Source: Deltaproteobacteria bacterium | Lineage (GTDB): Bacteria > Desulfobacterota > Dissulfuribacteria > Dissulfuribacterales > QOAL01 | Length of the DNA stretch: 64,000 nt | NCBI GenBank assembly: GCA_015493475.1 | Contig: WGDC01000001.1 | Coordinates: 12,968-76,967 of the forward strand | Direction: 5' to 3' | Shown: positions 1 to 64,000 of the stretch, in pieces | Numbering within the stretch: position 1 is the stretch's first letter | How the letters are laid out: the number at the start of each line of letters is the position of its first letter | The notes under the pieces: generated by a model | What the model was told of the DNA's origin: nothing | Database searches by the model: none | What the model saw: only the letters and a program-made list of their open reading frames with translations | Position numbers and translations under genes: made by a program

Positions 1-152
1 CGAGCAGGAGACGGCGCATCGCTAGAGGAAGCGGCACAAGGGTCCAGGACGTGAACCAGCTACTTAAAAACTATGCCGAGATGAACAAGATGCTCAAGAA
101 ATTCGGAAAGGGTGGCTTCAAAAAGATACCGAGGGGACTCTTTCCCTTCTGA
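1..152 (+). CDS. ffh: signal recognition particle protein Ffh, C-terminal fragment (5' end outside window)
   Basis: Frame-3 translation reads ...[49 protein letters not shown] (stop 150-152), a typical Ffh M-domain tail. It is followed by rpsP, as in the common ffh-rpsP-rimM-trmD-rplS cluster. Confidence 0.85.
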
Positions 153-238
153 TAAGGCTTGCATCCTTGTAGTAGAATTAGTAATTAGGGACTTCCCAAA
201 GGGAAGCAAAATGCATAAAATTTAGATTGGAGGAATAA

Positions 239-484
239 ATGGCAGTCAGAATTCGTTTATCACGAGGCGGACGCAAGAAGAAGCCTTTCTACCGTATTGT
301 CGCGGCGTACTCGGAATCTCCGAGAGACGGACGTTTTTTAGAGGTGTTGGGTACTTACGATCCCTTAAAAGAGCCGGCCGAGATAAAACTCGACCACGAA
401 AAAGTCAAGAAATGGATAGAGAAAGGGGCCAGGCCATCCGAGACCGTGCGTTCACTGTTTTCAAAGGCCGGATGCGCGGTTTAA
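239..484 (+). CDS. rpsP: 30S ribosomal protein S16
   Basis: [23 protein letters not shown]... is the canonical S16 N-terminus. GGAGG lies upstream of the ATG. Confidence 0.97.
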
Positions 485-537
485 TTCCTGCCCTGTACCT
501 GTAGCACTTGACGGCGGGTTATGTGGAGGTGAAAAAA

Positions 538-768
538 ATGAAGGACTTGATAGAACACATCGCAAAGGCTCTCGTTGATTATCCTGATCAGGTTGAAGTA
601 AACGAAGTCGAGGGTCAGCAGACCTCTGTCATCGAGCTCAAGGTTGCCAAGGAAGACCTTGGCAAGATAATTGGCAAGCAGGGCAGAACGGCCCGGGCCA
701 TGAGGACCATCTTGAGCGCAGCCTCCACGAAATTGAAAAAACGGGCTGTTCTGGAAATACTTGAATGA
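538..768 (+). CDS. KH-domain RNA-binding protein (YlqC/UPF0109 family)
   Basis: [26 protein letters not shown]...[26 protein letters not shown] contains the GKxGR KH motif. The position between rpsP and rimM is conserved. The ORF-track start at 508 is probably too far upstream; the ATG at 538 is preferred. Confidence 0.85.
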
Positions 769-825
769 CCCGGGAGGTGAGGCCTTTTTGTTTGAAGGCC
801 ATCCTCTCCCATTATCTTGACAGAT

Positions 826-862
826 AAAAGAGGCCGACTGTTACAAACAGGCGGCCTCTTTT
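826..862 (+). terminator. strong GC-rich hairpin (terminator/attenuator-like) between the KH gene and rimM
   Basis: AAAAGAGGCCG (826-836) is the perfect reverse complement of CGGCCTCTTTT (852-862). The loop has additional CTGT/ACAG pairing. The flanking A-run and T-run give a bidirectional-terminator shape. Confidence 0.5.
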
Positions 863-895
863 ATCCCGGCTTACTCCCCCTCCCCAAAAAAGTAA

Positions 896-1438
896 ATGGA
901 TGGACGGTTCATAACCATAGGTTACATAAAAAGGGCCGTAGGACTCAAGGGAGAAGTACTGGTAAGGGTATTTTCTGCCGTTGAAAACCTTACATGTCCT
1001 CGTTGCCTCTTTTTGAAGGCCGGTTCTGATTTCAAGAAACTTGGGATAGTCCGTTTCAGGATAAAAAGGCGAAAGGAAGCAGTTTGCCTCCTTGCAGGCG
1101 TAGATAACAGGAGCAAGGCTGAAAAGATGGTAGGATTCAAGATATTTCAACAAAAATCCCTTTTGCCCCGACTCCACGAAGGCGAATACTTCTGGTACGA
1201 GCTCGAAGGATTAAGGGTAAGGAATATGAATGGCGTGGACCTCGGCACTATCAACTGTATCATGGAGACGGGGGCGCATGATGTCTTGGTTGTAAGAAAC
1301 AGATACAGAGAGATACTGGTCCCCATGGTGGAGGGTTTTATAAAGGATATTGACACCAGGGCCGGACTGTGCCTTGTGGAACTCCCCCCTGGGCTGTTGG
1401 AGGCTACCGGGACTGCGCTAAAAAGGAAAAAGGATTGA
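896..1438 (+). CDS. rimM: 16S rRNA processing protein RimM
   Basis: ITIGYIKRAVGLKGEVLVRVFS...EGEYFWYELEGLRV...HDVLVV matches the RimM/PRC-barrel pattern. Its synteny with trmD also supports the call. Confidence 0.9.
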   Translation: MDGRFITIGYIKRAVGLKGEVLVRVFSAVENLTCPRCLFLKAGSDFKKLGIVRFRIKRRKEAVCLLAGVDNRSKAEKMVGFKIFQQKSLLPRLHEGEYFWYELEGLRVRNMNGVDLGTINCIMETGAHDVLVVRNRYREILVPMVEGFIKDIDTRAGLCLVELPPGLLEATGTALKRKKD

Positions 1439-2175
1439 TATTCCACGTCATCTCCATATTCCCTGGTTATTTTGACTCGCCTCTCAGGCAAGGAGTAATC
1501 GGCAGGGCCATAAATAAAGGCATCATAAAGGTCAATCCCGTCGATCTCCGCACCTTCACGTCGGACCGGCATAAGACCACGGATGACCGTCCCTACGGAG
1601 GCGGAGCAGGGATGGTAATGATTCCCCAGCCTATAGCCAAGGCCATATTGTCAGTCAAAGGGGAACGAAATGATGTGCCGGTCATACTTTTTTCTCCTGC
1701 CGGGATACCCTTCAATCATGTAGTAGCCTCACATCTTGCGCGTAAAAAAGAGCTCATATTACTATGCGGCCGCTATGAAGGGGTGGACCAGAGAGTCATA
1801 GAACGTTTCGTGGACATGGAGTTGTCAATCGGAGACTATGTGATCACCGGTGGGGAACCTGCCGCCCTTGTGCTAATCGATGCTGTCGGAAGGCTCATAC
1901 CTGGTGTCCTCGGGTGCAATGAATCCGCAGACAACGATTCCTTTGCTACAGGTATTCTCGAACATCCACATTACACTAGGCCGAGACGCTTCATGGGAAT
2001 GGATGTACCGGAGGTTCTTTTGAGCGGAGACCACAAAAAAATAGGAGAATGGAGAAGGAAAAAGTCCATAGAAATCACCCTCAGGCGGAGGCCAGAACTT
2101 CTTGACAAGGCCTGTCTTTCTCCGGCCGATATCAAGCTCCTCGACGAACTAAAAAGGGATGCGGAGGCAAAATGA
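1435..2175 (+). CDS. trmD: tRNA (guanine37-N1)-methyltransferase TrmD
   Basis: LIFHVISIFPGYFDSPL...DDRPYGGGAGMVM...LLCGRYEGVDQRV...IGDYVITGGE are TrmD signatures. A TTG start at 1435 overlaps the rimM stop by 4 nt. The ORF-track start at 1369 lies inside rimM. Confidence 0.94.
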   Translation: MIFHVISIFPGYFDSPLRQGVIGRAINKGIIKVNPVDLRTFTSDRHKTTDDRPYGGGAGMVMIPQPIAKAILSVKGERNDVPVILFSPAGIPFNHVVASHLARKKELILLCGRYEGVDQRVIERFVDMELSIGDYVITGGEPAALVLIDAVGRLIPGVLGCNESADNDSFATGILEHPHYTRPRRFMGMDVPEVLLSGDHKKIGEWRRKKSIEITLRRRPELLDKACLSPADIKLLDELKRDAEAK

Positions 2176-2744
2176 AGGCAGCCAAGCTGTATTTATCCTT
2201 AGTGCATTACCCTGTAATAAACCGGTCGGGAGAAAAGATCTGCTCTGCCATAACCAATCTTGATATCCACGACATTGCCCGCACATGCACTACTTATGGA
2301 ACAGATGCCTTCTTCGTAGCAACTCCATCACCCGAGCAAAGGGCCCTTGCCAAAAAGGTAGTGCAGCACTGGATTACCGGGGTTGGAGCACAGTTTAACC
2401 CCGACCGTAAACGGGCCTTTGAACAGATTCGGGTGGCGGATTCGATAGGAGATGTCATATCGGCTATAGGTGTTCCGAGGGAAAAGATGGCAGTGCTCGC
2501 AACGTCCGCCCGTGAGACGGCAGGATGCATCGACTGGAAAAAGCTTGAAAAAATGGTGTACAATTCCAAGTTTGAATGTATATTACTGCTCTTTGGAACG
2601 GCCTCGGGGCTCCACGAAGAATGCTTAACGGAGTGTGATGGGATAATTTGCCCTGTTTACGGGCCCACCGACTATAATCACCTTTCCGTACGAAGTGCCG
2701 TTGCCATTACACTTGACAGAATTTCAGGAATCAGGAGGCAATAA
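2172..2744 (+). CDS. conserved SPOUT-like putative SAM-dependent RNA methyltransferase (family found between trmD and rplS in Geobacter-type genomes)
   Basis: [39 protein letters not shown]... The gene is translationally coupled to trmD (ATGA overlap). The family assignment comes from memory of the PF09936-like group and is not verified. Confidence 0.6.
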
Positions 2745-2745
2745 A

Positions 2746-3102
2746 ATGGATGTGATACGTCGTCTGGCCTTTGAAGAAATGAGAACGGACATCCCACCCT
2801 TCAAACCAGGAGATACGGTAAAGGTCCACGTAAAAATCAGGGAGACTGCGGAAAAGGAAAGGATCCAGGTTTTTGAGGGTGTTGTAATAAGCCGCAAGGG
2901 CAGCGGCATCTCTGAAACCTTCACAGTCAGGAAGATATCCTACGGGGTTGGCGTGGAAAGGATATTCCCTGTCAATTCCCCGAGGATAGAGAAGATAGAG
3001 ATAGTCCAGAGCGGCCGCCACAACAGATCAAAGCTCTTCTACCTGCGTAACCTTCGTGGAAAGGCCATGAGGCAAAAAATCAGGAACAAAAGGACCATGT
3101 AA
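2746..3102 (+). CDS. rplS: 50S ribosomal protein L19
   Basis: [33 protein letters not shown]...[11 protein letters not shown] is a canonical L19 sequence. The ATG at 2746 is preferred over the ORF-track start at 2695. Confidence 0.95.
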
Positions 3103-3103
3103 C

Positions 3104-3748
3104 TTGACCAGGTCCCTGTTTGATCAGGATACACTTGATCCGGCGCATGGGGCCTGGCACTTTGAACATATACTTCAGGATCAGGGCCTTTGGCCAGCAG
3201 CCGGCGTGGACGAAGTAGGAAGGGGCTGCATAGCCGGCCCAGTAGTGGCTGCGGCAGTAATACTGCCACATGATATCTCCACGCAGGGGGTGACGGATTC
3301 TAAAAAACTTACAGGCACCCGGCGTGAAGAGCTGTCGCAGTTGATAGAAAAGGTTGCCATTGACATTTCCATTGCCGAGGTAGGCCCCGAAAGGATTGAC
3401 AAGGTCAACATTCTCAGGGCAAGCCTTGAGGCCATGAAACTTGCTATAGAATCCCTGAAAACCCGTCCAAGGGCCGTTCTCATAGACGGAAACCAGCCGG
3501 TACCCGTTCAGATACCCCAAAAAAACATAATCAAGGGCGACAGCCGCTCATGCTCTATAGCCGCGGCCTCCATTGTTGCCAAGGTGTATAGAGACGGCCT
3601 TATGAAGGAATTTGGCCGCAGGTACCCCGTCTATCTCTTTGAAAAGCATAAGGGCTACGCCACAAGAGAGCACAGGGAACTGATAAAACGGTTCGGACCC
3701 TGCCCCATACACAGAAACAGCTTCAAGGGCGTATCGAAAGATGGCTGA
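3104..3748 (+). CDS. rnhB: ribonuclease HII
   Basis: AGVDEVGRGCIAGPVVAAAVIL...DSKKL...IDG...KGDSRSCSIAAASIVAKV...GYAT are RNase HII catalytic motifs. Confidence 0.93.
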   Translation: MTRSLFDQDTLDPAHGAWHFEHILQDQGLWPAAGVDEVGRGCIAGPVVAAAVILPHDISTQGVTDSKKLTGTRREELSQLIEKVAIDISIAEVGPERIDKVNILRASLEAMKLAIESLKTRPRAVLIDGNQPVPVQIPQKNIIKGDSRSCSIAAASIVAKVYRDGLMKEFGRRYPVYLFEKHKGYATREHRELIKRFGPCPIHRNSFKGVSKDG

Positions 3749-4112
3749 TCTCCTGCGCTTGAAAGGAAAGACCTTCGGTCACTCCTGCGAGGAACTGGCA
3801 GCCACATTCTTCAGACAACAGGGATATAACATCCTTGAAGTCAACTTCCGCGCAAGGTGTGGTGAGATAGACATAGTGGCTGAAAAAGACGGGTACATCG
3901 TCTTTATAGAGGTCAAGGCAAGGAAATCCACAAGGTACGGCCTCCCGCAGGAAGCGGTTACCCCGGCTAAACAGGCCGTTATCCGCAAAACAGCCACGGC
4001 TTTTCTGCAAAAAAGGAGCCTAATGGACAAGAAGGTCAGGTTCGACGTGCTCGCCATCACCTTTCCGAACAATGGCGGCCCGAGATTCAATCACATCCCC
4101 TTTGCCTTTTGA
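3741..4112 (+). CDS. YraN-family endonuclease (UPF0102)
   Basis: GEELAATFFRQQGYNILEVNFRARCGEIDIVAEKDGYIVFIEVKAR...RFDVLAI is the YraN pattern. It overlaps the rnhB end by 8 nt. Confidence 0.85.
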   Translation: MADLLRLKGKTFGHSCEELAATFFRQQGYNILEVNFRARCGEIDIVAEKDGYIVFIEVKARKSTRYGLPQEAVTPAKQAVIRKTATAFLQKRSLMDKKVRFDVLAITFPNNGGPRFNHIPFAF

Positions 4113-4191
4113 AAGGCCCTGGTCCTGCGCTTAACCCAAAAGAGCCCCATGCCTCCCCCAGTGGAAAGGATGTAAAAAAAATTTTCGCTTA

Positions 4192-4220
4192 TTGAAGTGG
4201 CGGAGTTTTAATAATATTAT
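4192..4220 (+). promoter_or_regulatory. candidate sigma70-type promoter upstream of the MarC-family gene
   Basis: TTGAAG (4192-4197), 17 nt spacer, TATTAT (4215-4220), in an AT-rich intergenic region. Confidence 0.35.
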
Positions 4221-4295
4221 TTGTGTATAATCGGGTTGTTCTGGCCGGCATGCCGCTGAAACACCTATGACCAACAGTCAACAGATGGAACATGT

Positions 4296-4925
4296 ATGGA
4301 ACCTACTGAAATATTAAAGAATTTTACCGGAATCCTGTCTATTGTAAACCCTATTGGCGCTATCCCCATCTTTATAGGCCTAACCTCAGACTGGACACAG
4401 AAGCAAAGAAACCGGACCGCCAATATCACGGCCCTTTCCACCAGTATTATACTCCTTATCTCGGCCTTTTTGGGAAACTATGTACTCAAGTTCTTTGGCA
4501 TACGCCTGTCTTCCTTCCAGGTAGGCGGCGGCATACTGCTCCTTCTTATCGCCATATCCATGCTGCACGCGAAGGTAAGCCATGCAAAACATACACCCCA
4601 GGAAGCCCAGGAGGCCGAAGACATGGAATCCATAGGGGTCGTTCCACTATCAATGCCCCTCCTGGCGGGTCCCGGCTCCATCAGCACCGTGATACTCTAC
4701 GCCCACTATGCACAGAAACTTCACGAAAAGGTGATCCTTGCAGGCATCATAATCTCCGTAGGCGCATTAGTATGGCTTTCGCTCCGCATGGCCGTGCCTA
4801 TCGGCTCAAGGCTTGGAGCTACGGGCATAAACATAGCCGTACGTATACTGGGACTCATCCTTGCAGCCATTTCTGTCGAATTCATGGCAGCCGGGCTAAA
4901 GAGTCTCTTTCCTGTCCTCAGGTAA
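4296..4925 (+). CDS. MarC-family (UPF0056) integral membrane protein
   Basis: 209 aa and polytopic. FTGILSIVNPIGAIPIFIGLT at the N-terminus is typical of MarC/UPF0056. Confidence 0.8.
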   Translation: MEPTEILKNFTGILSIVNPIGAIPIFIGLTSDWTQKQRNRTANITALSTSIILLISAFLGNYVLKFFGIRLSSFQVGGGILLLLIAISMLHAKVSHAKHTPQEAQEAEDMESIGVVPLSMPLLAGPGSISTVILYAHYAQKLHEKVILAGIIISVGALVWLSLRMAVPIGSRLGATGINIAVRILGLILAAISVEFMAAGLKSLFPVLR

Positions 4926-4932
4926 CTGACGC

Positions 4933-6006
4933 ATGATCTGTCGCCTCACAAGGGAAAAACTCTTTGGCATACTCTTCGAAGGCTTGCCCATAGGCTGTTT
5001 CTTAGTAAACAAGAAGTTTGAAATCATCGCCTTCAATAAATCTGCAGAAACACTGACGGGCTGGAAAAAGGAAGAGGTCATGGGGAAACCCTGTTCCGAG
5101 GTCATAAACAGCAACCTGTGTCATCAGTTTTGCCCCCTAAAGGAAGGAGCGCACACAAAAAAGAAATTCATTGCGAGGGAAGAAATCATAAAAGACCGGT
5201 TCGGAGAAGAGATCCCGGTCTGTTATTCAAGCTCTGCGGTATTTGACGAAAATGGCAATTTCGAAGCGGGCATAGAAATATTCAGGGAAAGGGGTGGTGA
5301 CGAGAGGCTTCAGACCCTCCGCAACCACATAATATCCATTTTCGCCCACGACATCAAAACCCCGTGCAGCGTCACCGGGGCCCTTATAAACAGGATTCTT
5401 TCCGGAAAAGCAGGGCCCATCACGGATCAGCAAAGGGAGTACCTGGAATTCATCATAAAGGAAAACAAACAGGTGGAGCTCCTGATCAACAACCTGTTGG
5501 AGCTTCTGCACATTGAAAGGGGTGGCAGCCCGGCGGAAAAAAGTCCAACCGACATCCACTGCTTTATCAAGGACATGGTTGGGGAAATGAGGCCCAAGGC
5601 AGAGGCCAACGGGATTAACATCGCATATGACATCGACAAACGCATCAACAGACCGGTGTTGATAGACAAAATCCAAATGAAAAGGGTGCTCCAGAACCTC
5701 ATTGACAATGCCATAAAATATTCAAGAAAAGGCGGCACCATCCATGTAAAGGCCGAGATACAGAACAACTGGCTCATCTTGAAGGTCCGGGACGAGGGTA
5801 TAGGGATTCCAAAGGATGACCTTCCTCATATATTCGAGTACTTTTTCAGAGCGAAGAATTCCCCCAAGAAGGCTGAGGGCACAGGCCTTGGACTTGCCTC
5901 GGCAAGGGCCATAGTGGAATCAAGCGGAGGCCGGATCTGGGCAAAAAGCAAGGAAGGCGTCGGAACCACCTTTTTCATACGCCTGCCCATAGAACTAGAC
6001 TCGTAA
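4933..6006 (+). CDS. PAS-domain sensor histidine kinase (no cognate response regulator adjacent)
   Basis: PAS-like N-terminus (NKSAETLTGWKKEEVMGKPC), H-box FAHDIKTP, N-box NLIDNAIKYS, G-box GTGLGLA. Confidence 0.85.
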   Translation: MICRLTREKLFGILFEGLPIGCFLVNKKFEIIAFNKSAETLTGWKKEEVMGKPCSEVINSNLCHQFCPLKEGAHTKKKFIAREEIIKDRFGEEIPVCYSSSAVFDENGNFEAGIEIFRERGGDERLQTLRNHIISIFAHDIKTPCSVTGALINRILSGKAGPITDQQREYLEFIIKENKQVELLINNLLELLHIERGGSPAEKSPTDIHCFIKDMVGEMRPKAEANGINIAYDIDKRINRPVLIDKIQMKRVLQNLIDNAIKYSRKGGTIHVKAEIQNNWLILKVRDEGIGIPKDDLPHIFEYFFRAKNSPKKAEGTGLGLASARAIVESSGGRIWAKSKEGVGTTFFIRLPIELDS

Positions 6007-6009
6007 ATC

Positions 6010-7551
6010 TTGTATTCCAAGCCAAGGGTGTCTGAAACATCCCCCAAAACGAGAATCGTGTTCACGGCGGCCCTGGAGGCAGAGTTGCCTTGCGGCTTCA
6101 TAAAACGTTGCGGCTGGCCCGTGGTAACAGCAAGAAAACTTGGAGAACGAGTTTTTCCCTCCATTGATACGTCGCCGGTTAACGACTCGGTGGTTTTCGT
6201 CATAACGGGAGTTGGAAGGAAGAGAAGCCAGGAGGCTGCCCTCGCCATAGCGAGACACCTCAAACCTCTTGCCGTGGTCAATCTTGGCGGCTGTGGGCTG
6301 AATCTACATACCAATGAAAAACCGGCCCTAGCCTCCATGTTTGTAGCTTCCAGCACCCGTATAGGGAGCCAGGTTCTTGACTGTCCAGTAAAACTCCCAT
6401 TTCCGCTTCCTCCCAATTTGCGTATGAAAGCCGTGGCAGTTCAGTCTGTAGAACGTCCGCTTTTAAGATATGACCCCTGCATCTTACCAGTGGTTGACAT
6501 GGAGGCGGGCTTTGAACACAGGATTTTCAGAAAACATTCCATACCCTTTTACTGTGTAAAGGTATCAGCGGACCTCTGCTCAAGCTCGAGCAGGCAACAA
6601 TTTGAGAACTGTCTTGAAGGGATACGCCGTTCCCTTGAAGGCCTCCTGTCCTTTCTTGATCCCTCCTCGCTGCCGGAAGACATATCTGTGGTTGTGCCTG
6701 TACATAACAGGCAGACTATGATGGAACGAGCCATCGCGTCCGTTGTGAACCAAAGCCACAAAGCCGCTGAAATAATCGTGGTTGATGACGCATCCACACC
6801 CATAGTAAGAGAAACCATGAACAGAGAAATGAGGCGGCATGTAAAGATAGTAACGCTTTCGGAAAGGGGAGGAGTGTCTGCTGCAAGGAATGCCGGCATT
6901 AGAAAGGCGTCATCGAAATGGATAGCACTTCTTGACTCTGACGATGAATGGACGAAGAAAAAACTCGAAAATCAACTCTCTTACCTGAGAAAAAGACCAT
7001 TTTTCGAAACGGTGCAATGCGAAGAGATATGGATCAGGAAGGGCAAAAGGGTCAATAGGTGCAGCCGTCACCGAAAAGAACAAGGCTGGATATGGAAAAA
7101 GTGCGTAGAAATGTGCGCTATAAGTCCCTCCGGCGTACTCATAAGGAAGGATATCTTCAACAGGATCGGTTATTTTCAAGAGGAATTTCCTGCCTGTGAA
7201 GACTATGAAATATGGCTAAGACTGAGCAGGCATATGCCGGTGGGATTAAATCCAGAACCGGACCTGATAAAATATGGGGGGCATGACGACCAGCTATCAA
7301 GGCGTTACCCGGCCATGGACAGGTTCAGGGTAGCGGCCCTTTTAAAAGCCCTTGAGGCAGAATCGGATCCTGCTTACAGGGATATAATAGTAAAAGACAT
7401 TAAGCGAAGACTGCTGATACTTTACAATGGCGCCAAAAAGAGAAACAAGACAGGTCCGGCATGGGCCTTCGAAGAGGTTCTATCCGAGGTCTCAAAAAAC
7501 AGGGCAGTATCATGGAAAGACTATCCCATCCTTCTGAAAAAATATTTCTAA
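6010..7551 (+). CDS. fusion protein: N-terminal PNP_UDP_1-type nucleosidase/phosphorylase-like domain + C-terminal family-2 glycosyltransferase
   Basis: N-terminal half: VVFVITGVGRKRSQEAALAIARHLKPLAVVNLGGCGL and VVDMEAGFEH...FYCVKVSADL (MtnN/MqnB/HpnG-type fold motifs). C-terminal half: VVVPVHNRQ...VVDDAST...ARNAGI...LLDSDDEW (GT2 DxD). TTG start 3 nt after the kinase stop. Confidence 0.7.
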   Translation: MYSKPRVSETSPKTRIVFTAALEAELPCGFIKRCGWPVVTARKLGERVFPSIDTSPVNDSVVFVITGVGRKRSQEAALAIARHLKPLAVVNLGGCGLNLHTNEKPALASMFVASSTRIGSQVLDCPVKLPFPLPPNLRMKAVAVQSVERPLLRYDPCILPVVDMEAGFEHRIFRKHSIPFYCVKVSADLCSSSSRQQFENCLEGIRRSLEGLLSFLDPSSLPEDISVVVPVHNRQTMMERAIASVVNQSHKAAEIIVVDDASTPIVRETMNREMRRHVKIVTLSERGGVSAARNAGIRKASSKWIALLDSDDEWTKKKLENQLSYLRKRPFFETVQCEEIWIRKGKRVNRCSRHRKEQGWIWKKCVEMCAISPSGVLIRKDIFNRIGYFQEEFPACEDYEIWLRLSRHMPVGLNPEPDLIKYGGHDDQLSRRYPAMDRFRVAALLKALEAESDPAYRDIIVKDIKRRLLILYNGAKKRNKTGPAWAFEEVLSEVSKNRAVSWKDYPILLKKYF

Positions 7552-8501
7552 TTGTCCCGGACCGGCTTGACCTTTCCCTCGATTTCTCGCAGATACTTGA
7601 GAAACTCGGCGTTGAGGACTCCTCCAACTTGATAAAAAGCCTTGACGAAAACTCCATACTCTCGCCCATCCTTACAGCCGGCTTCCAGGGCGGGGAGAAA
7701 CCATTACTGGTAATCGATGGATTCAAGCGTCTTAGATGGGCACGCGGCAGAGGGCTTGCCCGGCTACCCGTCCTTCGGACCGGGATCATGGACAAGGAAC
7801 GGCTAATCCTGTTTCTCCTTGCAAAATACTCAGGCGGCCTCAAGGGATGCGCAGCAAAGGCCCTTTTCCTTGACTACCTCGTCAGGGCAGGCTTCCATAG
7901 ATCCCTGCTTACCGGCATGGCAATGGACGCCCTCGGCCTTGAGAAACATGGAGGCCTCCTTGATAGGTACCTGCGTGTGGCAGAGCTTCCCGGAGAGATT
8001 CTCAGGTTTTGCCATGAAAAGGATTTTTCTCTGAAAAAGTGCCTGAACCTTACATACCAGCCAAGGCAACTACTTGAAAAAATAATTGAATCAAGGCGAA
8101 GGATATCCCTGTCCGCAAGCCTCCTGTTGGAACTTTGCGACAATATCACGGACATAATGAGACGTGACCAAATAGACACGCATGAATTTTTTCAGCGCCA
8201 GGACGTTAAGGAGGTACTATGTACCAGGATGGACATCGGCCAGAGAACCAGGCTCTTCAGACAGCTTGTAATAAGGCTGCGATTCCCTGTGTTGACCCGT
8301 CTTCAGGACGAAGTAGGCAGGGTCAGCAGAGCATATTTTCATGACAGTCCATTTTCTGTCAGGTGGGATGAAACACTTGAAAACAGGAAAATTACCCTTT
8401 CCGTCACGCTTCGCGACTTATCCGAGCTCTCGGAGTTGAAAGAGGCCCTGTCAAGCAGTGAAACCGAAGAGGGACTTAAAAGACTCCTTTCGTACTTTTG
8501 A
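7512..8501 (+). CDS. ParB/Srx-fold (ParB N-terminal-like) domain protein, divergent
   Basis: LIKSLDENSILSPILTA...PLLVIDGFKRLRWARGRGLARLPVL resembles the ParB box (GERRxRAA is here GFKRLRWA). The rest is helical. The ATG at 7512 overlaps the upstream gene end. Confidence 0.55.
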   Translation: MERLSHPSEKIFLIVPDRLDLSLDFSQILEKLGVEDSSNLIKSLDENSILSPILTAGFQGGEKPLLVIDGFKRLRWARGRGLARLPVLRTGIMDKERLILFLLAKYSGGLKGCAAKALFLDYLVRAGFHRSLLTGMAMDALGLEKHGGLLDRYLRVAELPGEILRFCHEKDFSLKKCLNLTYQPRQLLEKIIESRRRISLSASLLLELCDNITDIMRRDQIDTHEFFQRQDVKEVLCTRMDIGQRTRLFRQLVIRLRFPVLTRLQDEVGRVSRAYFHDSPFSVRWDETLENRKITLSVTLRDLSELSELKEALSSSETEEGLKRLLSYF

Positions 8502-8505
8502 AAAC

Positions 8506-9621
8506 ATGAAATTTCGCAGTATCACCATTCATCCTAAGGTCAGAGACACGGAAATAGCCAAGAGGCTTGGCGGCACAGCCGCCGTGGGGCCAGGTCCAGG
8601 GCTTTCAGACTACAGGCAGGGGAAACGTCATCTCTTTGCGACCCCAAAGCGCGGTGAGCTTTTTCATGTCTGTGCGTCTCTCGATCCACGCTACGTCTGC
8701 TGCAGCACCCATGTCGTCTCGCAGATAAGCAACTGCCCCTTCGAGTGTACTTACTGCTTCCTGCAAAATTACCTAACGGATACCACCCTGACCGTGGTGG
8801 CCGACACACGGGCCATAATCAGGGAAATCATGCAGAAGACCTCAGAGCAGCCCTGGAGGCTTTTCAGGATCGGGACATGGGAACTTGGTGATAGCCTTGC
8901 AGTTCCTCCCCTTAACGAGGCAGCCATAGGACTTGTACGGGAATTCCGGAACTTGGACAACTGCATTCTGAAACTCAGAACGAAGGGCAGCGCCGTGGAA
9001 CCACTGCTCGACGTCGACCACCAAGGTAAAACTGTAGTCTCCTGGACGGTGAATCCCCCGGAAATCATTCGCGGAGAGGAGATAGGCACCGCACCTTTGG
9101 AAGAAAGACTGCGCGCCATGGAACTTGTGTCGAGGGCGGGCTACCCGGTGGGACTCCATTTTGACCCCATGATCCTCTTTAAAGGCTGGGAAAAGGCGTA
9201 CAGGAAGCTGGTCCGTTCCATCTTTTCGGCCATAGGCCCGGAAAACTGCATCTGGATATCCATCGGAAGCCTAAGGTTCAACCCGGAAATGAAGAAAAAG
9301 ATCGAGAACAACTATCCTTTTTCGAGGATAACGGCTCAAGAGATGGTCCTTGGGGATGACAATAAGCTTCGCTATCTGCGTCCCGTCCGGGAAGAGATGT
9401 ACTCTTTTTTACTGCAATGTATAAAAGAGGTGGGCTGCGGGGAATGTTTTACATACCTTTGCATGGAAAGATGGAACGTGTGGGAAAAGGTATTCGGACG
9501 GTCTCCGTTTTCAATTGGCCACTTGGATTACCTCATGGCGAGGTCGGTCCACGAAAGATTCCCTGAAACAGCCAAAAAGGCCCCTGAAAAAAAACTGTAC
9601 CTTTCTCTGCGATATGGATGA
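8506..9621 (+). CDS. spore-photoproduct-lyase-family radical SAM protein (SplB-like)
   Basis: CPFECTYCFLQNY is a CxxxCxxC radical-SAM cluster in the SPL-type context (cf. C..C.YCYLQ). About 370 aa. The ATG at 8506 is 4 nt after the upstream stop. Confidence 0.75.
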   Translation: MKFRSITIHPKVRDTEIAKRLGGTAAVGPGPGLSDYRQGKRHLFATPKRGELFHVCASLDPRYVCCSTHVVSQISNCPFECTYCFLQNYLTDTTLTVVADTRAIIREIMQKTSEQPWRLFRIGTWELGDSLAVPPLNEAAIGLVREFRNLDNCILKLRTKGSAVEPLLDVDHQGKTVVSWTVNPPEIIRGEEIGTAPLEERLRAMELVSRAGYPVGLHFDPMILFKGWEKAYRKLVRSIFSAIGPENCIWISIGSLRFNPEMKKKIENNYPFSRITAQEMVLGDDNKLRYLRPVREEMYSFLLQCIKEVGCGECFTYLCMERWNVWEKVFGRSPFSIGHLDYLMARSVHERFPETAKKAPEKKLYLSLRYG

Positions 9622-9633
9622 AAATCCCGTATT

Positions 9634-10569
9634 CTAAAATAGGGGCCTTTTCCTGTTCCTGTGCCAGTTGAGTATGAGATTCCATGCCTCCTCGGCGCTG
9701 TCAGCAAAGGAAAATATGTTCAGGTCCCTTGCAGCGATACTCCCCTCCTCAACGAGGAAATCAAAATCGATCAGCCTGCTCCAATATCTCCTGCCTAGCA
9801 TTACAATGGGCATGGGTTCCTGCTTGCGGGTCTGTACAAGGGTCAATGTCTCAAAAAGTTCATCGAGAGTGCCAAAACCGCCGGGATAAACCACGAGGGC
9901 CTTTGCCCTGTTCAGGAAATGCAGCTTCCTCATTGCAAAATAATGGAACTGAAAACAAAGTCCCGGGGTGATGTAAGGATTGGGGTACTGTTCATGGGGA
10001 AGCTTGATGTTAAGGCCGATGGACTTTGCGCCAACGTCGTAGGCACCGCGGTTTGCCGCTTCCATGATACCGGGGCCTCCTCCTGTCATGAGAATAACCC
10101 TGCAATCCTCCGGACCTCTTCCGCTTTTGCCCACAAGGCGGCCAAACTGTCTCGCATCATCGTAATAGACGCTCTTTTCAACCATCTTCTCCGCCACCGA
10201 CAGCCTGCGAAGGAGACCATCAGATTCTCCATGGGACTCTATCTTCTTCTGGACCGCTTCGAGCTCCTTGAGGGCCGTGGCTTTCTCGAGAATCCTAGCA
10301 CTGCCAAAAACCACAATGGTGTGCTCTACGCCGAGCTCCTGAAGCCTGAGTTCCACCTTTAGATAGTCGAGTTGGAGCCTAATGCCCCGTGCCCTACGGG
10401 ACTTGATAAATTCCAGATCCTCCTCGGCCATGCGGTAGCTTGGGTCTTCCATTATCCTTTTTATAAGCTCCATGGCCTTGGGATCTTCTTCCCGGCGCTT
10501 TGGCTTCTGCCAGGGAAGCATGGTATCGTTTTGGCCCATGCCGGAATTCTGTTTCGTTTTTTTTGCCAT
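9634..10569 (-). CDS. LOG/TIGR00730-family Rossmann-fold nucleotide-binding protein (lysine-decarboxylase-like)
   Basis: VVFGSAR...GGGPGIMEAANRGA...PGGFGTLDELFE are LOG family motifs. Confidence 0.8.
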   Translation of the reverse strand: MAKKTKQNSGMGQNDTMLPWQKPKRREEDPKAMELIKRIMEDPSYRMAEEDLEFIKSRRARGIRLQLDYLKVELRLQELGVEHTIVVFGSARILEKATALKELEAVQKKIESHGESDGLLRRLSVAEKMVEKSVYYDDARQFGRLVGKSGRGPEDCRVILMTGGGPGIMEAANRGAYDVGAKSIGLNIKLPHEQYPNPYITPGLCFQFHYFAMRKLHFLNRAKALVVYPGGFGTLDELFETLTLVQTRKQEPMPIVMLGRRYWSRLIDFDFLVEEGSIAARDLNIFSFADSAEEAWNLILNWHRNRKRPLF

Positions 10570-10579
10570 GATTAACCTG

Positions 10580-11137
10580 TCAGTCCTTCTCCCCTTTTAT
10601 GTCGCGGGAAAGCTCCAATAGTTCTATGCCTGATTCTTTCAGCATCTCCAGCGACATGTCGTCCGGATAGCCTTCCTCATAATATATGCGCCTTATGCCT
10701 GCATTTATAAGCATCTTGGTACAGATGGAACAGGGAAGATTGGTACAGTAAAGTACCGAATCCACAACGGCTATACCATGATAGGCCGCCTGGATAAGGA
10801 CGTTCTGTTCAGCATGGAGGGCGCGGCAAAGCTCGTGCCTCTGACCTGACTTTATGCCGAGCTTCTCTCTTAGACATCCGATTTCAAGACAGTGTTTCAG
10901 ACCAGCCGGGGCCCCATTATAACCTGTACTAAGGACCCTCTTGTCCTTTACCAGCACCGCCCCAACCTTTCTCCTGAGACAGGTGGAACGCCCGGCGACA
11001 AGCCTTGCTATGGACATGAAGTACTCGTCCCAGCTTGGCCTACTGTCACGCCCGGCGCGCCTGTTACCAGTCACTTTCTCACTCGTTCTTCGTGCAATCT
11101 TCCAGGCTTTGCTCGTACCTTTTGAGCCGGGATTCAT
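10580..11137 (-). CDS. deoxycytidylate (dCMP) deaminase
   Basis: [20 protein letters not shown]...[10 protein letters not shown]...[13 protein letters not shown] are zinc-deaminase HAE/PCxxC motifs. The start is uncertain: the ATG at 11137 still overlaps the glyA 3' end, so the true start may be a downstream non-ATG codon. Confidence 0.85.
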
Positions 11138-12365
11138 ATAATGGGAACCTGCTACAGATGTCCGACACCTTCTGCCTGATCCTCTTGGCCAGGTCCGCGT
11201 CATCCGGATTTAGAAGGAGATCGGCAATAAAACCGCCTACTTCCCTGATCTCGTCTTCCTTAAGGCCCCTCGTGGTTACGGCAGGGGTTCCTATGCGAAT
11301 CCCGCTTGTAACACTCGGCGGCTGAGGATCAAAGGGTATGGTATTCTTATTTACAGTGATGCCCGCCCTCTCGAGTATCTTTTCCGCATCAGCCCCGGTA
11401 ATGGCCTTGTCAGAAAGGTCCACAAGAATGAGATGGTTGTCAGTGCCCCCTGAAACCAGTCTGAACCCCCTGTCAATCAGGACCTGTGATAATATCTTTG
11501 CATTGGACACAATCCGCTGGCAGTAAAATTTGAACTCATCTCCAAGTGCCTCCTTGAAGGCGACCGCCTTGGCGGCAATAACCTGCATCAATGGGCCTCC
11601 CTGGATACCAGGAAATATCTGGCTGTTCAAGAGCCTTGAATACTTTTCGGTCGACAGGATGAAACCGCCCCGTGGCCCCCTGAGAGTCTTGTGGGTGGTT
11701 GATGTAACAAATTCCGCAAAAGGAACCGGAGAAGGGTGAATCCCTGCTGCCACGAGTCCGGAAATATGGGCCATGTCCACCATAAGGTAAGCCCCAACCT
11801 CATCTGCGATCATACGAAAGATGGAGAAATCGATACTCCGTGGATAGGAGCTGGCTCCAGCTACTATGAGTTTTGGCCTGTGTTTTCGGGCCAGTTCCGC
11901 CACCTGGTCGAAATCTATGATTTCGCTCTCCCTGTCTACACCGTAATGCACCACGTTGAACAGCCTACCGGAAAAACTTACAGGAGAACCGTGGGAAAGA
12001 TGGCCTCCATGGGCGAGATTCATGGAGAGGATGGTGTCCCCAGGGTTGAGAACGGCGAAATAGACAGCCATGTTGGCCTGGCTGCCTGAATGAGGCTGGA
12101 CGTTGGCATACTCGGATCCGAATAGCATGTTTAGACGGTCAATGGCAAGCTGTTCCACCACATCCACGTTTTCACAGCCGCCATAGTAACGTCTGCCAGG
12201 ATAACCCTCGGCGTACTTGTTCATGAATACGCTTCCCTCGGCCTGCATGACCGCCTCGCTGGCAAAATTTTCCGAGGCTATCATCTCAAGCTGACCGGTC
12301 TGCCGCCCAATTTCCGCCCTAAGGGCATTGAATATCTGGTAATCAGTCTCGCACAGCTCTTTCAT
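11079..12365 (-). CDS. glyA: serine hydroxymethyltransferase
   Basis: [40 protein letters not shown]...[14 protein letters not shown] are canonical SHMT motifs. Confidence 0.97.
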
Positions 12366-12390
12366 TTCCGCACCTGCATAAGAATATGGA

Positions 12391-12837
12391 TCAGGAACAC
12401 TCCTGCTCCTCGCTGTCTATCTGGCACAAGCGCCTCGAGTGCCTTCCTCCCTCAAAAGGGGTGGCAAGCCATACCTTAACCATCTCCATGGCAAGACCCG
12501 GCCCTGTTACCCTGCCTCCCATGCACAGAATGTTTGAATCGTTGTGCCTCCTGCTCATCTCCGCTGTAAAAAGGCCGTGGCAAAGGGTCGCCCTTATCCC
12601 CGGGGTCCTGTTGGCAGCAATGGACATGCCTATCCCGGTTCCACAAATCAGTATCCCCCTGTCGGCCTTTCCATCCCTGACAAGGCTAACCACCTTTTTG
12701 GCCTCCAATGGATAGTCTACCGACTCAAGGGAATAGCAGCCAACATCGTCCACTTCGTGCCCGAGCTCTCCAAGGAGTGGCTTAACGAGCTCCTTTAACT
12801 CAAAACCACCATGATCGGAACCAATAGCAATCTTCAT
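12391..12837 (-). CDS. rpiB: ribose-5-phosphate isomerase B
   Basis: [16 protein letters not shown]...[16 protein letters not shown]...[12 protein letters not shown] is the RpiB/LacAB pattern. Confidence 0.93.
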
Positions 12838-12842
12838 AAGGA

Positions 12843-14102
12843 TCACGCCCTCTTGAATATCAATACGCCGTTGGTACCACCAAAGCCGAAGGAGTTACTC
12901 ATTGCGGTGTGAATATCCATCTTTCTCGCCTCGTTGGGCACGTAATCTAGGTCGCACTCGGGATCCGGATGCTCATAGTTGATGGTTGGAGGCACAACCC
13001 CGTCCTCTAAGGCCTTTACGCTAAATACGGCCTCAACCCCGCCTGCACCGCCGAGGAGATGGCCGGTCATGGACTTGGTGGAACTTACGGGGATCTTGTA
13101 CGCATATTCACCAAATACTGCCTTTATGGCCTTTGTTTCGCAGCTGTCGTTTAGCGGAGTACTGGTACCGTGGGCATTTATATAGTCAATGTCCTGCGGT
13201 GTCATGCAAGCGTCCTTAAGCGCCTCCTTCATGGCCCGGGCCCCTCCCTCGCCGTCGTCGGGAGGCGCGGTCATGTGAAAAGCGTCGCCGCTCAGGCCGA
13301 ACCCGCCGATTTCAGCCCTTATCCTTGCCCCACGTCTTTCCGCATGATCGAGGCTTTCAATAATCAGAATGCCGGCACCCTCACCGATGACAAAGCCATC
13401 ACGGTCCCGCTCGAAGGGACGCGATGCCCTGTCAGGTTCTTCATTCCTTGTGGACAGGGCCTTGAGAGACGCAAATCCGGCCAGGGCAAGCTCGGTAATC
13501 ACTGCCTCGGTGCCTCCGCAGAACATTATATCTGCCGCACCCCTTTGTATCTCTTTGAATGCCTGGCCAATGGCATGGGTGCCTGCCGCACACGCGGTGC
13601 AAACCACCGTGTTGGGGCCCTTGGCATTAAACAATATGGAAATCTGTCCTGACGCCATGTTTGGGATAGCCATAGGAATAAAAAAGGGACTCACCCGTCT
13701 CGGCCCTCTGTTGACCAAGATATCCCTGAAATATTCTATGGAGCTTAACCCGCCAAGACCGCAGCCTGTGATGACACCTATTCTCTCCGGGTCAGCGGTG
13801 CTGGAATCGAGGCCGGAATCCTCCCAGGCCTCCTTTGAAGCAACAATTGCATACTGAACAAATGGATCAAGCCTCTTTACGAGCTTTGCATTAATGAACC
13901 GTTCCGGCTCGAAATCCTTAACCTCGCCTGCAATGCGGCAGCTATAACCTTTGGTGTCAAATTTAGTGACCGGACCTATGCCCGATCTGCCGGATACTAT
14001 ATTATCCCAGCCCTCCTTGACCCCAATTCCTACCGGGGACACCAGACCAAGACCAGTCACAACAACCCTGCGGCTACAATCTTGTGCGCCCATAAAAGTC
14101 AC
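12843..14102 (-). CDS. fabF: 3-oxoacyl-ACP synthase II
   Basis: [13 protein letters not shown]...[13 protein letters not shown] (active-site Cys)...NAHGTSTP...[12 protein letters not shown]. Confidence 0.95.
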
Positions 14103-14114
14103 TTTTCCTAATCC

Positions 14115-14351
14115 CTATTTTCCCATGTGCTGTTTCACATAATCTATGGTGTCCTGCACGGTCTGGAGCTTTTCGGCATCTTCGTCGGCTATTTCCATCC
14201 CATATTCCTCTTCCATGGCCATGACAAGCTCCACGAGATCAAGGCTGTCTGCACCGAGATCATCAGTGAACGATGCCTGGGGTACGACCTTCTCCTTCGG
14301 AACGCTAAGCTGGCTCGAGATTATCTCAATAATTTTTTCCTGAACATCCAT
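14115..14351 (-). CDS. acpP: acyl carrier protein
   Basis: [15 protein letters not shown]...[20 protein letters not shown] contains the DSL phosphopantetheine site. The ATG at 14351 is preferred to the ORF-track start at 14402. Confidence 0.95.
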
Positions 14352-14373
14352 TTTTGTTTCCTCCTGTATATCC

Positions 14374-15129
14374 TTATTGGCAGACAAGCCCGCCGTTAAC
14401 ATGCAAGGTATGCCCCGTTATGTAGGCGGCATCCTCAGACGCCAGAAAAGACACGGCTGCCGCGACCTCGTGGGGCTGCCCCATCCTGCCAAGTGGAATC
14501 TCTCCAATAAGGCGCTCCTTTATTTTATCGGGCAAAACCGCCGTCATGTCTGTTTCTATAAAACCAGGTGCTACAAGATTCACGGTAATGCCCCGGGAGG
14601 CCATCTCCTTGGCAACGGTCTTGGTTAAACCGGCAAGACCCGCCTTCGCAGCAGCGTAGTTGGCCTGCCCTGGGTTCCCAGAGACGCCGACAACTGAACC
14701 TATGTTAATGATCCTGCCCCACCTGGCCTTCATCATGGCCATGGCGCAGGCCTGCATACAGTTAAAGGCCCCCTTGAGATTAACTGAGACGACCTTATCC
14801 CAGTCCGACTCCTTCATCCTTGCAACAAGGGCGTCCCTTGTTATCCCTGCATTGTTTACAAGTATCTGGATAGGGCCGTTTTCCTTTATGAAACCCGATA
14901 CCTTTTCCTTGACAGAAGATGCATCCGATACGTCAAAGGGAAGAAGTGAACCGCTTCCTCCCTGGGCCTCAACCCTGTCAAGGACTTCCATGGCTGCGTC
15001 CTCGTTTGACGCATAGTTTATGATTACGTGAGCACCATCCCCGGCAAGCTTGAGGCAAATGGCCCTTCCAATGCCCCTTGAGCCTCCCGTGATCAGTGCA
15101 TTTTTTCCTTTCAGCCTTTTTTCACACAT
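14374..15129 (-). CDS. fabG: 3-oxoacyl-ACP reductase
   Basis: [14 protein letters not shown]...NNAG...[20 protein letters not shown] (SDR YxxxK)...HVNGG. Confidence 0.93.
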
Positions 15130-16330
15130 CCTTTATCCCGCGCTCCTCGCTAACTTTCCTTATCAGGGCAGGGAGCACCTCCCTAACATCCCCTACTATA
15201 GCATAGGTGGCAACATCGAATATGGGGGCATCCTTATCCTTGTTTATGGCTACAATGATGTCAGACCCCTGCATACCTACAAGATGCTGAATGGCTCCGC
15301 TTACGCCGCAGGCTATGTAGAGCCTCGGAGAAACCGTCACACCTGTTTGCCCGATTTGGTGATTTGCGGAGATCCACCCGGCCTCTGTCACAGCCCTCGT
15401 CGCACCAATGCCCGCATCAAGGCAGTGAGCCAGCCTTTCCACGAGATGCAGATTCTCCTTCTGCTCAAGTCCCCTTCCTGCAGTAACAACTATTTCCGCA
15501 TCGGTAAGCCCGGGCCCGTCAGACTCCTCTGTAACCGACTCAACAACCTTGACCCTGTGCTCAAGAAGCTCAGCAGAAGGCTCAAACTCCACGATTTCTC
15601 CCTGCCTCGACTCATCAGGCTCCAGGGCCTTCAGGACATGAGGGCGTACCGTGGCCATCTGAGGCCTGTGTTCATCGCATATTATAGTGGCCATAAGATT
15701 CCCTCCAAAGGCGGGACGAGTCTGAAGGAGGTTCCTGCCTTCTTCCTCTATCTTAAGACCCGTGCAGTCGGCGGTAAGCCCTGTCTCGAGCATGGTGGCT
15801 ACCTGGGGAATAAAAGCCCTGCCCATGGCGGTAGCACCAGCAAGGATAATCTCTGGCCGTTCTTTCCTTGCAAGATGGGAGACTATCTTTGAATACGCCT
15901 CGTCCACGAAGTTTGAAAGCCCTGGATGGTCCACCACTATTACCCTGTCTGCACCCCTTGCCACAAGATCAGGAGCCATCTCCTTCACCGCACTGCCGAG
16001 AACCACTGCCGTGACAGGCACAGAAAGCCTATCCGCAAGCTGGCGCGCCTTTCCCAGAAGTTCAAAGGTAACCGGAGCAAAACCGTTTCCCCTTACCTCT
16101 GCCACCACCCAGACGCCGCTCCATGCGCTAAAATCCTGCTTTTCCTTCCCGGGACCCTCCGATTCCATCTCCAGGGCCTCTTCCGGACATGTATCCACAC
16201 AGGTACCGCACAAAGAACAAAGCTCCGGGTCCACTTTTGCCTTATCATCAAGAACGGTAATGGCCCCAAAGCTGCATACCTCTTCACATTCGCCGCAGCC
16301 AGTGCATTTTTCAATATCTACCTTCAGCAT
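15122..16330 (-). CDS. etfA: electron transfer flavoprotein alpha subunit with N-terminal 2x[4Fe-4S] ferredoxin domain
   Basis: N-terminus: CTGCGECEEVC and CSLCGTCVDTCP. C-terminus: PRLYIACGVSGAIQHLVGMQGSDIIVAINKDKDAPIF (EtfA FAD motif). Confidence 0.87.
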   Translation of the reverse strand: MLKVDIEKCTGCGECEEVCSFGAITVLDDKAKVDPELCSLCGTCVDTCPEEALEMESEGPGKEKQDFSAWSGVWVVAEVRGNGFAPVTFELLGKARQLADRLSVPVTAVVLGSAVKEMAPDLVARGADRVIVVDHPGLSNFVDEAYSKIVSHLARKERPEIILAGATAMGRAFIPQVATMLETGLTADCTGLKIEEEGRNLLQTRPAFGGNLMATIICDEHRPQMATVRPHVLKALEPDESRQGEIVEFEPSAELLEHRVKVVESVTEESDGPGLTDAEIVVTAGRGLEQKENLHLVERLAHCLDAGIGATRAVTEAGWISANHQIGQTGVTVSPRLYIACGVSGAIQHLVGMQGSDIIVAINKDKDAPIFDVATYAIVGDVREVLPALIRKVSEERGIKDV

Positions 16331-17118
16331 CAGATGATTCCCGCCTCTTTCAACCTCTCCACCAAGGCATCGGCCTGCTCTTCAGCTCCCCCTTCTATGA
16401 ACTCGCGCCTCGCCTCAAACTTCGGGATAAATGTAGAGTAAACCTTTGTTGGAGAACCCGACAGGCCGATTTTGTCTAAGCTAGCATCGATGTCCGATGC
16501 GCTCCACAAGGGGACCTCGGCCTTTTTGGCCCTCATCTTTCCCTTAAGCGACGGCACTCTCGGCGTATTCAAGGAAGAAAGCACGGTAACAACCACGGGA
16601 AATTCCACCTCAACCACGTCGAAACCGTGCTCAGATATGCGTCTGATTCTGAGTCCCCTTTCCCCGTCTAGGATATCCATCTGGCTCGCGTACGTAACAC
16701 ATGGGAAGCGTAGTCGAACCGCAAGCCCGGGACCCACCTGGGCTGTATCGCCGTCAATAGCCTGTTTCCCGCAAAATACAACGTCCACGTCGCCGAGCTT
16801 TTTAATAGCCTGTGCAAGAGTGTAGGTGGTTGCAAGTGTGTCAGCCCCTGCAAAGGCCCTGTCAGACACAACCACGCCGCCATCCACGCCCATTGACATG
16901 GCCTCACGAATGGCTTCCTGGGCCTGGGGGGGACCCATTGTAACCGCTATCACCTTTCCACCAAGCTCGTCCTTCAGCGTAAGGGCAGCCTCGATGGCAT
17001 GGTAGTCAAAGGGGTTAATAACGCTCTTTACGCCATCTCTTATGAGTGTCCCTGTCTTGTGATCCCACTTGACACTCTCCGCATCTGGGACCTGTTTTAT
17101 GCAAACTACTATATCCAT
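16330..17118 (-). CDS. etfB: electron transfer flavoprotein beta subunit (carries the DGDTAQVGP motif associated with bifurcating Etf)
   Basis: MDIVVCIKQVPD...VFCGKQAIDGDTAQVGPGLA. The stop overlaps the etfA start. Confidence 0.9.
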   Translation of the reverse strand: MDIVVCIKQVPDAESVKWDHKTGTLIRDGVKSVINPFDYHAIEAALTLKDELGGKVIAVTMGPPQAQEAIREAMSMGVDGGVVVSDRAFAGADTLATTYTLAQAIKKLGDVDVVFCGKQAIDGDTAQVGPGLAVRLRFPCVTYASQMDILDGERGLRIRRISEHGFDVVEVEFPVVVTVLSSLNTPRVPSLKGKMRAKKAEVPLWSASDIDASLDKIGLSGSPTKVYSTFIPKFEARREFIEGGAEEQADALVERLKEAGII

Positions 17119-17123
17119 TTGTC

Positions 17124-18287
17124 CTATCTTCTTGCATACTCCTTGTTGAGGGCCTGACCTATGACGTTTCTTTGTATCTGATTGGTGCCCTCGTATATCT
17201 GGAGTATCTTTGCATCCCGCATCATCTTCTCCACAGGATAATCCTTCATGTACCCGTAACCGCCAAGTATCTGTACCGCATCTGTTGTCACCTTCATAGC
17301 TACATCTGTCGGAAACAGCTTCGCCATGGCGGATATCTTGGAAATGTCCTTTTCACCTGAGTCTATCGTGCGCGCCACAGAATAAACAAGCGCCCGCGCC
17401 GCCTCTATGTGGGTGGCCATGTCGGCAAGCATATGCTGTATAGCCTGAAATGATATGATTGGCTGCCCGAACTGGACGCGTTGACGCGCATAGGTGGCCG
17501 ACTCGTCAAGGGCTGCCTGGGAAAGCCCCACGCCAATGGCACCGATTCCTGGACGGGCTAGGTCCAAAGTCTTCATGGCGATTATAAAACCAAGCCCCCT
17601 CCTGCCTAGCAACCTGTCCTTTGGGATGCGGCAGTCGTTGAACACGAGCTCCCTAGTGGCCGAGGCACGAAGCCCCATCTTCTTCTCCTTCTTACCAAAG
17701 GTGAAACCATCGTCTCCCTTTTCCAATATAAAGGCAGAAGCACCTCTGGCGCCCTTATTTTTATCCGTAAGCGCTATAATGGTGTAAATTTCCGCTTCTC
17801 CGCCGCTCGTAATCCACTGTTTTGTCCCGTTCAGCACCCAGTAGTCACCATCCTCAACGGCGGTCGTCTTTATGGCTGCCGCGTCACTGCCGGCTCCTGC
17901 CTCTGTAAGGCCAAAAGCTGCAAGCCTTGCACCAGAAGCAATATCAGGCAGGTACCTCTTTTTCTGCCCCTCTGTACCGTACATAACAATGGGATATCCA
18001 CCAAGTGCGCTTGCAGCAAAAGTAGTTGTTACAGCGATACATCCATAGGCGAGCTGCTCTACTGCTATGCAGTTTTCAAAGCAGCCTCCCCCGAGACCTC
18101 CAAACTCTTCGGGAATATAGAGGCCGAACAGGTCCGCCTGAGCCAGGTCCTTCATGATGTCCCATGGAAACTCCTCGGTTTCATCGAGCCTTGCCCGAAC
18201 AGGTATGATCTTTTCGTGCGCGATCTGCCTTGCCAGATCCACAATCATCTGCTGTTCTTCAGTGAGAAAATAGTTTACGTTTGACAT
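17124..18287 (-). CDS. acyl-CoA dehydrogenase (short-chain/butyryl-CoA dehydrogenase-like)
   Basis: FGLTEAGAGSDAAA...WITSGG...QILGGYGYMKDYPVEKMMRDAKILQIYEGTNQIQ contains the catalytic Glu context. Confidence 0.9.
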   Translation of the reverse strand: MSNVNYFLTEEQQMIVDLARQIAHEKIIPVRARLDETEEFPWDIMKDLAQADLFGLYIPEEFGGLGGGCFENCIAVEQLAYGCIAVTTTFAASALGGYPIVMYGTEGQKKRYLPDIASGARLAAFGLTEAGAGSDAAAIKTTAVEDGDYWVLNGTKQWITSGGEAEIYTIIALTDKNKGARGASAFILEKGDDGFTFGKKEKKMGLRASATRELVFNDCRIPKDRLLGRRGLGFIIAMKTLDLARPGIGAIGVGLSQAALDESATYARQRVQFGQPIISFQAIQHMLADMATHIEAARALVYSVARTIDSGEKDISKISAMAKLFPTDVAMKVTTDAVQILGGYGYMKDYPVEKMMRDAKILQIYEGTNQIQRNVIGQALNKEYARR

Positions 18288-18320
18288 TAAAAGCCCTCTC
18301 CTTCCTTTAAGAACTGCAAA

Positions 18321-19304
18321 TTACCAGCTCATGGTGACACCAGCCCAGGTAAAACCGCCTCCGAAAGAAACCAGCAGCACCTTGTCCCCGGCCATCAGTC
18401 TGCCTTGCCGATTGGCCTCATCAAGGGCTATGGGTATACTCGCCGCTGAGGTATTACCATACTTGTGGATATTGATAAAGACCTTGTCCCTCGGCAAAGA
18501 AAGCCTTTCTCTCAGGTGTTCCAGTATCCTTATATTCGCCTGATGGGCTATGAGAAGATCTATCTCTTCCATGGACCATCCTGATGCATCAACCGCCTCT
18601 AAGGCTACCGATTCCAGGGCCTTTACCGCGTGCTTGAACACGTCTCTTCCCTGCATCTCTATGTATTGCCAACCCTTTTCAAGAATGGAAGCGTCAACCG
18701 GATGCGCAGTGCCAAGCCCTCTTATGGTAAGAAGTTCCCACAGGGTTCCATCCGCATGCAAACAGGTAGAGACAATGCCCCTTTCGCCTTCTCCACCTGT
18801 TACTACCGCCGCCCCTGCCCCGTCTGCAAAGAGCACACACGTGGTCCTGTCCCGCCAGTTGGTCCTTCTTGAAAGGACCTCGCTTCCTATGACCAAGACC
18901 TTCATGTCGGGCTCAGATCTCACGAACTTGTCTGCTATGGATAGCCCGTAAAGAAAACCGGAACATGTAGCTGATACATCCATGGCGCCTGCCTTTTTAG
19001 CACCCAAAGCCTGCTGCACAAGGCAGGCTACAGATGGCATAGGCATGTCCGGGCTAAGCGTTCCCACTATTATCAGGCCGAGGTCATCAGGAGAAATCGT
19101 AGCCATTTTAAGGGCTGCCCTTGCTGCCCCTACGGCCAGATCAGAATTATTTTCTCCCTGCTCCACTATATGCCTTTCCTTTATGCCGGTCCTTGTAGTT
19201 ATCCACTCGTCGCTGGTATCGATAATTTTCTCAAGGTCCTTGTTCGTTAGCACCTTTTCAGGCACACACGATCCGGTTCCCACGATTTTTGCCCTAATTG
19301 TCAT
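18321..19304 (-). CDS. fabH: 3-oxoacyl-ACP synthase III
   Basis: GTGSCVPEKVLTN...DVSATCSGFLYGL (active Cys)...AHQANIRI...GNTSAASIP. Confidence 0.95.
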   Translation of the reverse strand: MTIRAKIVGTGSCVPEKVLTNKDLEKIIDTSDEWITTRTGIKERHIVEQGENNSDLAVGAARAALKMATISPDDLGLIIVGTLSPDMPMPSVACLVQQALGAKKAGAMDVSATCSGFLYGLSIADKFVRSEPDMKVLVIGSEVLSRRTNWRDRTTCVLFADGAGAAVVTGGEGERGIVSTCLHADGTLWELLTIRGLGTAHPVDASILEKGWQYIEMQGRDVFKHAVKALESVALEAVDASGWSMEEIDLLIAHQANIRILEHLRERLSLPRDKVFINIHKYGNTSAASIPIALDEANRQGRLMAGDKVLLVSFGGGFTWAGVTMSW

Positions 19305-19313
19305 GATTGAAAA

Positions 19314-20324
19314 TTAAATAATCCTGAGAACGTCTTTGCGGTTCGACATCGAGGCCTCGAGTTTCTCGGCAAGCTTTAGGGATGCCAGATTGTAAGCCAC
19401 ACCTATGGCGTTCATAACAGCCTTTGGCTCCGAGCTTCCATGGCAAATTATCGCCGTCCCGCCAACGCCGAGCAGCGGCGCGCCACCATACTCCGCGTAG
19501 TCCACTCTCTTTTTGAACCTCTTGAAGGCCTTCTTTGCCAAACCGTAACCCATGGTAGCTAGCAGGTTCCCTTCTATCTCGTTTCTGAGCATTGCTATCA
19601 CGGACTCTGCAAGACCCTCACTGAGTTTCAGACAGATATTGCCTACGAAGCCGTCGCACACAATTACGTCCACCTCTCCCCTGAAAACGTCCCTGCCCTC
19701 TACATTTCCACAAAAATTAAGATTACTGGTATCCAATAGATCGTAGGCCTTTTTTACCTGGGTATTTCCCTTACGTCCCTCCTCTCCTATGCTTAAAAGG
19801 CCTACCCTCGGACGTTCCTTTATCAGGAACTCCCTTACAAAAAGCGAGCCCATTATGCCGAACTGGAGGAGATGATGAGGCTTGCAATCTACGTTGGCCC
19901 CTACGTCTATCAGAAGGGCGGGTTCCCTAAGTGTGGGGATCAGGGTGGCAATGGCTGGCCTGACGCCCTTAATACGGCCAAGGATGAACATGGCCGTCGC
20001 AAGAGTCGCCCCTGAATTCCCGGCGCTCACAACACCTTGCGCCTTGCCGGCCCTGACGAGATCAAAGGCCACCCTTACAGAAGAATCCTTTTTGCGCCTC
20101 AAGGCGTCGGCGGGAGACTCAGCCATGCCGACCACCTCGGATGCGTGTTCAATCGTAATGGGCAGCTTCTCTATGGATGGAACAGTTGACAGCGCCTCTT
20201 CCAGGATATCCTTCTTTCCAACAAGGATTATCTCAGTCCCATGTTGCATAGCCGCCAACACCGCTCCCTTGACAAGGGGTAAAGGCCCCTTGTCACCGCC
20301 CATGGCATCAAGCGCAATAATCAT
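19314..20324 (-). CDS. plsX: phosphate acyltransferase PlsX
   Basis: MIIALDAMGGDKGP...SAGNSGA...GAPLLGVGG..ICHGSS. Confidence 0.95.
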   Translation of the reverse strand: MIIALDAMGGDKGPLPLVKGAVLAAMQHGTEIILVGKKDILEEALSTVPSIEKLPITIEHASEVVGMAESPADALRRKKDSSVRVAFDLVRAGKAQGVVSAGNSGATLATAMFILGRIKGVRPAIATLIPTLREPALLIDVGANVDCKPHHLLQFGIMGSLFVREFLIKERPRVGLLSIGEEGRKGNTQVKKAYDLLDTSNLNFCGNVEGRDVFRGEVDVIVCDGFVGNICLKLSEGLAESVIAMLRNEIEGNLLATMGYGLAKKAFKRFKKRVDYAEYGGAPLLGVGGTAIICHGSSEPKAVMNAIGVAYNLASLKLAEKLEASMSNRKDVLRII

Positions 20325-20332
20325 ATACCTTC

Positions 20333-20515
20333 CTATTCTACATTCTCTCCGGTAAATACCTTACCCTTGTAGGTTCCACAATGGGGACATATCCTGTGCG
20401 GGGCCTTTGGCTCTGCGCACTGGGGACACAAGGAAACAGCGGGTTTCTTAAGGGAATCGTGGGAACGCCTGTTACCCCTTCTTGCCCTCGATATTTTTCT
20501 TTTTGGAACAGCCAT
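20333..20515 (-). CDS. rpmF: 50S ribosomal protein L32
   Basis: [20 protein letters not shown]...[18 protein letters not shown]. Confidence 0.95.
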
Positions 20516-20547
20516 ATTCTATTTTCCTCCATTTATAAAAAAATGTT

Positions 20548-21084
20548 TTATCGAGATACCTTTAACACGGCAAGTGCTGCAAACGGGCCATCATTTACCT
20601 GCCTTGAGCAACTGCACTGCGCTTCGTTCAAATTTATACCGCAACTTGGACATAGCCCCTTGCAACTTTCACTGCATAGCATACGCATGGGGAGCTGCAA
20701 GATTATCTGCTCCCTGAATATTTCCTCACCCCTTATCTCCCCATCCTCATACCAGTATACATCTACTTCGTCGTGTGAAAGCCGGTGATCCGTTTCAAGG
20801 CCCGCGCCAAAATCCTTTCTAGGCTGCAAAAGGTAAAAAAAGGAAGTTTCCACGTTCTTGTGAAACCTGCCAAGGCACCTATCGCATGTGAGAAGCACCC
20901 TGCTCTTAACCGACCCCCTGACCTCAATATTGTTACCGGACTTGTGAATCTCAAGACGGCCTTTGGTATTCCCGATCTTTACGAACCCATCTACTTCGGG
21001 AATGACATGAGAAAGCTCAGAGAAATTTAAATAAAGCCCCTCTTCAGGGACATCAGCTACCTGAATACGCGTTTCTATCTGCAT
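20548..21084 (-). CDS. yceD: YceD/DUF177 family protein
   Basis: 178 aa with LTCDRCLGRF...CSESCKGLCPSCGINLN Cys motifs. Conserved position upstream of rpmF. Confidence 0.85.
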   Translation of the reverse strand: MQIETRIQVADVPEEGLYLNFSELSHVIPEVDGFVKIGNTKGRLEIHKSGNNIEVRGSVKSRVLLTCDRCLGRFHKNVETSFFYLLQPRKDFGAGLETDHRLSHDEVDVYWYEDGEIRGEEIFREQIILQLPMRMLCSESCKGLCPSCGINLNEAQCSCSRQVNDGPFAALAVLKVSR

Positions 21085-21191
21085 GTTTTCGAGTTTTTGC
21101 CCCTTGGCAAAAAACAGCTATTCCGAGTTTTTTAGAAAAACCACAATATATGGATTGGGGCGTGATTGTCAAGTAACGAGTGACTCAAAAC

Positions 21192-21941
21192 CTATCTTCT
21201 CGATGACAAGCGCGCAATTACTATTCCAATTTCGTAAAGAAAGTAGAGCGGCAGGCCCATTAACGCCATATTTATAACGTCAGGTGTAGGTGTAAGGATC
21301 GCCGCGAGTATAGCAATAATAAGAATAGCATAGCGCCTACCCTTTTTGAAAACGGAGTAAGAACAGACACCGAGCCTGCACAGGACAGTCATCACAAGGG
21401 GAAGCTCGAAGATCAAGCCAAAACCGAGGATAAAAAGACCCACGAAATTTACAAATTTTCCGACGCTGATAACTGGTTTTATGTGTTCCGACTGGTACCC
21501 AAGAAGAAAATTTATGCCAAATGGGAGGGTAATAAAAAAGCAAAATGCCGCACCCGCGTAAAAAAGCAACAGGGCTGTAGCCACAAGAAAGATACTGAAG
21601 GTTCGCGATATGCCAAAATTCCCAGCCAGGACCTGTGTAATCCTGAAAAGTATCCAGGGCATAAGCAAAATTATTGCCATAACACAGGCGATCTTCAGAA
21701 GGGATACGATCGGTTCCATGACACCGAAAAAGGCCAGTTTCTGATCAAGATGTAACTGGAAAAAGTAGAGGATATCAGGAGCAATCCAGTAGAATGCAAA
21801 GCTGAGGATCACAAAGGCTATGACGACCTCAAGGACAAAGCGCCTGAACATGTACAGGAAAACCGCAAGCTTTCTCGCTACAGATTCCTCGTCTTGAGAA
21901 GCGATTTGTACAGAACTATATCTAATCTGAGACCTGCTCAT
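21192..21941 (-). CDS. tatC: twin-arginine translocase subunit TatC
   Basis: Polytopic. FELPLVMTVLCRLGV...AAILTPTPDVINMALMGLPLYFLYEIG matches the conserved TatC C-terminal motifs. Confidence 0.85.
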   Translation of the reverse strand: MSRSQIRYSSVQIASQDEESVARKLAVFLYMFRRFVLEVVIAFVILSFAFYWIAPDILYFFQLHLDQKLAFFGVMEPIVSLLKIACVMAIILLMPWILFRITQVLAGNFGISRTFSIFLVATALLLFYAGAAFCFFITLPFGINFLLGYQSEHIKPVISVGKFVNFVGLFILGFGLIFELPLVMTVLCRLGVCSYSVFKKGRRYAILIIAILAAILTPTPDVINMALMGLPLYFLYEIGIVIARLSSRR

Positions 21942-21964
21942 TTCTGTAACTCAACTTTCGGAAC

Positions 21965-22440
21965 CAATTTTCATCCCTGATCTGAGTTGAAGATTTCTGG
22001 ACAGCCATATAAGGATAGAACACGTTCAAGACAGCTTATGCAAAACTCCGTGTCCAAGATGTCTGAAATGCTCCATAATTGCACTTTTTTACTGTACCAG
22101 TCCAATGATTACGCATAATTGCATGAAATCTCCCGGCATGTGCAACTACGATATATACACCATTTTTCTTGTAAGGAGTATCAAGCTGCTTTTTAAAGCT
22201 TTTCTCCTCACTCTTGTTCTTGTCAAAGACAAGAGGAGCATTTTTTAAGAATTCTCTTGTCCATGGCCTTACTCGACCCGGATAAATTCCAAATCCTGAG
22301 GCTATCTGAATAGTGGTCTCCTCCTTGATAGCTGCCAGTGCTGCCTTCGCCTTAAACTTTGAACTGTACTTTTCTTTGCCATTTGCATTTCTCCTTTCAC
22401 TGTTTTCCTGTTACTTCATACAACGAAAGCGAACAATACA
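21965..22440 (-). mobile_element. decayed IS3-family insertion sequence remnant (frameshifted orfA plus an internally deleted, truncated orfB fragment)
   Basis: My own minus-strand translation. From 22383: ATGGCAAAGAAAAG then, after a 1-nt frameshift, KYSSKFKAKAALAAIKEETTIQIASGFGIYPGRVRPWTREFLKNAPLVF (IS3/IS911 HTH transposase orfA). Further down in another frame: LDTEFCISCLERVLSLYGCPEIFNSDQG* (ending at 21971), the start of the IS3 integrase core (..PEIFNSDQGSQF..). The DDE domain is absent. The region is AT-richer than its flanks. The outer boundary is approximate. Confidence 0.75.
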
Positions 22441-22564
22441 TGTTGTCGAAAAATTGGGACCACCTCAAATGATGCCAAAATTATATTTCTGACGAGATAG
22501 TTCCGATTTCTATATCATGAATCCGTAAAAGCAACATTCCACAAAATCAAAAGGAGGAGCTTAG

Positions 22565-23455
22565 TTGAAGTACAAGACATTCCATATAGCCTGTTTATCC
22601 TTGTTGAGCATTGTCCTGTTCCTGCTGCCCATTTCATCTTGCACAGGCAAGACCATGAAGGTGGGAGTGCTTGCTAAGAGGGGAAAGGCGAGGGCAATAA
22701 AGCAATGGAGCGCCCACATGACATATCTTGGCACTAAAACCGGGCAGCACTTCGTACTGGTCCCCCTGGCCTTCGATGAAATTTTCTCATCGGTTGCACT
22801 CAGAAAAATCGATTTTATCATTACGAATCCCGGTTTTTTCGTGGTGCTGAAAAAGAAATTCGGAGTAAGACCCATTGCGAGCCTGCTCAACTACAGGCAG
22901 GGCAAGCCACTTAATAAGTTCAGCGGCGTGATCTTTACTCGTGCGGGAAGCAGGATAAGATCCTGCCGGGATCTTCGCAACACCACCTTCATGTGTGTAA
23001 AAATGACTTCATTCGGTGGGGCGCAGATGGCGTTCAAATACCTCATAGACAAAGGAATTAACCCCTTCGAGGACTTAAAGGCCCTGAGAGAGGGGGGCAC
23101 TCATGACGCAGTAGTATATGCAGTCAGAAACGGCGTGGTGGACGCCGGAACGGTAAGATCAGACACCTTAGAAAGGATGGCAGCAGAGGGCAAGATCAAG
23201 ATGTCCGAATTCAAGATAATAAACCCCGCAAAAGACTCGTTTCCCTTTGTCCATACGACAGCGCTTTACCCTGAATGGCCCTTTGGAGTCCTGAGCCATA
23301 CCGATCCAAGGGTGATCCAAAAGGTGAAAAAGGCCCTACTGAGCATGAAACCCACTGAACCGGCCGCACGCGCTGCGAAGATTGCCGGATGGTCGGAGCC
23401 GCTTGATTACAGAATAGTGGCACGGTGCCTGCAGAAGGTCAAAAACGCCCCATAG
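22565..23455 (+). CDS. PhnD-like periplasmic substrate-binding protein (phosphonate-bd fold), orphan
   Basis: Signal peptide followed by lipobox-like SSCTG. MKVGVLAKRG...DFIITNPGFF...VKMTSFGGAQMAF...DAGTVRSDTLERM resembles the PhnD/PF12974 domain. No ABC permease or ATPase is adjacent. Confidence 0.6.
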   Translation: MKYKTFHIACLSLLSIVLFLLPISSCTGKTMKVGVLAKRGKARAIKQWSAHMTYLGTKTGQHFVLVPLAFDEIFSSVALRKIDFIITNPGFFVVLKKKFGVRPIASLLNYRQGKPLNKFSGVIFTRAGSRIRSCRDLRNTTFMCVKMTSFGGAQMAFKYLIDKGINPFEDLKALREGGTHDAVVYAVRNGVVDAGTVRSDTLERMAAEGKIKMSEFKIINPAKDSFPFVHTTALYPEWPFGVLSHTDPRVIQKVKKALLSMKPTEPAARAAKIAGWSEPLDYRIVARCLQKVKNAP

Positions 23456-23500
23456 AAAATACTATGCAAAGGAAGGCTGTCTTCAAGGCACTTCCACCTG

Positions 23501-24007
23501 TTACATTTTGTACTTAAAGGCGCTGGGATCAAGTTCCTCAAGGATCTTGTTCCATGTATCCTCGTCTTTTTCCTCCCCAGAACCTGTTACCACGGTAGGC
23601 TGAGACCCCACCCCAGTCGAGGATTTCAGGACCTCCTCATTTACAAAGATGTCCGCCCCCGCCCTAAGCGCCAGGGCTACCGCATCACTCGGCCTTGAAT
23701 CGACCCGAACGAGCTTATCCCCGGTGTCAAGCGTTATCTGTGCATAGTATGTATTGTCCTTTAGTTCCGTAACATCTATGCGAACAAGCCTCACCCCTGC
23801 TGCACTCAAAAGGTTTACGGCCAGATCGTGGGTCATGGGCCGGGCAAACTCCAACTTCTCCATCTCCGTGGCAATGGCTGTGGCCTCGAGCAGCCCTATC
23901 CATATTGGCAGGGTCCTTTCACCCTTATCTTCTTTCAATATTAGTATTGGGGAATTGGACTGGGGGTCCAAGGTTATGGCGTGAATTTTCATACGTATTG
24001 CCTTCAT
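23501..24007 (-). CDS. bifunctional nuclease family protein (DUF151/BFN)
   Basis: MKIHAITLDPQSNSPILILKE...RTLPIWIGLLEATAIA...RPMTHDL...RPSDAVALALR is the BFN family pattern. Confidence 0.75.
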   Translation of the reverse strand: MKAIRMKIHAITLDPQSNSPILILKEDKGERTLPIWIGLLEATAIATEMEKLEFARPMTHDLAVNLLSAAGVRLVRIDVTELKDNTYYAQITLDTGDKLVRVDSRPSDAVALALRAGADIFVNEEVLKSSTGVGSQPTVVTGSGEEKDEDTWNKILEELDPSAFKYKM

Positions 24008-24022
24008 GGACTTAATACCTCA

Positions 24023-25378
24023 TCAGTGTATGATTGTGCCAATCAGTGAATGGTGGCATGCCCTTTCAATGTAAACATTTACCAACCTTCCAACAAGGCC
24101 CTCTCTCCCTTCCATGTTCACCACATGGTTTCCCCTGGTCCTACCGGTCACCTTCGGGCCGGAACAAGACTCTATAAGAACCTTACATACAGAGCCCTGA
24201 AGCCGTCCATACTGCTCAAGCCCTATCTGGTTCTGCAGCTTTAAAAGCCTGGTAAGACGTCTCGATTTTACCTCCTCGGGCACCTTTTCCTGGAACCTTA
24301 CCGCAGCGGTGCCGGGCCTTTCGGAATACTTGAAGGCAAAGGCCTGATCAAAACGCACCTCTTCCAACAGGGACATGGTCTGGCGAAAATCCTCCTCGGT
24401 TTCTCCAGGGAAACCCACTATGAGATCAGTGGTTATGGTGATATCAGGACAAACATTTCTCAGTTTTTTCACCTTCTCGAGATACTGCGCCCTGCTATAT
24501 CGCCTTTTCATGCGTTTTAATATCCTGTCAGAGCCGGACTGGACGGGAAGATGCAGGTGTTCACAGAGGGTTGATAGGCTTCCGAAGCACCCTATCAACC
24601 GGTCTGAAATGTCCTTTGGATGACTCGTGGTAAAACGAAGCCTTATCCCTGGAAAGGCACGGTCGATCTCCAGGAGAAGAGAAGGAAAATCAACGCATTT
24701 ACTCAGGTTCTTCCCATAGGAGTTTACGTTTTGACCGAGCAAGGTCACATCCTTGACTCCCTGCTCAACAAGGGAGCCTATTTCCCGCAAAATGTCTTCA
24801 ACAGGCCTGCTAATTTCCCGCCCCCGCACGAGCGGCACGATGCAGTATGTACAGTAGTTATCACAGCCCTGCATTATGGTTACAAAGGCCCGCACGTCCC
24901 CTTTTCTCGGAAGGAGCGCATCGATGTATGGTATCTGGAAATCCCCTTGGAGACCCGTATCGTGGAGCCGGTCATTACCCCCTTGAAGCCTCTCCATGAG
25001 CATGGGTAACCTGTAAATACCCTGTGGGCCCACCACGAAATCCACCTGAGGCGCCCTTTGGAAGAGCTTGGCGCCAAGCTGCTGCGCAACGCAGCCAGCC
25101 ACCCCTATTTTCAGGACTGGATTGGAACATTTGAACCTTTTCAGGCGTCCGAGCAGGCTGTAGAGCTTGTGCTCGGCCTTTTCCCGGATAGAGCACGTAT
25201 TCACTATGATGAGGTCGGCCTGGTCCATGTAGGGAGTAAGGCAGTAGCTTGCCATGAGCATCTGGGCCATACGCTGGGAGTCATATTCATTCATCTGACA
25301 GCCGAAGGTAACTATATGCAGCCTGCCAGGGGCAGAACTCCATGGGAGTTTATCGTTTTCTCTCACCAGGCTTTTCAT
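24023..25378 (-). CDS. miaB: tRNA-2-methylthio-N6-dimethylallyladenosine synthase MiaB
   Basis: HIVTFGCQMNEYDS...NTCSIREKAE...IMQGCDNYCTYCIVP (radical SAM)...TTDLIVGFPGETEEDF, plus a TRAM-like C-terminus. Confidence 0.93.
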   Translation of the reverse strand: MKSLVRENDKLPWSSAPGRLHIVTFGCQMNEYDSQRMAQMLMASYCLTPYMDQADLIIVNTCSIREKAEHKLYSLLGRLKRFKCSNPVLKIGVAGCVAQQLGAKLFQRAPQVDFVVGPQGIYRLPMLMERLQGGNDRLHDTGLQGDFQIPYIDALLPRKGDVRAFVTIMQGCDNYCTYCIVPLVRGREISRPVEDILREIGSLVEQGVKDVTLLGQNVNSYGKNLSKCVDFPSLLLEIDRAFPGIRLRFTTSHPKDISDRLIGCFGSLSTLCEHLHLPVQSGSDRILKRMKRRYSRAQYLEKVKKLRNVCPDITITTDLIVGFPGETEEDFRQTMSLLEEVRFDQAFAFKYSERPGTAAVRFQEKVPEEVKSRRLTRLLKLQNQIGLEQYGRLQGSVCKVLIESCSGPKVTGRTRGNHVVNMEGREGLVGRLVNVYIERACHHSLIGTIIH

Positions 25379-25390
25379 GCTAATTGAACC

Positions 25391-27004
25391 TCAGGAAATC
25401 GGGAATTGATACAAACGGGTCTTCCAGCCCCCTTTTGTCTTGTCGGTAACCCCAATTATAATCCCTTCCCGCGTCATTGACACTCCGCACAGGGTACCCC
25501 TGAGACCGGAATCGGCTCTGAAAAACTCGTAACCGCCTGACAATGGAAAATAGAACAGGCCGTTGAGACCCTTTCCCTTTTCTTCGGGAATGACACCGTT
25601 AAAAAGTATCCCGCGGCCCAGGATCAAAAAATCCGCCTTTGCGGGCCCGCAGCATGGCCTGTCTGCCACCACTGGGAAAAGCGATGTCCACTGGTGGGAA
25701 CCGTTGGCATAGACCTTGAAAAAACCGTCAAAGCTTACATAGAAAAGTGTGCATGTACCGTTTACAGACTGGGCATCCGTGCTTGCTATGCTGAAATCGT
25801 TTGGAAACTCCTGCTGTTCCAAATATTCAATCCCGCTGTCGGTAGGCTTCAAGGAAAATACACGCTGGCCCCTGAAACGTTCCTTTTCATATTCCTGCCC
25901 CATAAGCTCGGGGCCGGCCTGCCCGCATCGAGTTCGCGCAAAGGAAAGCCACAGGTTTATCTCGTCCTGGACCAGGTGCAGCCGCCCGGCCCTGTAACTG
26001 AAAAGCTTCGATGTAAGGCCAGCGCCTTTTATGGCAACGTTAATCACAATCCATCCCCTTGAAAATGAAAGGCCACAGGGACATTCAAAATCGCCGAACC
26101 GGTAAAATTCCGCCCGGCCCCTGCGCCTGTATGGAGCCACTCCTACCTCGTTTTCCATCAGGTAGACAATCTCCTCCTGCCCGTCGCCGTCCAAGTCTGC
26201 CACTGCCACCTGAAGTACCTTTCCATTAAGCGTGCCCACGACTTTGGCCCTGGAAAAATCAAAAGAAAAGGGGGCCGGGGCCACCCTTGTTTCTATCAGG
26301 CTTGGCCTTTTCTCTGCCTTCTCCATAACGCTTTCCCCGGCAGAAGGTACCTTGTACACGGAAAACTCCTCCATGTCTGGACCGTAAACGTGAAGCGAGT
26401 CGTCCTGAAGGTCAAACATAAGGTCTATGCCAAAGGCCTCCATGGAACTTTTTGTCGGCACTGGCACCGGACCGCTTGACGGCTCTACCCAGTCGAGGTT
26501 TGGAAGAAGCTTGCGAAGGGAATAGCTGGAAAAAACAGGGGAGACGAGCCTTCCATCTATGAAGAGAGCCGCCCTCATACCTGTAAATCTCATGGCCTCC
26601 AAGCGGGGAGGCAACTTGCGGGAGCTCGAATAGACGGTACAGGCAGAGGAAGCGGGCGTGACCCGTGTAACCCTGCACTTTCCAACAACCTTGTCCTGGT
26701 AACCCAACACCCTTTTAGTGCCGGGCACATAAATAGGCATTCCCTTATCCACAAGGGCAAAAAGGTCTCCCGGCCTTACGCTCGAACGAGATCCCCTATC
26801 AAGGACGAACTGTTCCTCGCCGCTCTTCATAGCCATAGCAATGACGGGGCGAAAATCCACGGCGAGCTGCCTGAGCTGCTGAGCAGCCCCTGCATCAACC
26901 GGGCAATGCGCAATCAACGCGAAAACGAGAAAAAAGAGGACGCGCCGTAGTTTTACGGGGCAAACAGGGGCTGTCCGTTCCGGTGGGCTTTTATATGCAG
27001 CCAT
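25391..27004 (-). CDS. secreted hypothetical protein with FG-GAP/VCBS-like motif
   Basis: Signal-like VLFFLVFALIAHCPVDAGAA. VAVADLDGDGQEEIVY is an FG-GAP-type Ca-binding loop. The start at ATG 27004 is preferred to the ORF-track start at 27115. Function unknown. Confidence 0.5.
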   Translation of the reverse strand: MAAYKSPPERTAPVCPVKLRRVLFFLVFALIAHCPVDAGAAQQLRQLAVDFRPVIAMAMKSGEEQFVLDRGSRSSVRPGDLFALVDKGMPIYVPGTKRVLGYQDKVVGKCRVTRVTPASSACTVYSSSRKLPPRLEAMRFTGMRAALFIDGRLVSPVFSSYSLRKLLPNLDWVEPSSGPVPVPTKSSMEAFGIDLMFDLQDDSLHVYGPDMEEFSVYKVPSAGESVMEKAEKRPSLIETRVAPAPFSFDFSRAKVVGTLNGKVLQVAVADLDGDGQEEIVYLMENEVGVAPYRRRGRAEFYRFGDFECPCGLSFSRGWIVINVAIKGAGLTSKLFSYRAGRLHLVQDEINLWLSFARTRCGQAGPELMGQEYEKERFRGQRVFSLKPTDSGIEYLEQQEFPNDFSIASTDAQSVNGTCTLFYVSFDGFFKVYANGSHQWTSLFPVVADRPCCGPAKADFLILGRGILFNGVIPEEKGKGLNGLFYFPLSGGYEFFRADSGLRGTLCGVSMTREGIIIGVTDKTKGGWKTRLYQFPIS

Positions 27005-27260
27005 AGAAATAAGGGTCCAAGAGAAACAGATTGAGACTCCTGAAAATCTGTCTTTTTTATCCAATGACTTAGTTATATTTGCGAAAAAAACGGTCAAACA
27101 CCTTGAACATTTCACACTTTTCCGCTCAAGCAGGGCTTGATCTCGAAAAAGGTGCTTTTCTAATGTCTCCAGTTGCCACAGAGTATCCTGAGCGAAAATT
27201 TAACAGCCAATATAACAAGACGGGGAAAAAAGGAAACAAAAAGGTATATGGGGATGGGTA

Positions 27261-27296
27261 ATAAAAAAGGCCCCTCATCTTGCGGAATCAGGGCCT
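27261..27296 (-). terminator. Rho-independent terminator downstream of dsrC
   Basis: On the minus strand, AAGGCCC...GGGCCTT (7-bp stem, plus-strand coordinates 27266-27272 / 27290-27296) is followed by TTTTTTATT. Confidence 0.7.
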
Positions 27297-27319
27297 TGAA
27301 CTGACAAGTTTCGCAACGC

Positions 27320-27640
27320 CTACACACAACCGGTGGGCTTTGGAAGTCCAGCCATCTTGCAGGCTCCCTTGCCTGGTCCTGAGGGAAAAAGCTCGTATAT
27401 CTTCTTAAGGGGGTAACCCGTGGTCTTGGAAAGAATCCTGACCATGGGAGCAATTCCATTCTTCTTGAAATAGTCCTGGAGGACCTCGATAACCTTCTTG
27501 TGATCCTCGGTCAGCTCGCTGATACCCTCCTGCTCCATGACGTATTCTACCCAGTTTTCATCCCACTGCTCCATTCCCTTTGTAAGAAAACCGTCTTCAT
27601 CGACTTCATAAGCCTTGCCTTTGTACTCTATAGTTGCCAT
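27320..27640 (-). CDS. dsrC: dissimilatory sulfite reductase gamma subunit DsrC (TusE/DsrC family with both conserved C-terminal cysteines)
   Basis: MATIEYKGKAYEVDEDGFL...C-terminal arm GACKMAGLPKPTGCV, with a penultimate Cys and a Cys 11 residues upstream, the DsrC hallmark. Strong GGAGGG RBS. Confidence 0.92.
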   Translation of the reverse strand: MATIEYKGKAYEVDEDGFLTKGMEQWDENWVEYVMEQEGISELTEDHKKVIEVLQDYFKKNGIAPMVRILSKTTGYPLKKIYELFPSGPGKGACKMAGLPKPTGCV

Positions 27641-27859
27641 ATTGCCCTCCTTTTGGATTATTCTCTTATGTATGTCATGGCATATCGAGACAGTTTCTTA
27701 CTATAACCAAATATCTTTGTCAAGGCTCGTTAATTTTTTTTCAAGTTTGCGAAACGAAAAAAAATACTGTTATTTAAAGAGGTTATAACGAACAAAATCA
27801 CCAGAGTGGGGTTTTTTTGAATAGTTATTCATTTTTTTCACAATCAAGGATAAGAGAGT

Positions 27860-29584
27860 TTAGCCCTGCCCTTGAAGGGCCTTAAGATGTTCCCTGGCCC
27901 ACTCTATGGAGGGATCGATTTCCAAGGCCATCCTATACCACTTAATGGCGGCAGGTATCAACCCGAGCTTCCTTAGGTTACTGCCTATGTTTGCATAGTC
28001 CACGGCGGAGCCTGGATCGATAGATATGACCTTCTCGAAACACTCGATTGCATCGGTGTACCTGCCCATTTCGTACAGGCACGTGCCAAGTATGTTATGG
28101 ATCTCCTTGAGCCGAGGATCAAGCCCCCTTGCAATCTCAAGCTGTTTCGCCGCATCTTCCAGCCTTCCAAGCTGGCGTAAACAGTTCCCGAGGTTACAGT
28201 AAAGGCTTGCAAGCTCACTGTCCGGGGGAGAAAGGGAAAGGGCCGCTTGGTATCTCTTAAGGGCAGAAGAGATATCGCCCATAGACTCAAGCAGATGTCC
28301 CATGTAAAACTCGATCTCGAATCTGCCTGGATAGGCCGCCTTCAGCCTTTCCAGCACCCCGGATGCACTTGCGGGAGCGAGATAGCCGCCGGATGCCGCA
28401 ACGCGCGCCATGTGAAACGGGAGGTCTATACCGAGAGTACGGTTGCGGAAATGGCTACCGGGAATCATGGCGTACACAACAGGAATGCATAGATCCCGAC
28501 AAGTTACCTCTGCAATATAAACCGGGAGATCCGCCCTGCCGAGGGCACCGGCCAGAAGCTCCACCTCCCCCCTGAAATTCCGGGAAGAACAGTCAGGAAG
28601 CTCGGCAAGACGTGTCACAGCGCCTGATTTAACAACGTAATCCGCCTCTTCCAGGGTGGCGAACTTTGGCAGGCCGCTTTCAATGTACTTACCGTCCGTA
28701 TCAAAATCACCGGCGAGCTGCGCAATTTCGGTAATGGCCCTGATGGCCGCCCTTTCCGGGCTTGTGGAGGTGCCGGCCGTATAGACTATCTCGCTTCTGT
28801 CGGGATAGGTGGAAGGGTCCCATGCGATGGCTCCAACGGTGGGAATGCCTGTGCCGAGAGAAAAATCCTTAAGCAACAACTCTACGCCGTTTGCTTTAAA
28901 CCTTTCAATGAGTTCAACGAGCAGCCCATCCCTTATGCTCTGCTGATCTATAGTGGGGGTCCTGATCCTTCCATAGGTTATGAGGGAACAGACATGACGC
29001 TCCACCACCTCGCAAATCGCCTGGACCGCCGCCTCCTCAAGGCTGTTGCCTGCCGCAGAGCCGTTGTATTCAAAAATAGGCCACATCCAGGAAAAAGGGA
29101 CCCGGCAAGGGACGTTTAACATTGCATCAAGCCCCTCAGCCCATCCTATGGGGAATTCATGGAGTAGTTGGCTTTCCGTGTCACCAAGGCGTTCCTTAAG
29201 GTGAATGGCCTTCAGCAGGTGCTCTGGCGGAAAGCCATCCTCGCCTGTTTCTCCGCACGAGGCAACGTCAAGGGAGGCATCCTGCAAAAAGCGGAAAAAG
29301 CTGTACCGCTCCGCAATCTCCATAACAGCGCTGGCCTTGGCCTGGGCCTCTGTAACGCCCTTCCCCATCTGCTTCATGGTTCCGGTAACCGCTGCTGCCT
29401 CGGGGGAATAGCGGCTCACATAAACGGGAATGCCAAGCCTGCCCTTGTCCACCCTTTTGACCTCCATCAGGACCGGCACAGACATGGAAGAAAACCTTTC
29501 AATCACCCATTCCAGGGTCTGTGTGGGTGTCCTGACCTTGTCAAAGGACAGACCTGACTCTTTAAATGAATCACATAGCCTCAT
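27860..29584 (-). CDS. YcaO-domain protein fused to C-terminal TPR repeats
   Basis: GKGVTEAQAKASAVMEIAERYSFF is the YcaO ATP/Mg-binding motif context. The YcaO core covers about 400 aa. The C-terminal ~160 aa carry 4-5 TPR units (YYMGHLLESMGDISSALKRYQAAL..., LGNCLRQLGRLEDAAKQLE..., LGTCLYEMGRYTDAIECFEKVI...). Confidence 0.85.
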   Translation of the reverse strand: MRLCDSFKESGLSFDKVRTPTQTLEWVIERFSSMSVPVLMEVKRVDKGRLGIPVYVSRYSPEAAAVTGTMKQMGKGVTEAQAKASAVMEIAERYSFFRFLQDASLDVASCGETGEDGFPPEHLLKAIHLKERLGDTESQLLHEFPIGWAEGLDAMLNVPCRVPFSWMWPIFEYNGSAAGNSLEEAAVQAICEVVERHVCSLITYGRIRTPTIDQQSIRDGLLVELIERFKANGVELLLKDFSLGTGIPTVGAIAWDPSTYPDRSEIVYTAGTSTSPERAAIRAITEIAQLAGDFDTDGKYIESGLPKFATLEEADYVVKSGAVTRLAELPDCSSRNFRGEVELLAGALGRADLPVYIAEVTCRDLCIPVVYAMIPGSHFRNRTLGIDLPFHMARVAASGGYLAPASASGVLERLKAAYPGRFEIEFYMGHLLESMGDISSALKRYQAALSLSPPDSELASLYCNLGNCLRQLGRLEDAAKQLEIARGLDPRLKEIHNILGTCLYEMGRYTDAIECFEKVISIDPGSAVDYANIGSNLRKLGLIPAAIKWYRMALEIDPSIEWAREHLKALQGQG

Positions 29585-29621
29585 CTACTACTTTGTTGTA
29601 AGGAATGTACCTGGAACCCCG

Positions 29622-30119
29622 CTATTCCTGCTTGTACTTCTCGCAAACGGCTTCAATTATTTCCTCAGCCCTGAACCAGTCCTCCTGATCTGCTCCCGGC
29701 TCCATGCCCCTGCGTTCATACAACGTATGGGCCACCGCGGCAACCCATTTTTGCCGGCCTTCCTCGCAGGCATGGTCAACGAAACGGATTCTCGTCATCC
29801 CACGGCCCGGCGCCCCCTGTATCTGAAGCCCGGCCACAGGATTAGCGGCCTCATCGTCACTTATGAGATAAATTGCCCTCGGAACCTCCACTGCATGAGC
29901 AAGATGCACAAGATTATCGGGGTCGGTGGTTCCCAAAAATATCTCTACCCTCCTTCCCCTTTCATCATAATCTATTCCAAGCAGCGGCATTCCGGGCTCT
30001 CCAAGTATGAAATCGTCACCTATCTGAACCACCGCAGTCCTGTATTGATTCATCCTATTAAAATCTTTAATAAAACTTTCCCATTCCTTTTTCAAAATCC
30101 GTGTTTTTTTCTCGGCCAT
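29622..30119 (-). CDS. hypothetical protein with C-terminal DUF2934-like motif
   Basis: 165 aa. The C-terminal AHTLYERRGMEPGADQEDWFRAEEII resembles the DUF2934 consensus (YxxWExRGxPxGxDxxDWxxAE). The N-terminal domain is unrecognised. Confidence 0.5.
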   Translation of the reverse strand: MAEKKTRILKKEWESFIKDFNRMNQYRTAVVQIGDDFILGEPGMPLLGIDYDERGRRVEIFLGTTDPDNLVHLAHAVEVPRAIYLISDDEAANPVAGLQIQGAPGRGMTRIRFVDHACEEGRQKWVAAVAHTLYERRGMEPGADQEDWFRAEEIIEAVCEKYKQE

Positions 30120-30240
30120 CTCGTGTACCTCCCTTGCACTTGGATAAAAGTAAGCTAAACACTCCCCACTATTGTGTCAAAAGCCGGAGACGAATTCCCC
30201 TTGCCGACGCAGCCTGAAAAAACACGGGGTTTCAAGGAGG

Positions 30241-33200
30241 CTACTGCCTGAGAACAGCAATGCGCCTTAGGTACTCTAAGGTCATAGAATCTGCCCCAGA
30301 ACCAAGAAAATCGTAAAGGGGACCCTGGAAAAGCAGCCTTCCACCACGCCTCCCTCCACCCGGACCAAGATCAATAATCCAGTCCGACCCCGCTATCATG
30401 GAGAGATTGTGCTCTACAACGACTACCGTGTTGCCGAGCCCGGCAAGCCTTGTCAGGCAAGCAGAAAGCCTTTGCACATCCTCCATGTGGAGGCCGACAC
30501 TCGGCTCATCGAGAAGGTACAGCCTTGCCTGGGTAACGGTCTTGGACAGCTCCTTTGCTATCTTGAGTCTCTGGGCCTCGCCTCCCGAAAGGGACGGGCT
30601 TGGCTGGCCAAGGCGCAGGTAGCATAGCCCGAGGTCTTTCATCACCATGAGTCCCCTCTTTATGGCAGGAACGGTGCCGAAAAATTCAAGGGCCTCGGAA
30701 ACGGTCATATCAAGAATCTGGCTTATGTCCCGTGATTTCCACCGTATGGACAGGACCTCTTGTCTGAATCTTTTGCCGAGGCAGACAGGACACTTGACAT
30801 AAACGTCTGGAAGTATGCCGAGTCTTTGCCTTAGCTGACCTTGGCCCCTGCATTCGGGACATGCCCCCTGTGTCGTGTTAAAGGAAAAGTGCGAGGGGCC
30901 AAACCCCCTTACCCGTGCGGCCGGCGTACATGAAAAAAGCTTGCGGATATAGGAAAATATCCCAATGAACGTGGCCGGACAGGACCTCGGCGTCCTGCCA
31001 ATAGGACCGTGGTCAACGTAAAGAGCACCACTTACCGCCTCGGCTCTTCTTATTCCTTTGATACATAAAACATCCCCTTCCACTGCCCCCTGTAACGCCT
31101 CCATGAGGCTGGTTTTCCCGGAGCCGGATACTCCGGTGAATACGGTTACCGCGCCAATGGGTATCATGGCGTCGATGGCCGAAAGGTTATGCCTGCTTAC
31201 ACCACGGAGCTCGAGAAAATCCGTGTCGGACCCAAGCCTCCTGCTTCTCTCAATGACGGCCTTTCCATGCCTTAATCCCCTTGCGGTCCTCGATTCGGGA
31301 TGTTTCAAAAGCCCCTCCACGTCGCCCGAGTAAATCACCCTCCCCCCCTGACTTCCTCCCCCGGGACCAAGATCCACCACGAAATCAGCATGGAGGATAG
31401 TCTCTTCATCATGCTCTACAACTATCACGCTGTTGCCCCTGCGTGACAGGTCCTTGAGAATATGGACAAGACGCCGGTTGTCAGAAGGATGCAGGCCTAT
31501 AGTCGGCTCATCAAGTACAACGGTAATACCCGTAAGACTCGATGCGCTTTGTGAGGCAAGGCTGACCCTCTGGGCCTCTCCACCTGAAAGGCTGTCCCCC
31601 GACCTGTCCAGGCCGAGATACCCGAGGCCCAGTTCAGACATCAGCCTGAGCCTCTCCATGACCTGGCCGGTGAGCATCATAAGCAGATCTTTCCTTTCCA
31701 CCTGGAACTTCTTCACAGAACGCCAGTCCTCAAGACGCCCCATAGCCTCGTCCACCTCCATCCTGAAAAACGACGCAATATCAAGGCCGTTTATTTGCCA
31801 GGACAGGGCATATTTGGAAAGCCTTGCCCCCATGCATACAGAACAGGCGTCTTCATTGCCATTCCTGCCAGTTCCGAGACATGCCGGGCATCTGCCCACC
31901 TTGCTATGAAAGGAAAAGAGAAGGGGATCCGGATCCTCCAAGGACACATGGCACTCGGGGCAGAAGTACCTGATGCTGAACCACCTCTTTCCAACACCGG
32001 GGAAGAGACAAAATACAGTACCCCGCCCAGCCCTGACAGCCGCAGACAGGACCTGTCTAAACTCCTTAACGGAGACGCCTTCTCTGAAAGGTCCCCAGAC
32101 CCAGGAGACATCGTGTTCCGTGTACATAGAGATAGACAGCTCCTGGCCACGTTGAAAGAGCCTGTCATCCACAAGCACGAAATCCGCCCCGGCAGCAAAC
32201 CCCATTTCAACCTCCCGCCGGTGCCTGCCTTTTCTGTGACGAACACGGGGCGCCCCGATGTAGAAGGCATCTGCGCCAAGAAGCCTCTCAATCCCCTTTT
32301 CTATCTGGTCCATGTTCGCATGGCCCATGGGCATGGAGCACTCGGGACAGACAGGACTCGAGCAATGGGCATAAAGGAGCCTCATGTAATGGGCCGTCTC
32401 CGATAGAGTCGCCACCGTTGACATGGGGCTTCCTCTGCAAGCCCTCTGTTCTATGGCAACCGATGGGCTTAGTCCCCTAACCTCGTCTGCGTCAACCCTT
32501 TCATGAAGCCTCACGAACTGCTTCATGTAGGAAGGGAGGCTTTCCATGTAGCGCCTCTGGGCTTCCTTATAAATGAGGTCAAATGCCATGGACGATTTAC
32601 CGGATCCGGAAACCCCAGTCACTACAACGAGCCTGTTCCTTGGTATCTTGATGTCTATGTTTTTGAGGTTATGATGCCTTGCCCCCTTTATCTCGATAAC
32701 ATTACCAGACTGCCCCCTGCCTTTTCTCTCCATCTTCCCTGCTTGGCACTGCCCGTCCCTTCCTGAGCCGCCGTATTCCCGAATGGCCCGGGCTGTTGGC
32801 GTATCCTCATTGAGAAGCCATTCAGGGCTACCCTGAAAGAGCAGGTAACCGCCATTATCTCCACCCCCTGGGCCAAGCTCAATAACCTGGTCGGATGAAA
32901 GAATGGTCGAGAGATCATGCTCCACCACCACCACGGTATGGCCGTGACGACAAAGGCCCCTTACCTGCCTTATAAGGCCCTGCACCTCGGTATGGTAAAG
33001 CCCCATGGTCGGTTCATCAAGAATGAACAGGCACCTGCCTTTCCCAGAAATGAGGTGCCTTGCTATCTTAAGCCTTTGGGAATCACCTGCGGAAAGGGTG
33101 TTAAGGGGCTGGCCGAGAAGCAGATGGCCAAGGCCGAGTTCAAGGGCAGGGCCAAGGATCTTTGCCACCGCCCTTTGGCTGCCAAGGGCACCCGCCACCT

Positions 33201-35475
33201 CGGAAAGGGTCATCTCAAGCCACTCGTTCATATTTTTACCCTTCAGCCTTATCTCAAGTGCCCTATCAGAAAACCTTCTTCCCTTACAGTCGGCGCAAGG
33301 CACCATGACATCGGGCAAAAACTGCATGTCAAGAAGCTCGTAACCCTGCCCGCCGCAGCTCTGGCACCTGCCTCCAACAACATTGAGAGAAAAATAGCCG
33401 GGCCTGAGCCCGAGGGATATCGCCTTCCGGGTTTTGGAAAAGAGCCTCCTAAGCGGATCAAGGATCTTGAGATAGGTTCCCGGACAACCTCGCGGGGTTC
33501 TCGAGGCAGGCTCCTGATCTATAAAGACCACAGAGTCAAATGGCTCGGGTATGATTATGGACTTAAACCTCCCGGGCTCGGAACAGGGCCGCCCCATCAT
33601 CCTTAAAAGCCCCCTGTAGATGCACTGCTCAACGAGGGTGGACTTTCCAGAGCCGGACACCCCGCAGACGCACGTCACCATCCCCATCGGGATTCGGCAC
33701 GTTATGTCTTTCAGGTTATTCTCGGTAAGCCCCCTGATCTCAAGAAAACTCGGGGAACCATCCATTGGCCGTCTCCCCTTGATAGCTACTGCATGAGGCG
33801 GCTCCAGCGTGTCTTGGGAAGGATGGCCCTCCGCAACCACGCGGCCTCCGTGCCTCCCGGACCCAGGACCCAGGTGGATAATCCTGTTTGCGCACCGGGC
33901 CATTAAGGGATCGTTCTCTGTCATCAGAACGGTATTGCCTGATTTCCTCAAGCCCTCAATTACTTCCCTTACGCCCTTAACGTCTGCGGGGTGAAGCCCA
34001 GAAGAAGGCTCATCTATACAATAAAGGGTCGCGGAAAGATTTGCGGATACGCCCTTTGCGATACAGAGCCGGGAAAGCTCCCCGCCCGAAAGGGTGCGCG
34101 AGCGCCTGTGAAGGGCAAGGTAGCCAAGGCCCGCCTGCCTTATTAAGGAAAGCCTCCTTTCAAGGTCTTGGAGCAGGGAACGGGAGGCCTCATCAAGACC
34201 CTCCCGTTCCCCGAGCCCCCTGCACCATTTAAGGGCGTCATGGACACTTAGCGCATAAAACCCGGCTATACTCAACCCTGAAAGCCTGTAGGACAGGGCC
34301 TCCTCGTTAAACCTAGCCCCCTTGCAGGAAGGACAAATATTGTATGCCCTGTATCTTGAAAGCAGAATTCGTATGTGGGCCTTGTATCTTTTTGATTCAA
34401 GCCGGCGAAAAATCTCCCTTACGCCGTACCACTCCTCCTTTCCAAAGAGGATGGCGTCTCTGTCCTGCTGGGAAAGCTCCCTCCAGGGCCTCGTGGCATC
34501 CATGCCCCACTTGCTACAGCAGGCGAGGAGAAACTCCTTTTCATCCTCCCAGTTTTCAAGGGGTCTTATTGCCCCTTCAATGACAGAGAGTGACTTGTCA
34601 GGAATCACTATGTCATAATCTATGTCCATTACCCTTCCGAAACCGCTACATGATGGGCACGCCCCCTCTACGGAATTGAACGAAAAAAGAAGCATTCCCG
34701 GAGGTTTCTTTTCGGTCCCGCACTCCGGACATACAGCCCCTTCGTGAAAGGCCCTTGTCTCCACCTTTCCGCCATCCGCGGGGAACACCGCGTACAGACT
34801 CCCGCCCGAAAGGCTGAAGGCGGTCTCAACCGCCTCCTTGACCCGCTGAATAGAAAGGGATTTAAGGGATAGTCTTTCAATAATCACGTAATGATTCTTG
34901 TGATCCGAAAGCCGCCGTACATCTACCTCGGACCCGTCCACCACACGGCCGTCCACAAGAATGCGCCTGTAGCCTTCCCCCACGAGGTCGTCGAGACGCT
35001 GAGCCCCTGCCTCTATACAGATGTAGCCGCAGGTGAAACCATTGCAGGCCGCCTCCTTGAAACAGTCAAACACGTCCTTTGGGCCGCACCGTCTTACCGG
35101 CACCCGGCAGCGTGTACAATAACCCGTGGCGTTTCTGAAAAAGAGCATCCTTGCCGGAAAGCTTACCTCGGAAAGAGTGGCCACTGTTGACCGGGAATTT
35201 CTCACCGGGTTGGACTGACCCACACCTATGGCAGCGGGAAGATTTTCCACCCGCCGTACCCTCGGCCTCGGTAGCCTTTCTAGAAACTGGCGCACATAGG
35301 GAGAAAAGGTCTCCATGAACTGTCTCTGGGCCTCACAGTAAATGGTGTCAAAGACAAGCGAGGACTTTCCTGAGCCGGAAGGACCGCAGAATGCGCAAAT
35401 GGAACCAGCCTCTATCTCAAGGTCGACGTCCTTCAGGTTGTGCTCCATGGCTCCGCTGATAATTAGGGCCTTCAT
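30241..35475 (-). CDS. tandem-duplicated UvrA-like ABC ATPase (two UvrA units, four nucleotide-binding domains, in one 1744-aa polypeptide)
   Basis: Walker A x4 ([36 protein letters not shown]). ABC signatures x4 ([36 protein letters not shown]). Walker B x4. UvrA zinc modules (CPECG...[15 protein letters not shown] and [20 protein letters not shown]). The second unit starts near 32700 ([15 protein letters not shown]). The ATG at 35475 ([17 protein letters not shown]) is preferred over the ORF-track start at 35721. Confidence 0.9.
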
Positions 35476-35614
35476 GGGAAAAGAAGATAAGACATGCTGG
35501 ATTTTCCTCAAGGCCCGGCAGGCGCGCAAGCGTTCGATGGCAGCTCCGAAACCTTTATGTAAAAGTGATTGCATGATAAGCTTACGTCTATTCCCGTCAA
35601 AAAGGAGAAAACTC

Positions 35615-38308
35615 ATGGGCATGACCGGCCTGTCGCATCTATTGTCGCCTTCAAGGATAGCAGTGTTCTCAAGTTCCCAGATTGACCAAAGATTTGAAAA
35701 AAGGCTCTTCCAGAACATCATCTCCTCCGGTTTCCGGGGGCCAATCTATCCCATCGACATAGAAAGGGAGGCGGTATGCGGGATCCCCGCCCACCGGACC
35801 ATAAAGGCCATAAAGAAGAGGCCGGACCTGGCGCTTGTCACAGGGTCACCGGACTTGGTACCGGGGGTCCTCGAAGAGTGCGGCAAGGCGGAAATACCTG
35901 CCGCCATCATATTTTCGATGGATTTCAGGCACAGGACTGCGGACAGTAAAAAGATCGCATCGAGGATAAAGGATATTTGCAAGGACTACAACATCCGGTG
36001 CATAGGCCCAAATTCCCTCGGAATCATAAGACCGGGCAATAACATAAATATCAGCGTGAGTCTCAAGGCGCCGCCAAGGGGAAAGGTGGCCTTCCTGTCC
36101 CAGAGTTCCACGCTTGCAGCCTCCATTCTCGACTATGCGGCGTCCAAGCACGTGGGGATGAGCACCTTCGTGTCCCTTGGGGCACAACTTGATGTCGACT
36201 TTTCAGACATCATCGACTTCCTGGCCATGGACCCGGAAACGAGGGGAATCATCCTCTACCTCGAATCCATAAAAAACGGCCGCAAATTCATCAGCGCAAG
36301 CCGCTCCTTTACCCGGACAAAGCCCATGGTGGTAATTAAGGGGGGCAGGTTTGAACAATCAAGACTCGTCTCCTTCAGCCGCATGGGCTCCCTTGCCGGC
36401 GAGGACATGGTTTACGATGCTGTGTTCAAAAGGGCGGGCATGGTCAGGGTGAAAGACGTGCTCGAGCTTTTCAACACCTCCGAGGCCCTTTCAAAACAGC
36501 CCGCTCCCAAGGGTAACCACCTCGCAATAGTCACCAACGCCGGAGGGCCGGCCGTTCTGGCGATAGATGTCCTCATAAAAAAGGGCGGGCACCTTGCCAC
36601 CCTGGAAAAGGAAACCGTTGACAGGATAAAAAAGGCCCTTCCTCCCACGGCCCCTGTTTCAAACCCTGTTGACTGCCTGTCTGACGCCTCGGCCTCGAGA
36701 TTTTCAGACGTGATAGACGCCCTTCTCCAGGATGATACCTCGGACGGGGTCCTCGTGATAGTGACGCCCCAGCCCTACACGGAACCTGGCGATACGGCCC
36801 AGACGCTTATAGGGCTTTCCCGCAGGCATCCCTACAAAACCATCCTTGCATGCTGGATGGGCAGTGAAGACATGGACCGGGCAAGGAAGATCCTTAACGA
36901 GAATGGGATACCCACCTTCGTAGCCCCGGAACAGGCGGTCAAGAGCTTCCTTTACATGTACGAATACGAGGCCAACAGGCAGATGCTGTCCCAGACACCT
37001 TCCAACATCCTCGTGGATTTTCATCCGGACAAGGAAAGGGCCCTTTCCATCTTCAAATCCGTTGCAAAGGACGGAAGGCTGTTCTTGCTTGAGCGGGAGA
37101 CTAAGCAGGTACTCGAGGCCTACGGCATCGAAACCACTCCCATGGCCCTGGCAAGGAGTCCGGAAGAGGCCCTCAAGATTGCGAGGAAAACTGGATTTCC
37201 CGTGGCTCTCAAGATAGAATCCCCGGACGTTCCCAACAAGAGCAAGGCGGGAGGGGTAAGACTGCACCTTTTGGAGGAGGATGTGAAAAAGGCGTTCCGG
37301 GAACTCAAGACCAACCTCAAGAAGTACATGCCTAATGCCGATTTTCACGGTTGCACTGTGGAACCTATGATACTTGGCATGGGGTACGAATTCGCAATGG
37401 GCGCCCAGAAAGACCCTACCTTCGGCTCGGTAATAGTCTTCGGGCTGGGGGGCCAGCTCCTCGAGGCGGAAAAGGACTACGCGGTAGGCCTCCCGCCGCT
37501 TAACCAGGCAGTTGCAAGGCGCCTTATGCAAGACACAAGGATATGCAAGTACTTATCGGAGGAACAGGACGGCCTCGAGATGATGGAAATCTTAGAAAAG
37601 GCACTGGTGCGTTTCTCCATACTCGTGGCAGACTTTTCGTTCATCAAGGAGATAGAAATCAACTCCTTTTTCCTTGAAAAGCAACGGGGTGTGTGCCTTG
37701 ACGGAAGGATCGTGCTCGAAGAAGAAGTACTCGAAGGTGTACGGGTTGGCCAGGGAAGTACCTGCCCGGAACACCTGGTAATATGCCCGTATCCCTGCCA
37801 GTACATAGACACCATGAAGCTGAAGGAGGGAACCCCTTACACCATCCGCCCCATCAAGCCGGAGGATGAACCCCTCATGGCTGAACTCTTTTCCACCTTC
37901 TCCGAGCAAACCATCATCAACAGATTCTTTCAGCTAAAGAAGAGCCTCACCCACGATGAATTGGCGAGATATTGCCAAGTGGATTATGATAGGGAAATCG
38001 CCCTCGTGGCGGTATTAGAATCCCAGGACAGGGAACGGATAATCGGCGTATGCAGGCTAACCATAATGCCTGACGGGGAAAACGCCGAGCTTGCAGTGGT
38101 AATAGGAGACCCATGGCAGGGACACGGCATCGGGAAGGCCCTCATGGCCAAGACCATTGAAGTGGCAAGGGAAAAGGGCCTGAAAAATATCTGGATGGAT
38201 GTTTTGAGAGACAACAACCCCATGAAAGGCCTCGCCAGGAAATTTGGCTTTAAGCTCGCGGAGTCCGAGGATCCGGATATCCTGCGCTTTGTCCTAGGGA
38301 ACCTTTGA
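35615..38308 (+). CDS. Pat-type protein acetyltransferase (ADP-forming acyl-CoA synthetase-like domains + C-terminal GNAT)
   Basis: AAGGAG RBS then ATG at 35615. LLSPSRIAVFSSS (CoA-binding start), succinyl-CoA-ligase-like and ATP-grasp regions, and a C-terminal GNAT (IGVCRL...VVIGDPWQGHGIGKALM). The ORF-track start at 35342 overlaps the divergent uvrA-like gene. Confidence 0.85.
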   Translation: MGMTGLSHLLSPSRIAVFSSSQIDQRFEKRLFQNIISSGFRGPIYPIDIEREAVCGIPAHRTIKAIKKRPDLALVTGSPDLVPGVLEECGKAEIPAAIIFSMDFRHRTADSKKIASRIKDICKDYNIRCIGPNSLGIIRPGNNINISVSLKAPPRGKVAFLSQSSTLAASILDYAASKHVGMSTFVSLGAQLDVDFSDIIDFLAMDPETRGIILYLESIKNGRKFISASRSFTRTKPMVVIKGGRFEQSRLVSFSRMGSLAGEDMVYDAVFKRAGMVRVKDVLELFNTSEALSKQPAPKGNHLAIVTNAGGPAVLAIDVLIKKGGHLATLEKETVDRIKKALPPTAPVSNPVDCLSDASASRFSDVIDALLQDDTSDGVLVIVTPQPYTEPGDTAQTLIGLSRRHPYKTILACWMGSEDMDRARKILNENGIPTFVAPEQAVKSFLYMYEYEANRQMLSQTPSNILVDFHPDKERALSIFKSVAKDGRLFLLERETKQVLEAYGIETTPMALARSPEEALKIARKTGFPVALKIESPDVPNKSKAGGVRLHLLEEDVKKAFRELKTNLKKYMPNADFHGCTVEPMILGMGYEFAMGAQKDPTFGSVIVFGLGGQLLEAEKDYAVGLPPLNQAVARRLMQDTRICKYLSEEQDGLEMMEILEKALVRFSILVADFSFIKEIEINSFFLEKQRGVCLDGRIVLEEEVLEGVRVGQGSTCPEHLVICPYPCQYIDTMKLKEGTPYTIRPIKPEDEPLMAELFSTFSEQTIINRFFQLKKSLTHDELARYCQVDYDREIALVAVLESQDRERIIGVCRLTIMPDGENAELAVVIGDPWQGHGIGKALMAKTIEVAREKGLKNIWMDVLRDNNPMKGLARKFGFKLAESEDPDILRFVLGNL

Positions 38309-38395
38309 CGGGTAGCCGTGTCCGTCGTGGGAATAAACGAAAAAACTGGCACCTGCTGACGGTTTTCCAACACATCCGCGAGAGGTAAAAGATAT

Positions 38396-39361
38396 ATGGC
38401 ACAGTTCAAGCAGATAAACATGATATATTCAGACCGGTTCCTGGACCATGACACCGGGGGACAGGACCATCCAGAATCCCCGGAGAGGCTGACGCGGATC
38501 ATTAACCACCTGCGCAAGGGCCCGCTCAAGGACTCCCTGAATTTTACGGAGCCTTCGTCTTCAGGTACCGCAGATATTCTCCCAGTCCATTCACGTGAAT
38601 ACCTGCTTCGCTTTGAAGAGGCGTGCCTTTCTGGCAGAGAAACCTTTGGCCACTCTGACAACAGGATATGCTACGACACATATGAGGTGGCCCTTCTCGC
38701 GGCAGGCGCCAGCGAAATGGCCGTGGATATCGCAGAGGAAGCAACGGGCCAGGTGATCTTCAGCCTTGCACGCCCCCCGGGGCACCATGCGGAAGCCGCC
38801 CTCCCCCTCGGCTTCTGCTTCCTCAACAACGTGGCCATTGCAGCAAGATACTGGCAGAGGAAATACGCGAGGAAGCGAATCTTTATCATGGATTTCGACG
38901 CCCACCATGGAAATGGTATCCAGGAAACCTTCGACGAGGATCCAAAGGTGTTCTATGCTAGCATCCACGAACATCCCACCTTCAGTTTTCCTGGTACTGG
39001 ATACGAGGAGGACACGGGCAGCGGCGCCGGCGAGGGATTCACCATGAATATGGCCCTGCCTCCGGGTGCCGCGGAATCTCTTGTGCTTAAGACCCTCAAG
39101 GAGAGAGTAGAGCCAGCCATGGAACAGTTCCAGCCTGACTGCATTATCGCTGCGGCTGGCTTTGACGGCCACGAGGCCGATGACATGTCAGGACTTGCCT
39201 ACTCAACCTCGCTCTTTGGCCACATAGGCTCGTTTCTCGCCGTCTTGGCTGATAGGGTATGCCAAGGCAGGTTGATCAGCATACTTGAAGGCGGGTACAA
39301 CCTTGACTTCCTCGGCCCCTCGGTGGAGATGTACCTTGGCGGTCTTGCAGTAAAAATCTAA
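38396..39361 (+). CDS. histone-deacetylase-family (class II HDAC/AcuC-like) Zn-dependent deacetylase
   Basis: ARPPGHHAE (catalytic His pair), FIMDFDAHHGNGIQ (Zn ligands), ILEGGYNL (catalytic Tyr). Confidence 0.88.
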   Translation: MAQFKQINMIYSDRFLDHDTGGQDHPESPERLTRIINHLRKGPLKDSLNFTEPSSSGTADILPVHSREYLLRFEEACLSGRETFGHSDNRICYDTYEVALLAAGASEMAVDIAEEATGQVIFSLARPPGHHAEAALPLGFCFLNNVAIAARYWQRKYARKRIFIMDFDAHHGNGIQETFDEDPKVFYASIHEHPTFSFPGTGYEEDTGSGAGEGFTMNMALPPGAAESLVLKTLKERVEPAMEQFQPDCIIAAAGFDGHEADDMSGLAYSTSLFGHIGSFLAVLADRVCQGRLISILEGGYNLDFLGPSVEMYLGGLAVKI

Positions 39362-39377
39362 ATCAGAGGTAAAAATT

Positions 39378-40022
39378 ATGTTCGTTACCGGCTACATGAC
39401 AAAAGGGCCCATCACGGTTTCTCCTGAAACCCTTGTTCCCGATGCGAGGAAGATACTCAAGGAAAACGGCTTCAGGCACTTGCCCGTGACAGGCCGAGAC
39501 GGAGAACTGCTTGGCATGGTCACAGACAGGGATATCAGGTCTGCCTTCCCGTCCTCCATTCTTGGAGATAGCGAGAGGAAAAAGATACTGGACCAGGTCA
39601 ACCAATCACCTGTAAGCTCCATCATGAGCACCACGATTTCATGCCTGAACCTGAGATCTACCATAGACGACGCGCTCATCCTCCTTGAAAAACAGAACGT
39701 GGGAGCACTGCCAGTGGTGGACGACGCAAATAAGGTGATCGGCATATTCTCCGTGAGGGACCTGATGGGCGCCTACGGCGAGCTTTTCGGCCTCCACGAA
39801 AAGGGAAGCACCCTCATAAGTATCATGGACAAGAAACAGGGTGCCATCAACAAAGCCTTGAGGGTGCTTAACGAAAAGGGCATCCCCTTCGCCAGGGTTA
39901 TAAGGGCATACCATCCGCTCGAAGACGAAAAGCTGCACCCGGTCATACACGTTAGGGTTCAAACCATGAATCTGCCAGCCGTGAAAAAAGCCATGAAACA
40001 GGCAGGCCTCGAGGTACTGTAA
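39378..40022 (+). CDS. CBS-pair domain protein with ACT-like C-terminus (AcuB-like)
   Basis: YMTKGPITVSP...FRHLPVTGRDGELLGMVTDRDI and IMSTTISCL...GALPVVDDANKVIGIFSVRDL are two CBS motifs. The C-terminal ~70 aa form a small regulatory-type domain. Confidence 0.8.
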   Translation: MFVTGYMTKGPITVSPETLVPDARKILKENGFRHLPVTGRDGELLGMVTDRDIRSAFPSSILGDSERKKILDQVNQSPVSSIMSTTISCLNLRSTIDDALILLEKQNVGALPVVDDANKVIGIFSVRDLMGAYGELFGLHEKGSTLISIMDKKQGAINKALRVLNEKGIPFARVIRAYHPLEDEKLHPVIHVRVQTMNLPAVKKAMKQAGLEVL

Positions 40023-40030
40023 GGGCCATT

Positions 40031-40741
40031 ATGAAGGTATTCATAGCGGGAACTGACACTGGTGTCGGAAAGACCTATGTCACGACGGCCGTCAGTTCTC
40101 TGCTCCTCAGGCAGGGGCTCCATGTCGGGGTCATGAAGTGGGTGGGAACCGGTGGCAAGACTATCAACCCGGACATCACCTATGTAATTGAGAAGACAGG
40201 CATGGCCCGTCTAGTACCAGGCTCACGGCTTTCAGTGTCCTGCCCCTACAATTTCTCCTTCCCAGCCTCTCCGCACCTTTCAGCAACCCTTGAAGGCAGG
40301 AAGATAGACCCAGATTACCTCATGGAAAAGACCAAAGAGGTGGAAAACGAATGCGACGTGGTCATAGTCGAGGGTGTAGGCGGCCTCATGGTTCCGCTTA
40401 CAGAGGAAATCCTCATAGTGGATCTCGTAGAGGCCAGCCGGTGCCCTGTCATCCTCGTTTCACGAAGCGGCCTTGGAACAATAAATCATACACTGCTGTC
40501 GATTGACCTCATCAGAAGAAAGGGCATTGAACTTTACGGCGTGGTTATGAATCGGGCCGGATACGAAGGCAAAAAGGACGAGACGGACGAAAAGATAGTC
40601 AGGGACAACTGTTTAATCATTTCAAAACTTACGAAGGCAGCGGTTTACGGCCCGATTCCCTATGGAGCCGAGCCAGTCTCGGAAATGGCTGCGAGTGTTG
40701 TTGATCCCCTTTCAAAAAGGATACTAAGGAGGATCAAGTGA
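40031..40741 (+). CDS. bioD: dethiobiotin synthase-like ATPase
   Basis: MKVFIAGTDTGVGKTYVT (P-loop), VVIVEGVGGLMVP, RSGLGTINHT. Confidence 0.78.
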   Translation: MKVFIAGTDTGVGKTYVTTAVSSLLLRQGLHVGVMKWVGTGGKTINPDITYVIEKTGMARLVPGSRLSVSCPYNFSFPASPHLSATLEGRKIDPDYLMEKTKEVENECDVVIVEGVGGLMVPLTEEILIVDLVEASRCPVILVSRSGLGTINHTLLSIDLIRRKGIELYGVVMNRAGYEGKKDETDEKIVRDNCLIISKLTKAAVYGPIPYGAEPVSEMAASVVDPLSKRILRRIK

Positions 40742-41520
40742 AGGAAAGCCGATCCGCCGGAGCAGGGCGTCTAAGCATAGTTGGCCTTGGCCCCGGTGAA
40801 ACCCAGTGGATGTGCCGCCCCGCTCTTGAGGCAATAAGGGACGCGGAGGTGGTCTGCGGATACAAGACATACCTGGAGCTTATCGAAGCAATAATCGGGC
40901 CACGACAGGAGATAGTCCAAACGGGCATGAACAGGGAAAAGGACAGGTGCCAAAAGGCAATAGAGCGCGCCCTTGCCGGTAAACGCGTCGCTCTCGTCTG
41001 TAGCGGGGACCCGGGAATCTACGCACTTTCCGGCCTTGTCTTCGAGATACTTAAAAAGATGGACATAACGAGCGAGAGGCTAAGGGTGGACGTAATCCCC
41101 GGTATTCCAGCCCTCAGTGCCTGTGCAGCCCTTCTTGGCGCACCACTCATGCACGATTTTTCCGTGATCAGCCTGAGCGACCTTCTGACACCCTGGCAAA
41201 CAATAGAAAGGCGCATAGAATCTGCCGCCGCCGCAGATTTTGTCACCGTATTTTACAACCCCAGGAGCAGAAAACGCCGAGACCACCTTTCAATGGCCCT
41301 CAAGATCATTTCAAGATACCGGGACGGTAATACTCCTGTAGGAATAGTTACCAAAGCCATGAGGCCAGGGCAGAAGGTTGCCATAACCACCTTATCGGAA
41401 ATTTCCTTGTCCGGGCCTGATGGCTGGAATATAGGGATGCAGTCTCTTGTAATTGTCGGGAACTCCCAGAGCTTCATTTCGAACGGCCGAATCGTGACAC
41501 CGAGGGGATATGAAGTATAG
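40738..41520 (+). CDS. cbiH: precorrin-3B/cobalt-factor III C17-methyltransferase
   Basis: LSIVGLGPGETQWMCRPALEAIRDAEVVCGYKTYLELI...VALVCSGDPGIYA. The GTG start overlaps the bioD stop (GTGA). Confidence 0.85.
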   Translation: MKESRSAGAGRLSIVGLGPGETQWMCRPALEAIRDAEVVCGYKTYLELIEAIIGPRQEIVQTGMNREKDRCQKAIERALAGKRVALVCSGDPGIYALSGLVFEILKKMDITSERLRVDVIPGIPALSACAALLGAPLMHDFSVISLSDLLTPWQTIERRIESAAAADFVTVFYNPRSRKRRDHLSMALKIISRYRDGNTPVGIVTKAMRPGQKVAITTLSEISLSGPDGWNIGMQSLVIVGNSQSFISNGRIVTPRGYEV

Positions 41521-42409
41521 ACTGGTCCCTTTCACTATCATTGCGGCCCTTGTCATTGTGCAGGCATTGGTTGAAACGGCGGCCTTGCCTCAGGTGAATA
41601 CAGCCGAAAAGGGAATAAAGCAGCCGGGACAGTGCGGTAACGAAACCGCCATCACCCTGTCAGGGGTGTATTCCCCATACTCGGTCCACCTTATAAAGGC
41701 TGAGGTTTCCGGTCATGTCGTCAAAATAAACGCCAGGGAAGGACAGATACTCAATGCCGGAGTGCCCATCATGGAAATAGACTGTTCCTCCCTTGAAAAA
41801 GAGCTTGGAAGCTTAGAGGACGTGCTTAACGCCCTTATATCAGAGAGGAAACTGCTACTTCAGGATCTCGAGCTGGCCAGGAAAAAATACGAAAGGTACC
41901 TCAAGCTCAAGAAGGAAGGCCACATAGAGCAGCAGCTCGTGGAAGACATAGAGACCCAAGTCATTTCTGCCGAAAGAGCCGTTATCGGAAACAGGCAAAG
42001 CCAAGCGGAGACAAAGCGTGCCATTGCCGAGATAAAAGACAAAATAAAAAAATCAAGGCCCCGTTTTGACAAACCCCTCTACGTCTCCCAAAACTTCAAG
42101 GAGGTTTACGAAACAGTGGTCCCGGGTGAAAATCTTTCGCGGCTCCTTGACGTATCGCGGGCCAAGATACACATCATACTTTCGCTGTCATGTTTCAAGA
42201 AGCTCGAAACATCCCTGAGGACGCACAGGCCCTTGGCCTTCTCCATCCTGCTGCCGGGTGGCGAACAAATCAAGGCCAGTGGAAGGGCAGAAAAACTCAA
42301 GGTGGACCCTGACAACAGCTACCTCTACAGCTACGGTTTTGACCTTGTGTTTGCCCCCATCAAGGGGCTTTTGTGGGGCCAGGTGGTGCGCATCAAGATA
42401 GAGCTGTAG
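41510..42409 (+). CDS. efflux RND transporter periplasmic adaptor (HlyD/MFP family)
   Basis: N-terminal TM/signal, lipoyl-like hairpin (VSGHVVKINAREGQILNAGVPIMEID), long coiled coil, beta-barrel tail. It precedes the RND pump. Confidence 0.7.
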   Translation: MKYRLVPFTIIAALVIVQALVETAALPQVNTAEKGIKQPGQCGNETAITLSGVYSPYSVHLIKAEVSGHVVKINAREGQILNAGVPIMEIDCSSLEKELGSLEDVLNALISERKLLLQDLELARKKYERYLKLKKEGHIEQQLVEDIETQVISAERAVIGNRQSQAETKRAIAEIKDKIKKSRPRFDKPLYVSQNFKEVYETVVPGENLSRLLDVSRAKIHIILSLSCFKKLETSLRTHRPLAFSILLPGGEQIKASGRAEKLKVDPDNSYLYSYGFDLVFAPIKGLLWGQVVRIKIEL

Positions 42410-42419
42410 CTGCTGTCTC

Positions 42420-45400
42420 ATGAGGATTTCCTCGGACAAAAAAGGCATCCCGGCCTATCTCGTAGGCTTTTTCGTAGACAGGCGGCCTCTTGCCCACACC
42501 CTTACCCTGCTCTTCGTGCTCACCGGCATAATCGCCTATTTCCAACTTCCCCAAGAACTCTTTCCCCCCATTCCCACCAACAAGATAGAGGTAAACGCCT
42601 ACTATCAGGGCACCTCTGCCAATACCTTTGACGACATCGTTACGAGCAGGATAGAGGACGAGGTCCAGAACATCGAGGGTGTCAAGCTCGTTGAATCTGT
42701 AACGAGAGAAGGTTCATGTCTCATCACCATTACCCTTGACGATTCCACCCCGGTGGAAGACACGCTTTTCAAGGTAAGGGATGCCATTGACCGGGTAAAG
42801 CCCGATTTTCCTGAAGACATGGACGACCCAACGGTGGTCAGGAAGATAGAAAAGTATCCCCTTCTCACCCTGTCAATAAGCGGTGCCCCTGAAGAAAAAC
42901 TTCAGGACATAGCAGATGATATCAGGAAGGAAGTGGAGAGGATTCCGGACATCTCAAAGGCCACCATCAACGGAAAGGCCAAGAGGGAGGTGCACATATA
43001 CCTTAAAAACGACGTGCTTGAGGCCCTTGGCATTTCCCCCTTTCAGGTCAAGGAGCTCATCCGTTCCTGGGTAAACAACAGCCCCCTTGGAGAGATAAAG
43101 GAGACGGGAAACCACATATTTATTACGACTCCGGGGGGGAGGCCCTCCCTGTCCTTCTGGAATTCCTTGATCCTTCATACAGGAGGAAAAAAGCTGTTCC
43201 TGTCAAGTATTGCAGACGTGCGCCTTGAGCTTTCCGAGGTAAAGAGCCTTTCACATTTCAACGGAAAGCGGAACATTTCCCTTACCATCTTCAAGACAGC
43301 AAAGGGGTCTTCCATTTACCTGTCAAACAAAATCAGGAAGTTGGTTAAGGAGTGGAAGAAACGCTACAAGGGCCTTGACTTCTCGGTCTACAGCGACCTT
43401 TCCGTTTACATACGAAACAGGCTAAACACGGTCAAATCCTCTGCCGTTGTAGGGCTTATCCTGGTAACCATCTCCCTTTACCTCTTCCTGAACCTGAGGG
43501 TATCCATAACGGTGCTCCTTGGAATCCCCACTGCCTTTCTCATATCCTTTGTATACCTTTACTACAGGGGCGAGACCATAAACATGCTCTCTCTCTTCTC
43601 CTTTCTCATGGCCCTTGGAATGGTGGTAGATGACGCCATAGTCATTGGAGAAAACATCTACAGGAAGATGGAAGCTGGCCTTTCCCACAAGGAGGCCGCA
43701 ATAGAGGGGACCGCAGAGGTGTTCTGGCCAGTGTGCGCAGCAACCTTCACCACTGTTGCCGCCTTTCTTCCCCTCCTCATGGTGGGTGGAGATATTGGAA
43801 AGTTCCTGAAAATAATCCCGGTATTCGTGAGCACAGCACTTCTCGCCTCCCTTGTAGAGGCGCTCTTCATCCTGCCGGTTCACGCAGTAGAGCTTTACAG
43901 GACAGGAGTGGGCAGAAGCCCTTTTTCAAACTGGGAGCCACTTAGAAGTGCGTATTCGGCCCTTCTTGGAAGGCTGATTGACCACAAACGTGCCGCCATT
44001 TCAGGGGCGCTCCTTGTATTTGTTCTCGCCATCCTTGCAATGAAGTTATTCCTCACCTTTACCCTTCTTCCCCAATTTGATGCGGACCAGATATACATAA
44101 GGGGCAAGCTTGCCTCACGCTACGGCATTGAGGATACGGAAAAGGTGGTCTCTGTCATAGAAAAGAGGGTGAAGGAGTGTTTGCCACCTGAAGATCTCGA
44201 CTCCATTGCCACACACATCGGCACATCATTTAACGACAAGATGGAATTTGACGTGGGAGAGGACCTCTTCCAGATATTTGTAAACCTTGAAAAGCCTGCG
44301 CCGCAGAACTTTCTTGAGCGCTTTGTCTATCCTGTAATAATGTTTGGCACCTATACCTTTGGCACAAGGAAACATACGGCAATGGAGCTTGTTAAGGTAA
44401 TCGAGGACCACCTGAAAGACATAAAGATACAGCATCTTACTGTCACAAAGCCAAAGGCGGGAATTGTCCGGGCAGACATAGAGGTATCATTTTCCTATCC
44501 GGGAAAGGATAAGGATCTTGCCTTAAAGAAGATGGTAAAGGCGGCGAAGCTCTTGGAAGAGGCGCTCTCAGAGATAAATGGGGTTGAAAACATTGCGGAC
44601 AACTACGACCCTGGAAAGATCGAGCTTGAACTTCATCTTAACAGGAGGGGAAGGGAGCTTGGATTTTCTGAGGCCTCCTTGGCATCTGCCCTCATTCCCT
44701 ATTATCTCAACATAAAGACGGCCCGCATCATGAAGGATGTCAACAGGGATGTTGTGGTAAGGACCTACCTCCAGGACCGAAAGGACCTTTCAAGGTTTTT
44801 GAAGCTAAGGCTCGAGGTGCCTGGAACGAAACGCCTTGTCTACATAACAGACATCTGCAAAATAGTGCCAAAGAGGGGACTTTCAAGGATATGGAAGGAA
44901 AACGGCGTGCGCCAGATAACGGTCACTGCATCAATTGACACAAAGATCAACACAAGCCGCCAGATCATGGACCTTCTCAGGCCAACCTTTATGAAAATAA
45001 AGAAACTCGGGGTCATAACGGAGATAAAGGGGGAAGAGAAGGTGGCTGGCCGGACCCTCAGGGACCTTGCCCTTGCAGGCACAGTGGCCATTCTTGGCAT
45101 ACTCATTGTGCTTCTTCTCCAGTTCAACTCCTTTGGCGACTCCTTTATAGTGCTTGTCTCTGTGCCCTTTGCCTTTGTTGGAGTAATTGCCGGACATATC
45201 ATAATGGGAAAGCACATATCCATCACATCCCTGCTCGGCTTCGTTGGCCTTTCAGGTGTTGCCGTAAACGACGCCATCATCATGGTGGACTTCTTAAAAA
45301 GACATCTCAAGGAAAACCCGGCCATGGACTTTTTCCTGAAGGCCGCGGCCATCAGGCTAAGGCCAATAATCCTTACATCTGTAACCACCATCCTTAGCCT

Positions 45401-45563
45401 TACCCCTCTCATCTTCTTTGCCACAGGCCAGGCAATGATACTCTCCCCCATGGCCATATCCTTTGGCTACGGCCTCCTTGCTGCAACCATTGGCAATCTC
45501 TTCCTTGTTCCCACTCTCTACTGCCTGGTACACAGAGTCAGGTTCGCCCAGGGGGAGAAGTAG
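42420..45563 (+). CDS. RND efflux permease (AcrB/AcrD/AcrF family)
   Basis: 1047 aa with 12-TM architecture. MALGMVVDDAIVIGENI and GLSGVAVNDAIIMVDF are the conserved RND TM4/TM10 motifs. Confidence 0.92.
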   Translation: MRISSDKKGIPAYLVGFFVDRRPLAHTLTLLFVLTGIIAYFQLPQELFPPIPTNKIEVNAYYQGTSANTFDDIVTSRIEDEVQNIEGVKLVESVTREGSCLITITLDDSTPVEDTLFKVRDAIDRVKPDFPEDMDDPTVVRKIEKYPLLTLSISGAPEEKLQDIADDIRKEVERIPDISKATINGKAKREVHIYLKNDVLEALGISPFQVKELIRSWVNNSPLGEIKETGNHIFITTPGGRPSLSFWNSLILHTGGKKLFLSSIADVRLELSEVKSLSHFNGKRNISLTIFKTAKGSSIYLSNKIRKLVKEWKKRYKGLDFSVYSDLSVYIRNRLNTVKSSAVVGLILVTISLYLFLNLRVSITVLLGIPTAFLISFVYLYYRGETINMLSLFSFLMALGMVVDDAIVIGENIYRKMEAGLSHKEAAIEGTAEVFWPVCAATFTTVAAFLPLLMVGGDIGKFLKIIPVFVSTALLASLVEALFILPVHAVELYRTGVGRSPFSNWEPLRSAYSALLGRLIDHKRAAISGALLVFVLAILAMKLFLTFTLLPQFDADQIYIRGKLASRYGIEDTEKVVSVIEKRVKECLPPEDLDSIATHIGTSFNDKMEFDVGEDLFQIFVNLEKPAPQNFLERFVYPVIMFGTYTFGTRKHTAMELVKVIEDHLKDIKIQHLTVTKPKAGIVRADIEVSFSYPGKDKDLALKKMVKAAKLLEEALSEINGVENIADNYDPGKIELELHLNRRGRELGFSEASLASALIPYYLNIKTARIMKDVNRDVVVRTYLQDRKDLSRFLKLRLEVPGTKRLVYITDICKIVPKRGLSRIWKENGVRQITVTASIDTKINTSRQIMDLLRPTFMKIKKLGVITEIKGEEKVAGRTLRDLALAGTVAILGILIVLLLQFNSFGDSFIVLVSVPFAFVGVIAGHIIMGKHISITSLLGFVGLSGVAVNDAIIMVDFLKRHLKENPAMDFFLKAAAIRLRPIILTSVTTILSLTPLIFFATGQAMILSPMAISFGYGLLAATIGNLFLVPTLYCLVHRVRFAQGEK

Positions 45564-45611
45564 CCTTCCGGTTTTGAATCTGTTGCCATTTAAGGTAGAG
45601 TTGTCCTTCCC

Positions 45612-47402
45612 ATGAAGAATGTAACTGCGAAAAGAAAACAAGTATCAAGCCCGTTTCTTCCCGCCACAAGGAAGGAGATGGAACAGAGGGGATGGGAAAG
45701 GCCCGATATAGTGGTCGTTACAGGAGACTCTTACGTTGACCACCCCTCCTTTGGTGTGGCCTTAATAGGAAGGTGGCTTGAGGCCTTTGGCTACCGCGTG
45801 GCCATCCTCTCACAGCCAAGATACCAGGATGAGACGGATTTCAAACGCTTTGGAAGGCCAAGGCTCTTTTTGGGCATCACCTCCGGGAACCTCGACTCCA
45901 TAGTTTCAAACTACACGGGAAACGCCCGGGTGAGGAAAAGGGACGCCTACAGCCCCTACGGGGACCCATATTTTCCAGGCCTAAGAACAAAGGGCAACAG
46001 GAGGCGGCCTGACAGGGCCGTCATGGTCTATGCAAACCTTGCAAGAAGGGCATATCCAGGGGTTCCAATAGTGCTTGGAGGCATTGAGGCATCCCTCAGG
46101 AGGTTCATCCACTACGATTACCAGCAGGAAAGGCTGAGAGGCTCGGTCCTTACGGATTCAAAGGCGGACATCCTGGTCTATGGAATGGGTGAGCGCGCCT
46201 GCCTTGAGATAGCAAGACGCATTGAAAAGGGGCGGGAACTTTCCGGGATTGATGGCACATGCACAAGGCTAAGCCCAAAAGAGAAGCTGCCAGAAGGGTG
46301 CCTTTCCCTTCCTTCCTGGGACGACATAACCAAAAACAAGGCACTTTTTCTAGATGCAGAGCTTCAAATAGACAAAAGTGCAAGGAGTGGCACGGCCACT
46401 CCCCTTGTCCAGGCCCAGAAGGGAGGCATGTTGGTTTTGCAAAACCCGCCGGCAAGGCCCATTACGGGTAAGGAAATGGATTTTCTGTACGAGCTTCCCT
46501 TTACCCGCCGACCACATCCGGCCTTTAAAAGGGTGCCCGCCTGGGAGATGATAAAGGACTCCATAACGGTTGTCAGGGGCTGCTTTGGAAACTGCTCCTT
46601 TTGCGCAATTGCCAGGCACCAGGGGCCTGTTGTGACCTCAAGGAGCAAAAAGTCTGTTCTCAGGGAGGTGGAGAGGATTTCAAAAGACAGCTCCTTTTCT
46701 GGCACCATAACAGACCTTGGCGGCCCCACTGCAAACCTATATGGAGTTTCGTGCAAACTGAATAAGAACTGCCGCAAAAGGGACTGCCTCTTTCCAAAGG
46801 TGTGCAAAAACCTTGAGACAAACGAAGAGGGGATGAGGGGCCTTTTGAAGGCAGTGGCAGGGCATCCGGCCGTAAAGCGGGTCTTCATCTCATCTGGTCT
46901 AAGAATGGAGCTTCTTCTTAGGACCCCAAGGCTCCTTGAGGACATACTCAAAAACTACACCCCCGGTGCACTGAAGATAGCTCCTGAGCATACCGAGGAG
47001 GAGGTGCTCATGCTGATGCACAAACCAGGGGCGCTTGTGCTTGAAGAGTTTATTGAAAAGGCAAGGCATGTATTAAGAAGGCTTGGGAAACAAAGGGAAA
47101 TCACCGCCTATTTCATGACATCTCACCCGGGCTGCACACTTTCCCACATGGAGGCCATGAAGAAAAAACTCAAAAGGCTAAGGCTCCCTGTCAGGCAGTT
47201 TCAGGACTTTACCCCCACTCCAGGCACCATATCAACTGCCATGTATGTTACAGGCCTTGACAGGTACCACAAAAGGCCCATCTTTGTGGCCAGAAAAAGG
47301 GGGGAAAGGATGGCACAAAGAAGAATCCTGGAGTCTGTCATGAAAGAGACAAAGAGCGAAAAGACGGATGTTCAGTCACAGGGTAAAAATAGGAAAACTT
47401 GA
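45612..47402 (+). CDS. ygiQ: YgiQ-family radical SAM protein (UPF0313)
   Basis: FLPATRKEMEQRGWERPDIVVVTGDSYVDHPSFGVALIGR is the YgiQ N-terminus. Radical SAM cluster GCFGNCSFCAI. Confidence 0.9.
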   Translation: MKNVTAKRKQVSSPFLPATRKEMEQRGWERPDIVVVTGDSYVDHPSFGVALIGRWLEAFGYRVAILSQPRYQDETDFKRFGRPRLFLGITSGNLDSIVSNYTGNARVRKRDAYSPYGDPYFPGLRTKGNRRRPDRAVMVYANLARRAYPGVPIVLGGIEASLRRFIHYDYQQERLRGSVLTDSKADILVYGMGERACLEIARRIEKGRELSGIDGTCTRLSPKEKLPEGCLSLPSWDDITKNKALFLDAELQIDKSARSGTATPLVQAQKGGMLVLQNPPARPITGKEMDFLYELPFTRRPHPAFKRVPAWEMIKDSITVVRGCFGNCSFCAIARHQGPVVTSRSKKSVLREVERISKDSSFSGTITDLGGPTANLYGVSCKLNKNCRKRDCLFPKVCKNLETNEEGMRGLLKAVAGHPAVKRVFISSGLRMELLLRTPRLLEDILKNYTPGALKIAPEHTEEEVLMLMHKPGALVLEEFIEKARHVLRRLGKQREITAYFMTSHPGCTLSHMEAMKKKLKRLRLPVRQFQDFTPTPGTISTAMYVTGLDRYHKRPIFVARKRGERMAQRRILESVMKETKSEKTDVQSQGKNRKT

Positions 47403-48369
47403 GGTATCCCCTCCCCTTTTCCTTGCACCAATGGCAGGCCTTACCCACAGCGGCCTGAGACAGCTCATTTTGGATTTTGGAGGTGTTGGCCTCCTTTCAA
47501 CCGAGATGCTTTCCGCCTCAAGCCTTCCCCAGGAAAACCCCTCCATATCCCCATACCTTTTTAGGGCCCAAAGGGAACGCCCCATGAGCTATCAGCTCCT
47601 TGTCTACAGTGCCAGACATGTGGAAAAGGCAGTGGAGAAAATAGAGGAACTTGGCGCAGACGCCGTGGACATAAACCTTGGCTGTGGCGCACCAAAGGTG
47701 GTGAAGAAGGGAGGTGGAGTCGCCCTATCAAGAGACGTGAAAAGACTCCGCGAGATAGTCTCGAAAGTAAAAGAGACCACGGCTCTTCCTGTTACGGTAA
47801 AGATAAGGCTTGGGCCAAGAACGGATGTTAAGGCATTTGAGGACAGGTGCCGCATCCTTGAAGACCTTGGCATTGACGCACTTTACGTCCATGCACGTTT
47901 TGACAAGGAACCATTTGCAAGGCCACCAAGGTGGGAGATTGCGGCAAGCGCCAAAAGGGCGCTTTCCATCCCTGTCATCATTAACGGTGGCATCTTTTCC
48001 ATAGAGGACGCAAAAAGATGCCTTGAGATTACCGGCGCAGACGGGATCATGATAGGAAGGGGTGCGGCCATCAGGCCTTGGATATTCAGGCAGATAAAAG
48101 AAACCCTATTTGATGGAAAGGGTGACTTTGATGCCTCAAAAGTCAACCTGCTGGAGGTATGGCTAAGGTTTTTTGACTATCTCGAGGGGCTTTTTCTGCC
48201 AGAAAGACGCCTTGGAAGGCTAAAGGAGTTTACCCACTACTTCTCACAAAACTACGCCTTTGGAAACAGGTTTGCCATGGCGGTCCAACGCTCCAGGACC
48301 ATGGAGGAGGCAAGATCACGGGCAATGGAATTTTTCGAAAAAAACGAGACGCCTCGAGTCCTTGCATAA
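47368..48369 (+). CDS. tRNA-dihydrouridine synthase
   Basis: PLFLAPMAGLTH...AVDINLGCGAPKV...VTVKIRLG...IPVIINGGI...GIMIGRGA are Dus family motifs. Confidence 0.9.
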   Translation: MFSHRVKIGKLEVSPPLFLAPMAGLTHSGLRQLILDFGGVGLLSTEMLSASSLPQENPSISPYLFRAQRERPMSYQLLVYSARHVEKAVEKIEELGADAVDINLGCGAPKVVKKGGGVALSRDVKRLREIVSKVKETTALPVTVKIRLGPRTDVKAFEDRCRILEDLGIDALYVHARFDKEPFARPPRWEIAASAKRALSIPVIINGGIFSIEDAKRCLEITGADGIMIGRGAAIRPWIFRQIKETLFDGKGDFDASKVNLLEVWLRFFDYLEGLFLPERRLGRLKEFTHYFSQNYAFGNRFAMAVQRSRTMEEARSRAMEFFEKNETPRVLA

Positions 48370-48572
48370 TGGCATTTGAAAACACCCTGGGGCCTTCTTA
48401 TTTGTTATGGTATATCGTAAGCATAGTGAAAAGGTTCAGCCAGACTGGTACCATTGTTTCAGTTACATGCCAGGCCTTATTAATAGAAACCAGCGGACTG
48501 GGTACTAAATGCCCATAGGGAGGCTGACGAAAAAAAGATACCAGGGAGTATAAAAAACTCGAACACAAGATA

Positions 48573-48890
48573 TTGTCCTATGCAAAAAAGATGGGCATGG
48601 AGAAGTACGTGGACTTCGAGCCTAAATATGACATGTATTTCCATTCAAGGTTTTTTGAGGACACCAGACGGGCACAGGAGTTCATTGACGAATTTGAAAA
48701 CGACTGTTTCTGGGAAGAGCTTATCAATAGACTTGCTGAAAGGGACTTTCTTGAATCCTTTTCAGAAAAGGAAATAAAGGAGATGGATCCATATACACGC
48801 CTTGAAAGGCTTCTTGAACTTTCCGAAAAGTACTCAGATGAATTTGAGAAAAACGGGCTGAAGAATATCTTAGTCAAAAAGGCCAGCTAG
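48573..48890 (+). CDS. hypothetical acidic protein (no recognised family)
   Basis: ORF only. AT-richer than its neighbours. Possible ATG starts at 48591 or 48597. No motif recognised. Confidence 0.35.
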   Translation: MSYAKKMGMEKYVDFEPKYDMYFHSRFFEDTRRAQEFIDEFENDCFWEELINRLAERDFLESFSEKEIKEMDPYTRLERLLELSEKYSDEFEKNGLKNILVKKAS

Positions 48891-48937
48891 TCTGTCATAC
48901 CAGTAACCCCCTCTGTGCCTGCCCAGGATTGTCGGCC

Positions 48938-49756
48938 TTAGACACTATCTTTATTCCTTCTAAGATGCCTTTTCATCATCCAGGTGGCCTTTTTCTCTAT
49001 ATCCCTGAAGAGCCTTCTGTCCTTCCTGATGTCAAAGCCGATTTCACCGCAGTAGCTGTCCAAAAGGTGGACAATCTCCTCCTCAGAAAGGACCAGCCTT
49101 GATGAAAAAAGAAGCTGGGCAATGTCCTTCATGGCCCAGCGCCTTCTCAGGTTTTTCTGGATGACAACCCTTTGAAGATCAATGAGAAATGGCACCATGT
49201 CTGGAAGTTTCACGAAAAAGTGAAGCAGGTAGAGGTCCTGGTGGGCAAATCCCTTCTTGTGCATCCTGGCAGCGTAGGCGCCTATCTTTTCTATAAGACT
49301 TAGCCGCTCGCTGGGAGAAAGCCTTGAGCCCTCATCCAGAAGCCTTGAGGCCCTTTCATAGTTCTTGAGCCCCAGGGTAACGCAAAAGGTGTTCCTGCCC
49401 GCCCTTCCTGCTGCCACCGGAATCAGGGTTGGAAGCATGTTTTTGTGGAAAAGGACCAGGGCCCTCCATTCGTGAAGGCCGTCATGATGCTCCCATTTAA
49501 GGGAAAAAAGCCCCTTGAGTCTGGAAGATAAGGAAAGCGGCCTGTATTTCTTGATGAAAAACTCAACACCTTCACCCTGCCCCCTTTTGAGGAAAAACCT
49601 GCCTGTCCTTCTTTCAGGAACTTCCGCCTTTACCGGCTCATCATCCATGTCCCAAAAGGAAAAGGGGCTTAAAAGGCCGTTTTCTTCAAGGATACCGAGA
49701 AAGTCCTCGTTGATTACAAGGCTTCCATCTTCCAGGAATTTCCCCCTGATTTTCAC
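48938..49756 (-). CDS. lipopolysaccharide kinase (Kdo/WaaP/InaA) family protein
   Basis: FFLKR...VEFFIKKY...MHKKGFAHQDLYLLHFF...IDLQR is the kinase catalytic-loop pattern of the LPS kinase family. Confidence 0.75.
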   Translation of the reverse strand: MKIRGKFLEDGSLVINEDFLGILEENGLLSPFSFWDMDDEPVKAEVPERRTGRFFLKRGQGEGVEFFIKKYRPLSLSSRLKGLFSLKWEHHDGLHEWRALVLFHKNMLPTLIPVAAGRAGRNTFCVTLGLKNYERASRLLDEGSRLSPSERLSLIEKIGAYAARMHKKGFAHQDLYLLHFFVKLPDMVPFLIDLQRVVIQKNLRRRWAMKDIAQLLFSSRLVLSEEEIVHLLDSYCGEIGFDIRKDRRLFRDIEKKATWMMKRHLRRNKDSV

Positions 49757-50590
49757 TTATCCCTCAGCCTTAATGGACTTTATCTTCTCCTCCACGAATT
49801 CTGAAAGATCGAGGGGTGCAGTCATTGGTCTGCCGCTTTGATCATAAAACCTTCCGTCCTTTAGGACGATCCTTCCGTCTGAAAATGCCTTGAGGGTCTC
49901 GACAATGAGAGGAAGCTCCCTGATCTCTCCCTCCTCTCTTATTTTCCTGAAAAGGGCAAGATCCTCTCCCAACTCCCCTTTAATGTATTCTATTGAATGT
50001 TTGGCCCTCAGTCTTTCAAACTCCGCCCAAGGCTTTTCCCATCCCCTTCCCTTTATGTTAAAGGCAAAAAAGGTGACAGCAGGCCCTTTGTCCAGCTCAG
50101 GCGTTACAAGGTGCATCATGGCCCCTGTCCGTTCCGCACCCTGCTCAAGAAGCTGCCAGATTACCTCCTGCCACGTACCGGCAGGCCCACCGGGAAGGGC
50201 AGGATGAAGGTTAATTGCCGAAATCTTTTGGCATATCTCAGGGCTCAGGACCCACATATAGCCGGCAAGTATTGCAAGGGGGCACCCAAAGGGCTCAATG
50301 CTTTTGTATAACTCCTCATGGTAACGGGTGCGCCATTTGGCCCTGTCACGTTTCCTTAATTCAGGCTCGAATTCAAGGGCGGAAAACCGTACCAGGGGTA
50401 TACATCTTTTTTCTGCGACTCTTGCGATCTCATCGCTGAAGGGGCCTTCACCTTCCCTTCTCGAAAGGAAGAGGTAGCAAAAACAGCCATTTATCTCCCC
50501 TTCCCTTACGGCCTCGAAAACCGTGTTAAACAGGTTTACCGCCGCCTCATCCCTGCCTGTTGTCCACCAACCGAAGCGAAAATCTTTCAT
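49757..50590 (-). CDS. formyltransferase-fold (PurN-like) family protein
   Basis: ILAGYMWVLSPEICQKISAINLHPALPGGPAG resembles the formyl_trans_N HxSLLP region. Its stop directly abuts the LPS-kinase start codon. Confidence 0.55.
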   Translation of the reverse strand: MKDFRFGWWTTGRDEAAVNLFNTVFEAVREGEINGCFCYLFLSRREGEGPFSDEIARVAEKRCIPLVRFSALEFEPELRKRDRAKWRTRYHEELYKSIEPFGCPLAILAGYMWVLSPEICQKISAINLHPALPGGPAGTWQEVIWQLLEQGAERTGAMMHLVTPELDKGPAVTFFAFNIKGRGWEKPWAEFERLRAKHSIEYIKGELGEDLALFRKIREEGEIRELPLIVETLKAFSDGRIVLKDGRFYDQSGRPMTAPLDLSEFVEEKIKSIKAEG

Positions 50591-50810
50591 GGTTCACCCC
50601 TACACCAAAAGTATGTCTAAAAAAACAACCTCAAATTAAAGGAACTAACCTGCCCTGTGATGCAAAACAATAGCAGCCCTACAAACCAGAGGCAAAAGAT
50701 TCCTCTTTCAATGGATAACAGGTGATAAAAAAATTTGAACCTTTTTCACCCCACTGGGTACCAATAACAAAAAGGACTTGAAACAAAAAAAGAAAGGAGG
50801 AGAAAGAATT

Positions 50811-51707
50811 ATGAGAAACAAAAAGTCTTCGGTCATTATTTTAACCATCCTTTTCCTGATAGTGACCGTTACCTGTGCGGCATACGCGGGGAAAAAGGAA
50901 ATGAACATTAAACCACCCAAAACCACCTTTGACAGAAACATCCAAAACATGGTTAGGCCCCCCAGGCCAGACCTCATTGTGACAGACATTAAGGCCAAGG
51001 ACGATCCTAAGGGCTGTTTTTTGCAGGTCACCTTGAAAAACAATGGACCAGGTAAAATCCCTGAGACCTACTACCATAAACCGCCAAGGGTGGCCATCCA
51101 GATGTATAATGGCAATAATCCCTGGGGAGGAATAGTCCTTTTTGGTTTTGACCCTTATAAGAAAGTACAAAATCCCGGTGGGATGGCAACTTGGGACTGG
51201 TTTCCCGGAGCCCAGAACCTGAGACTGCATCCAGGCTATTACACCATCAAGGTGGTGGCAGATAGTAACCACGAACTTGCAGAGGCGAATGAAAACAATA
51301 ATTCCCTGGCGAGAAAGGTCTCATGCGGTTGCAATGTCAGGCTACCAAAACCAGTGATAAGATATAGCAATAGGGACTCCAAGGGCAGGGTCTATATTCC
51401 TGTTGTAAACTGGGCAAGCTTCCCAAATGAACTCTTTCAGCCTGCTCCATATCTGCCGCCTTGTGGACTGAACAAGAACTCCTCAAGGACCTGGGTGAAC
51501 ATCTATGATGCGCAGACCAACCAGCGGCTTTATGGTTTCTGTGCCCTAGGCCATAGCAAGAATCTACAGGGTATTTGGTTCATGCCCCCTTCCAACGCCA
51601 AAGTAAAGGCCGTTTACGTCGAGATTAAAGACAGGGCCTGCGGCCGTAGTCAACGCTCAAACGTGGTAAATATATCCAAGTCCATGGGCATGGTAAAAAT
51701 ACGCTAA
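50811..51707 (+). CDS. secreted protein with CARDB-like domain
   Basis: AGGAGG RBS then ATG at 50811, followed by a signal peptide. PDLIVTDIKA...VTLKNNGPGKIP...GYYTIKVVADSNHELAEANENNNSL is the CARDB pattern. The C-terminal half is Cys-containing and unassigned. Confidence 0.6.
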   Translation: MRNKKSSVIILTILFLIVTVTCAAYAGKKEMNIKPPKTTFDRNIQNMVRPPRPDLIVTDIKAKDDPKGCFLQVTLKNNGPGKIPETYYHKPPRVAIQMYNGNNPWGGIVLFGFDPYKKVQNPGGMATWDWFPGAQNLRLHPGYYTIKVVADSNHELAEANENNNSLARKVSCGCNVRLPKPVIRYSNRDSKGRVYIPVVNWASFPNELFQPAPYLPPCGLNKNSSRTWVNIYDAQTNQRLYGFCALGHSKNLQGIWFMPPSNAKVKAVYVEIKDRACGRSQRSNVVNISKSMGMVKIR

Positions 51708-51718
51708 TCCTAAAGTAA

Positions 51719-51763
51719 GTGCCGAGCCTGCCACTCTAAGCCAGTCAGGATCGGCACTTTTTT
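51719..51763 (+). terminator. Rho-independent terminator after the CARDB gene
   Basis: GTGCCGA (51719-51725) pairs with TCGGCAC (51751-51757), followed by TTTTTT (51758-51763). Confidence 0.7.
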
Positions 51764-51813
51764 GTAAAATTTGAAACATCCTCCCTTCCCACACTCTGCT
51801 TGTGAATAATTTA

Positions 51814-51842
51814 TTGACAAAACCAACCTGCTCCATTAAAAA
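51814..51842 (+). promoter_or_regulatory. candidate sigma70-type promoter of the cytochrome c3 gene
   Basis: TTGACA (51814-51819), 17 nt spacer, TAAAAA (51837-51842), about 55 nt upstream of the ATG at 51897. Confidence 0.35.
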
Positions 51843-51896
51843 CAGAATCTGTACATGAATCATTATTCACAAAATAGAAGAAAGGAGGAGCGAGAA

Positions 51897-52265
51897 ATGC
51901 ACACCACCAAGGTGTTGTCAGTACTGTTTGCGCTGCTTTTCGGCTTGGCTGTAGCTGGTCTCGCAGCGGCAGGGGAGGGTCCGGAGGTTATAACGCTAAA
52001 GGCCAAGAAGGGAGACATCACTTTCCCGCATCACAAGCACCAAAAGATTACAAAGTGCGGTGAATGTCACCATGGACCAAACCATTCCCCATACAAGCCA
52101 GGTATGAAGATCCAGACCTGCGACAAGTGCCACAACAAGGACTTCCCCAACAAGAAGCTTAACAGCGTTATGAAGGCCCTGCACAAAAATTGCCGCGGCT
52201 GCCACAAAAAGCACAAGGCAGAGGGTGCACCAACAAAGTGCAGCGGCTGCCACAAAAAGAAATAA
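51897..52265 (+). CDS. periplasmic tetrahaem cytochrome c3-family protein
   Basis: AGGAGG RBS and a signal peptide. Four CxxCH (CGECH, CDKCH, CRGCH, CSGCH). ITFPHHKH distal-His motif. Lys-rich, 122 aa. Confidence 0.9.
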   Translation: MHTTKVLSVLFALLFGLAVAGLAAAGEGPEVITLKAKKGDITFPHHKHQKITKCGECHHGPNHSPYKPGMKIQTCDKCHNKDFPNKKLNSVMKALHKNCRGCHKKHKAEGAPTKCSGCHKKK

Positions 52266-52748
52266 CAAGGCAAAAAAACACAAGGAGGCAGGGCGTGCGC
52301 TCTCAAGGCAGGCCAGTTCCCCTATTTGCTTGGAACAAATTACTTTCAGAATCCTGATGCTGATCCCGCTCAAAATACCAGCCTTGGCATATTCCGTCTT
52401 TCAACAACAGCCCTTCTCCTTTTACGGGAAGAAAACACACAATCCAAACACAAGGAGTACTTGCAGCCACGGGAGAGGAGACTGGCCATCTGCGGGACAT
52501 GAAGTAAAAAAGGTTACTCACTTTTCTGTTGCAATTTATTCGTCTTTGTATTATGTAGGGACCTCAAATTTTGATCCGTAGCATATTTTCCCGGCCCATG
52601 CTGTCACCGCGGTGCTGACAGAGGAGGGTTCAATGTTCATTTAAGCCCGGAATGGCTCACCTGACGAGTTAAAACCGGGCGAGGGATGATAGTACGCTTT
52701 TTTCTTCTTTATGTCACAAACTACGAAAAAACAGGGAGAGCATGTTTC

Positions 52749-53459
52749 ATGAAGGTCACTAAAATGGTGTTCTTGGTCCTGGGTATGGTGGCGTCAGCCG
52801 CTCTTTTGGCTAATGGTATCGGACAGGCAAAATCCGAACAGGCAGCGGAGGCATCTCGGAAATGTGTAATCCGCAAGCAGCCGCCGAAGGAGGTCATTTG
52901 GGACAAGCCAAACAAGGCCGTTTTTAATCATGCCTACCATGTAGATGAGGTGGGCCTTGAATGCACCGACTGTCATAACCGCCTCTTTACCAAAAAAATA
53001 GGAGCCGCCTTAGGCAGAAAGGACTTCAACATGGACTCTTTCGCTAAGGGGAAATACTGCGGAGCGTGCCATAACGGCGAGGAGGCATTTAATGCCCAAA
53101 CCGAGTGCGATGCCTGCCACTTCGCGCCCAAAACGAGAATTGTGTTCACCAAACCGGTCAAGGCCGTGGTCTTTGAACACAAGATCCACGTGGGCAAGGC
53201 CAAGATAAAGTGCGAGACCTGCCATAAGAAGGTCTTTATCATGAGAAAAGCTGTCTTTGCCCACCTTAAGCCCGTGGAAACCGGAAGCATAGAGCTGAAG
53301 GACAGATACCTTGAAAAGCTGCACAAGAGGTTTTGTGGAACGTGCCATGACTCCCACAGGGCCTTTGGTTTTGCCACAAGGTGTACTGTCTGTCATATCG
53401 GGGTCAAGGGGTACACGCTTCTCAACAAGGAGGGCAAGCTCCCGGAAGACCATCAATAG
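52749..53459 (+). CDS. hexahaem cytochrome c built from two trihaem (c7-type-like) modules
   Basis: Signal/anchor MVFLVLGMVASAALLA. Two repeated blocks: VFNHAYHV..CTDCH..CGACH..CDACH and VFEHKIHV..CETCH..CGTCH..CTVCH. Confidence 0.85.
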   Translation: MKVTKMVFLVLGMVASAALLANGIGQAKSEQAAEASRKCVIRKQPPKEVIWDKPNKAVFNHAYHVDEVGLECTDCHNRLFTKKIGAALGRKDFNMDSFAKGKYCGACHNGEEAFNAQTECDACHFAPKTRIVFTKPVKAVVFEHKIHVGKAKIKCETCHKKVFIMRKAVFAHLKPVETGSIELKDRYLEKLHKRFCGTCHDSHRAFGFATRCTVCHIGVKGYTLLNKEGKLPEDHQ

Positions 53460-53543
53460 TTAAGAGCGAGAAGCCGGTTCTCAGCCATAAGGTAAGGAAA
53501 TGATTCCATAACACTAACATAAGTAACGGGAGAGGAAATACCT

Positions 53544-54851
53544 ATGAGCGAAGTGGAAATAAGCATTTCGGAAAAATGGGGTTACAACGGCCTTGCGGCC
53601 ATAAAAGAAGCCAGCACGGCCTACAAGATGGCCATGGGGTTTTTCGCGCTGCTGTTCTTGGTAGGCCTAGCCTTCGGCCTTCACGGGTTTTTCGTTGGCT
53701 ACAGGCATGTTTACGGGGTTACGCGGGAGATAGCGTGGGGACTCCTCATCTCCACATACATCTTTTGTGTCGTTACCTCCACGGGTCTTTGCATAGTGTC
53801 ATCGTTTGGCCACGTCTTTGGCAACGTGGCATTCATGCCCATTGCAAAAAGGGCGGTATTCATGTCCATAGTGTTTCTTGTCGGGGGATTCTGCATCATA
53901 TTCTTTGACCTGGAAAACCCCTTCAGACTGTTTATATGGAACGTGGTTTCACCGAACCTGCGCTCTAACATGTGGTGGATGGGAACCCTGTACGGTGCCT
54001 ACATGGTATTCATGATGCTGGAGTACTACTGCCTGCTCAACCAGAACCACTCGGTATCGAGAATAATGGGCTTCTTGGGCCTCGCCGTTGGTATAGCGGC
54101 GCACAGCAACCTCGGGGGCATCTTTGGCATGCTGCACGGCAGGCCATTCTGGTATGGTCCCTACCTTCCCATCTATTTCATATTTTCCGCTGCAATGTCA
54201 GGAGGCTGCGCCATTCTCTTCTTCACCACCCTCGGGGCAAGATTCAACCCGGAAGTAATGAACGAAACCATGCAGCGGGCGGTAAAGGCCATCACCCTTC
54301 TCACCATCTACTTTATTGTGGTTATCATGTTTTTCACCCTTTGGAAGATTATCACTGGACTCGTGTCAGAGGGAAAGGCACCGGTCATCGAATCCTTTCT
54401 CTATGGCAAATACGCGGTCAACTTCTGGTTCTTCGAGGTCTTTCTCGGGATGATCCTGCCCCTTGCCCTCTTAATCATTTCAAAGGGCAGGAAATACAAC
54501 CTAATAATGTGGGTTACCGGCATCCAGATGATAGGAATCTTCTTCATGCGCTATGACATCGTGATACCTGGCCAGATGGTTCCTGTATACCACTCCCTCG
54601 GGGTAGTGGAGGCCTCCCATCTGCTGAGTTATACGCCGTCGTGGCACGAGATAATGATATCCATCTACGGGGTATCCTTTGTGGCCTTGTTATACCTGGC
54701 CGGAGAAAGGTTGTTTAACAGCCACCAGCTCCAAAAACACGAAATCGTTCCAGAAGGGGCGTACGTGTGCCCAGGTTGTGGCGCTATCCACTATATGAAG
54801 GAGGGCGAGACGATAGAAGAGGCCATGAAACGTCACCACGGCGGTTGGTAA
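53544..54851 (+). CDS. NrfD/PsrC/DsrP-family polytopic quinone-interacting membrane subunit
   Basis: 435 aa, about 10 TM. Its position between the cytochrome c and FeS subunits supports the call. It has a C-terminal soluble tail with CPGCG. Confidence 0.8.
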   Translation: MSEVEISISEKWGYNGLAAIKEASTAYKMAMGFFALLFLVGLAFGLHGFFVGYRHVYGVTREIAWGLLISTYIFCVVTSTGLCIVSSFGHVFGNVAFMPIAKRAVFMSIVFLVGGFCIIFFDLENPFRLFIWNVVSPNLRSNMWWMGTLYGAYMVFMMLEYYCLLNQNHSVSRIMGFLGLAVGIAAHSNLGGIFGMLHGRPFWYGPYLPIYFIFSAAMSGGCAILFFTTLGARFNPEVMNETMQRAVKAITLLTIYFIVVIMFFTLWKIITGLVSEGKAPVIESFLYGKYAVNFWFFEVFLGMILPLALLIISKGRKYNLIMWVTGIQMIGIFFMRYDIVIPGQMVPVYHSLGVVEASHLLSYTPSWHEIMISIYGVSFVALLYLAGERLFNSHQLQKHEIVPEGAYVCPGCGAIHYMKEGETIEEAMKRHHGGW

Positions 54852-54922
54852 GAACTTGGCGCCTATTGACACAGACAAATCATGTTAGAGGATACCTTTG
54901 AACTTTCAGGAGGCATTTGGAT

Positions 54923-55744
54923 ATGCGGATTCACGGAATAAAATTCGATGATACGAAAAACGAGGGCACGGGATCGGTTACCAAGATGGAAAGGAGAAAA
55001 TTCCTTAAAATGGGCTTTGCCATAGCAGGCGTCTTTGCTGGAGGCAAAATACTTGGCCTGACCTCCATCGTGGGCTCGGCAAGGGCCTCTGACGGCATCG
55101 AGGTGGAGGCCTACCCTTACAGCCCCCATTACAGCATGGTGGTGCGCCAGGCAATATGCATAGACTGCGAGCGTTGCGTGGATGCCTGCAAGAAGACCAA
55201 CCATGTACCGGATTACGGTTACAGGACGCGCATACTCACGAAAAAATACGAGGGCAAGTGGGACAAGGCCGTGGAGTTTATCCCGGTCCTGTGCAACCAT
55301 TGCAACAATCCCCCCTGCGTCAGGGGATGTCCCACAAAGGCCACCTACAAGGACCCCATAACAGGTATCGTACGAATGAACAGCAAGAAGTGCATTGGAT
55401 GCAAGACATGCATACTTGCCTGCCCCTATGACGCCAGGTACTTCTGTGAAGAAAAGCGTGCGATAGACAAGTGTGATTTCTGCTGGGACGAGAGACTGTC
55501 AAAGGGAGAGAAGCTCACTGCCTGTGCCGCTGCCTGTCCCACAGGGGCAAGGACCTTCGGCAATATCGCGGACCCTGATGACATAGTGTACAAGCTAGTC
55601 CACCAGGCCGAGGAGGTGGTGTGGGTCCTGCGCCCGGAAGATAACACCAAGCCCAATGTATTCTACATGAAGGGGACCATCGGATCGGTGGAAAGGATAC
55701 TCAAGGGTACCAAGTACCGATACTTTGACCCCACCAAGATCTGA
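54923..55744 (+). CDS. Tat-exported 4x[4Fe-4S] ferredoxin subunit (NrfC/DsrO/HybA/PsrB-like)
   Basis: Twin-arginine signal ERRKFLKMGFAIAGVFAG. Four Cys clusters (CIDCERCVDAC, CNHCNNPPCVRGCP, CIGCKTCILACP, CDFC...CAAACP). Alternative start at 54986. Confidence 0.9.
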   Translation: MRIHGIKFDDTKNEGTGSVTKMERRKFLKMGFAIAGVFAGGKILGLTSIVGSARASDGIEVEAYPYSPHYSMVVRQAICIDCERCVDACKKTNHVPDYGYRTRILTKKYEGKWDKAVEFIPVLCNHCNNPPCVRGCPTKATYKDPITGIVRMNSKKCIGCKTCILACPYDARYFCEEKRAIDKCDFCWDERLSKGEKLTACAAACPTGARTFGNIADPDDIVYKLVHQAEEVVWVLRPEDNTKPNVFYMKGTIGSVERILKGTKYRYFDPTKI

Positions 55745-55771
55745 TATCCCCTCATAAAACGTCCCCTCTTT

Positions 55772-55815
55772 AAGAAAGGCAATTGGCAGCGAGAAAAGGT
55801 CCGGTTGCCTTTCTT
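55772..55815 (+). terminator. hairpin downstream of the FeS-subunit gene (possible terminator)
   Basis: AAGAAAGGCAA (55772-55782) is the perfect reverse complement of TTGCCTTTCTT (55805-55815). The loop is 22 nt and there is no clean T-run. Confidence 0.4.
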
Positions 55816-56123
55816 GCCTCGCCTTCCGTATGGCAAACAGCCCGCCGTAAGCCCGCCCCCTGTCTGCCACTGTTTTCTGATAGAACCAGGAATTACCTTT
55901 GCGCCACCGGCTCAAGAGAGCTATTCTCCATATAGAAATCCAGCAGTGTCCCTGTACAGGGGACTTACGGTAGGTTTTGCGGGGAAGGGCTGGCTATGCC
56001 CGTTCCGCTATTTATGACAATGAGCTTGAACAAAAAAGATATTCTCCTAACAATACGTATTCAATGTCTTTGTTCACTATTTGTTTTTTTGCAAAATATT
56101 ATATTAATAGTGAAAAATTTCCC

Positions 56124-56152
56124 TTGACATATTTGCGCTAATTCGTTATCAA
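56124..56152 (+). promoter_or_regulatory. candidate sigma70-type promoter of the 19-haem cytochrome operon
   Basis: TTGACA (56124-56129), 17 nt spacer, TATCAA (56147-56152), within a markedly AT-rich stretch (56040-56200). Confidence 0.4.
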
Positions 56153-56228
56153 ATTCACAATGAATTATCATTCATTTTTCACCATGACCTAACTTCTTGC
56201 TTAAACTGCCGGGTGGGAGGAGGCCATA

Positions 56229-58238
56229 TTGCAGTGGCCATTTCTTGGATCATTATTGAAAAGGATAAGCGACATGAAAAGAGATGCATGGAAAGGGAAA
56301 GGGTTTCTAAAAGGACTCTTCTTGATTTTGCTCCTCGGGCTGACCATAGATAGCCACAACGCGCTCGCCATGACCAACGAGGAATGCCTCGAATGTCACA
56401 GTGACGAAGGAATCACTCGGGAGGCGGATGACAGCTCGGTTTACGTAAACCCTGATGTCTTCGCCAAGTCGGTACATGGGGGAGAAGATTGCATGTCATG
56501 CCACACGGACGCAAAGGGTGAGGATGAGCATCCACCGCACCTAAAGAAGGTACAATGTTCCATGTGCCATGAGGACATAGCCAAAACATTTGATGGGATC
56601 ATTCACGGCAAGGCGCATGGGGACAAGAAGCAGACTGCCCCAAGTTGCAAGAGCTGCCACGGAACCCATGATATCCTTCCCCCGGATGATCCAGCCTCAA
56701 AGGTATACATACTAAACATACCGGCCACGTGCAGCAGGTGCCACTGGAAGGAAAAGGCCGGCGGGGGAAAGGGTACACTTCCCAAAAACGCCATGAACAT
56801 CCACGGCAAGGCAATAGAGGGAGGGATCACGGTTGCTGCGGTTTGTACCACGTGCCACGGATCCCACGATGTAGTCGCCTACACAAACCCCGCTTCTCCG
56901 GTAAGCTATAAAAAACTGAAGAAAACCTGCACGAGGTGCCACGCAGGCCTTCCTGCCATCCATAAAAATGTCATAAAGCCTTCCATATGGGTGAAGGACC
57001 CAGCCAAGATTCCCCTTTGCATCCAGTGCCACCTGCCTCACGGAAAGAGGAAGTTAAAGTACCCCCAGGTCTTCACGGATGACTACTGCCTAAAATGTCA
57101 CAGCAACCCGAACCTTATAAGGCCGGACAGGAAAGGAGGGATTGACAGCCTTTACGTAGATACGGATGAATACGACGAATTTGCCGGGACGATGCACAAG
57201 AAAAAGGGCCTCACCTGCGTCATGTGTCATCCCAAGATGGACAGGGAAGAAAACCCCGTGTGCAAGAACGCGGGGCCAGTGGACTGCTCCACGTGTCACG
57301 CTGATGTCTTCAATGACTACCTGCACAGTGTACACGGCATAAAACGTTCCGGCGAACTCGATCCCAACGCACCTTCTTGCGTGGATTGTCACGGTAAACA
57401 TGCCATCCTGGCAAAGGACAACCCGGACTCCCTAATAAATCCCATAAACATCCCGAGACTTTGCGCTTCCTGCCATGCCAAAGGGGAAAAGGCATCCATA
57501 AGGCGCGGAGAAGGCGTGGACGTGGTCTCTACATACCTGAAGAGCGTTCACGGAGACGGGTTGGAAAACGGCGGGCTGGTGGTTTCTGCCTCCTGCGTGG
57601 ATTGTCACGGCGGCCACAAAATCCTCCCCTCTTCCAACCCCAAGTCAACCGTGAACAAGGGCAACATCCGCCAAACCTGCGAAAAATGCCACTACGGCGT
57701 GGGAATAAAACTGGCCCAATCGGTCCACAATCCTCCTTTCGGTGCGGACAAGTCCCTTTTCCCTGCCTGTACCGACTGCCACACGTCGCATGAGATTTTG
57801 AGAGGCACGGATCCAAACTACAGGAGGCATGAAATCCAGGCATGCGCAAAGTGCCATCCAGAGGAGGCGGAAACCTACCTCGAAAGCTACCACGGAAAGG
57901 CTGCGTTTCTCGTGGGTGGCGAAAGAGTTGCCCATTGTTCAGACTGCCACGGCAGCCACGACATTCTTGCGGTGACAGACCCACTGTCCACCCTTTCCGG
58001 TGAGAATGCGGTAAAGACATGCCGAAAGTGCCATCCAAAGGCAAACCTGAGCTTTACCACGTACAGGACCCACGCCTCGCACTGGGACAAGGAAAAGAAC
58101 CCGGACATGTACTACTCCTTCATCGCCATGACCTCCCTGCTGCTTGGAACCTTCGCGATTTTCGGCATTCACACCATCCTCTGGATACCGCGTTCGTTGA
58201 AGGAGAGATTGAAAATGAAAAAAGACTCCGATGCATAA
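56229..58238 (+). CDS. membrane-anchored multihaem cytochrome c with 19 CxxCH motifs
   Basis: I counted 19 CxxCH motifs. N-terminal signal (LFLILLLGLTIDSHNALA). C-terminal TM helix (YYSFIAMTSLLLGTFAIFGIHTILWIP). Six repeats of CxxCH-[GT]-x-H-x-[IV] followed by a Pro/Ser-rich turn. GGAGG plus TTG at 56229, or ATG at 56274. Confidence 0.9.
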   Translation: MQWPFLGSLLKRISDMKRDAWKGKGFLKGLFLILLLGLTIDSHNALAMTNEECLECHSDEGITREADDSSVYVNPDVFAKSVHGGEDCMSCHTDAKGEDEHPPHLKKVQCSMCHEDIAKTFDGIIHGKAHGDKKQTAPSCKSCHGTHDILPPDDPASKVYILNIPATCSRCHWKEKAGGGKGTLPKNAMNIHGKAIEGGITVAAVCTTCHGSHDVVAYTNPASPVSYKKLKKTCTRCHAGLPAIHKNVIKPSIWVKDPAKIPLCIQCHLPHGKRKLKYPQVFTDDYCLKCHSNPNLIRPDRKGGIDSLYVDTDEYDEFAGTMHKKKGLTCVMCHPKMDREENPVCKNAGPVDCSTCHADVFNDYLHSVHGIKRSGELDPNAPSCVDCHGKHAILAKDNPDSLINPINIPRLCASCHAKGEKASIRRGEGVDVVSTYLKSVHGDGLENGGLVVSASCVDCHGGHKILPSSNPKSTVNKGNIRQTCEKCHYGVGIKLAQSVHNPPFGADKSLFPACTDCHTSHEILRGTDPNYRRHEIQACAKCHPEEAETYLESYHGKAAFLVGGERVAHCSDCHGSHDILAVTDPLSTLSGENAVKTCRKCHPKANLSFTTYRTHASHWDKEKNPDMYYSFIAMTSLLLGTFAIFGIHTILWIPRSLKERLKMKKDSDA

Positions 58239-58267
58239 CACCGGAAGCGTATAAAAGGGAGGTTTAA

Positions 58268-59113
58268 ATGAACAGCGGCGAAACTATATACGTTCAGAGG
58301 TTTAACGCCTTTGCCAGGATACTTCACTTTTTCGTTATAATAAGTTTCCTCACCCTGGCCCTCACGGGAATGTGCCTCAAGTTCTCCACGGAGTCATGGG
58401 CACAATGGACAGCTTCCATGTTTGGCAGTTTCAGGGTACTGGGCGTGCTTCACCGCATTGCCGCGGTAATAACCTTTGGATACTTTTTCGGCCATTTCAT
58501 CCTGGTCTACCATAACTACCGGAAAAGCGGGAAGCCCCTTTTGAGATTCATAATCGACGAAAACACCGGAATGGTTCCAAACCTGAGGGACCTCCAGGAG
58601 ATAGGTCAGACCATCAAGTGGTTTCTCGGCAAGGGGCCGCGGCCTGCATACGGACGCTGGACTTACTGGGAGAAGTTTGACTACCTCGCAGTGTTCTGGG
58701 GTGTTGCGGTCATCGGATTCACAGGACTATGCCTGTGGTTCCCGGTATTTGCCACTCGCTATCTTCCAGGATGGTTTCTCAACATCGCCACCATTGTTCA
58801 CAGTGACGAGGCGCTGCTTGCTACAGGCTTCATCTTCACCATACATTTCTACAATACCCACCTGAGGCCAGAAAAATTCCCCCTTGACAAGGTGATTTTT
58901 ACCGGGGTGGTAACCCTAGATGAACTGAAGCATGAAAGGCCCCGCGAATACGAGACCCTTGTAAGGGAAGGACGCTTAGACGAGGTTATCACGGATCCGC
59001 CTCCGAGGTGGCTAGTGATATTCGCATACGTCTTTGGGCTCTCTGCGGTTACCATAGGCCTGTCCCTCATATTCACCATATTTTTCACCCTGCTGAAATA
59101 CGGGTTGAGATAA
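58268..59113 (+). CDS. b-type cytochrome membrane subunit (FdnI/PhsC/Ni-hydrogenase cytochrome b family-like)
   Basis: GGAGG RBS. RFNAFARILHFFVIISF...VLHRIAAVITFGYFFGHF...TIVHSDEALLATGFIFTIHFYNTH shows conserved His residues on TM helices. 29 nt after the cytochrome c stop. Confidence 0.8.
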   Translation: MNSGETIYVQRFNAFARILHFFVIISFLTLALTGMCLKFSTESWAQWTASMFGSFRVLGVLHRIAAVITFGYFFGHFILVYHNYRKSGKPLLRFIIDENTGMVPNLRDLQEIGQTIKWFLGKGPRPAYGRWTYWEKFDYLAVFWGVAVIGFTGLCLWFPVFATRYLPGWFLNIATIVHSDEALLATGFIFTIHFYNTHLRPEKFPLDKVIFTGVVTLDELKHERPREYETLVREGRLDEVITDPPPRWLVIFAYVFGLSAVTIGLSLIFTIFFTLLKYGLR

Positions 59114-59209
59114 AGCAAAACGGGATCGCACCTTGAAAATGGTATACCTCAGACAACTTGACAACCCCCAGCGCCGGGAATACAGCGTCCTAACAAATGG
59201 TAACAGCCA

Positions 59210-59521
59210 ATGAACAGTAACGTGCCCTTAAAAAGAAGACTTGCCATATACGCCACGGAAATATTGATGGTGCTCCTTTTGATCTTAATGTTACGAAATT
59301 TCGTAAGCGCCATCTACTATAGCGTAAAGACCAGCACCGCAGAGATACAACGGTATTACGAGAAAGGGATAACAGACGCCACTGAGTTGAGCAAGAAAGG
59401 CAACATTCTTGAACCGGTACGGGATATCGCGAATCCCCTTCTGCTAAGGATGTACGAAAAGGGATTCCGGGACGGCATAGACTCGACAAGAAACGAAAGG
59501 AGTAAACATGAGAAGGGGTAA
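59210..59521 (+). CDS. small single-TM hypothetical protein
   Basis: 103 aa with one TM (IYATEILMVLLLILML). Its 3' end overlaps the next gene's start by 14 nt, which suggests translational coupling. Confidence 0.4.
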   Translation: MNSNVPLKRRLAIYATEILMVLLLILMLRNFVSAIYYSVKTSTAEIQRYYEKGITDATELSKKGNILEPVRDIANPLLLRMYEKGFRDGIDSTRNERSKHEKG

Positions 59522-60377
59522 TCTAATAATAGGGCTGATGATTTCTTTTCTCTCGGGTGCTTATCTGTCATCCGGAATCTCGGTGGCATCAACCATCCTC
59601 GACATACCTGCCATAGGCGCGGATAAGCTTAAACACGAGCTCTACGAAGGGCCTCCCATGGTGTGCGCCAACGCGCTAAGCCCCATTGAATTCCAGGACC
59701 TGACCATTAGGGGATCAGTGAACATCCCGTCGAGCAGGGTAAAGGACAATCCAAACCTCCCGGAGGACAAGGGAGAGCTCCTGGTCTTTTTCTGCAAGGG
59801 CCTCCCTACGTGACTTAAAAGCCACGAAGCCGCCAGGAAGGCGGTTAAACTTGGCTTTACCAACGTAAAGGTCTATTCCAAGGGCCTCCCGGACTGGATA
59901 CGGAGAAGATACCCCGTGATCCGTATGGTCAACTATCCCAAGGTTCGCATTCCCCTTATCCATCCTTCGCAGGTCATGAAGAAACTCAACGAGCTTACTA
60001 TCCTCGACATAGGTGGCGAGGAGCTCAATAAGATAGGGCAGTTCAAGAGGGGCAATGTTATTCACATCCCCATGGACGATCTCGAAGACGACTACAACAA
60101 GCTACCCAAGGACAGGACCCTGGTGATCACCGACGTAATGGGAAAGCAGGAACAGATCGCCGGGAGGTTCCTGTGGATGAAAGGATACAGAAAACTCTTG
60201 GCCATGAAGGGGGGTGGCCGCGCCTGGTTTGATACCGTGCGGGTACTGAAAAGAATCCAGACAGAGGAAGCTCCTATCGGAACAAAAAAGTTTAAAGAAA
60301 CGGAAAAACAGGTGAAAGAAAAGATAAAGGCCGAGCCGAAAGAGAAGAAGAAGAAGAACAGGTCAGCACCATGGTAA
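59508..60377 (+). CDS. periplasmic tandem rhodanese-domain protein, probable selenoprotein (in-frame UGA at 59811-59813 read as Sec)
   Basis: AGGAG RBS and a signal peptide. ORFs 59508-59813 and 59916-60377 share one frame, and there is no stop in 59814-59915. The TGA splits a single rhodanese fold inside the active-site loop: LLVFFCKGLPT-[UGA]-LKSHEAARKAVKLGFTNVKVYSKGLPDWIRRRYPV. A SECIS-like hairpin follows. The second rhodanese-like domain lacks Cys, and the tail is Lys-rich. Confidence 0.7.
59818..59858 (+). promoter_or_regulatory. putative bacterial SECIS element
   Basis: Lower stem AAAGCC (59818-23) / GGCTTT (59853-58). Internal loop. Upper stem AGCCGCC (59828-34) / GGCGGTT (59840-46, including one G-U pair). 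Apical loop AGGAA (59835-39), with GG about 23 nt after the UGA. Confidence 0.6.
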
Positions 60378-60468
60378 GGCTTCAAGGTCATAGACTTAGT
60401 AACCCGCACTGATTGCCCGAAAAATGATACGGGCCATGGGGAAAACTCCAGGCTGTTATAGTCAATCG

Positions 60469-60523
60469 CGCTTCATGGGGCTTAATCTAGAGACCCTACC
60501 CGCCCCATGAAGCGTTTACTTTT
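60469..60523 (+). terminator. hairpin plus T-rich tract downstream of the rhodanese gene
   Basis: CGCTTCATGGGG (60469-60480) is the perfect reverse complement of CCCCATGAAGCG (60503-60514). It is followed by TTTACTTTTAA. The 22-nt loop is large for a canonical terminator. Confidence 0.5.
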
Positions 60524-60635
60524 AATGCTTGATGCCGTGCCATCTTTCCATTCCTTCGGGCAGGGCAGACAACGGCCATGTGCCCTGCTTCACGGGCCTA
60601 CCCAAACAGACAGATAAAAAACTCGAAGCAAGTAG

Positions 60636-61397
60636 ATGAGAAATATCAAGCTTACCATCACATACAACGGCACCGGGTTTCACGGATGGCAAAGCCAGCA
60701 TAGGGTAAGAACCGTGCAGGCCTGCATAGAAGAAGCCATTTCCACCATGACGGGAGAGAAGGTAAAACTCCTGGGCTCAGGCCGTACCGACGCTGGGGTT
60801 CACGCCATCTGCCAAGTGGCAAACTTCCTTACAAATTCAAAAATTCCCGTCCGGGGCATGGAAAAGGGGCTGAACAGTCTGCTTCTAGAAGACGTGGCCA
60901 TCATTTCCGCAACGGAGGTCCCGTTGCAGTTTCATGCAAGGAAAAGCGCCAAGGGCAAGACCTACCGATACCGGATAGTTAAAAGCGACAAGAGGCTCCC
61001 ACTATTGCACAGGAAGGCATGGATTACACGGCGAACCCTGAAACTTGCCTCCATGCAGGAGGTGGCAAGCTTACTGCTTGGGACACACGACTTTTCTTCC
61101 TTCATGGCTGCAGGTTCAAGCGTCTCTACAACCATACGCACAATCAACACGATAGAAGTAAGACAGACCCTATGCCCCGAGTACCTGCCCTGTGAATTCG
61201 AAGAGTACCAGATCGAGATAAATGCCAACGGTTTCCTCAGATACATGGTAAGAAACATAACGGCCCTTTTAAAAGAGGTGGGCTGCGGACGTCTTTCTTC
61301 CCGGGACGCTAGCGCCATTGTCAAGGCACGGAACAGGGCTGCCTCTCCCCCAACCGCCCCTGCATGGGGCCTATATCTCGTCAAGGTTGACTATTGA
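60636..61397 (+). CDS. truA: tRNA pseudouridine(38-40) synthase TruA
   Basis: IKLTITYNGTGFHGWQSQ...LLGSGRTDAGVHA (catalytic Asp)...GTHDFSSF...FLRYMVRN. Confidence 0.93.
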   Translation: MRNIKLTITYNGTGFHGWQSQHRVRTVQACIEEAISTMTGEKVKLLGSGRTDAGVHAICQVANFLTNSKIPVRGMEKGLNSLLLEDVAIISATEVPLQFHARKSAKGKTYRYRIVKSDKRLPLLHRKAWITRRTLKLASMQEVASLLLGTHDFSSFMAAGSSVSTTIRTINTIEVRQTLCPEYLPCEFEEYQIEINANGFLRYMVRNITALLKEVGCGRLSSRDASAIVKARNRAASPPTAPAWGLYLVKVDY

Positions 61398-61565
61398 CCT
61401 GGCATTACGGCTCCTTTCCGCATGTCTGAAGTCATTGGCCAAACGTGGACGGAAAGGTGTGAAAAACCGCCGTGCAACCGTTTTAATCCTTGCCAAAAGT
61501 GGTTGTGCAAAGCGCCCCTCTTTAGTAAAAGTCAATATATCTTCATCAACCTTCAGGAGGAGCCA

Positions 61566-62771
61566 ATGAGCTGGAGCACACCGCTTGCAGAAAGAGTAAT
61601 AAACCTTAAGCCGTCCCCTACCCTTGCCGTTGACGCCAAGGCAAAGGCCTTGAAGGCCCAAGGGGCGGACATTGTGAACCTGTCTGCCGGAGAGCCGGAC
61701 TTCGACACGCCTGGCCATATCAAGGATGCGGCTATAAAGGCCATAAGACAGGGCTTTACCAAGTACACGCCTGTTGCAGGAATCGTGGAACTGCGCCAAG
61801 CCATCATCGACAAGCTCAAAAGGGACTACCACATTGAATACAAAACAGATGAGGTGGTGGTATCTACCGGCGGCAAGCAGGGGCTATACAACTGTTTCCA
61901 GGCGATACTCGATCCGGGCCACGAGGTCATCATACCGGTTCCGTACTGGGTTTCCTACCCGGCCATGGTGGAGCTTGCAGGAGGACGGCCGGTGTTTTTG
62001 CCATCAGAGGCGAAAAACGACTTCGATATCGATATGGACAGGCTTTGCTCCCTCGTCAATAACAGAACAAGGGCCCTGATAATCAACAGCCCCTCGAACC
62101 CCACGGGCGCTGTTTACAGTAGCTCCACCCTCAGGGCCATTGGACAGATGGCGGTGGAAAAGGGTATCTACGTGATTACGGATGACATTTACGACGAAAT
62201 AAGATTCGATGGCAAGGGACCTGAAAATCCCGTCTCCCTCTTTGAGGAGGCGAGAGAACACGTGATTATTGCAAACGGCGTGTCTAAAACCTACGCAATG
62301 ACAGGATGGAGAATAGGCTACCTTGCAGGGCCGCAGCCGGTCATAAAAGCCGCCACCAAGATCCAGAGCCAGAGCACATCCAACCCCAACTCGGTCGCCC
62401 AGAAGGCGGCCCATGCCGCCCTTTCAGGCCCGCAGGAATGCGTAACGGATATGGTGAAGGCATTCAGGGAAAGACGCGATTTCATGGTTGAAAGGCTGAA
62501 CAGCATTCCCGGCATACGGTGTAACGTGCCCCAGGGTGCCTTTTACGTATTCCCGGATGTATCCTCGTTTCTTGGCAAGTCAGCGGACGGTTTCGAGATA
62601 AAGGGCTCTCTCGAGCTTGCAGACTACCTCCTTGAAAAGGCCAAGGTTGCCTGCGTACCCGGCATTGCCTTTGGAGACGACAGGTTCATAAGATTTTCCT
62701 ATGCGACAAGCAAGGAGCAAATAGATGAGGGGCTTAACAGGATAGAAGCTGCCCTTGGAAACCTTTCCTGA
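61566..62771 (+). CDS. pyridoxal-phosphate-dependent aspartate aminotransferase (class I)
   Basis: AGGAGG RBS then ATG at 61566. LSAGEPDFDTP...NSPSNPTG...NGVSKTYAMTGWRIGY (PLP Lys)...RFSYA. The ORF-track start at 61422 is probably too long. Confidence 0.9.
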   Translation: MSWSTPLAERVINLKPSPTLAVDAKAKALKAQGADIVNLSAGEPDFDTPGHIKDAAIKAIRQGFTKYTPVAGIVELRQAIIDKLKRDYHIEYKTDEVVVSTGGKQGLYNCFQAILDPGHEVIIPVPYWVSYPAMVELAGGRPVFLPSEAKNDFDIDMDRLCSLVNNRTRALIINSPSNPTGAVYSSSTLRAIGQMAVEKGIYVITDDIYDEIRFDGKGPENPVSLFEEAREHVIIANGVSKTYAMTGWRIGYLAGPQPVIKAATKIQSQSTSNPNSVAQKAAHAALSGPQECVTDMVKAFRERRDFMVERLNSIPGIRCNVPQGAFYVFPDVSSFLGKSADGFEIKGSLELADYLLEKAKVACVPGIAFGDDRFIRFSYATSKEQIDEGLNRIEAALGNLS

Positions 62772-63429
62772 CAGGTTTCTTCAGCCACTTGGACAACATG
62801 CTCATGAACAAGGCCCTCGGGACGGGCCTTGCCCCGAAACGCTTCAGGTGCCCTGTTTCGACCTGGCAGTCAATGAGCCGGAGGCCTCTTTGCCTGAAGT
62901 TTCGCACGAAATGCACAAAGGCGACCTTTGATGCCTCCTTTTCCCCGGAGAACATGCTCTCACCGTAAAACACGCTCCCGAGAAACACGCCGTAAAGGCC
63001 CCCAACAAGGACGCCTTTCCGCCAGGCCTCCACGCTCAGGCCGTAGCCGAGCTCATGGAGCGCAGTGTAGGCATGGAGCATGTCCCTGTTTATCCAGGTT
63101 CCTTCCCCTCGCCTGCGCCTGATCTGGCCGCACGCCTCCATAACCTCATTGAAGGCAAGATTGCACGTGATGCGGAAACGATTCTGTCTGATCACCCTTT
63201 CAAGGCGCCGGGGCACGTGGAGTTCCTCTGGGAACAGAACAAGCCGGGGGTCTGGAGACCACCAGAGTAAAGGCTCACCCTCGTTATACCAGGGGAAGAT
63301 GCCCGCACTGTACGCGTTCAAAAGCCTGTTGACAGATAGGTCCCCTCCCACGGCGAGAAGCCCGTCTGACCTTGCAAGCTCCACTGGCGGAAATTCCGGG
63401 CTGTGGTCATCAAGCAGAAAAACTGGCAT
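62734..63429 (-). CDS. aat: leucyl/phenylalanyl-tRNA--protein transferase
   Basis: LLAVGGDLS...AYSAGIFPWY...WWSPDPR...GESMFS...IDCQ. Confidence 0.9.
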   Translation of the reverse strand: MPVFLLDDHSPEFPPVELARSDGLLAVGGDLSVNRLLNAYSAGIFPWYNEGEPLLWWSPDPRLVLFPEELHVPRRLERVIRQNRFRITCNLAFNEVMEACGQIRRRRGEGTWINRDMLHAYTALHELGYGLSVEAWRKGVLVGGLYGVFLGSVFYGESMFSGEKEASKVAFVHFVRNFRQRGLRLIDCQVETGHLKRFGARPVPRALFMSMLSKWLKKPVRKGFQGQLLSC

Positions 63430-63496
63430 AAGACCAAAATAGCCCCTTTACCTGTAGTGGCAAAGGGGCCATGGAAAACAATATCTGTAAAAGGGC

Positions 63497-64000
63497 CTAT
63501 AGCCCCGTGGGAAACTTTGGCAGGTCCCTGAGGGCCTCTTCTATCTTGTCCTCAGGATACTCGTAGTCCTTGAGCCTGCCCTCGAGATAATCGTCGTATG
63601 CTGCGAGATCGAAATGGCCATGGCCGCTGAAACAGCAGATTATGGCCTTTTCTTCCCCCTCTTCCCTGCACCTGACCGCCTCGTCTATCCACCCGCGCAG
63701 GGCATGTGATGTCTCTGGGGCCGGAATAATGCCCTCGGTCCTGGCAAAAAGCACAGCGGCCTCGAACACGGGGTTCTGAGTATAGGCCCGGGGTAACACC
63801 ACCCCGTTCTTCACCAGGTTACAAAGTATCGGGGCATCTCCATGGTACCTGAGCCCTCCCGCGTGAATTCCCGGTGGTTCAAAGGTGTGGCCGAGGGTGT
63901 ACATGAGCATCAGTGGAGTCATTCCCGCCGTGTCACCGTAGTCATACTGGTAAAGCCCCTTGGTAAGCGTAGGACAAGACTTTGGCTCCACCGCCACTAT
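63497..64000 (-). CDS. trpB: TrpB-like (TrpB2-type) tryptophan synthase beta subunit, C-terminal part (5' end outside window)
   Basis: [29 protein letters not shown]...[11 protein letters not shown]...[10 protein letters not shown] is characteristic of the TrpB2 clade. The frame is open to the window edge. Confidence 0.85.

Follow-up and report, generated by a model that had tools for sequence, protein, structure and literature searches.

The two genetically defined cases of a nucleosidase of the PNP_UDP_1 fold serving a radical SAM enzyme are the HpnH/HpnG and MqnE/MqnB pairs, and in each the radical SAM enzyme adenosylates the substrate (PMC13459092). In the hopanoid pathway HpnI, a GT2 glycosyltransferase, glycosylates the reduced ribose chain (PMC13459092). 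The SPL-fold radical SAM enzymes with known substrates, the spore photoproduct lyase (SPL) and gp53 of phage M6, act on DNA (PMC8989533), and COG1533 genes are SOS-regulated in non-sporeformers of several phyla (PMC8565304). GT-A-fold DNA glycosyltransferases are also known, and in phages they are found together with ParB-like genes (10.1101/2023.12.21.572611). We describe here a locus that would bring such functions together, found in a 64,000-nt stretch (the window) of a Deltaproteobacteria bacterium (GCA_015493475.1 WGDC01000001.1:12968-76967).

A conserved three-gene module and its neighbours

A preliminary description had proposed a four-gene operon encoding a PAS histidine kinase, a nucleosidase-GT2 fusion (gene 2), a ParB-like protein (gene 3) and an SPL-like radical SAM enzyme (gene 4) (Table 1). 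Recomputing the junctions gave the same spacings of +3, -40 and +4 nt, all genes being on the plus strand, and every motif that had been quoted is present in the sequence (VITGVGRKRS, VVDMEAGFEH, VVDDAST, DSDDEW, DGFKRLRWA and NCPFECTYCFLQNY). The fold assignments for the four proteins were also correct, as judged from Pfam, structure profiles and AlphaFold/Foldseek. Independent gene calls on identical contigs yield the same products for genes 3 and 4 (329 and 371 aa) and a shorter gene 2 product of 488 aa, a start that would cut off a conserved N-terminal motif.

Table 1. Features of the locus, in window coordinates.
Feature	Position	Strand	Basis
MarC/NAAT-family membrane transporter gene	4296..4925	+	PF01914 MarC 2.6e-61, TIGR00427
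PAS histidine kinase gene, cytoplasmic	4933..6006	+	PAS_9, HisKA, HATPase_c
Nucleosidase-GT2 fusion gene (gene 2)	6010..7551	+	TTG start; Pfam, structure profile
Predicted MTAN/HpnG-class adenosyl nucleosidase domain	~6052-6645	+	profile vs MTAN structures
Predicted GT2 (GT-A fold) glycosyltransferase domain	~6676-7305	+	Pfam
Conserved helical region	C-terminal part of fusion, 6010..7551	+	
ParB-like gene (gene 3)	7512..8501	+	AlphaFold model, Foldseek; PF02195 in homologues
DGFKR, in place of GERR, within ParB/Srx N-domain	7716-7730	+	
ParB-type HTH/central helical domain	to ~8096	+	
Novel C-terminal domain	8097-8498	+	
SPL-family radical SAM gene (gene 4)	8506..9621	+	PF20903 1.1e-24
Cys56, extra invariant	8671-8673	+	
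Cys65-Cys66, extra invariant	8698-8703	+	
CX3CX2C cluster motif	8734-8757	+	
Phe85, at SPL Tyr98 position	8758-8760	+	
Glu126, at SPL Cys140 position	8881-8883	+	
Cys319, extra invariant	9460-9462	+	

The marC gene, separated from the kinase gene by 7 nt, runs in the same direction, so that the co-directional cluster comprises five genes rather than four, of which marC is probably the first of the transcription unit. A promoter-like site lies at 4192-4220, in a region where such sites are just as common as expected by chance. MarC is kept upstream in the closest relatives only and is not part of the conserved module. The histidine kinase (PAS_9, 2.6e-12; HisKA, 6.9e-8; HATPase_c, 1.2e-31) is a lineage-specific neighbour that also falls outside it, being found in some of the closest Desulfobacterota relatives (loci L004, L007, L010 and L018) and missing from L005 and L008, although these retain the marC-fusion-ParB-radical SAM order. 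Inspection of ORFs and domains revealed no response regulator gene in the cluster or adjoining the kinase. The operon reading has to be corrected accordingly, the conserved unit being genes 2 to 4.

A conserved, uncharacterised module is made up of genes 2 to 4 (6010-9621). Its most conserved unit is the pair of ParB-like and radical SAM genes alone, the former immediately preceding the latter in 62 of 70 loci. These loci are distributed over Desulfobacterota, Nitrospirota, Nitrospinota, Margulisbacteria, Gammaproteobacteria, Bdellovibrionota, Binatota and Actinomycetota. The GT2 fusion precedes the pair in 37 of 64 loci, and in 25 of 60 the radical SAM gene is directly followed by an aldo-keto reductase gene. 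All four occur together in 11 of 48, and several deep clades of the radical SAM tree show this four-gene pattern. Since the fusion and the reductase do not occur in the neighbourhood in about half of the loci, they may be accessory or take part in another process. The module was recovered again with fusion homologues as starting point, and relatives retain the overlaps or few-nucleotide gaps between its genes. The preliminary description had staked its interpretation beforehand on the co-conservation of genes 2, 3 and 4 elsewhere, which we find far beyond chance and across phyla.

The aldo-keto reductase is a recurrent fourth partner that the window alone could not have shown; tblastn found no homologue anywhere in it.

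The contexts of the module are chromosomal, of housekeeping type and vertically inherited; restriction, replication or clear repair genes do not occur beside it with any consistency. A search of 2.9 million viral contigs returned a single relative, 25% identical. The PADLOC-DB 2.0 defence models gave no hit with any of the three module proteins or with the reductase. As had been stated, no known system fits the module, and neither does any defence family or paper.

Domain architecture of the three proteins

Gene 4 belongs to the SPL family (Table 1). A profile comparison with structures of SPL (SplB; TIGR04070, PF20903; 4FHC/4FHD) gave 8.7e-29 over about 250 residues, and residues were mapped on this basis. 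The family, which has 545 confirmed matches in a collection where each species is represented by one genome, shares with SPL the CX3CX2C motif with its Tyr and the SAM-binding residues: C77, C81, C84, K160 and R257 are invariant and align to the cluster motif and to Lys174 and Arg273. Invariant Cys56 aligns with Ser76, the position of the H-donor cysteine in Clostridium SPL (PMC3467042, the source of this role and of that of Tyr98 as radical relay for SAM regeneration). In contrast, an invariant Glu126 replaces Cys140, an invariant Phe85 the strictly conserved Tyr98, and Ser179 Arg193, while Glu268 falls in an alignment gap. Gene 4 is not a real SPL. Cys140, Tyr98 and the thymine-binding residues are missing, and the score with TIGR04070 is 104.8 bits where the cutoff is 400; the sister model TIGR03886 gave 57.6 bits against a cutoff of 437. 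Also unlike SPL, the family has three more invariant cysteines besides Cys56, and a region of about 90 residues at its C-terminus cannot be aligned to SPL. Across 121 sequences, seven cysteines in all are 99-100% conserved. The four extra cysteines might instead be ligands of an auxiliary Fe-S cluster, in which case a different chemistry would be indicated. The enzyme further differs from SPL in having an obligate ParB-like partner and in its hosts, which are non-sporulating, mostly anaerobic lineages; an SPL-like enzyme in a non-sporulating lineage had been noted before and is confirmed here.

The fusion protein, whose architecture recurs in locus L002 at 37% identity, is predicted to combine two enzymes. 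Glycos_transf_2 is matched at aa 226-331 (3.9e-29), the GT2 domain scores 102.2 bits with PF00535 against a cutoff of 23.3, and in 115 sequences the VVDD, DSDD and CEDY motifs reach a conservation of at least 90%. Its score, DxD motif and ED catalytic region thus assign it by sequence to GT2. The best named matches of this domain are envelope enzymes (TuaG, 1.4e-26; chondroitin synthase, 6e-15), and no membrane segment was seen in it. One fusion homologue adjoins a phosphoglucomutase (PGM/PMM) gene, without the other module genes.

For the N-terminal domain, a family profile matches MTA/SAH nucleosidase structures (2.4e-13), and many homologues carry PF01048. Residues E25, D163-M164-E165, K184 and D188 are invariant. 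The DMEA motif and D188 align to M173-E174 and D197 of MTAN, the invariant DME and K...D corresponding to M173-E174 and R193...D197 in E. coli numbering; the E. coli sequence used agrees with PDB fragments. E25 would be the equivalent of Glu12, in an alignment made by eye only. The fold and the equivalents of catalytic Glu174 and Asp197 place the domain in the MTA/SAH nucleosidase class of the PNP_UDP_1 fold (PF01048). The HpnG model TIGR03468 is the most consistent named match, found for 20 of 20 N-terminal domains (best E, 3.9e-14), with the window domain reaching 19.6 bits against a cutoff of 187; it scores under every curated cutoff.

Although the gene 3 protein of the window has no Pfam match, Foldseek pairs its AlphaFold model (pLDDT 86.8) with structures of ParB, Noc and KorB at E values between 4e-6 and 1e-3 (probability 1.0 at E 4e-6; 190-240 aligned columns) and, more weakly, with the SerK and SbnI kinases. 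PF02195 (ParB_N) is recorded for two homologues (loci L084 and L085); the family numbers 526 cluster representatives at E<=1e-10. The match covers the N-domain and the helical DNA-binding domain, and gene 3 is a true ParB homologue. The G..R core of box II and an 'L-P-x-E-v-l ... S-x-K' segment are reminiscent of ParB; the QPR and ENxxR motifs of ParB were not recognised. The GERR to GFKR substitution singled out earlier is real: DGFKRLRWA stands in place of the GERRxRA box of CTP binding and hydrolysis, with D69, G70, K72 and R73 invariant in the family and the Glu replaced by Phe. The invariant motifs are DG.KR, FC..K..S.K and WD..LE. Instead of the ParB dimerisation domain there is a novel 135-residue C-terminal domain, modelled with a pLDDT of 92 and without a match in the PDB (best E, 0.5). 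This domain is the portion always retained beside the radical SAM gene. Binatia homologues consist of it alone, the whole ParB N-domain and HTH being lost, so that the core can do without DNA binding by the ParB-like protein; most of the family keeps the ParB-type HTH region. Unlike ParB, Noc and KorB, the protein is coupled to an enzyme gene, and it has no ParA partner: no ParA-like gene recurs beside the module in 82 loci. No convincing parS-like palindrome was found in 4000-9700.

A candidate DNA-directed pathway and its alternatives

By analogy, the module is perhaps best interpreted, tentatively, as a DNA-directed pathway of radical adenosylation, adenine removal, reduction and glycosylation, a possible reading in which a nucleic acid is inferred to be the substrate. 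The ParB-like protein would bind DNA through its N-domain and HTH, and its C-terminal domain would dock the radical SAM enzyme. The latter would have a flipped-out nucleotide as its target, with addition of the 5'-deoxyadenosyl radical to a base as the most likely reaction, and Cys56 would quench the product radical; as the tyrosine for SAM regeneration is missing, SAM would be used stoichiometrically. We know of no SPL-fold enzyme for which radical adenosylation has been shown. The MTAN/HpnG-class domain would then take adenine off the adduct, the reductase, where present, would reduce the freed ribose aldehyde, and the fused GT2 domain would glycosylate the resulting polyol. The logic of hopanoid side-chain synthesis (HpnH, HpnG, reduction, HpnI) would thus be applied to DNA; the kinase and MarC are no more than local neighbours. 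In favour of this reading are the co-conservation across phyla, the ParB homology of gene 3, the invariant nucleosidase residues with HpnG as the most consistent match, the conserved GT2 motifs, and the SAM-binding residues and Cys56 of gene 4. Against it stand the loci without fusion or reductase, the fusion homologue beside a phosphoglucomutase gene, the Binatia proteins that have lost the N-domain and HTH, the alternative of an auxiliary Fe-S cluster, the lack of kinship between gene 4 and HpnH or MqnE outside the radical SAM core, and the want of consistently linked restriction, replication or repair genes. The by-product salvage originally suggested for the nucleosidase remains one reading, but the enzyme set fits equally well an adenosyl group built into the product, as with HpnH/HpnG/HpnI.

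A view near that of the preliminary description is DNA-lesion repair, in which the ParB-like protein would scan DNA, gene 4 would use SAM stoichiometrically to reverse a radical or crosslink lesion of non-UV origin, through H-abstraction and an H-donation by Cys56, and the nucleosidase would only clear inhibitory 5'-deoxyadenosine. The retained SPL active-site scaffold and Clostridium-type cysteine, together with the loss of the SAM-regenerating Tyr (PMC3467042), are consistent with it, as are the SOS regulation of COG1533 genes in several phyla (PMC8565304), the housekeeping-type, vertically inherited contexts and the predominance of the ParB-like/radical SAM pair. An EEP-family gene upstream in L085 and an SprT-like protease gene convergent downstream in 15 Nitrospirota loci point the same way, but the latter link is found in no other phylum. 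Repair also leaves without a role both the recurrent reductase and the GT2 covalently fused to the nucleosidase. Arg193 and Glu268, which recognise thymine, are not retained, and the SP lesion is not expected in the habitats concerned, which are dark and anoxic. This explanation is rather unlikely. Similarly doubtful is the tailoring of nucleotide sugars or glycans, whereby the radical SAM enzyme and reductase would remodel an NDP-sugar, the GT2 would transfer it to an acceptor that is soluble or belongs to the envelope, the ParB/Srx domain would bind the nucleotide or regulate, and the nucleosidase would remove 5'-deoxyadenosine. Such remodelling is known for DesII-type radical SAM enzymes and AKR-family NDP-hexose reductases. 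The envelope enzymes among the GT2 matches, the PGM/PMM gene beside one fusion homologue, nucleotide binding by the ParB/Srx fold with its weaker kinase matches, and the Binatia proteins that dispense with the N-domain and HTH argue for it. Against this, nucleotidyltransferase, dehydratase, flippase, polymerase or other sugar-nucleotide genes do not recur in 82 neighbourhoods, the GT2 has no visible membrane segment, SPL-fold enzymes of known substrate act on DNA, and most of the family keeps the HTH.

The same chemistry could instead be directed at a metabolite such as a lipid, quinone or cofactor precursor, adenosylated and then relieved of adenine, reduced and glycosylated in a true analogue of the side-chain chemistry of hopanoids or futalosine; the ParB-like protein would be a scaffold or regulator. 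Despite an enzyme set like HpnH, HpnG, reductase and HpnI (PMC13459092) and HpnG as the most consistent nucleosidase match, we consider this improbable: gene 4 is of the SPL type rather than the HpnH or MqnE type, its obligate partner is a ParB homologue, and isoprenoid, hopanoid and menaquinone genes were neither seen in a skim of ORF N-termini in the window nor recurrent in the neighbourhoods. On a last reading, chance or local operon packing would have brought the genes together without any functional link; the kinase and MarC are indeed only local neighbours. For genes 2 to 4, neighbourhood statistics contradict it, with order, orientation and tight spacing kept across more than eight phyla and recovered from independent starting proteins, and it is highly improbable.

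Comparison with known systems

The nucleosidase domain resembles MtnN/Pfs and MqnB in its fold and its equivalents of catalytic Glu174 and Asp197. It differs from them in its fusion to a GT2, in scoring under every curated cutoff, and in being about 27 residues shorter between the GxAG and DME motifs, a segment that presumably, judging from MTAN structures, builds the 5'-substituent pocket. Gene 4 is related to HpnH and MqnE by the radical SAM core only.

Among phage systems, M6 gp53 is likewise an SPL-fold radical SAM enzyme and modifies DNA rather than repairing it (PMC8989533), and phage DNA-sugar pathways likewise bring together GT-A glycosyltransferases and ParB-like genes (10.1101/2023.12.21.572611). 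Unlike phage hypermodification systems, the module is chromosomal, sits in housekeeping contexts and has no 5-hmdU/5-hmC-forming enzymes, kinases or PLP enzymes.

The hopanoid pathway differs in several respects: the radical SAM enzyme of the module is of the SPL type and not HpnH, its nucleosidase lies far under the HpnG cutoff and is fused to the GT2, and its core partner is a ParB homologue predicted to bind DNA. A skim of ORF N-termini noticed no squalene-hopene cyclase (shc) or other hpn genes in the window. What the module shares with HpnH/HpnG/(reduction)/HpnI is the set of activities predicted to be co-encoded: radical SAM chemistry, cleavage of an adenosyl nucleoside by an enzyme of the PNP_UDP_1 fold, NAD(P)H-type reduction and glycosyl transfer by a GT2 (PMC13459092).

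Gene cluster and its surroundings

The four ORFs of the preliminary description are present as proposed: a histidine kinase gene (gene 1), a nucleosidase-GT2 fusion (gene 2), a ParB-like gene (gene 3) and a radical SAM gene of the spore photoproduct lyase (SPL) family (gene 4), with 3 nt between genes 1 and 2, a 40-nt overlap of genes 2 and 3, and 4 nt between genes 3 and 4. Their tight packing stands, but the co-directional cluster comprises five genes rather than four, because the kinase gene follows a MarC/NAAT transporter gene at a distance of 7 nt. Third-party annotations of identical contigs yield the same products for genes 3 and 4. For gene 2, the public call starts at codon 26 and gives a product of 488 aa. 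Because this later start would delete the RIVFTAALEAELP strand, which is conserved in 115 homologues, initiation at TTG 6010 or GTG 6028 is more likely.

Positions of features in the window and in homologous loci
Feature	Location	Positions	Strand	Remark
Promoter-like site	window	4192-4220		5' of MarC/NAAT gene
MarC/NAAT transporter gene	window	4296-4925
Gene 1	window	4933-6006	+	histidine kinase
Cys/His-rich stretch of gene 1	window	5092-5133		residues 54-67, PAS domain
Gene 2	window	6010-7551	+	TTG start; nucleosidase-GT2 fusion
Start region of gene 2	window	6010-6090		includes RIVFTAALEAELP strand with Glu25
Gene 3	window	7512-8501	+	ParB-like; 329 aa
Gene 4	window	8506-9621	+	SPL-family radical SAM; 371 aa
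LOG/TIGR00730-family gene	window	9634-10569	-	convergent
Large ORF	window	30241-35721	-	1826 aa
Binatia variant	L080	8360-11539		GT2 without nucleosidase domain
Stand-alone nucleosidase gene	L037	8235-9029		264 aa; Bdellovibrionales MAG
SprT-like metalloprotease gene	L053	12173-12847	-	PF10263
Exo_endo_phos (EEP) gene	L085	5816-6982		AP-endonuclease-type fold
DUF1415 gene	L001	6445-6999		gammaproteobacterial locus
Viral SPL-like gene region	L088	7854-12191		IMG/VR contig

Across the region, promoter and terminator matches, including the promoter-like site 5' of the MarC gene, were no more common than in shuffled sequence, as expected by chance. A search for parS-like palindromes in or near the cluster returned just two weak, 72%-complementary palindromes. 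No Rfam RNA element or riboswitch that might hint at a ligand was detected at E ≤ 1 between positions 3500 and 10800, and the only Rfam elements reaching gathering score in eight related loci were tRNAs.

The kinase has PAS, HisKA and HATPase_c domains by domain search, and no response regulator gene was found in the cluster or adjoining it. It occurs in some of the closest relatives only (L004, L007, L010 and L018) and is missing from L005 and L008, where gene order is otherwise identical. We therefore excluded it from the system, and its proposed membership of a four-gene unit does not hold. Its PAS domain contains a Cys/His-rich stretch, CSEVINSNLCHQFC, that may bind a metal or an Fe-S cluster or sense redox state.

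Twelve nucleotides past the stop codon of gene 4 lies a convergent gene of the LOG/TIGR00730 family, nucleotide 5'-monophosphate nucleosidase-like and with an N-terminal extension of approximately 130 residues, followed by a dCMP deaminase gene; the LOG-like neighbour is kept only in the nine closest relatives. Elsewhere in the window lies a very large ORF, and the remaining genes, judged from ORF N termini only, appear to be fatty-acid synthesis, ETF/acyl-CoA dehydrogenase and housekeeping genes.

Recurrence and variation of the module

The radical SAM family has 597 matches in a clustered protein database and 545 confirmed matches, in at least eight phyla, in a collection with one genome per species. 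Carriers include Desulfobacterota, Nitrospirota, Nitrospinota, Margulisbacteria, Bdellovibrionota, Binatota, Gammaproteobacteria (Beggiatoa relatives included), marine Actinomycetota and Deferribacteres. The 80 best-matching loci all stem from MAGs or SAGs. The neighbourhoods of 82 loci were analysed by profile searches and by unsupervised clustering of all ORFs within 7 kb, partner counts being taken over loci with enough flank. A ParB-like gene lies directly upstream of the radical SAM gene on the same strand in 62 of 70 loci, the GT2 fusion lies further upstream in 37/64 (33 with the nucleosidase domain), and an aldo-keto reductase gene (PF00248) lies downstream in 25/60; all four occur together in 11 of 48. 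The neighbourhood check proposed in the preliminary description thus established that genes 2 to 4 recur across phyla. No other partner recurred across phyla in the 82 loci, and tblastn found no reductase homologue anywhere in the 64-kb window. Starting in reverse from fusion homologues, we arrived at two loci with all four genes clustered (L084 and L085) and at one fusion alone, adjoining a phosphoglucomutase gene. In L085 only, an EEP gene precedes the fusion gene by 19 nt.

When the radical SAM proteins were placed on a neighbour-joining tree, several deep clades showed the four-gene pattern. A separate paralogue clade for genes without a ParB-like neighbour was rejected, since these are scattered within the Nitrospirota clade. 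In Binatia (L080, L081 and L083), the GT2 protein has no nucleosidase domain, the ParB-like protein consists of its C-terminal domain alone (182 to 197 aa), and a flavin-reductase-like gene, as read from sequence, takes the reductase position after the radical SAM gene. In a Bdellovibrionales MAG, a stand-alone nucleosidase (E = 3.5e-45 against the domain profile) is encoded immediately 5' of the ParB-like gene, and a GT2 gene was not found at that locus. In some Thermodesulfovibrio loci, just the radical SAM gene and the reductase gene adjoin. These variants show that the universal core is the novel C-terminal domain together with the radical SAM enzyme, and that the ParB DNA-binding part, nucleosidase, GT2 and reductase are frequent add-ons.

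Two further neighbours were observed. In 15 loci, all Nitrospirota (L024, L025, L034, L035, L038, L039, L043, L046, L051, L053-L056, L058 and L061), a convergent SprT-like metalloprotease gene closely follows the module, which could be a link to DNA-protein crosslinks or mere inherited gene order. In one gammaproteobacterial locus (L001), a DUF1415 gene replaces the GT2 fusion directly before the ParB-like gene.

Predicted properties of the three proteins

The GT2 domain of gene 2 is well defined (PF00535, 3.9e-29), with VVDD, DSDD and CEDY motifs at least 90% conserved in 115 homologues. As a single sequence, the N-terminal 212 residues had weak matches only, to MTA/SAH nucleosidase (MTAN) structures at E values of 0.2 to 1.3 and to HpnG at 0.0045. 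A 20-member profile of this domain matched MTAN structures at 2.4e-13, and PF01048 is annotated on many homologues, bearing out the proposed fusion of a nucleosidase fold to a GT2. The HpnG model was matched by all 20 members (best, 3.9e-14); the models for MTAN and futalosine hydrolase ranked next, and every score lay under the curated cutoffs. The invariant D163-M164-E165 aligns to M173-E174 of MTAN and the invariant K184...D188 to R193...D197; the invariant Glu25, within the RIVFTAALEAELP strand, falls at the expected position of MTAN Glu12 in an alignment made by eye only and is its putative equivalent. In contrast to MTAN, the segment from GxAG to DME is approximately 27 residues shorter. 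Given the family profiles and invariant residues, this is very probably an active nucleosidase domain that releases adenine and belongs to the MTAN/HpnG/MqnB class.

Neither Pfam nor NCBIfam gave a match for gene 3; PF02195 is on record for two homologues. Its AlphaFold model (pLDDT 86.8) matches ParB, Noc, KorB and Spo0J structures over 190 to 240 columns (E of 4e-6 to 1e-3, probability 1.0) and, more weakly, the N domains of sulfiredoxin, SerK and SbnI. The changed box II noted earlier is indeed present (DGFKRLRWA), and its D69, G70, K72 and R73 are invariant down to 25% identity. A separate domain, modelled with high confidence (pLDDT 92), spans residues 196 to 329, and no structure in the PDB matches it (best E, 0.5). 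At E ≤ 1e-10 the ParB-like family comprises 526 cluster representatives, which with few exceptions are approximately 320 residues long and without fusions. Isoelectric points, with medians of 7.5 to 8.9, were uninformative as a hint of nucleic acid binding.

Gene 4 is homologous to SPL (PF20903, 1.1e-24; profile against SPL structures, 8.7e-29) and scores 104.8 bits against the SPL equivalog model, whose cutoff is 400. Its profile alignment was compared with the residue roles of the Geobacillus SPL structure (PMC3467042). The cluster-binding CX3CX2C motif and Tyr96 within it are kept, as are Lys174 (SAM binding; K160) and Arg273 (SAM and phosphate binding; R257). In contrast, the H-atom donor Cys140 is replaced by invariant Glu126, the strictly conserved Tyr98, a proposed radical relay, by invariant Phe85, and the thymine-binding Arg193 by Ser179; the thymine-binding Glu268 falls in an alignment gap. 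Ser76, the position of the Clostridium donor cysteine, corresponds to invariant Cys56. On the score and the Cys140, Tyr98, Arg193 and Glu268 positions, a bona fide SPL was rejected. The family appears to have kept the SPL scaffold and a protein H donor and to have lost thymine-dimer specificity and the SAM-regenerating route, so gene 4 would use up SAM stoichiometrically. C65, C66 and C319 are 100% conserved in 121 sequences, and these extra cysteines may hold a second metal centre or act as a redox relay. The last 90 residues did not align to SPL; nor did the C-terminal 122, in which the invariant R289-Y290 was sought as the counterpart of the β-hairpin tip Arg304-Tyr305. The distances of these pairs from R257 and Arg273 fit (32 and 31 residues, respectively), as a lead only.

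Candidate reaction and comparison with known systems

Hopanoid side-chain synthesis provides, by analogy, an explanation that would use all recurrent activities of the module. MqnB, the other known PNP_UDP_1 nucleosidase serving a radical SAM enzyme (MqnE), also belongs to an adenosylation. In the hopanoid pathway, HpnH adds the 5'-deoxyadenosyl radical to an alkene, the PNP-fold HpnG takes off adenine, the ribose is opened and reduced, and the GT2 HpnI then glycosylates it (PMC13459092). A DNA substrate is favoured because the gene 3 partner is a ParB homologue, because SPL and phage M6 gp53, the SPL-fold enzymes with known substrate, act on DNA (PMC8989533), because COG1533 genes are SOS-regulated in non-sporeformers (PMC8565304), and because phages have DNA glycosyltransferases of the GT-A fold encoded near ParB-like genes (10.1101/2023.12.21.572611). 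That hopanoid-type logic acts on DNA is a tentative combination, possible if doubtful. The SPL-fold enzyme, guided by the ParB-like protein, would C-adenosylate a DNA base, and the adenosyl group would be cut back to a ribose-derived polyol and then glycosylated. We regard it as quite unlikely that the module installs a chromosomally encoded DNA hypermodification by this full sequence of ParB-guided C-adenosylation, trimming and glycosylation.

Repair of a lesion other than the spore photoproduct would give the nucleosidase a task, clearing 5'-deoxyadenosine, but leaves the fused GT2 and the reductase without a role and seems unlikely. Tailoring of an NDP-sugar for a glycan is similarly improbable; no further sugar-pathway genes recur in the neighbourhoods. 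Adenosylation of a metabolite other than a nucleic acid has a distinctly low probability, and chance adjacency of the genes, contradicted by the neighbourhood statistics, is scarcely credible.

The module's proteins fall outside SPL, canonical ParB and HpnG as these families are defined. A defence system was rejected: PADLOC models gave no match, the module sits in housekeeping contexts, and mobile-element genes do not recur near it. Phage origin was also rejected, since PHROG matches were weak or generic (generic glycosyltransferase families) and the sole relative in a viral scan is a 25%-identical SPL-like gene (PF20903, 1.1e-13) on two large viral contigs (L088 and L089; 151 kb and 320 kb). 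That gene adjoins a second radical SAM gene near an HTH-Mom-family protein (PF25680, 9.5e-30), possibly a phage DNA-modification cluster unrelated to the module.

Literature searches did not turn up this gene combination, nor any function, name or paper for a radical SAM/ParB-like module. The individual folds are known; new are their combination, the obligate ParB-derived partner with its PDB-unmatched domain and the composition of the active site in the radical SAM clade. The module, small at three to four genes, is thus new as a system, and its function is a proposal. Whatever the substrate, new radical SAM chemistry is expected. If it is DNA, the module would represent a new way of repairing or modifying DNA in environmentally dominant anaerobes, and a ParB homologue would act outside segregation. 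The adenosylation proposal, if true, would make this the first SPL-fold enzyme to adenosylate and would add the first DNA modification derived from the ribose of SAM, spread over hundreds of mostly uncultured species. The DNA reactions known for SPL-fold enzymes with known substrate are just two, repair of the spore photoproduct and, in one phage, isomerisation of thymidine; the gene 4 clade is a distinct, deeply conserved branch of the SPL family with a different active-site make-up.

What the first reader, a model, noticed from the sequence alone, without database searches (positions are those of the whole stretch)
12843..21084. Fatty-acid synthesis cluster in which fabD is replaced by an acyl-CoA dehydrogenase plus ferredoxin-fused, bifurcating-type EtfBA
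Seen in sequence: the minus-strand order is yceD-rpmF-plsX-fabH-[acyl-CoA dehydrogenase]-[etfB]-[etfA]-fabG-acpP-fabF, with short gaps or overlaps throughout. No malonyl-CoA:ACP transacylase (GHSLGE motif) is present in the window. EtfB has the ...GKQAIDGDTAQVGP motif, and EtfA has an N-terminal 2x[4Fe-4S] ferredoxin domain.

Established knowledge: the canonical order is rpmF-plsX-fabH-fabD-fabG-acpP-fabF. Bcd/EtfAB complexes with a second FAD on EtfB carry out flavin-based electron bifurcation, and they run physiologically in the enoyl-CoA reducing direction. Ferredoxin-domain EtfA subunits occur in the Acetobacterium CarE/LctC type.

Inference: an Acd-Etf module embedded in the fab operon could supply the enoyl-thioester reduction step (no fabI/K/L/V is seen here), or it could couple fatty-acid metabolism to ferredoxin. 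fabD must be encoded elsewhere.
Basis: partly seen in the sequence, partly recalled or inferred. Interest (0 to 1): 0.55.

Follow-up and report, generated by a model that had tools for sequence, protein, structure and literature searches.

The report
Flavoprotein reductase inside fatty-acid synthesis operon
This sulfur-cycle anaerobe has no recognisable enzyme for the last step of each fatty-acid building cycle, but its fatty-acid operon holds the genome's only acyl-CoA-dehydrogenase/electron-transfer-flavoprotein set, which probably does that step and may recover energy as reduced ferredoxin.

Summary
The minus strand reads yceD-rpmF-plsX-fabH-acd-etfB-etfA-fabG-acpP-fabF, with 1- and 8-nt overlaps at etfB/etfA and etfA/fabG. 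fabD lies on another contig.

New for this genome (2.43 Mb, 99.8% complete):
- These are its only Acd, EtfB and EtfA.
- No crotonase or 3-hydroxyacyl-CoA dehydrogenase reaches the Pfam cut-off.
- No FabI, FabK, FabV or MDR-type reductase was found.
- The one FabK-like gene is a FabX orthologue, keeping the catalytic His and four Cys.
- The Etf is CarDE-like, of the bifurcating type.

In 251 genomes of the phylum, 127 carry a 58-84% identical Acd orthologue. It sat among fab-operon genes in every locus sampled from that set. Only 2 of 37 FabI genomes have it. Forty-two genomes have it and no FabI, FabI-like, FabK-like, FabV or FabX-like gene.

Best reading (about 0.55): it is the enoyl-ACP reductase, possibly NADH-driven and ferredoxin-reducing. 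No biochemistry exists and the ACP substrate is unproven.

Caveats: a conserved second SDR with a YxxxN motif is unexplained, and FabK-like genes co-occur with the orthologue in 52 genomes.

This scan has noted the same module on other DNA (52 notes). I found no paper describing it.

The parts
21145..21172 (-). Best promoter-like site (TTGACA-16-TATATT, 11 of 12), about 60 nt upstream of yceD. It is a candidate operon promoter.
   Evidence: This is a consensus match only; the total number of such sites in the region is not above the shuffle expectation.
20548..21084 (-). yceD (23S rRNA accumulation protein family), first gene of the string
   Evidence: PF02620, 90.7 bits
20333..20515 (-). rpmF, ribosomal protein L32
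   Evidence: TIGR01031, 79.7 bits, over the cut-off
19314..20324 (-). plsX, phosphate acyltransferase
   Evidence: TIGR00182, 354.9 bits, over the cut-off
18321..19304 (-). fabH, beta-ketoacyl-ACP synthase III
   Evidence: NF006829, 426.8 bits, over the cut-off
17124..18287 (-). acd, an acyl-CoA-dehydrogenase-family flavoenzyme and the candidate enoyl-thioester reductase. It is the only ACAD in the genome. The catalytic Glu366 lies in IYEGT.
   Evidence: Pfam ACAD N, M and C domains. Below every NCBIfam equivalog cut-off (best AcrC, 444.6 against 640). Best PDB matches 3pfd and 5ol2_C. Sole ACAD in the genome. E366 is invariant in 26 orthologues.
16330..17118 (-). etfB, small Etf subunit of the bifurcating type; the only EtfB in the genome
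   Evidence: PF01012. PDB: CarD 6fah_B 243 bits, 4kpu_B 224, 7koe_A 222 and 5ol2_B 222, against human ETF-beta at 104. Sole copy.
15122..16330 (-). etfA, large Etf subunit with an N-terminal 2x[4Fe-4S] ferredoxin domain (about residues 1-66, nt 16133-16330). It overlaps fabG by 8 nt.
   Evidence: Fer4 x2, ETF and ETF_alpha domains. Full-length match to CarE 6fah_A, 382 bits. Overlaps read.
14374..15129 (-). fabG, 3-oxoacyl-ACP reductase
   Evidence: TIGR01830, 342 bits, over the cut-off
14115..14351 (-). acpP, acyl carrier protein (78 aa; DSL phosphopantetheine site)
   Evidence: TIGR00517, 104.4 bits; sequence
12843..14102 (-). fabF, beta-ketoacyl-ACP synthase II; followed by rpiB and glyA
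   Evidence: TIGR03150, 653.4 bits; downstream genes

Best explanation
[quoted passage not shown] It is this organism's enoyl-ACP reductase, standing in for FabI, FabK, FabL or FabV.

Proposed mechanism, by analogy with CarCDE and Bcd-EtfAB:
1. NADH reduces the FAD on EtfB.
2. One electron passes through the EtfA FAD to the Acd FAD, which reduces trans-2-enoyl-ACP to acyl-ACP. Glu366 acts as the acid/base.
3. The other, low-potential electron leaves through the [4Fe-4S] domain of EtfA to ferredoxin.

The overall reaction would be 2 NADH + Fd(ox) + enoyl-ACP -> 2 NAD+ + Fd(red) + acyl-ACP, so part of the large free energy of enoyl reduction would be recovered.

Shown here: gene order, translational coupling, uniqueness in the genome, absence of known reductases and of beta-oxidation partners, Etf type, and phylum-wide conservation and distribution.

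Inferred: the role in fatty-acid synthesis, the ACP-bound substrate, the direction of the reaction, and bifurcation.
For: 1. Operon structure. The module lies between fabH and fabG with a 33-nt RBS-bearing spacer and 1-nt and 8-nt overlaps. No promoter- or terminator-like site lies in the gaps that flank the module.

2. Uniqueness. These are the genome's only ACAD, EtfB and EtfA.

3. No CoA pathway to serve. Crotonase scores 19.7 bits and 3-hydroxyacyl-CoA dehydrogenase 19.6 bits, both below cut-off, while the controls ring.

4. The rest of the pathway is complete:
- fabD;
- fabZ within lpxD-fabZ-lpxA;
- a fused AccA-AccD next to a biotin carboxylase.

5. No known enoyl-ACP reductase was found:
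- E. coli FabI hits only FabG, at 8e-8, and nothing at 1e-10;
- the best TIGR03151 (FabK) score is 126 bits against a cut-off of 453;
- no FabV (the search was validated by the G147 hit);
- no MDR-type reductase over the cut-off.

6. The one NMO-family gene is a FabX orthologue. It scores 290 bits to 7e1q against 87 bits to FabK, and keeps the catalytic His and four Cys.

7. EtfB and EtfA score about twice as high to bifurcating Etfs as to non-bifurcating ones. EtfA matches CarE over its full length, including the ferredoxin domain.

8. Distribution in 251 genomes of the phylum:
- identities are bimodal, with 127 genomes holding an orthologue of at least 58% identity and paralogues at 54% or less;
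- only 2 of 37 FabI genomes have the orthologue;
- 64 orthologue genomes have no FabI, FabI-like, FabK-like or FabV gene, and 42 of these also lack a FabX-like gene;
- G104, a complete 1.6-Mb genome, has a single SDR in total.

9. Synteny. The orthologue sits among fab-operon genes (fabH or plsX upstream, etfBA or fabG downstream) in all 30 loci from the phylum set, and among fab genes in 61 of 80 named loci.

10. Constraint. Acd is the most conserved protein of the operon, at a median 73% identity against 53-67% for the others.
Against: - No biochemical, genetic or expression data exist for any member. No RNA run could be listed.
- By sequence the Acd is an ordinary Bcd- or SCAD-like ACAD. 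Nothing I could test shows that it takes ACP rather than CoA thioesters.
- FabK-like genes (E<=1e-50) co-occur with the orthologue in 52 of 127 genomes, and FabI-like SDRs in 18. One locus (L133) has a FabK-like gene in the same operon. The module is therefore not a simple replacement everywhere.
- Nineteen Nitrospirota loci hold a 70% identical orthologue outside any fab context.
- All eight genomes of this order keep a second SDR of unknown function.
- Two relatives have acd next to fabD-fabG without an adjacent etf.
- The genome lists behind the tallies were copied by hand from tool tables, so slips of one or two are possible. Related genomes are not independent observations.
Confidence: 0.55

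Rival explanations
1. The module is a conventional CoA-dependent Bcd/CarC-type complex that merely travels with the fab operon. It might reduce a short enoyl-CoA or serve NADH/ferredoxin balancing. The true enoyl-ACP reductase would then be another, unrecognised protein: the conserved second SDR (C92:34455-35387), or the FabX-like [4Fe-4S] flavoprotein running in reverse with ferredoxin.
For: - The Acd is closest to CoA-dependent enzymes: 5ol2_C, 4l1f and NCBIfam AcrC.
- The second SDR is conserved in all 8 genomes of the order. It is also present in G078 and G206, where neither an Acd orthologue nor a known reductase was found.
- A FabX-like gene is also present in all 8 genomes of the order.
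- Published genome papers read such genes as Bcd/EtfAB (PMC6349859; PMC10553843).
Against: - No crotonase or 3-hydroxyacyl-CoA dehydrogenase is present to make an enoyl-CoA substrate.
- The second SDR has YxxxN-R in place of YxxxK and no Y-x6-8-K. From my own knowledge, YxxxN is the 'complex' SDR motif of ketoreductase domains.
- That SDR is not near fab genes. It is found in only 23 of 251 genomes and is absent from G104 and G009.
- FabX-like genes co-occur with FabI in 20 genomes, as in H. pylori, and are missing from 42 genomes that have the orthologue and no other candidate reductase.
- Translational coupling to fabG, and Acd being the most conserved operon protein, are hard to explain for a passenger.
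Confidence: 0.22
2. The Acd works in the oxidative direction as an acyl-ACP dehydrogenase, with Etf as electron acceptor. It would make trans-2-enoyl-ACP for unsaturated or otherwise modified lipids. This is a 'backtracking' route like FabX, or like MbtN in mycobactin synthesis.
For: - ACAD-family enzymes that act on carrier-protein thioesters exist. MbtN, RedW and PigA appear among the NCBIfam hits, all below cut-off.
- FabX shows that backtracking dehydrogenation is used in unsaturated fatty-acid synthesis (PMC8626469).
- Co-occurrence with FabK-like or FabI-like genes in some genomes would fit an accessory role.
Against: - This genome already has a FabX orthologue for that job.
- This reading leaves the genome, and 42 others, with no enoyl-ACP reductase at all.
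- With a bifurcating-type Etf, oxidation would consume reduced ferredoxin (established knowledge of Bcd-EtfAB reversibility), an odd cost for a biosynthetic operon.
Confidence: 0.1
3. The module is the enoyl-ACP reductase but does not bifurcate. Etf would simply pass electrons from NADH, or from reduced ferredoxin through the [4Fe-4S] domain, to the Acd.
For: - Relatives with acd-fabD-fabG and no adjacent etf show some flexibility in the donor.
- A note from a later check in this scan reports that only a minority of such modules elsewhere have the bifurcating form. That is a lead, not evidence.
- F. nucleatum has a Bcd that works with a canonical Etf (PMC12630350 abstract).
Against: - Here EtfB and EtfA score about twice as high to the five solved bifurcating or confurcating Etfs as to non-bifurcating ones, and keep the AIDGDTAQVGP segment.
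- 48 of 52 related EtfA genes keep the ferredoxin domain.
Confidence: 0.2

Closest known systems
Caffeyl-CoA reductase-Etf complex CarCDE of Acetobacterium woodii (PDB 6FAH)
   Same: The same three-subunit make-up: an ACAD (CarC, 317 bits), EtfB (CarD, 243 bits, the best PDB hit) and EtfA with an N-terminal 2x[4Fe-4S] domain (CarE, 382 bits, full length, the best PDB hit).
   Different: CarCDE reduces an aromatic enoyl-CoA in caffeate respiration. Here the genes lie inside the FAS II operon of a genome with no CoA-pathway partners, and the presumed substrate is enoyl-ACP of all chain lengths.
Butyryl-CoA dehydrogenase/EtfAB (Clostridioides difficile 5OL2; Acidaminococcus fermentans 4KPU and 4L1F)
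   Same: The Acd is closest to these Bcd proteins (5ol2_C 393 bits, 4l1f 372 bits). The catalytic Glu in YEG is kept, and the Etf is of the bifurcating type.
   Different: Those Etf large subunits lack the ferredoxin domain, and the complexes serve butyrate fermentation alongside crotonase, Hbd and thiolase. None of those partner enzymes reaches the cut-off here.
Known enoyl-ACP reductases FabI, FabL and FabV (SDR) and FabK (FMN, NMO family)
   Same: The proposed reaction (trans-2-enoyl-ACP to acyl-ACP), a position in or near fab operons, and near-exclusive distribution with FabI (2 of 37 overlap).
   Different: A different fold (ACAD plus Etf), different cofactors (three FAD plus two [4Fe-4S]) and a three-protein complex. 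It possibly has a second product, reduced ferredoxin. The 2022 review of these reductases does not mention any such type.
ACAD-family enzymes acting on carrier-protein thioesters (MbtN acyl-ACP dehydrogenase; RedW and PigA prolyl-PCP dehydrogenases)
   Same: They set a precedent for an ACAD fold accepting a phosphopantetheine-tethered substrate on a carrier protein. They are homologous at 62-257 bits.
   Different: They run oxidatively in secondary metabolism. All score far below their family cut-offs here.
FabX of Helicobacter pylori (PDB 7E1Q). This concerns the companion gene on contig C56, not the module itself.
   Same: The genome's only NMO-family protein matches FabX over its full length (290 bits) and keeps the catalytic His and the four [4Fe-4S] cysteines.
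   Different: H. pylori pairs FabX with FabI. This genome has no FabI, so FabX would pair with the Acd-Etf module.

Membership tests
Bifurcating ACAD-EtfAB complexes (Bcd-EtfAB, CarCDE) | An ACAD subunit with N, middle and C domains and the catalytic Glu in the YEG motif | tested here: met
   PF02771, PF02770 and PF00441. E366 in IYEGT is invariant in 26 orthologues.
Bifurcating ACAD-EtfAB complexes (Bcd-EtfAB, CarCDE) | An EtfB of the type that binds a second FAD and NADH, closer to bifurcating than to AMP-binding Etfs | tested here: met
   217-243 bits to CarD, 4kpu_B, 7koe_A, 5ol2_B and LctB, against 72-104 bits to the human, Paracoccus, Methylophilus and 5ow0_B Etf chains. The AIDGDTAQVGP segment is shared. 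This rests on similarity only; the paper that defines the motif was not held.
Bifurcating ACAD-EtfAB complexes (Bcd-EtfAB, CarCDE) | An EtfA with an ETF domain and a C-terminal FAD domain; in the CarE/LctC subtype also an N-terminal 2x[4Fe-4S] domain | tested here: met
   PF01012, PF00766 and two Fer4 motifs. Two complete CxxCxxCxxxC motifs align to CarE.
Bifurcating ACAD-EtfAB complexes (Bcd-EtfAB, CarCDE) | NADH-dependent reduction of ferredoxin coupled to reduction of an enoyl-CoA | not testable with these tools
   Needs an anaerobic enzyme assay.
NCBIfam equivalogs AcrC, AcrB and AcrA (acryloyl-CoA reductase) and the EtfB 'exception' model | A whole-protein score over the curated cut-off | tested here: not met
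   444.6 against 640, 236.2 against 475, 335.2 against 600 and 296.6 against 445. The three proteins fall in no named equivalog.
SDR-type enoyl-ACP reductases (FabI, FabL, FabV) | A Rossmann SDR fold with a Y-x6-8-K catalytic pair | tested here: not met
   The module is not an SDR. The genome's SDRs are FabG and a YxxxN-R protein. E. coli FabI finds only FabG. PF12241 (FabV) gives no hit.
FabK (enoyl-ACP reductase II) | An FMN TIM barrel of the NMO family with an NAD(P)H-binding part; TIGR03151 at or above 453.1 bits | tested here: not met
   The best match in the genome is 126 bits. That protein is FabX-like, with a [4Fe-4S] subdomain in place of the NAD(P)H part (PMC8626469).
FabX (decanoyl-ACP dehydrogenase/isomerase), for the gene at C56:40329-41453 | Full-length similarity to H. 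pylori FabX, the catalytic His182 and Cys300, Cys304, Cys308 and Cys320 | tested here: met
   E=2e-85 over residues 11-360. The GGH motif and all four Cys align. Activity was not tested.
Carrier-protein-dependent ACADs (MbtN, RedW, PigA) | A score over the family cut-off, and use of an ACP- or PCP-bound substrate | tested here: not met
   62.1 against 700, 256.9 against 650 and 229.3 against 500. Substrate use cannot be tested here.

The most novel reading that the evidence does not exclude
The ACAD-Etf module is a previously unrecognised class of enoyl-ACP reductase, used by a large share of strictly anaerobic Thermodesulfobacteriota, Nitrospirota and other phyla. It is electron-bifurcating, so each elongation cycle of fatty-acid synthesis would yield reduced ferredoxin instead of wasting the energy of enoyl reduction. 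That would make lipid synthesis partly energy-conserving in organisms living near the thermodynamic limit.
Probability: 0.33. Interest if true: 0.88.

Novelty: new variant of a known kind. Interest (0 to 1): 0.72.

Why it matters
Enoyl-ACP reduction is the committed, pulling step of bacterial fatty-acid synthesis. It is also the target of triclosan, isoniazid and newer FabI and FabK inhibitors.

Only SDR-type (FabI, FabL, FabV) and FMN-type (FabK) enzymes are known for this step. Many anaerobe genomes are therefore left with a gap in the pathway.

If an ACAD-Etf complex fills that gap, three things follow:
- Pathway annotation would be corrected for a large share of this phylum: 127 of 251 sampled genomes carry the orthologue, and 64 of these lack any other candidate.
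- A biosynthetic use of flavin-based electron bifurcation would be shown for the first time in lipid synthesis.
- The energy budget assumed for slow-growing sulfate reducers, sulfur disproportionators and syntrophs would change.

The idea can be tested directly with standard anaerobic enzymology and E. coli fabI(Ts) complementation.

Tried and rejected
- **Complex prediction.** Complex prediction with two Acd copies, two FAD and ACP (alignments A1 and A2) gave no verdict, with a score of 0.00. I do not use it either way.
- **RNA runs.** The look-up of sequencing runs for RNA listed no holder, so operon continuity could not be checked with reads.
- **FabV search.** PF12241 on the own genome alone was uninformative because no control rang. 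The phylum run found FabV in G147, which shows that the search works.
- **Acetyl-CoA carboxylase.** PF01039 found no carboxyltransferase. I rejected 'no acetyl-CoA carboxylase' after E. coli AccA and AccD both hit one fused ORF, C83:19830-22100, next to a biotin carboxylase.
- **Genes after fabF.** I considered that they might be accB and accC. They are rpiB, glyA, a deaminase and a LOG-family gene.
- **The NMO gene as FabK.** Rejected: it scores 290 bits to FabX against 87 bits to FabK.
- **The second SDR as FabI or FabL.** There is no enoyl-ACP reductase among its 60 best PDB hits, no Y-x6-K motif, an uninformative context, and an Atlas hit only to an uncharacterised SDR. It is not fully excluded.
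- **Butyryl-CoA primer supply for FabH.** Rejected: there is no crotonase or Hbd.
- **Literature.** Five searches for an ACAD-Etf enoyl-ACP reductase found none. The Etf classification paper PMC5626958 is not held.

Full report
**1. The observation**

The window's minus strand between 21084 and 12843 holds ten co-directional genes: yceD, rpmF, plsX, fabH, an acyl-CoA dehydrogenase (acd), etfB, etfA, fabG, acpP and fabF (ORFs; Pfam; NCBIfam).
- plsX, fabH, fabG, acpP and fabF all pass their NCBIfam cut-offs.
- The Acd has the three ACAD domains.
- EtfA carries two Fer4 motifs at residues 3-57, ahead of the ETF and ETF_alpha domains.

I read the junctions directly.
- A 33-nt spacer with AAGGAAGGAGAG separates fabH from acd.
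- etfB and etfA share TGATG.
- etfA and fabG share ATGTGTGA.

The best promoter-like site (11 of 12) lies upstream of yceD. No promoter- or terminator-like site lies in the gaps that flank acd-etfBA (these are consensus matches only).

fabD is not in the window. The genome's one match is on contig C8, after murA, moaA and a gcvH-like gene.

**2. What the rest of the genome says**

The window is part of a 2.43-Mb assembly of 99 contigs, 99.8% complete. I called all ORFs and searched them with the window's proteins. The genome has one ACAD, one EtfB and one EtfA, namely those in this operon (confirmed).

Partner enzymes of a CoA pathway are missing.
- Crotonase (PF00378) scores 19.7 bits and 3-hydroxyacyl-CoA dehydrogenase (PF02737) 19.6 bits.
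- Both are below cut-off, while both families ring in 13-14 control genomes.
- So there is no beta-oxidation or butyrate pathway for a Bcd-type enzyme to serve.

Type II fatty-acid synthesis is otherwise complete.
- fabD is present.
- fabZ lies in an lpxD-fabZ-lpxA-lpxI cluster.
- A fused AccA-AccD carboxyltransferase sits next to a biotin carboxylase.

Known enoyl-ACP reductases were not found.
- E. coli FabI hits only FabG, at 8e-8, and nothing at 1e-10.
- The best FabK-model score is 126 bits against a cut-off of 453.
- There is no FabV (the method was validated).
- No MDR-type reductase is over the cut-off.

The one NMO-family gene (C56) is not FabK.
- It matches H. pylori FabX over its full length (290 bits, against 87 bits to FabK).
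- It keeps the catalytic His and the four cysteines that hold the [4Fe-4S] cluster.
- FabX is a decanoyl-ACP dehydrogenase/isomerase for unsaturated fatty acids, and its cluster domain replaces the NAD(P)H part of FabK (PMC8626469).

**3. The type of Etf**

EtfB scores 217-243 bits to the five solved bifurcating or confurcating Etf small subunits: CarD, A. fermentans, T. maritima EtfABCX, C. difficile and LctB. It scores 72-104 bits to non-bifurcating ones. It shares their AIDGDTAQVGP segment.

EtfA matches CarE over its full length, ferredoxin domain included (382 bits). It scores 169 bits to human ETF-alpha.

The Acd is closest to Bcd-type enzymes (3pfd, 5ol2_C, 4l1f) but is below every NCBIfam equivalog cut-off. 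Its catalytic Glu366 (IYEGT) is invariant among 26 orthologues.

**4. Relatives**

In 251 genomes sampled across the phylum, identities to the Acd are bimodal. There are 127 genomes with an orthologue of 58-84% identity, followed by a gap to paralogues at 54% or less.

All 30 fetched loci place the orthologue among fab-operon genes: just downstream of fabH or plsX, and followed by etfB-etfA (or, in two, fabG) wherever the locus reached that far. Ten wider loci give the same full operon. Three variants appear:
- acd-fabD-fabG without an adjacent etf (G047, G075);
- acd-etfBA divergently next to fabF (G104);
- acd-etfBA with no fab gene found in the 16-kb stretch fetched (G030).

A scan of named genomes found orthologues of 69-94% identity in several groups:
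- MAGs labelled Thermodesulfatator, Seep-SRB2, Desulfofervidaceae, Desulfobulbaceae and Syntrophobacteraceae;
- Nitrospirota, specifically Thermodesulfovibrionales.

Of these 80 loci, 61 keep the fab context. The other 19, all Nitrospirota, have the gene away from fab genes, with no fab, plsX or acpP gene in the stretch fetched. Of 52 EtfA genes, 48 keep the ferredoxin domain. Acd is the most conserved protein of the operon, at a median 73% identity against 53-67% for the others.

**5. Distribution against known reductases**

All counts use the same 251 genomes. The lists were copied by hand into scripts 47 and 50.
- FabI (E<=1e-50) is in 37 genomes. Only 2 of them have the Acd orthologue.
- A weaker FabI-like tier (about 30% identity) is in 21 genomes, 18 of them with the orthologue.
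- FabK-like genes (E<=1e-50) are in 126 genomes, 52 with the orthologue. Of the 5 genomes over the FabK cut-off, none has it.
- FabV is in 1 genome.
- FabX-like genes are in 75 genomes, 20 of them together with FabI.
- Sixty-four genomes have the orthologue and none of FabI, FabI-like, FabK-like or FabV. Forty-two of these also lack a FabX-like gene.
- G104, a closed 1.6-Mb genome, has one SDR in total. G009 has only FabG plus a PKS ketoreductase domain. No SDR-type reductase can be hiding in either.
- An EtfB of this type is present in essentially all orthologue genomes.

Related genomes are not independent, so I treat these counts as descriptive.

**6. Loose ends**

All eight genomes of this order also keep a second SDR (here C92:34455-35387).
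- It has YxxxN-R where classical SDRs have YxxxK, and it lacks the Y-x6-8-K of FabI, FabL and FabV.
- From my own knowledge, YxxxN is the 'complex' SDR motif of ketoreductase domains.
- Its neighbours are uninformative.
- It occurs in only 23 of 251 genomes. These include G078 and G206, which have neither the orthologue nor a known reductase.
- It cannot be fully excluded as a reductase.

Co-occurrence with FabK-like and FabI-like genes elsewhere, and one operon (L133) that holds both the module and a FabK-like gene, show that the module is not a strict replacement across all lineages.

**7. Mechanism**

The most economical reading is that Acd-EtfBA is this organism's enoyl-ACP reductase. By analogy with CarCDE and Bcd-EtfAB (established biochemistry), the steps would be:
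1. NADH reduces the FAD on EtfB.
2. One electron goes through the EtfA FAD to the Acd FAD and on to the enoyl thioester.
3. The other electron goes through the [4Fe-4S] domain to ferredoxin.

The role in fatty-acid synthesis, the ACP substrate and bifurcation are all inferences. A complex prediction of Acd with ACP gave no verdict, and no RNA data could be listed.

**8. Novelty**

Five literature searches and a 2022 review of enoyl-ACP reductases gave no description of an ACAD-Etf reductase in fatty-acid synthesis. Published genome papers note such etfAB or Bcd genes only as putative Bcd/EtfAB (PMC10553843; PMC6349859).

This scan has noted the same module in other genomes (52 notes). A later check there warned that its lead organism has FabL and FabI-like genes. 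I tested that point here, and this genome has none. That makes it one of the cleaner cases.

I rate the finding a new variant of a known kind: a CarCDE/Bcd-Etf-type complex recruited to type II fatty-acid synthesis.

Noticed in passing
G000:C56:40329-41453 (locus L003:1450-2577, minus strand): This is a FabX orthologue: 290 bits to H. pylori FabX 7E1Q, with the catalytic His and all four [4Fe-4S] cysteines kept. It sits in a strict anaerobe next to ilvE and a hydrogenase-gamma-like FAD/NAD protein. Its electron acceptor without O2 is unknown. FabX-like genes occur in 75 of 251 genomes of the phylum.
   Followed up: partly
G000:C92:34455-35387 (locus L012:1399-2331, minus strand): This is an uncharacterised SDR with a YxxxN-R active-site motif, an NNIERGGWP segment and a conserved C-terminal extension. 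It is present in all 8 genomes of the order and in 23 of 251 genomes of the phylum. Its function is unknown.
   Followed up: partly
G000:C83:18382-22100: A single 756-aa ORF has an AccA-like N-terminal half and an AccD-like C-terminal half, directly after a biotin-carboxylase-like gene. This looks like a fused acetyl-CoA carboxylase carboxyltransferase. Pfam PF01039 missed it.
   Followed up: partly
G000:C8:43586-44982 (locus L002:7587-8983): fabD starts at the last base of the stop codon of a gcvH-like (lipoyl or biotinyl carrier) gene, downstream of murA and moaA. This is an unusual home for fabD.
   Followed up: no
Loci L117, L125, L136, L148 and 15 others (Nitrospirota, Thermodesulfovibrionales): A 69-73% identical orthologue of the Acd lies away from any fab gene; in L117, the one locus examined, it stands alone among unrelated housekeeping genes. 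Where its Etf partner lies was not examined.
   Followed up: partly
Locus L133:11167-12141: A MAG labelled actinobacterium has a FabK-like NMO gene between acpP and fabF, in the same operon as acd-etfB-etfA-fabD. Both candidate reductase types therefore sit in one operon.
   Followed up: no
window 25391-27115 (-) and 30241-35721 (-): A 574-aa ORF has no Pfam match, and a 1826-aa ORF was not examined.
   Followed up: no

Follow-up and report, generated by a model that had tools for sequence, protein, structure and literature searches.

The 64,000-nucleotide stretch analysed here (the window) carries on its minus strand a gene for a YcaO enzyme fused to tetratricopeptide repeats (TPRs), located between a gene for a DUF2934 protein and dsrC. 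The question raised by this locus is what such an enzyme modifies and whether its neighbours take part. The best explanation, to which we assign a probability of about 0.55, is that YcaO-TPR is a stand-alone family member acting on a backbone amide of a cellular protein, probably as a thioamidase, with DsrC being a plausible target or sulfur donor.

The first-pass annotation had described three ORFs separated by gaps of 37 and 219 nt, and these were all confirmed on the minus strand. The 165 aa DUF5335-like/DUF2934 protein is encoded at positions 29622..30119. The YcaO-TPR gene (27860..29584, stop codon included; 574 aa) lies 37 nt downstream of it and is followed after 219 nt by dsrC (27320..27640; 106 aa). 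The dsrC product matches PF04358 (E-value 8e-35) and TIGR03342 (110 bits, cut-off 53.5), has both cysteines of the C-terminal arm and ends in CKMAGLPKPTGCV, which places it in the DsrC (TusE/DsrC/DsvC) family. The dsrC leader (27641..27859) is AT-rich, with a GC content of 31% as against 49–54% in the genes, and includes a strong Shine–Dalgarno sequence (AAAGGAGGG). It probably contains a promoter of its own; a simple scan of the minus strand detected no consensus promoter there. Downstream of the dsrC stop codon, an 8 bp GC-rich stem (AAGGCCCU/GGGGCCUU) is followed by a U-run (27261..27297), and this terminator-like hairpin was missed by a simple terminator scan because its loop is longer than 8 nt. 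The folding energy is −16.1 kcal/mol over a 61 nt stretch, which is no better than that of shuffled sequences (z −0.48). Thus, of the leader and terminator attributed to dsrC earlier, the AT-rich leader stands, and the hairpin with its U-run is present, but its fold does not exceed the shuffled background.

The YcaO catalytic domain occupies residues 1–400 (28385..29584, minus strand), and the Pfam YcaO family (PF02624) matches residues 73–376 with an E-value of 3.3e-65 and 221 bits at a cut-off of 25.7, so the protein belongs to the YcaO superfamily. The SAVMEIAERYS stretch (residues 85–95; 29300..29332), earlier taken as the context of the ATP-binding motif, is indeed a conserved YcaO motif, the first of the protein; S85, A86, M88, E89, E92, R93, and S95 are invariant among 51 homologues. 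However, the published ATP-binding motif, defined as Sx6-7Ex3Qx3ExxER (PMC7774982), is found elsewhere, at residues 176–196 (SAAGNSLEEAAVQAICEVVER; 28997..29059). It is intact in the form S176-x7-E184-x3-Q188-x3-E192-xx-E195-R196, and all of these residues except S176 are invariant in the same alignment. Judging by these residues, the enzyme looks catalytically intact. A near-invariant, family-specific loop is located at residues 291–310 (GDFDTDGKYIESGLPKF; 28655..28714). G292, F294, and Y300 are invariant in it, and P306 is invariant in a 10-sequence alignment and nearly so in the 51-sequence one. In the AlphaFold2 model (pLDDT 91.8 overall) this loop is the least confident region, with a pLDDT of 61–72, and it is a candidate mobile substrate lid.

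The C-terminal TPR domain (residues 404–574; 27863..28375) is recognised by TPR_1 (E-value 5e-26) and related families. The model contains ten helices at residues 404–573, which form about five TPR-like pairs, in agreement with the number of units counted previously, and sequence matches in the PDB include a consensus TPR protein and the TPR of OGT. A conserved block consisting of D523, S526, Y530, A531, N532, I533, and N536 can be noted here in the 51-sequence alignment. The calculated pI of the whole protein is 5.19 (net charge −17), and the median pI of the family is 5.12.

At an E-value of 1e-30 or lower, 3464 matches to YcaO-TPR were found, and of the 600 stretches of GTDB species genomes that were matched, 499 encode relatives. 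The best 120 of 2071 matches (E ≤ 1e-10) all combine YcaO and TPR in about 575–590 aa. Full-length homologues are present in all 90 loci compared; these and the 120 best matches align over residues 1–570, and the mean column identity of the homologue alignment is 54%. More distant relatives also have TPRs, from 2 to about 18. There is thus nothing exceptional about YcaO-TPR within its family, which is conserved, very large, without dedicated partners, and found in the Desulfobacterota/Thermodesulfobacteriota, among sulfate-reducing bacteria. The best reading is that the family is vertically inherited and stand-alone and has a housekeeping role.

YcaO-TPR scores below the cut-off of every characterised YcaO subfamily, and its surroundings do not resemble a RiPP locus. 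No E1/ThiF, TfuA, SagB-like/dehydrogenase or other RiPP gene was detected among the large ORFs between 9.6 and 48.4 kb of the window (about 18 kb on either side). The intergenic gaps contain no Cys/Ser/Thr-rich or conserved small ORF, so a precursor candidate is absent there. Neither E1, TfuA, a dehydrogenase nor a precursor is conserved across the 90 loci. The absence of an E1/Ocin-ThiF partner, TfuA, and precursor noted at first sight therefore extends to this whole region, and a RiPP locus was rejected. The SagD/LynD/TruD-type TOMM cyclodehydratases share the YcaO fold and the ATP site with YcaO-TPR; unlike them, it has no E1/Ocin-ThiF partner or fusion, dehydrogenase, or precursor, and it reaches only 94.3 bits against the SagD model TIGR03604 (cut-off 219), so an azoline-forming cyclodehydratase was rejected too. 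The same applies to a TfuA-associated thioamide-forming YcaO, as a TfuA gene is neither adjacent (9.6–48.4 kb) nor a conserved neighbour in the 90 loci. YcaO-TPR probably does not make an antibiotic peptide but acts on the backbone of one of the cell's own proteins.

To our knowledge, the characterised YcaOs all activate peptide amides, and the backbone thioamides made by them are known on two proteins only, McrA and, since 2026, uL16. The McrA-modifying YcaO acts on a protein and functions without TfuA in Methanocaldococcus jannaschii and Methanopyrus kandleri. The McrA-glycine thioamidating enzyme is the closest characterised YcaO by sequence (TIGR03266, 130.8 bits; MJ1094, E-value 1.6e-21); the score is below the equivalog cut-off of 365, and this assignment was rejected. 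The YcaOs of M. jannaschii (MJ1094; 6PE3/6PEU) and M. kandleri (6CI7/6CIB) give the best local fit to the predicted structure, with an rmsd of 4.4 Å and a TM-score of 0.72 relative to the target. They differ in having about 380 aa and no TPR domain, and their substrate McrA does not exist in these bacteria.

The architecture of YcaO-TPR is that of Escherichia coli YcaO (EcYcaO), in which an N-terminal YcaO domain is joined to a C-terminal TPR-type helical domain of about 150–170 residues in a protein of about 580 aa. Both are encoded by stand-alone genes without E1, TfuA, or precursor, and both have the ATP-site motifs. EcYcaO (4Q84/4Q85/4Q86) is the sole PDB entry that Foldseek matched to YcaO-TPR over its full length, in about 600 aligned columns. 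It has been shown that EcYcaO thioamidates the folded ribosomal protein uL16 at Met82 without a partner, TfuA, or precursor (Rice et al. 2026, PMC13063428). It is therefore no longer true that a substrate has yet to be assigned to any TPR-fused YcaO; in addition, a genetic phenotype of the TPR-fused DVU2210 was described in 2020. The proposal that YcaO-TPR is a protein-modifying enzyme gains from this comparison, and it is most reasonable to suppose that the substrate is a protein, since an enzyme of the same architecture acts on a folded protein. The 150-residue TPR domain of EcYcaO mediates dimerisation and only "might" aid binding (PMC13063428), and it is uncertain whether the TPR domain of YcaO-TPR would recruit a target. 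The two proteins also differ substantially. They are 26% identical over 370 aa of the YcaO domain (BLASTP), their TPR domains cannot be aligned by sequence, and the domain orientation of EcYcaO departs from that of the YcaO-TPR model (TM-score 0.46, rmsd 12.6 Å). They come from different phyla and have different gene neighbours. EcYcaO is strongly acidic (pI 4.38, net charge −50), which is complementary to the basic uL16. YcaO-TPR is not strongly acidic and scores 52 bits against NF040716 (YcaO_for_S12; cut-off 700) over residues 163–288 only. Together with the low identity, this led us to reject it as an EcYcaO orthologue.

The neighbourhood of the YcaO-TPR gene is mostly variable among the 90 loci, and dsrC is the most persistent neighbour, found within 2 kb in 17 of them. 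The adjacency has survived deep divergence and rearrangement, and dsrC can stand on either side of the YcaO-TPR gene. At least four gene orders can be distinguished, namely EF-G–[DUF2934]–YcaO–dsrC, YcaO–rSAM–dsrC, ValRS–dsrC–YcaO, and PRTase–YcaO–dsrC, and three cultured isolates are among these loci. In Thermosulfuriphilus, the YcaO gene is followed by an overlapping radical-SAM gene and then, 80 nt further on, by dsrC. The YcaO-adjacent DsrC proteins all have the two-cysteine arm, and nearly all share an identical C-terminus, ACKMAGLPKPTGCV. The other 73 loci have no dsrC nearby, and in whole clades RNase D, TsaE, or other housekeeping genes adjoin the YcaO-TPR gene in its place. Thus, the suggested link to DsrC is made plausible, but not established, by an adjacency that survives rearrangement and is missing from most of the family. 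Many neighbours belong to translation and RNA metabolism. An EF-G paralogue is located directly upstream in 12 loci, TsaE is found in 15 and RNase D in 19, lepA overlaps the start of the gene in one locus, and RsmA/TsaD, ValRS, and MiaB also occur.

If the presumed orthology holds, the family has already been described through a member from Desulfovibrio vulgaris, the "YcaO-like TPR protein" DVU2210. DVU2210 has the same domain architecture, comes from the same phylum-level group and has identical spacing of the ATP motif (SAGNTEEESILQGSCELVER and SAAGNSLEEAAVQAICEVVER). P0241, which represents a 50% cluster and has a motif near-identical to that of DVU2210, is 37% identical to YcaO-TPR over residues 8–571, the TPR domain included. 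Loss of DVU2210 together with loss of sat leads to molybdate resistance (2020), and the selected S195R mutation falls in the ATP motif. During sulfate-free syntrophic evolution DVU2210 was mutated repeatedly, as were sat, aps, and dsrC. Without DVU2210, D. vulgaris respires sulfate and sulfite normally, and expression of the protein in E. coli had no effect, molybdate sensitivity not being conferred. According to the locus tags, dsrC (DVU2776) is not adjacent in D. vulgaris, and the molybdate/sat phenotype was described in this species, outside the clade of the window.

Taken together, the comparative genomics puts DsrC first among the candidate functional partners, plausibly as target or as sulfur donor. 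In the former case, YcaO-TPR would dock DsrC, and an amide of the flexible C-terminal DsrC arm (...AGLPKPTGCV) would be converted to a thioamide, or a thiazoline would be formed at Gly-Cys, tuning the sulfite-reduction cycle. This agrees with the persistence of dsrC when other flanks change, with the selection of DVU2210 and dsrC mutations under the same sulfate-free conditions, and with the nature of the arm, an extended and invariant element of a type accepted by YcaOs; the order in Thermosulfuriphilus is also reminiscent of the modification genes clustered with mcrA. We nevertheless consider DsrC rather unlikely as the substrate, given that adjacency is missing in 81% of the loci, that the DVU2210 deletion respires sulfate normally, and that dsrC, with its own leader and terminator-like hairpin, need not be co-transcribed with the YcaO-TPR gene. 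We know of no backbone modification of DsrC on record, and a literature search returned no publication combining the terms YcaO and DsrC. Alternatively, a persulfide or trisulfide on the DsrC arm might provide the sulfur with which YcaO-TPR thioamidates a different protein, and would thus stand in for the TfuA/ThiS route. DsrC belongs to a sulfur-relay family and dsrC is adjacent in the 17 loci; for the TfuA-less EcYcaO the sulfur source was left open, with primary-metabolism proteins suspected (PMC13063428). However, TfuA-less methanogen YcaOs work with sulfide (PMC13063428), and a donor may be unnecessary where free sulfide is as plentiful as in these organisms, so this role of DsrC seems improbable.

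About as unlikely as DsrC being the substrate is a functional analogue of EcYcaO that thioamidates uL16 or another ribosomal protein, the dsrC adjacency then being inherited synteny or regulatory hitch-hiking. The two-domain architecture, the top full-length structural match, the stand-alone gene without TfuA and the strikingly frequent translation and RNA neighbours are all consistent with it. Moreover, the synteny of E. coli ycaO with focA-pfl, conserved in Gammaproteobacteria, is unrelated to the real substrate, a precedent which indicates that ycaO synteny can mislead. On the other hand, YcaO-TPR is not an EcYcaO orthologue and lacks its acidic hallmark, and the genetic results in D. vulgaris suggest a link with sulfur metabolism and not with translation. 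A small oxyanion was proposed as the substrate by Zane et al., with ATP-dependent activation of molybdate, sulfate, or a related anion and a TPR domain that only oligomerises. The molybdate resistance of the sat/DVU2210 double deletion and the S195R mutation fit this idea. We find it distinctly improbable, as the characterised YcaOs known to us act on peptide amides, the lack of effect in E. coli suggests a host-specific macromolecular partner, and the strongly conserved TPR surface, together with expanded TPR arrays in relatives, argues for protein binding. The least probable candidate is the DUF2934 protein, as substrate or as a partner that is obligatory for recognition and takes over the function of E1/RRE. 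It matches DUF2934 above the cut-off (E-value 1.5e-9) and DUF5335 below it (22 bits, cut-off 27). Its gene lies directly upstream, at 5–61 nt, in 13 of the 90 loci, all of the window's clade, including Dissulfurimicrobium, and the protein is conserved along its entire length except for a variable C-terminal tail. It is not adjacent in the other 77 loci, is also missing at the loci of five close relatives that keep dsrC (L006, L007, L011, L018, and L081), has no Cys/Ser/Thr-rich stretch, and yielded no structural or PDB clue. The DUF2934 protein is therefore a clade-specific companion of YcaO-TPR, and its earlier nomination as a substrate can hardly apply to the family as a whole.

For the preferred stand-alone enzyme acting on a cellular protein, the most probable mechanism is as follows. 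YcaO-TPR would bind a folded conserved protein, a loop or arm of which would enter the YcaO active site. ATP would serve for O-phosphorylation of the tetrahedral adduct of the backbone amide, and sulfide, acting as the nucleophile, would give a thioamide. Sulfide is in ample supply in these organisms, and a protein persulfide may be an alternative source. The TPR domain would serve to dimerise the enzyme and/or to dock its protein partner. More tentatively, with the odds clearly against it, YcaO-TPR may work with DsrC as an accessory factor of dissimilatory sulfur metabolism that has so far escaped notice, either modifying its arm (thioamide or Gly-Cys thiazoline) or drawing sulfur from its persulfide or trisulfide for another protein; in some lineages, this system would be joined by a small radical-SAM enzyme whose gene separates those of YcaO-TPR and DsrC. 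Such an accessory role would explain why DVU2210 is lost along with sulfate-respiration genes in sulfate-free evolution, as well as its contribution to molybdate toxicity.

If none of the partner readings holds, YcaO-TPR is one more housekeeping-family member without an assigned function. The comparative data narrow this orphan YcaO to a short testable list of partners, namely DsrC, uL16 or other ribosomal proteins, and the DUF2934 protein, and a DVU2210 deletion strain of D. vulgaris already exists. A third thioamide target, in sulfate reducers, would, if true, enlarge a class of protein modifications that is still very small, and it might account for the second, puzzling way in which molybdate is toxic to Desulfovibrio. 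If DsrC is the target or is required, the modification would bear on the sulfur carrier at the centre of a pathway of global importance.

The YcaO-TPR gene lies in a run of minus-strand genes which, in transcription order, starts with a double UvrA of 1826 aa (30241-35721) and continues with a DUF5335-like/DUF2934 protein of 165 aa (29622-30119; DUF2934 E-value 1.5e-9), the YcaO-TPR protein of 574 aa (27860-29584; YcaO domain at residues 73-376 with 221 bits, TPR_1 E-value 5e-26) and DsrC of 106 aa (27320-27640; PF04358 E-value 8e-35, TIGR03342 110 bits), the C-terminus of which is CKMAGLPKPTGCV. Beyond dsrC, the strand encodes a 574-aa protein without family assignment, a methylthiotransferase, and a bifunctional-nuclease-domain protein. 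The locus was described correctly in the first-pass annotation, since the three products were identified by Pfam/NCBIfam, with gaps of 37 nt between the DUF2934 and YcaO-TPR genes and 219 nt between YcaO-TPR and dsrC, and since neither RiPP genes (TfuA, ThiF/E1, SagB-type or other) among the large ORFs from 9.6 to 48.4 kb nor Cys/Ser/Thr-rich small ORFs in the intergenic gaps were detected. The only conserved small gap ORFs, found in the L004 locus, run antisense to the dsrC leader. An AT-rich leader and a terminator had also been ascribed to dsrC. The leader indeed has a GC content of 31%, and an 8-bp hairpin with a U-run was spotted 3' of the gene by eye and folding; however, the scan for consensus promoters and terminators revealed no terminator, as well as no minus-strand promoter 5' of any of the three genes. 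An Rfam scan of 27000-30400 gave no match.

Several features of the flanks can be noted. Each of the two UvrA units in the UvrA ORF is complete (TIGR00630, 1531 bits in three stretches). This ORF directly precedes the DUF2934 gene, a position occupied by an EF-G paralogue in most relatives. The 574-aa protein directly 3' of dsrC (25391-27115, minus strand) shows only a weak FG-GAP match; its homologues (26-51% identity) occupy the same post-dsrC position in at least eight other loci, and in Dissulfurimicrobium (L082) this slot contains a 537-aa unannotated gene. The methylthiotransferase 2.5 kb downstream (24023-25378), a radical-SAM enzyme, was considered as a possible parallel to the old link between E. 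coli YcaO (EcYcaO) and RimO. This lead was rejected, because the protein scores as a MiaB equivalog (511.6 bits, cut-off 355) and stays below the threshold of the RimO model (279.7, cut-off 357). Farther away, the plus strand at 35342-40022 encodes a Pat-like protein acetyltransferase of 988 aa (ADP-forming acyl-CoA synthetase domains and a C-terminal GNAT), then a histone-deacetylase-family protein (38396-39361) and a CBS-pair protein (39378-40022), which together look like a protein acetylation/deacetylation module. On the minus strand, plsX, fabH, fabG and fabF-like fatty-acid synthesis genes are interspersed with genes for an acyl-CoA dehydrogenase and for the two ETF subunits (12843-20324), where the ETF alpha subunit bears an N-terminal 2x[4Fe-4S] ferredoxin domain. 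A 44-aa minus-strand ORF (21971-22105; …LDTEFCISCLERVLSLYGCPEIFNSDQG) resembles an integrase core fragment of an IS3-type transposase; if it is one, it would be a mobile-element remnant.

The SAVMEIAERYS segment, previously regarded as the ATP-binding context, is the first conserved YcaO motif, whereas the published ATP motif, Sx6-7Ex3Qx3ExxER, is located at residues 176-196 and is intact. A query with the YcaO domain only retrieved 2071 proteins at E ≤ 1e-10; the best 120 of them are all 570-600 aa long and all combine YcaO with TPR. Named sources of these best matches are Dissulfurirhabdus, Dissulfurimicrobium, Thermosulfuriphilus, Thermodesulforhabdus, Syntrophobacterales and 'Deltaproteobacteria'. 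In species-level genomes, relatives are encoded in 499 of the 600 matched stretches, and the best 80 loci, every one from Desulfobacterota/Thermodesulfobacteriota, align across residues 1-570. An alignment of 51 members has 54% identity per column, and its invariant residues fall into two regions, the ATP site and the last TPRs (in the latter D523, S526, Y530, A531, N532, I533, N536). Distant relatives (30-35% identity) contain TPRs too, from 2 to about 18. A Rosetta-stone search among ten longer or shorter YcaO relatives indicated that only the TPR number varies, with no DsrC or other informative fusion. The family is known but biochemically uncharacterised, and the window protein is an ordinary member of it.

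The nearest characterised YcaO by sequence is the McrA-glycine thioamidase of methanogens (TIGR03266 130.8 bits, under the cut-off of 365; MJ1094 E-value 1.6e-21); the score for the SagD subfamily is also under its cut-off. The AlphaFold2 model (pLDDT 91.8, pTM 0.89) consists of a YcaO core and ten helices at 404-573. In a Foldseek search, EcYcaO (4Q86/4Q85/4Q84) was the top and sole full-length match (~600 columns, TM 0.46, rmsd 12.6 Å), both domains being common to the two proteins but differently oriented, while archaeal YcaOs gave the best fit to the core (rmsd 4.4 Å). The loop at residues 291-310 (GDFDTDGKYIESGLPKF; 28655-28714, minus strand) is nearly invariant in the family and has no counterpart in EcYcaO. 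With a pLDDT of 61-72, it is the least confident stretch of a model that is very confident elsewhere; a role as a mobile substrate lid is possible.

The direct substrate of EcYcaO is a folded ribosomal protein, uL16, which it thioamidates at Met82. EcYcaO has no RRE, TfuA or nearby precursor, and its TPR domain of 150 residues mediates dimerisation and might aid binding (Rice et al. 2026, PMC13063428). The window protein is not its orthologue: it scores 52 bits with the EcYcaO model NF040716 (cut-off 700), and identity is 26% in the YcaO domain, the TPR being unalignable. An unusually low pI is the recognition mark of EcYcaO relatives (PMC13063428); this hallmark was looked for in the window protein (pI 5.19, net charge -17, against 4.38 and -50 in EcYcaO) and in its family (median pI 5.12) and was not found. 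DVU2210, the YcaO-like TPR domain protein of D. vulgaris, likely belongs to the same family, because a 50%-cluster representative with a near-identical ATP motif, standing in for it, aligns to residues 8-571 with 37% identity, TPR included.

Comparison of 90 loci (the window and L001-L086, L088-L090) revealed no family-wide partner gene. An RNase D gene lies upstream in 19 loci of the Syntrophobacteria clade, TsaE upstream in 15 of the Desulfobulbales clade, and a 431-aa radical-SAM gene upstream in six of Desulfobulbia type. In the window's clade, an EF-G paralogue that is not part of the str operon (887 bits with the EF-G equivalog model) is found 12-700 nt upstream in 12 of the 90 loci. Translational GTPases abut YcaO-TPR in L085 (3199-5004, plus strand), L081 (3943-5979) and L082 (2324-4360); L085 is the one locus (1/90) in which lepA runs with its stop into the start codon of YcaO-TPR.

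The conservation of dsrC adjacency, proposed earlier as a check, proved partial: dsrC is present within 2 kb in 17 of the 90 loci, in several lineages and gene orders, but absent in 81%. The orders are EF-G–(DUF2934)–YcaO–dsrC (Dissulfurirhabdus thermomarina, Dissulfurimicrobium hydrothermale and many MAGs), UvrA–DUF2934–YcaO–dsrC (the window and L004), YcaO–rSAM–dsrC (Thermosulfuriphilus ammonigenes and L025), ValRS–dsrC–YcaO (L059, L088) and PRTase–YcaO–dsrC (L055). All YcaO-adjacent DsrCs have the canonical two-cysteine arm. On the neighbour-joining tree, dsrC adjacency dominates the window's clade and appears again on three early-diverging branches within the other clade. dsrC is the most persistent neighbour of YcaO-TPR. 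It outlasts EF-G and RimK of the same presumed ancestral block and survives changes in gene order, a pattern that selection for linkage usually leaves.

A radical-SAM protein of small size (~290-320 aa), whose matches to AmmeMemoRadiSam, NrdG and glycyl-radical activases are all weak, is encoded immediately 3' of YcaO-TPR in four of the 90 loci: L083 (6736-7695, plus strand), L025 (1977-2843), L031 (9816-10760) and L074. In T. ammonigenes, there is an 8-nt overlap between the YcaO stop and the start of this radical-SAM gene, with dsrC 80 nt further downstream. L025 also has a second, divergent DsrC-like gene (3014-3328, minus strand; 42% identical, ending CKIAGLPKPTGCI), which lies on the opposite strand, with the radical-SAM gene on one side and the true dsrC on the other.

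The DUF2934 protein, also suggested as a substrate, lies directly upstream in 13 of the 90 loci, but all of them are confined to the window's clade. Its conservation extends along the entire sequence, the tail being variable, and its alignment contains no Cys/Ser/Thr-rich segment. No PDB relatives were found by sequence or profile, and a single-sequence structure model was unusable (pLDDT 47). This protein is a clade-restricted companion of YcaO-TPR and is unlikely to be a universal substrate.

The non-RiPP role proposed at first is sound, and given the EcYcaO precedent, the best reading is that YcaO-TPR would act on a protein substrate. The most likely chemistry, we infer, is thioamidation, because both protein thioamidases are its closest relatives among characterised enzymes, the locus lacks a cyclodehydratase partner and these bacteria live in sulfide. 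The TPR may recruit the target or only dimerise the enzyme; protein binding is favoured by the strong conservation of the TPR and by its expansion in relatives.

As for the target, a sulfur theme and a translation theme compete. The former draws on the persistent dsrC linkage and on D. vulgaris genetics: DVU2210 contributes to molybdate toxicity, and resistance requires the loss of both sat and DVU2210, the selected mutation being in the ATP motif (Zane et al. 2020, PMC7774982). In sulfate-free syntrophic evolution, DVU2210 is a high-G-score gene listed with sat, aps and dsrC mutations. However, the single deletion respires sulfate normally, which shows that any DsrC-related role is not essential; it also grows denser in fermentation, and expression of DVU2210 in E. 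coli has no effect (PMC7774982). The thioamides of McrA and uL16 are dispensable too. The translation theme follows the EcYcaO precedent and the neighbours EF-G, LepA, TsaE, RNase D, RsmA, ValRS and MiaB. Any reading of the target from synteny is weakened by EcYcaO itself, whose focA-pfl synteny is conserved yet irrelevant to its substrate. We give the DsrC-linked reading a probability of about one in four. A literature search found no paper combining 'YcaO' and 'DsrC', and the rearrangement-resistant linkage of the YcaO-TPR family to dsrC, not found in the literature, is new here. It provides a short, testable list of partners for this family.
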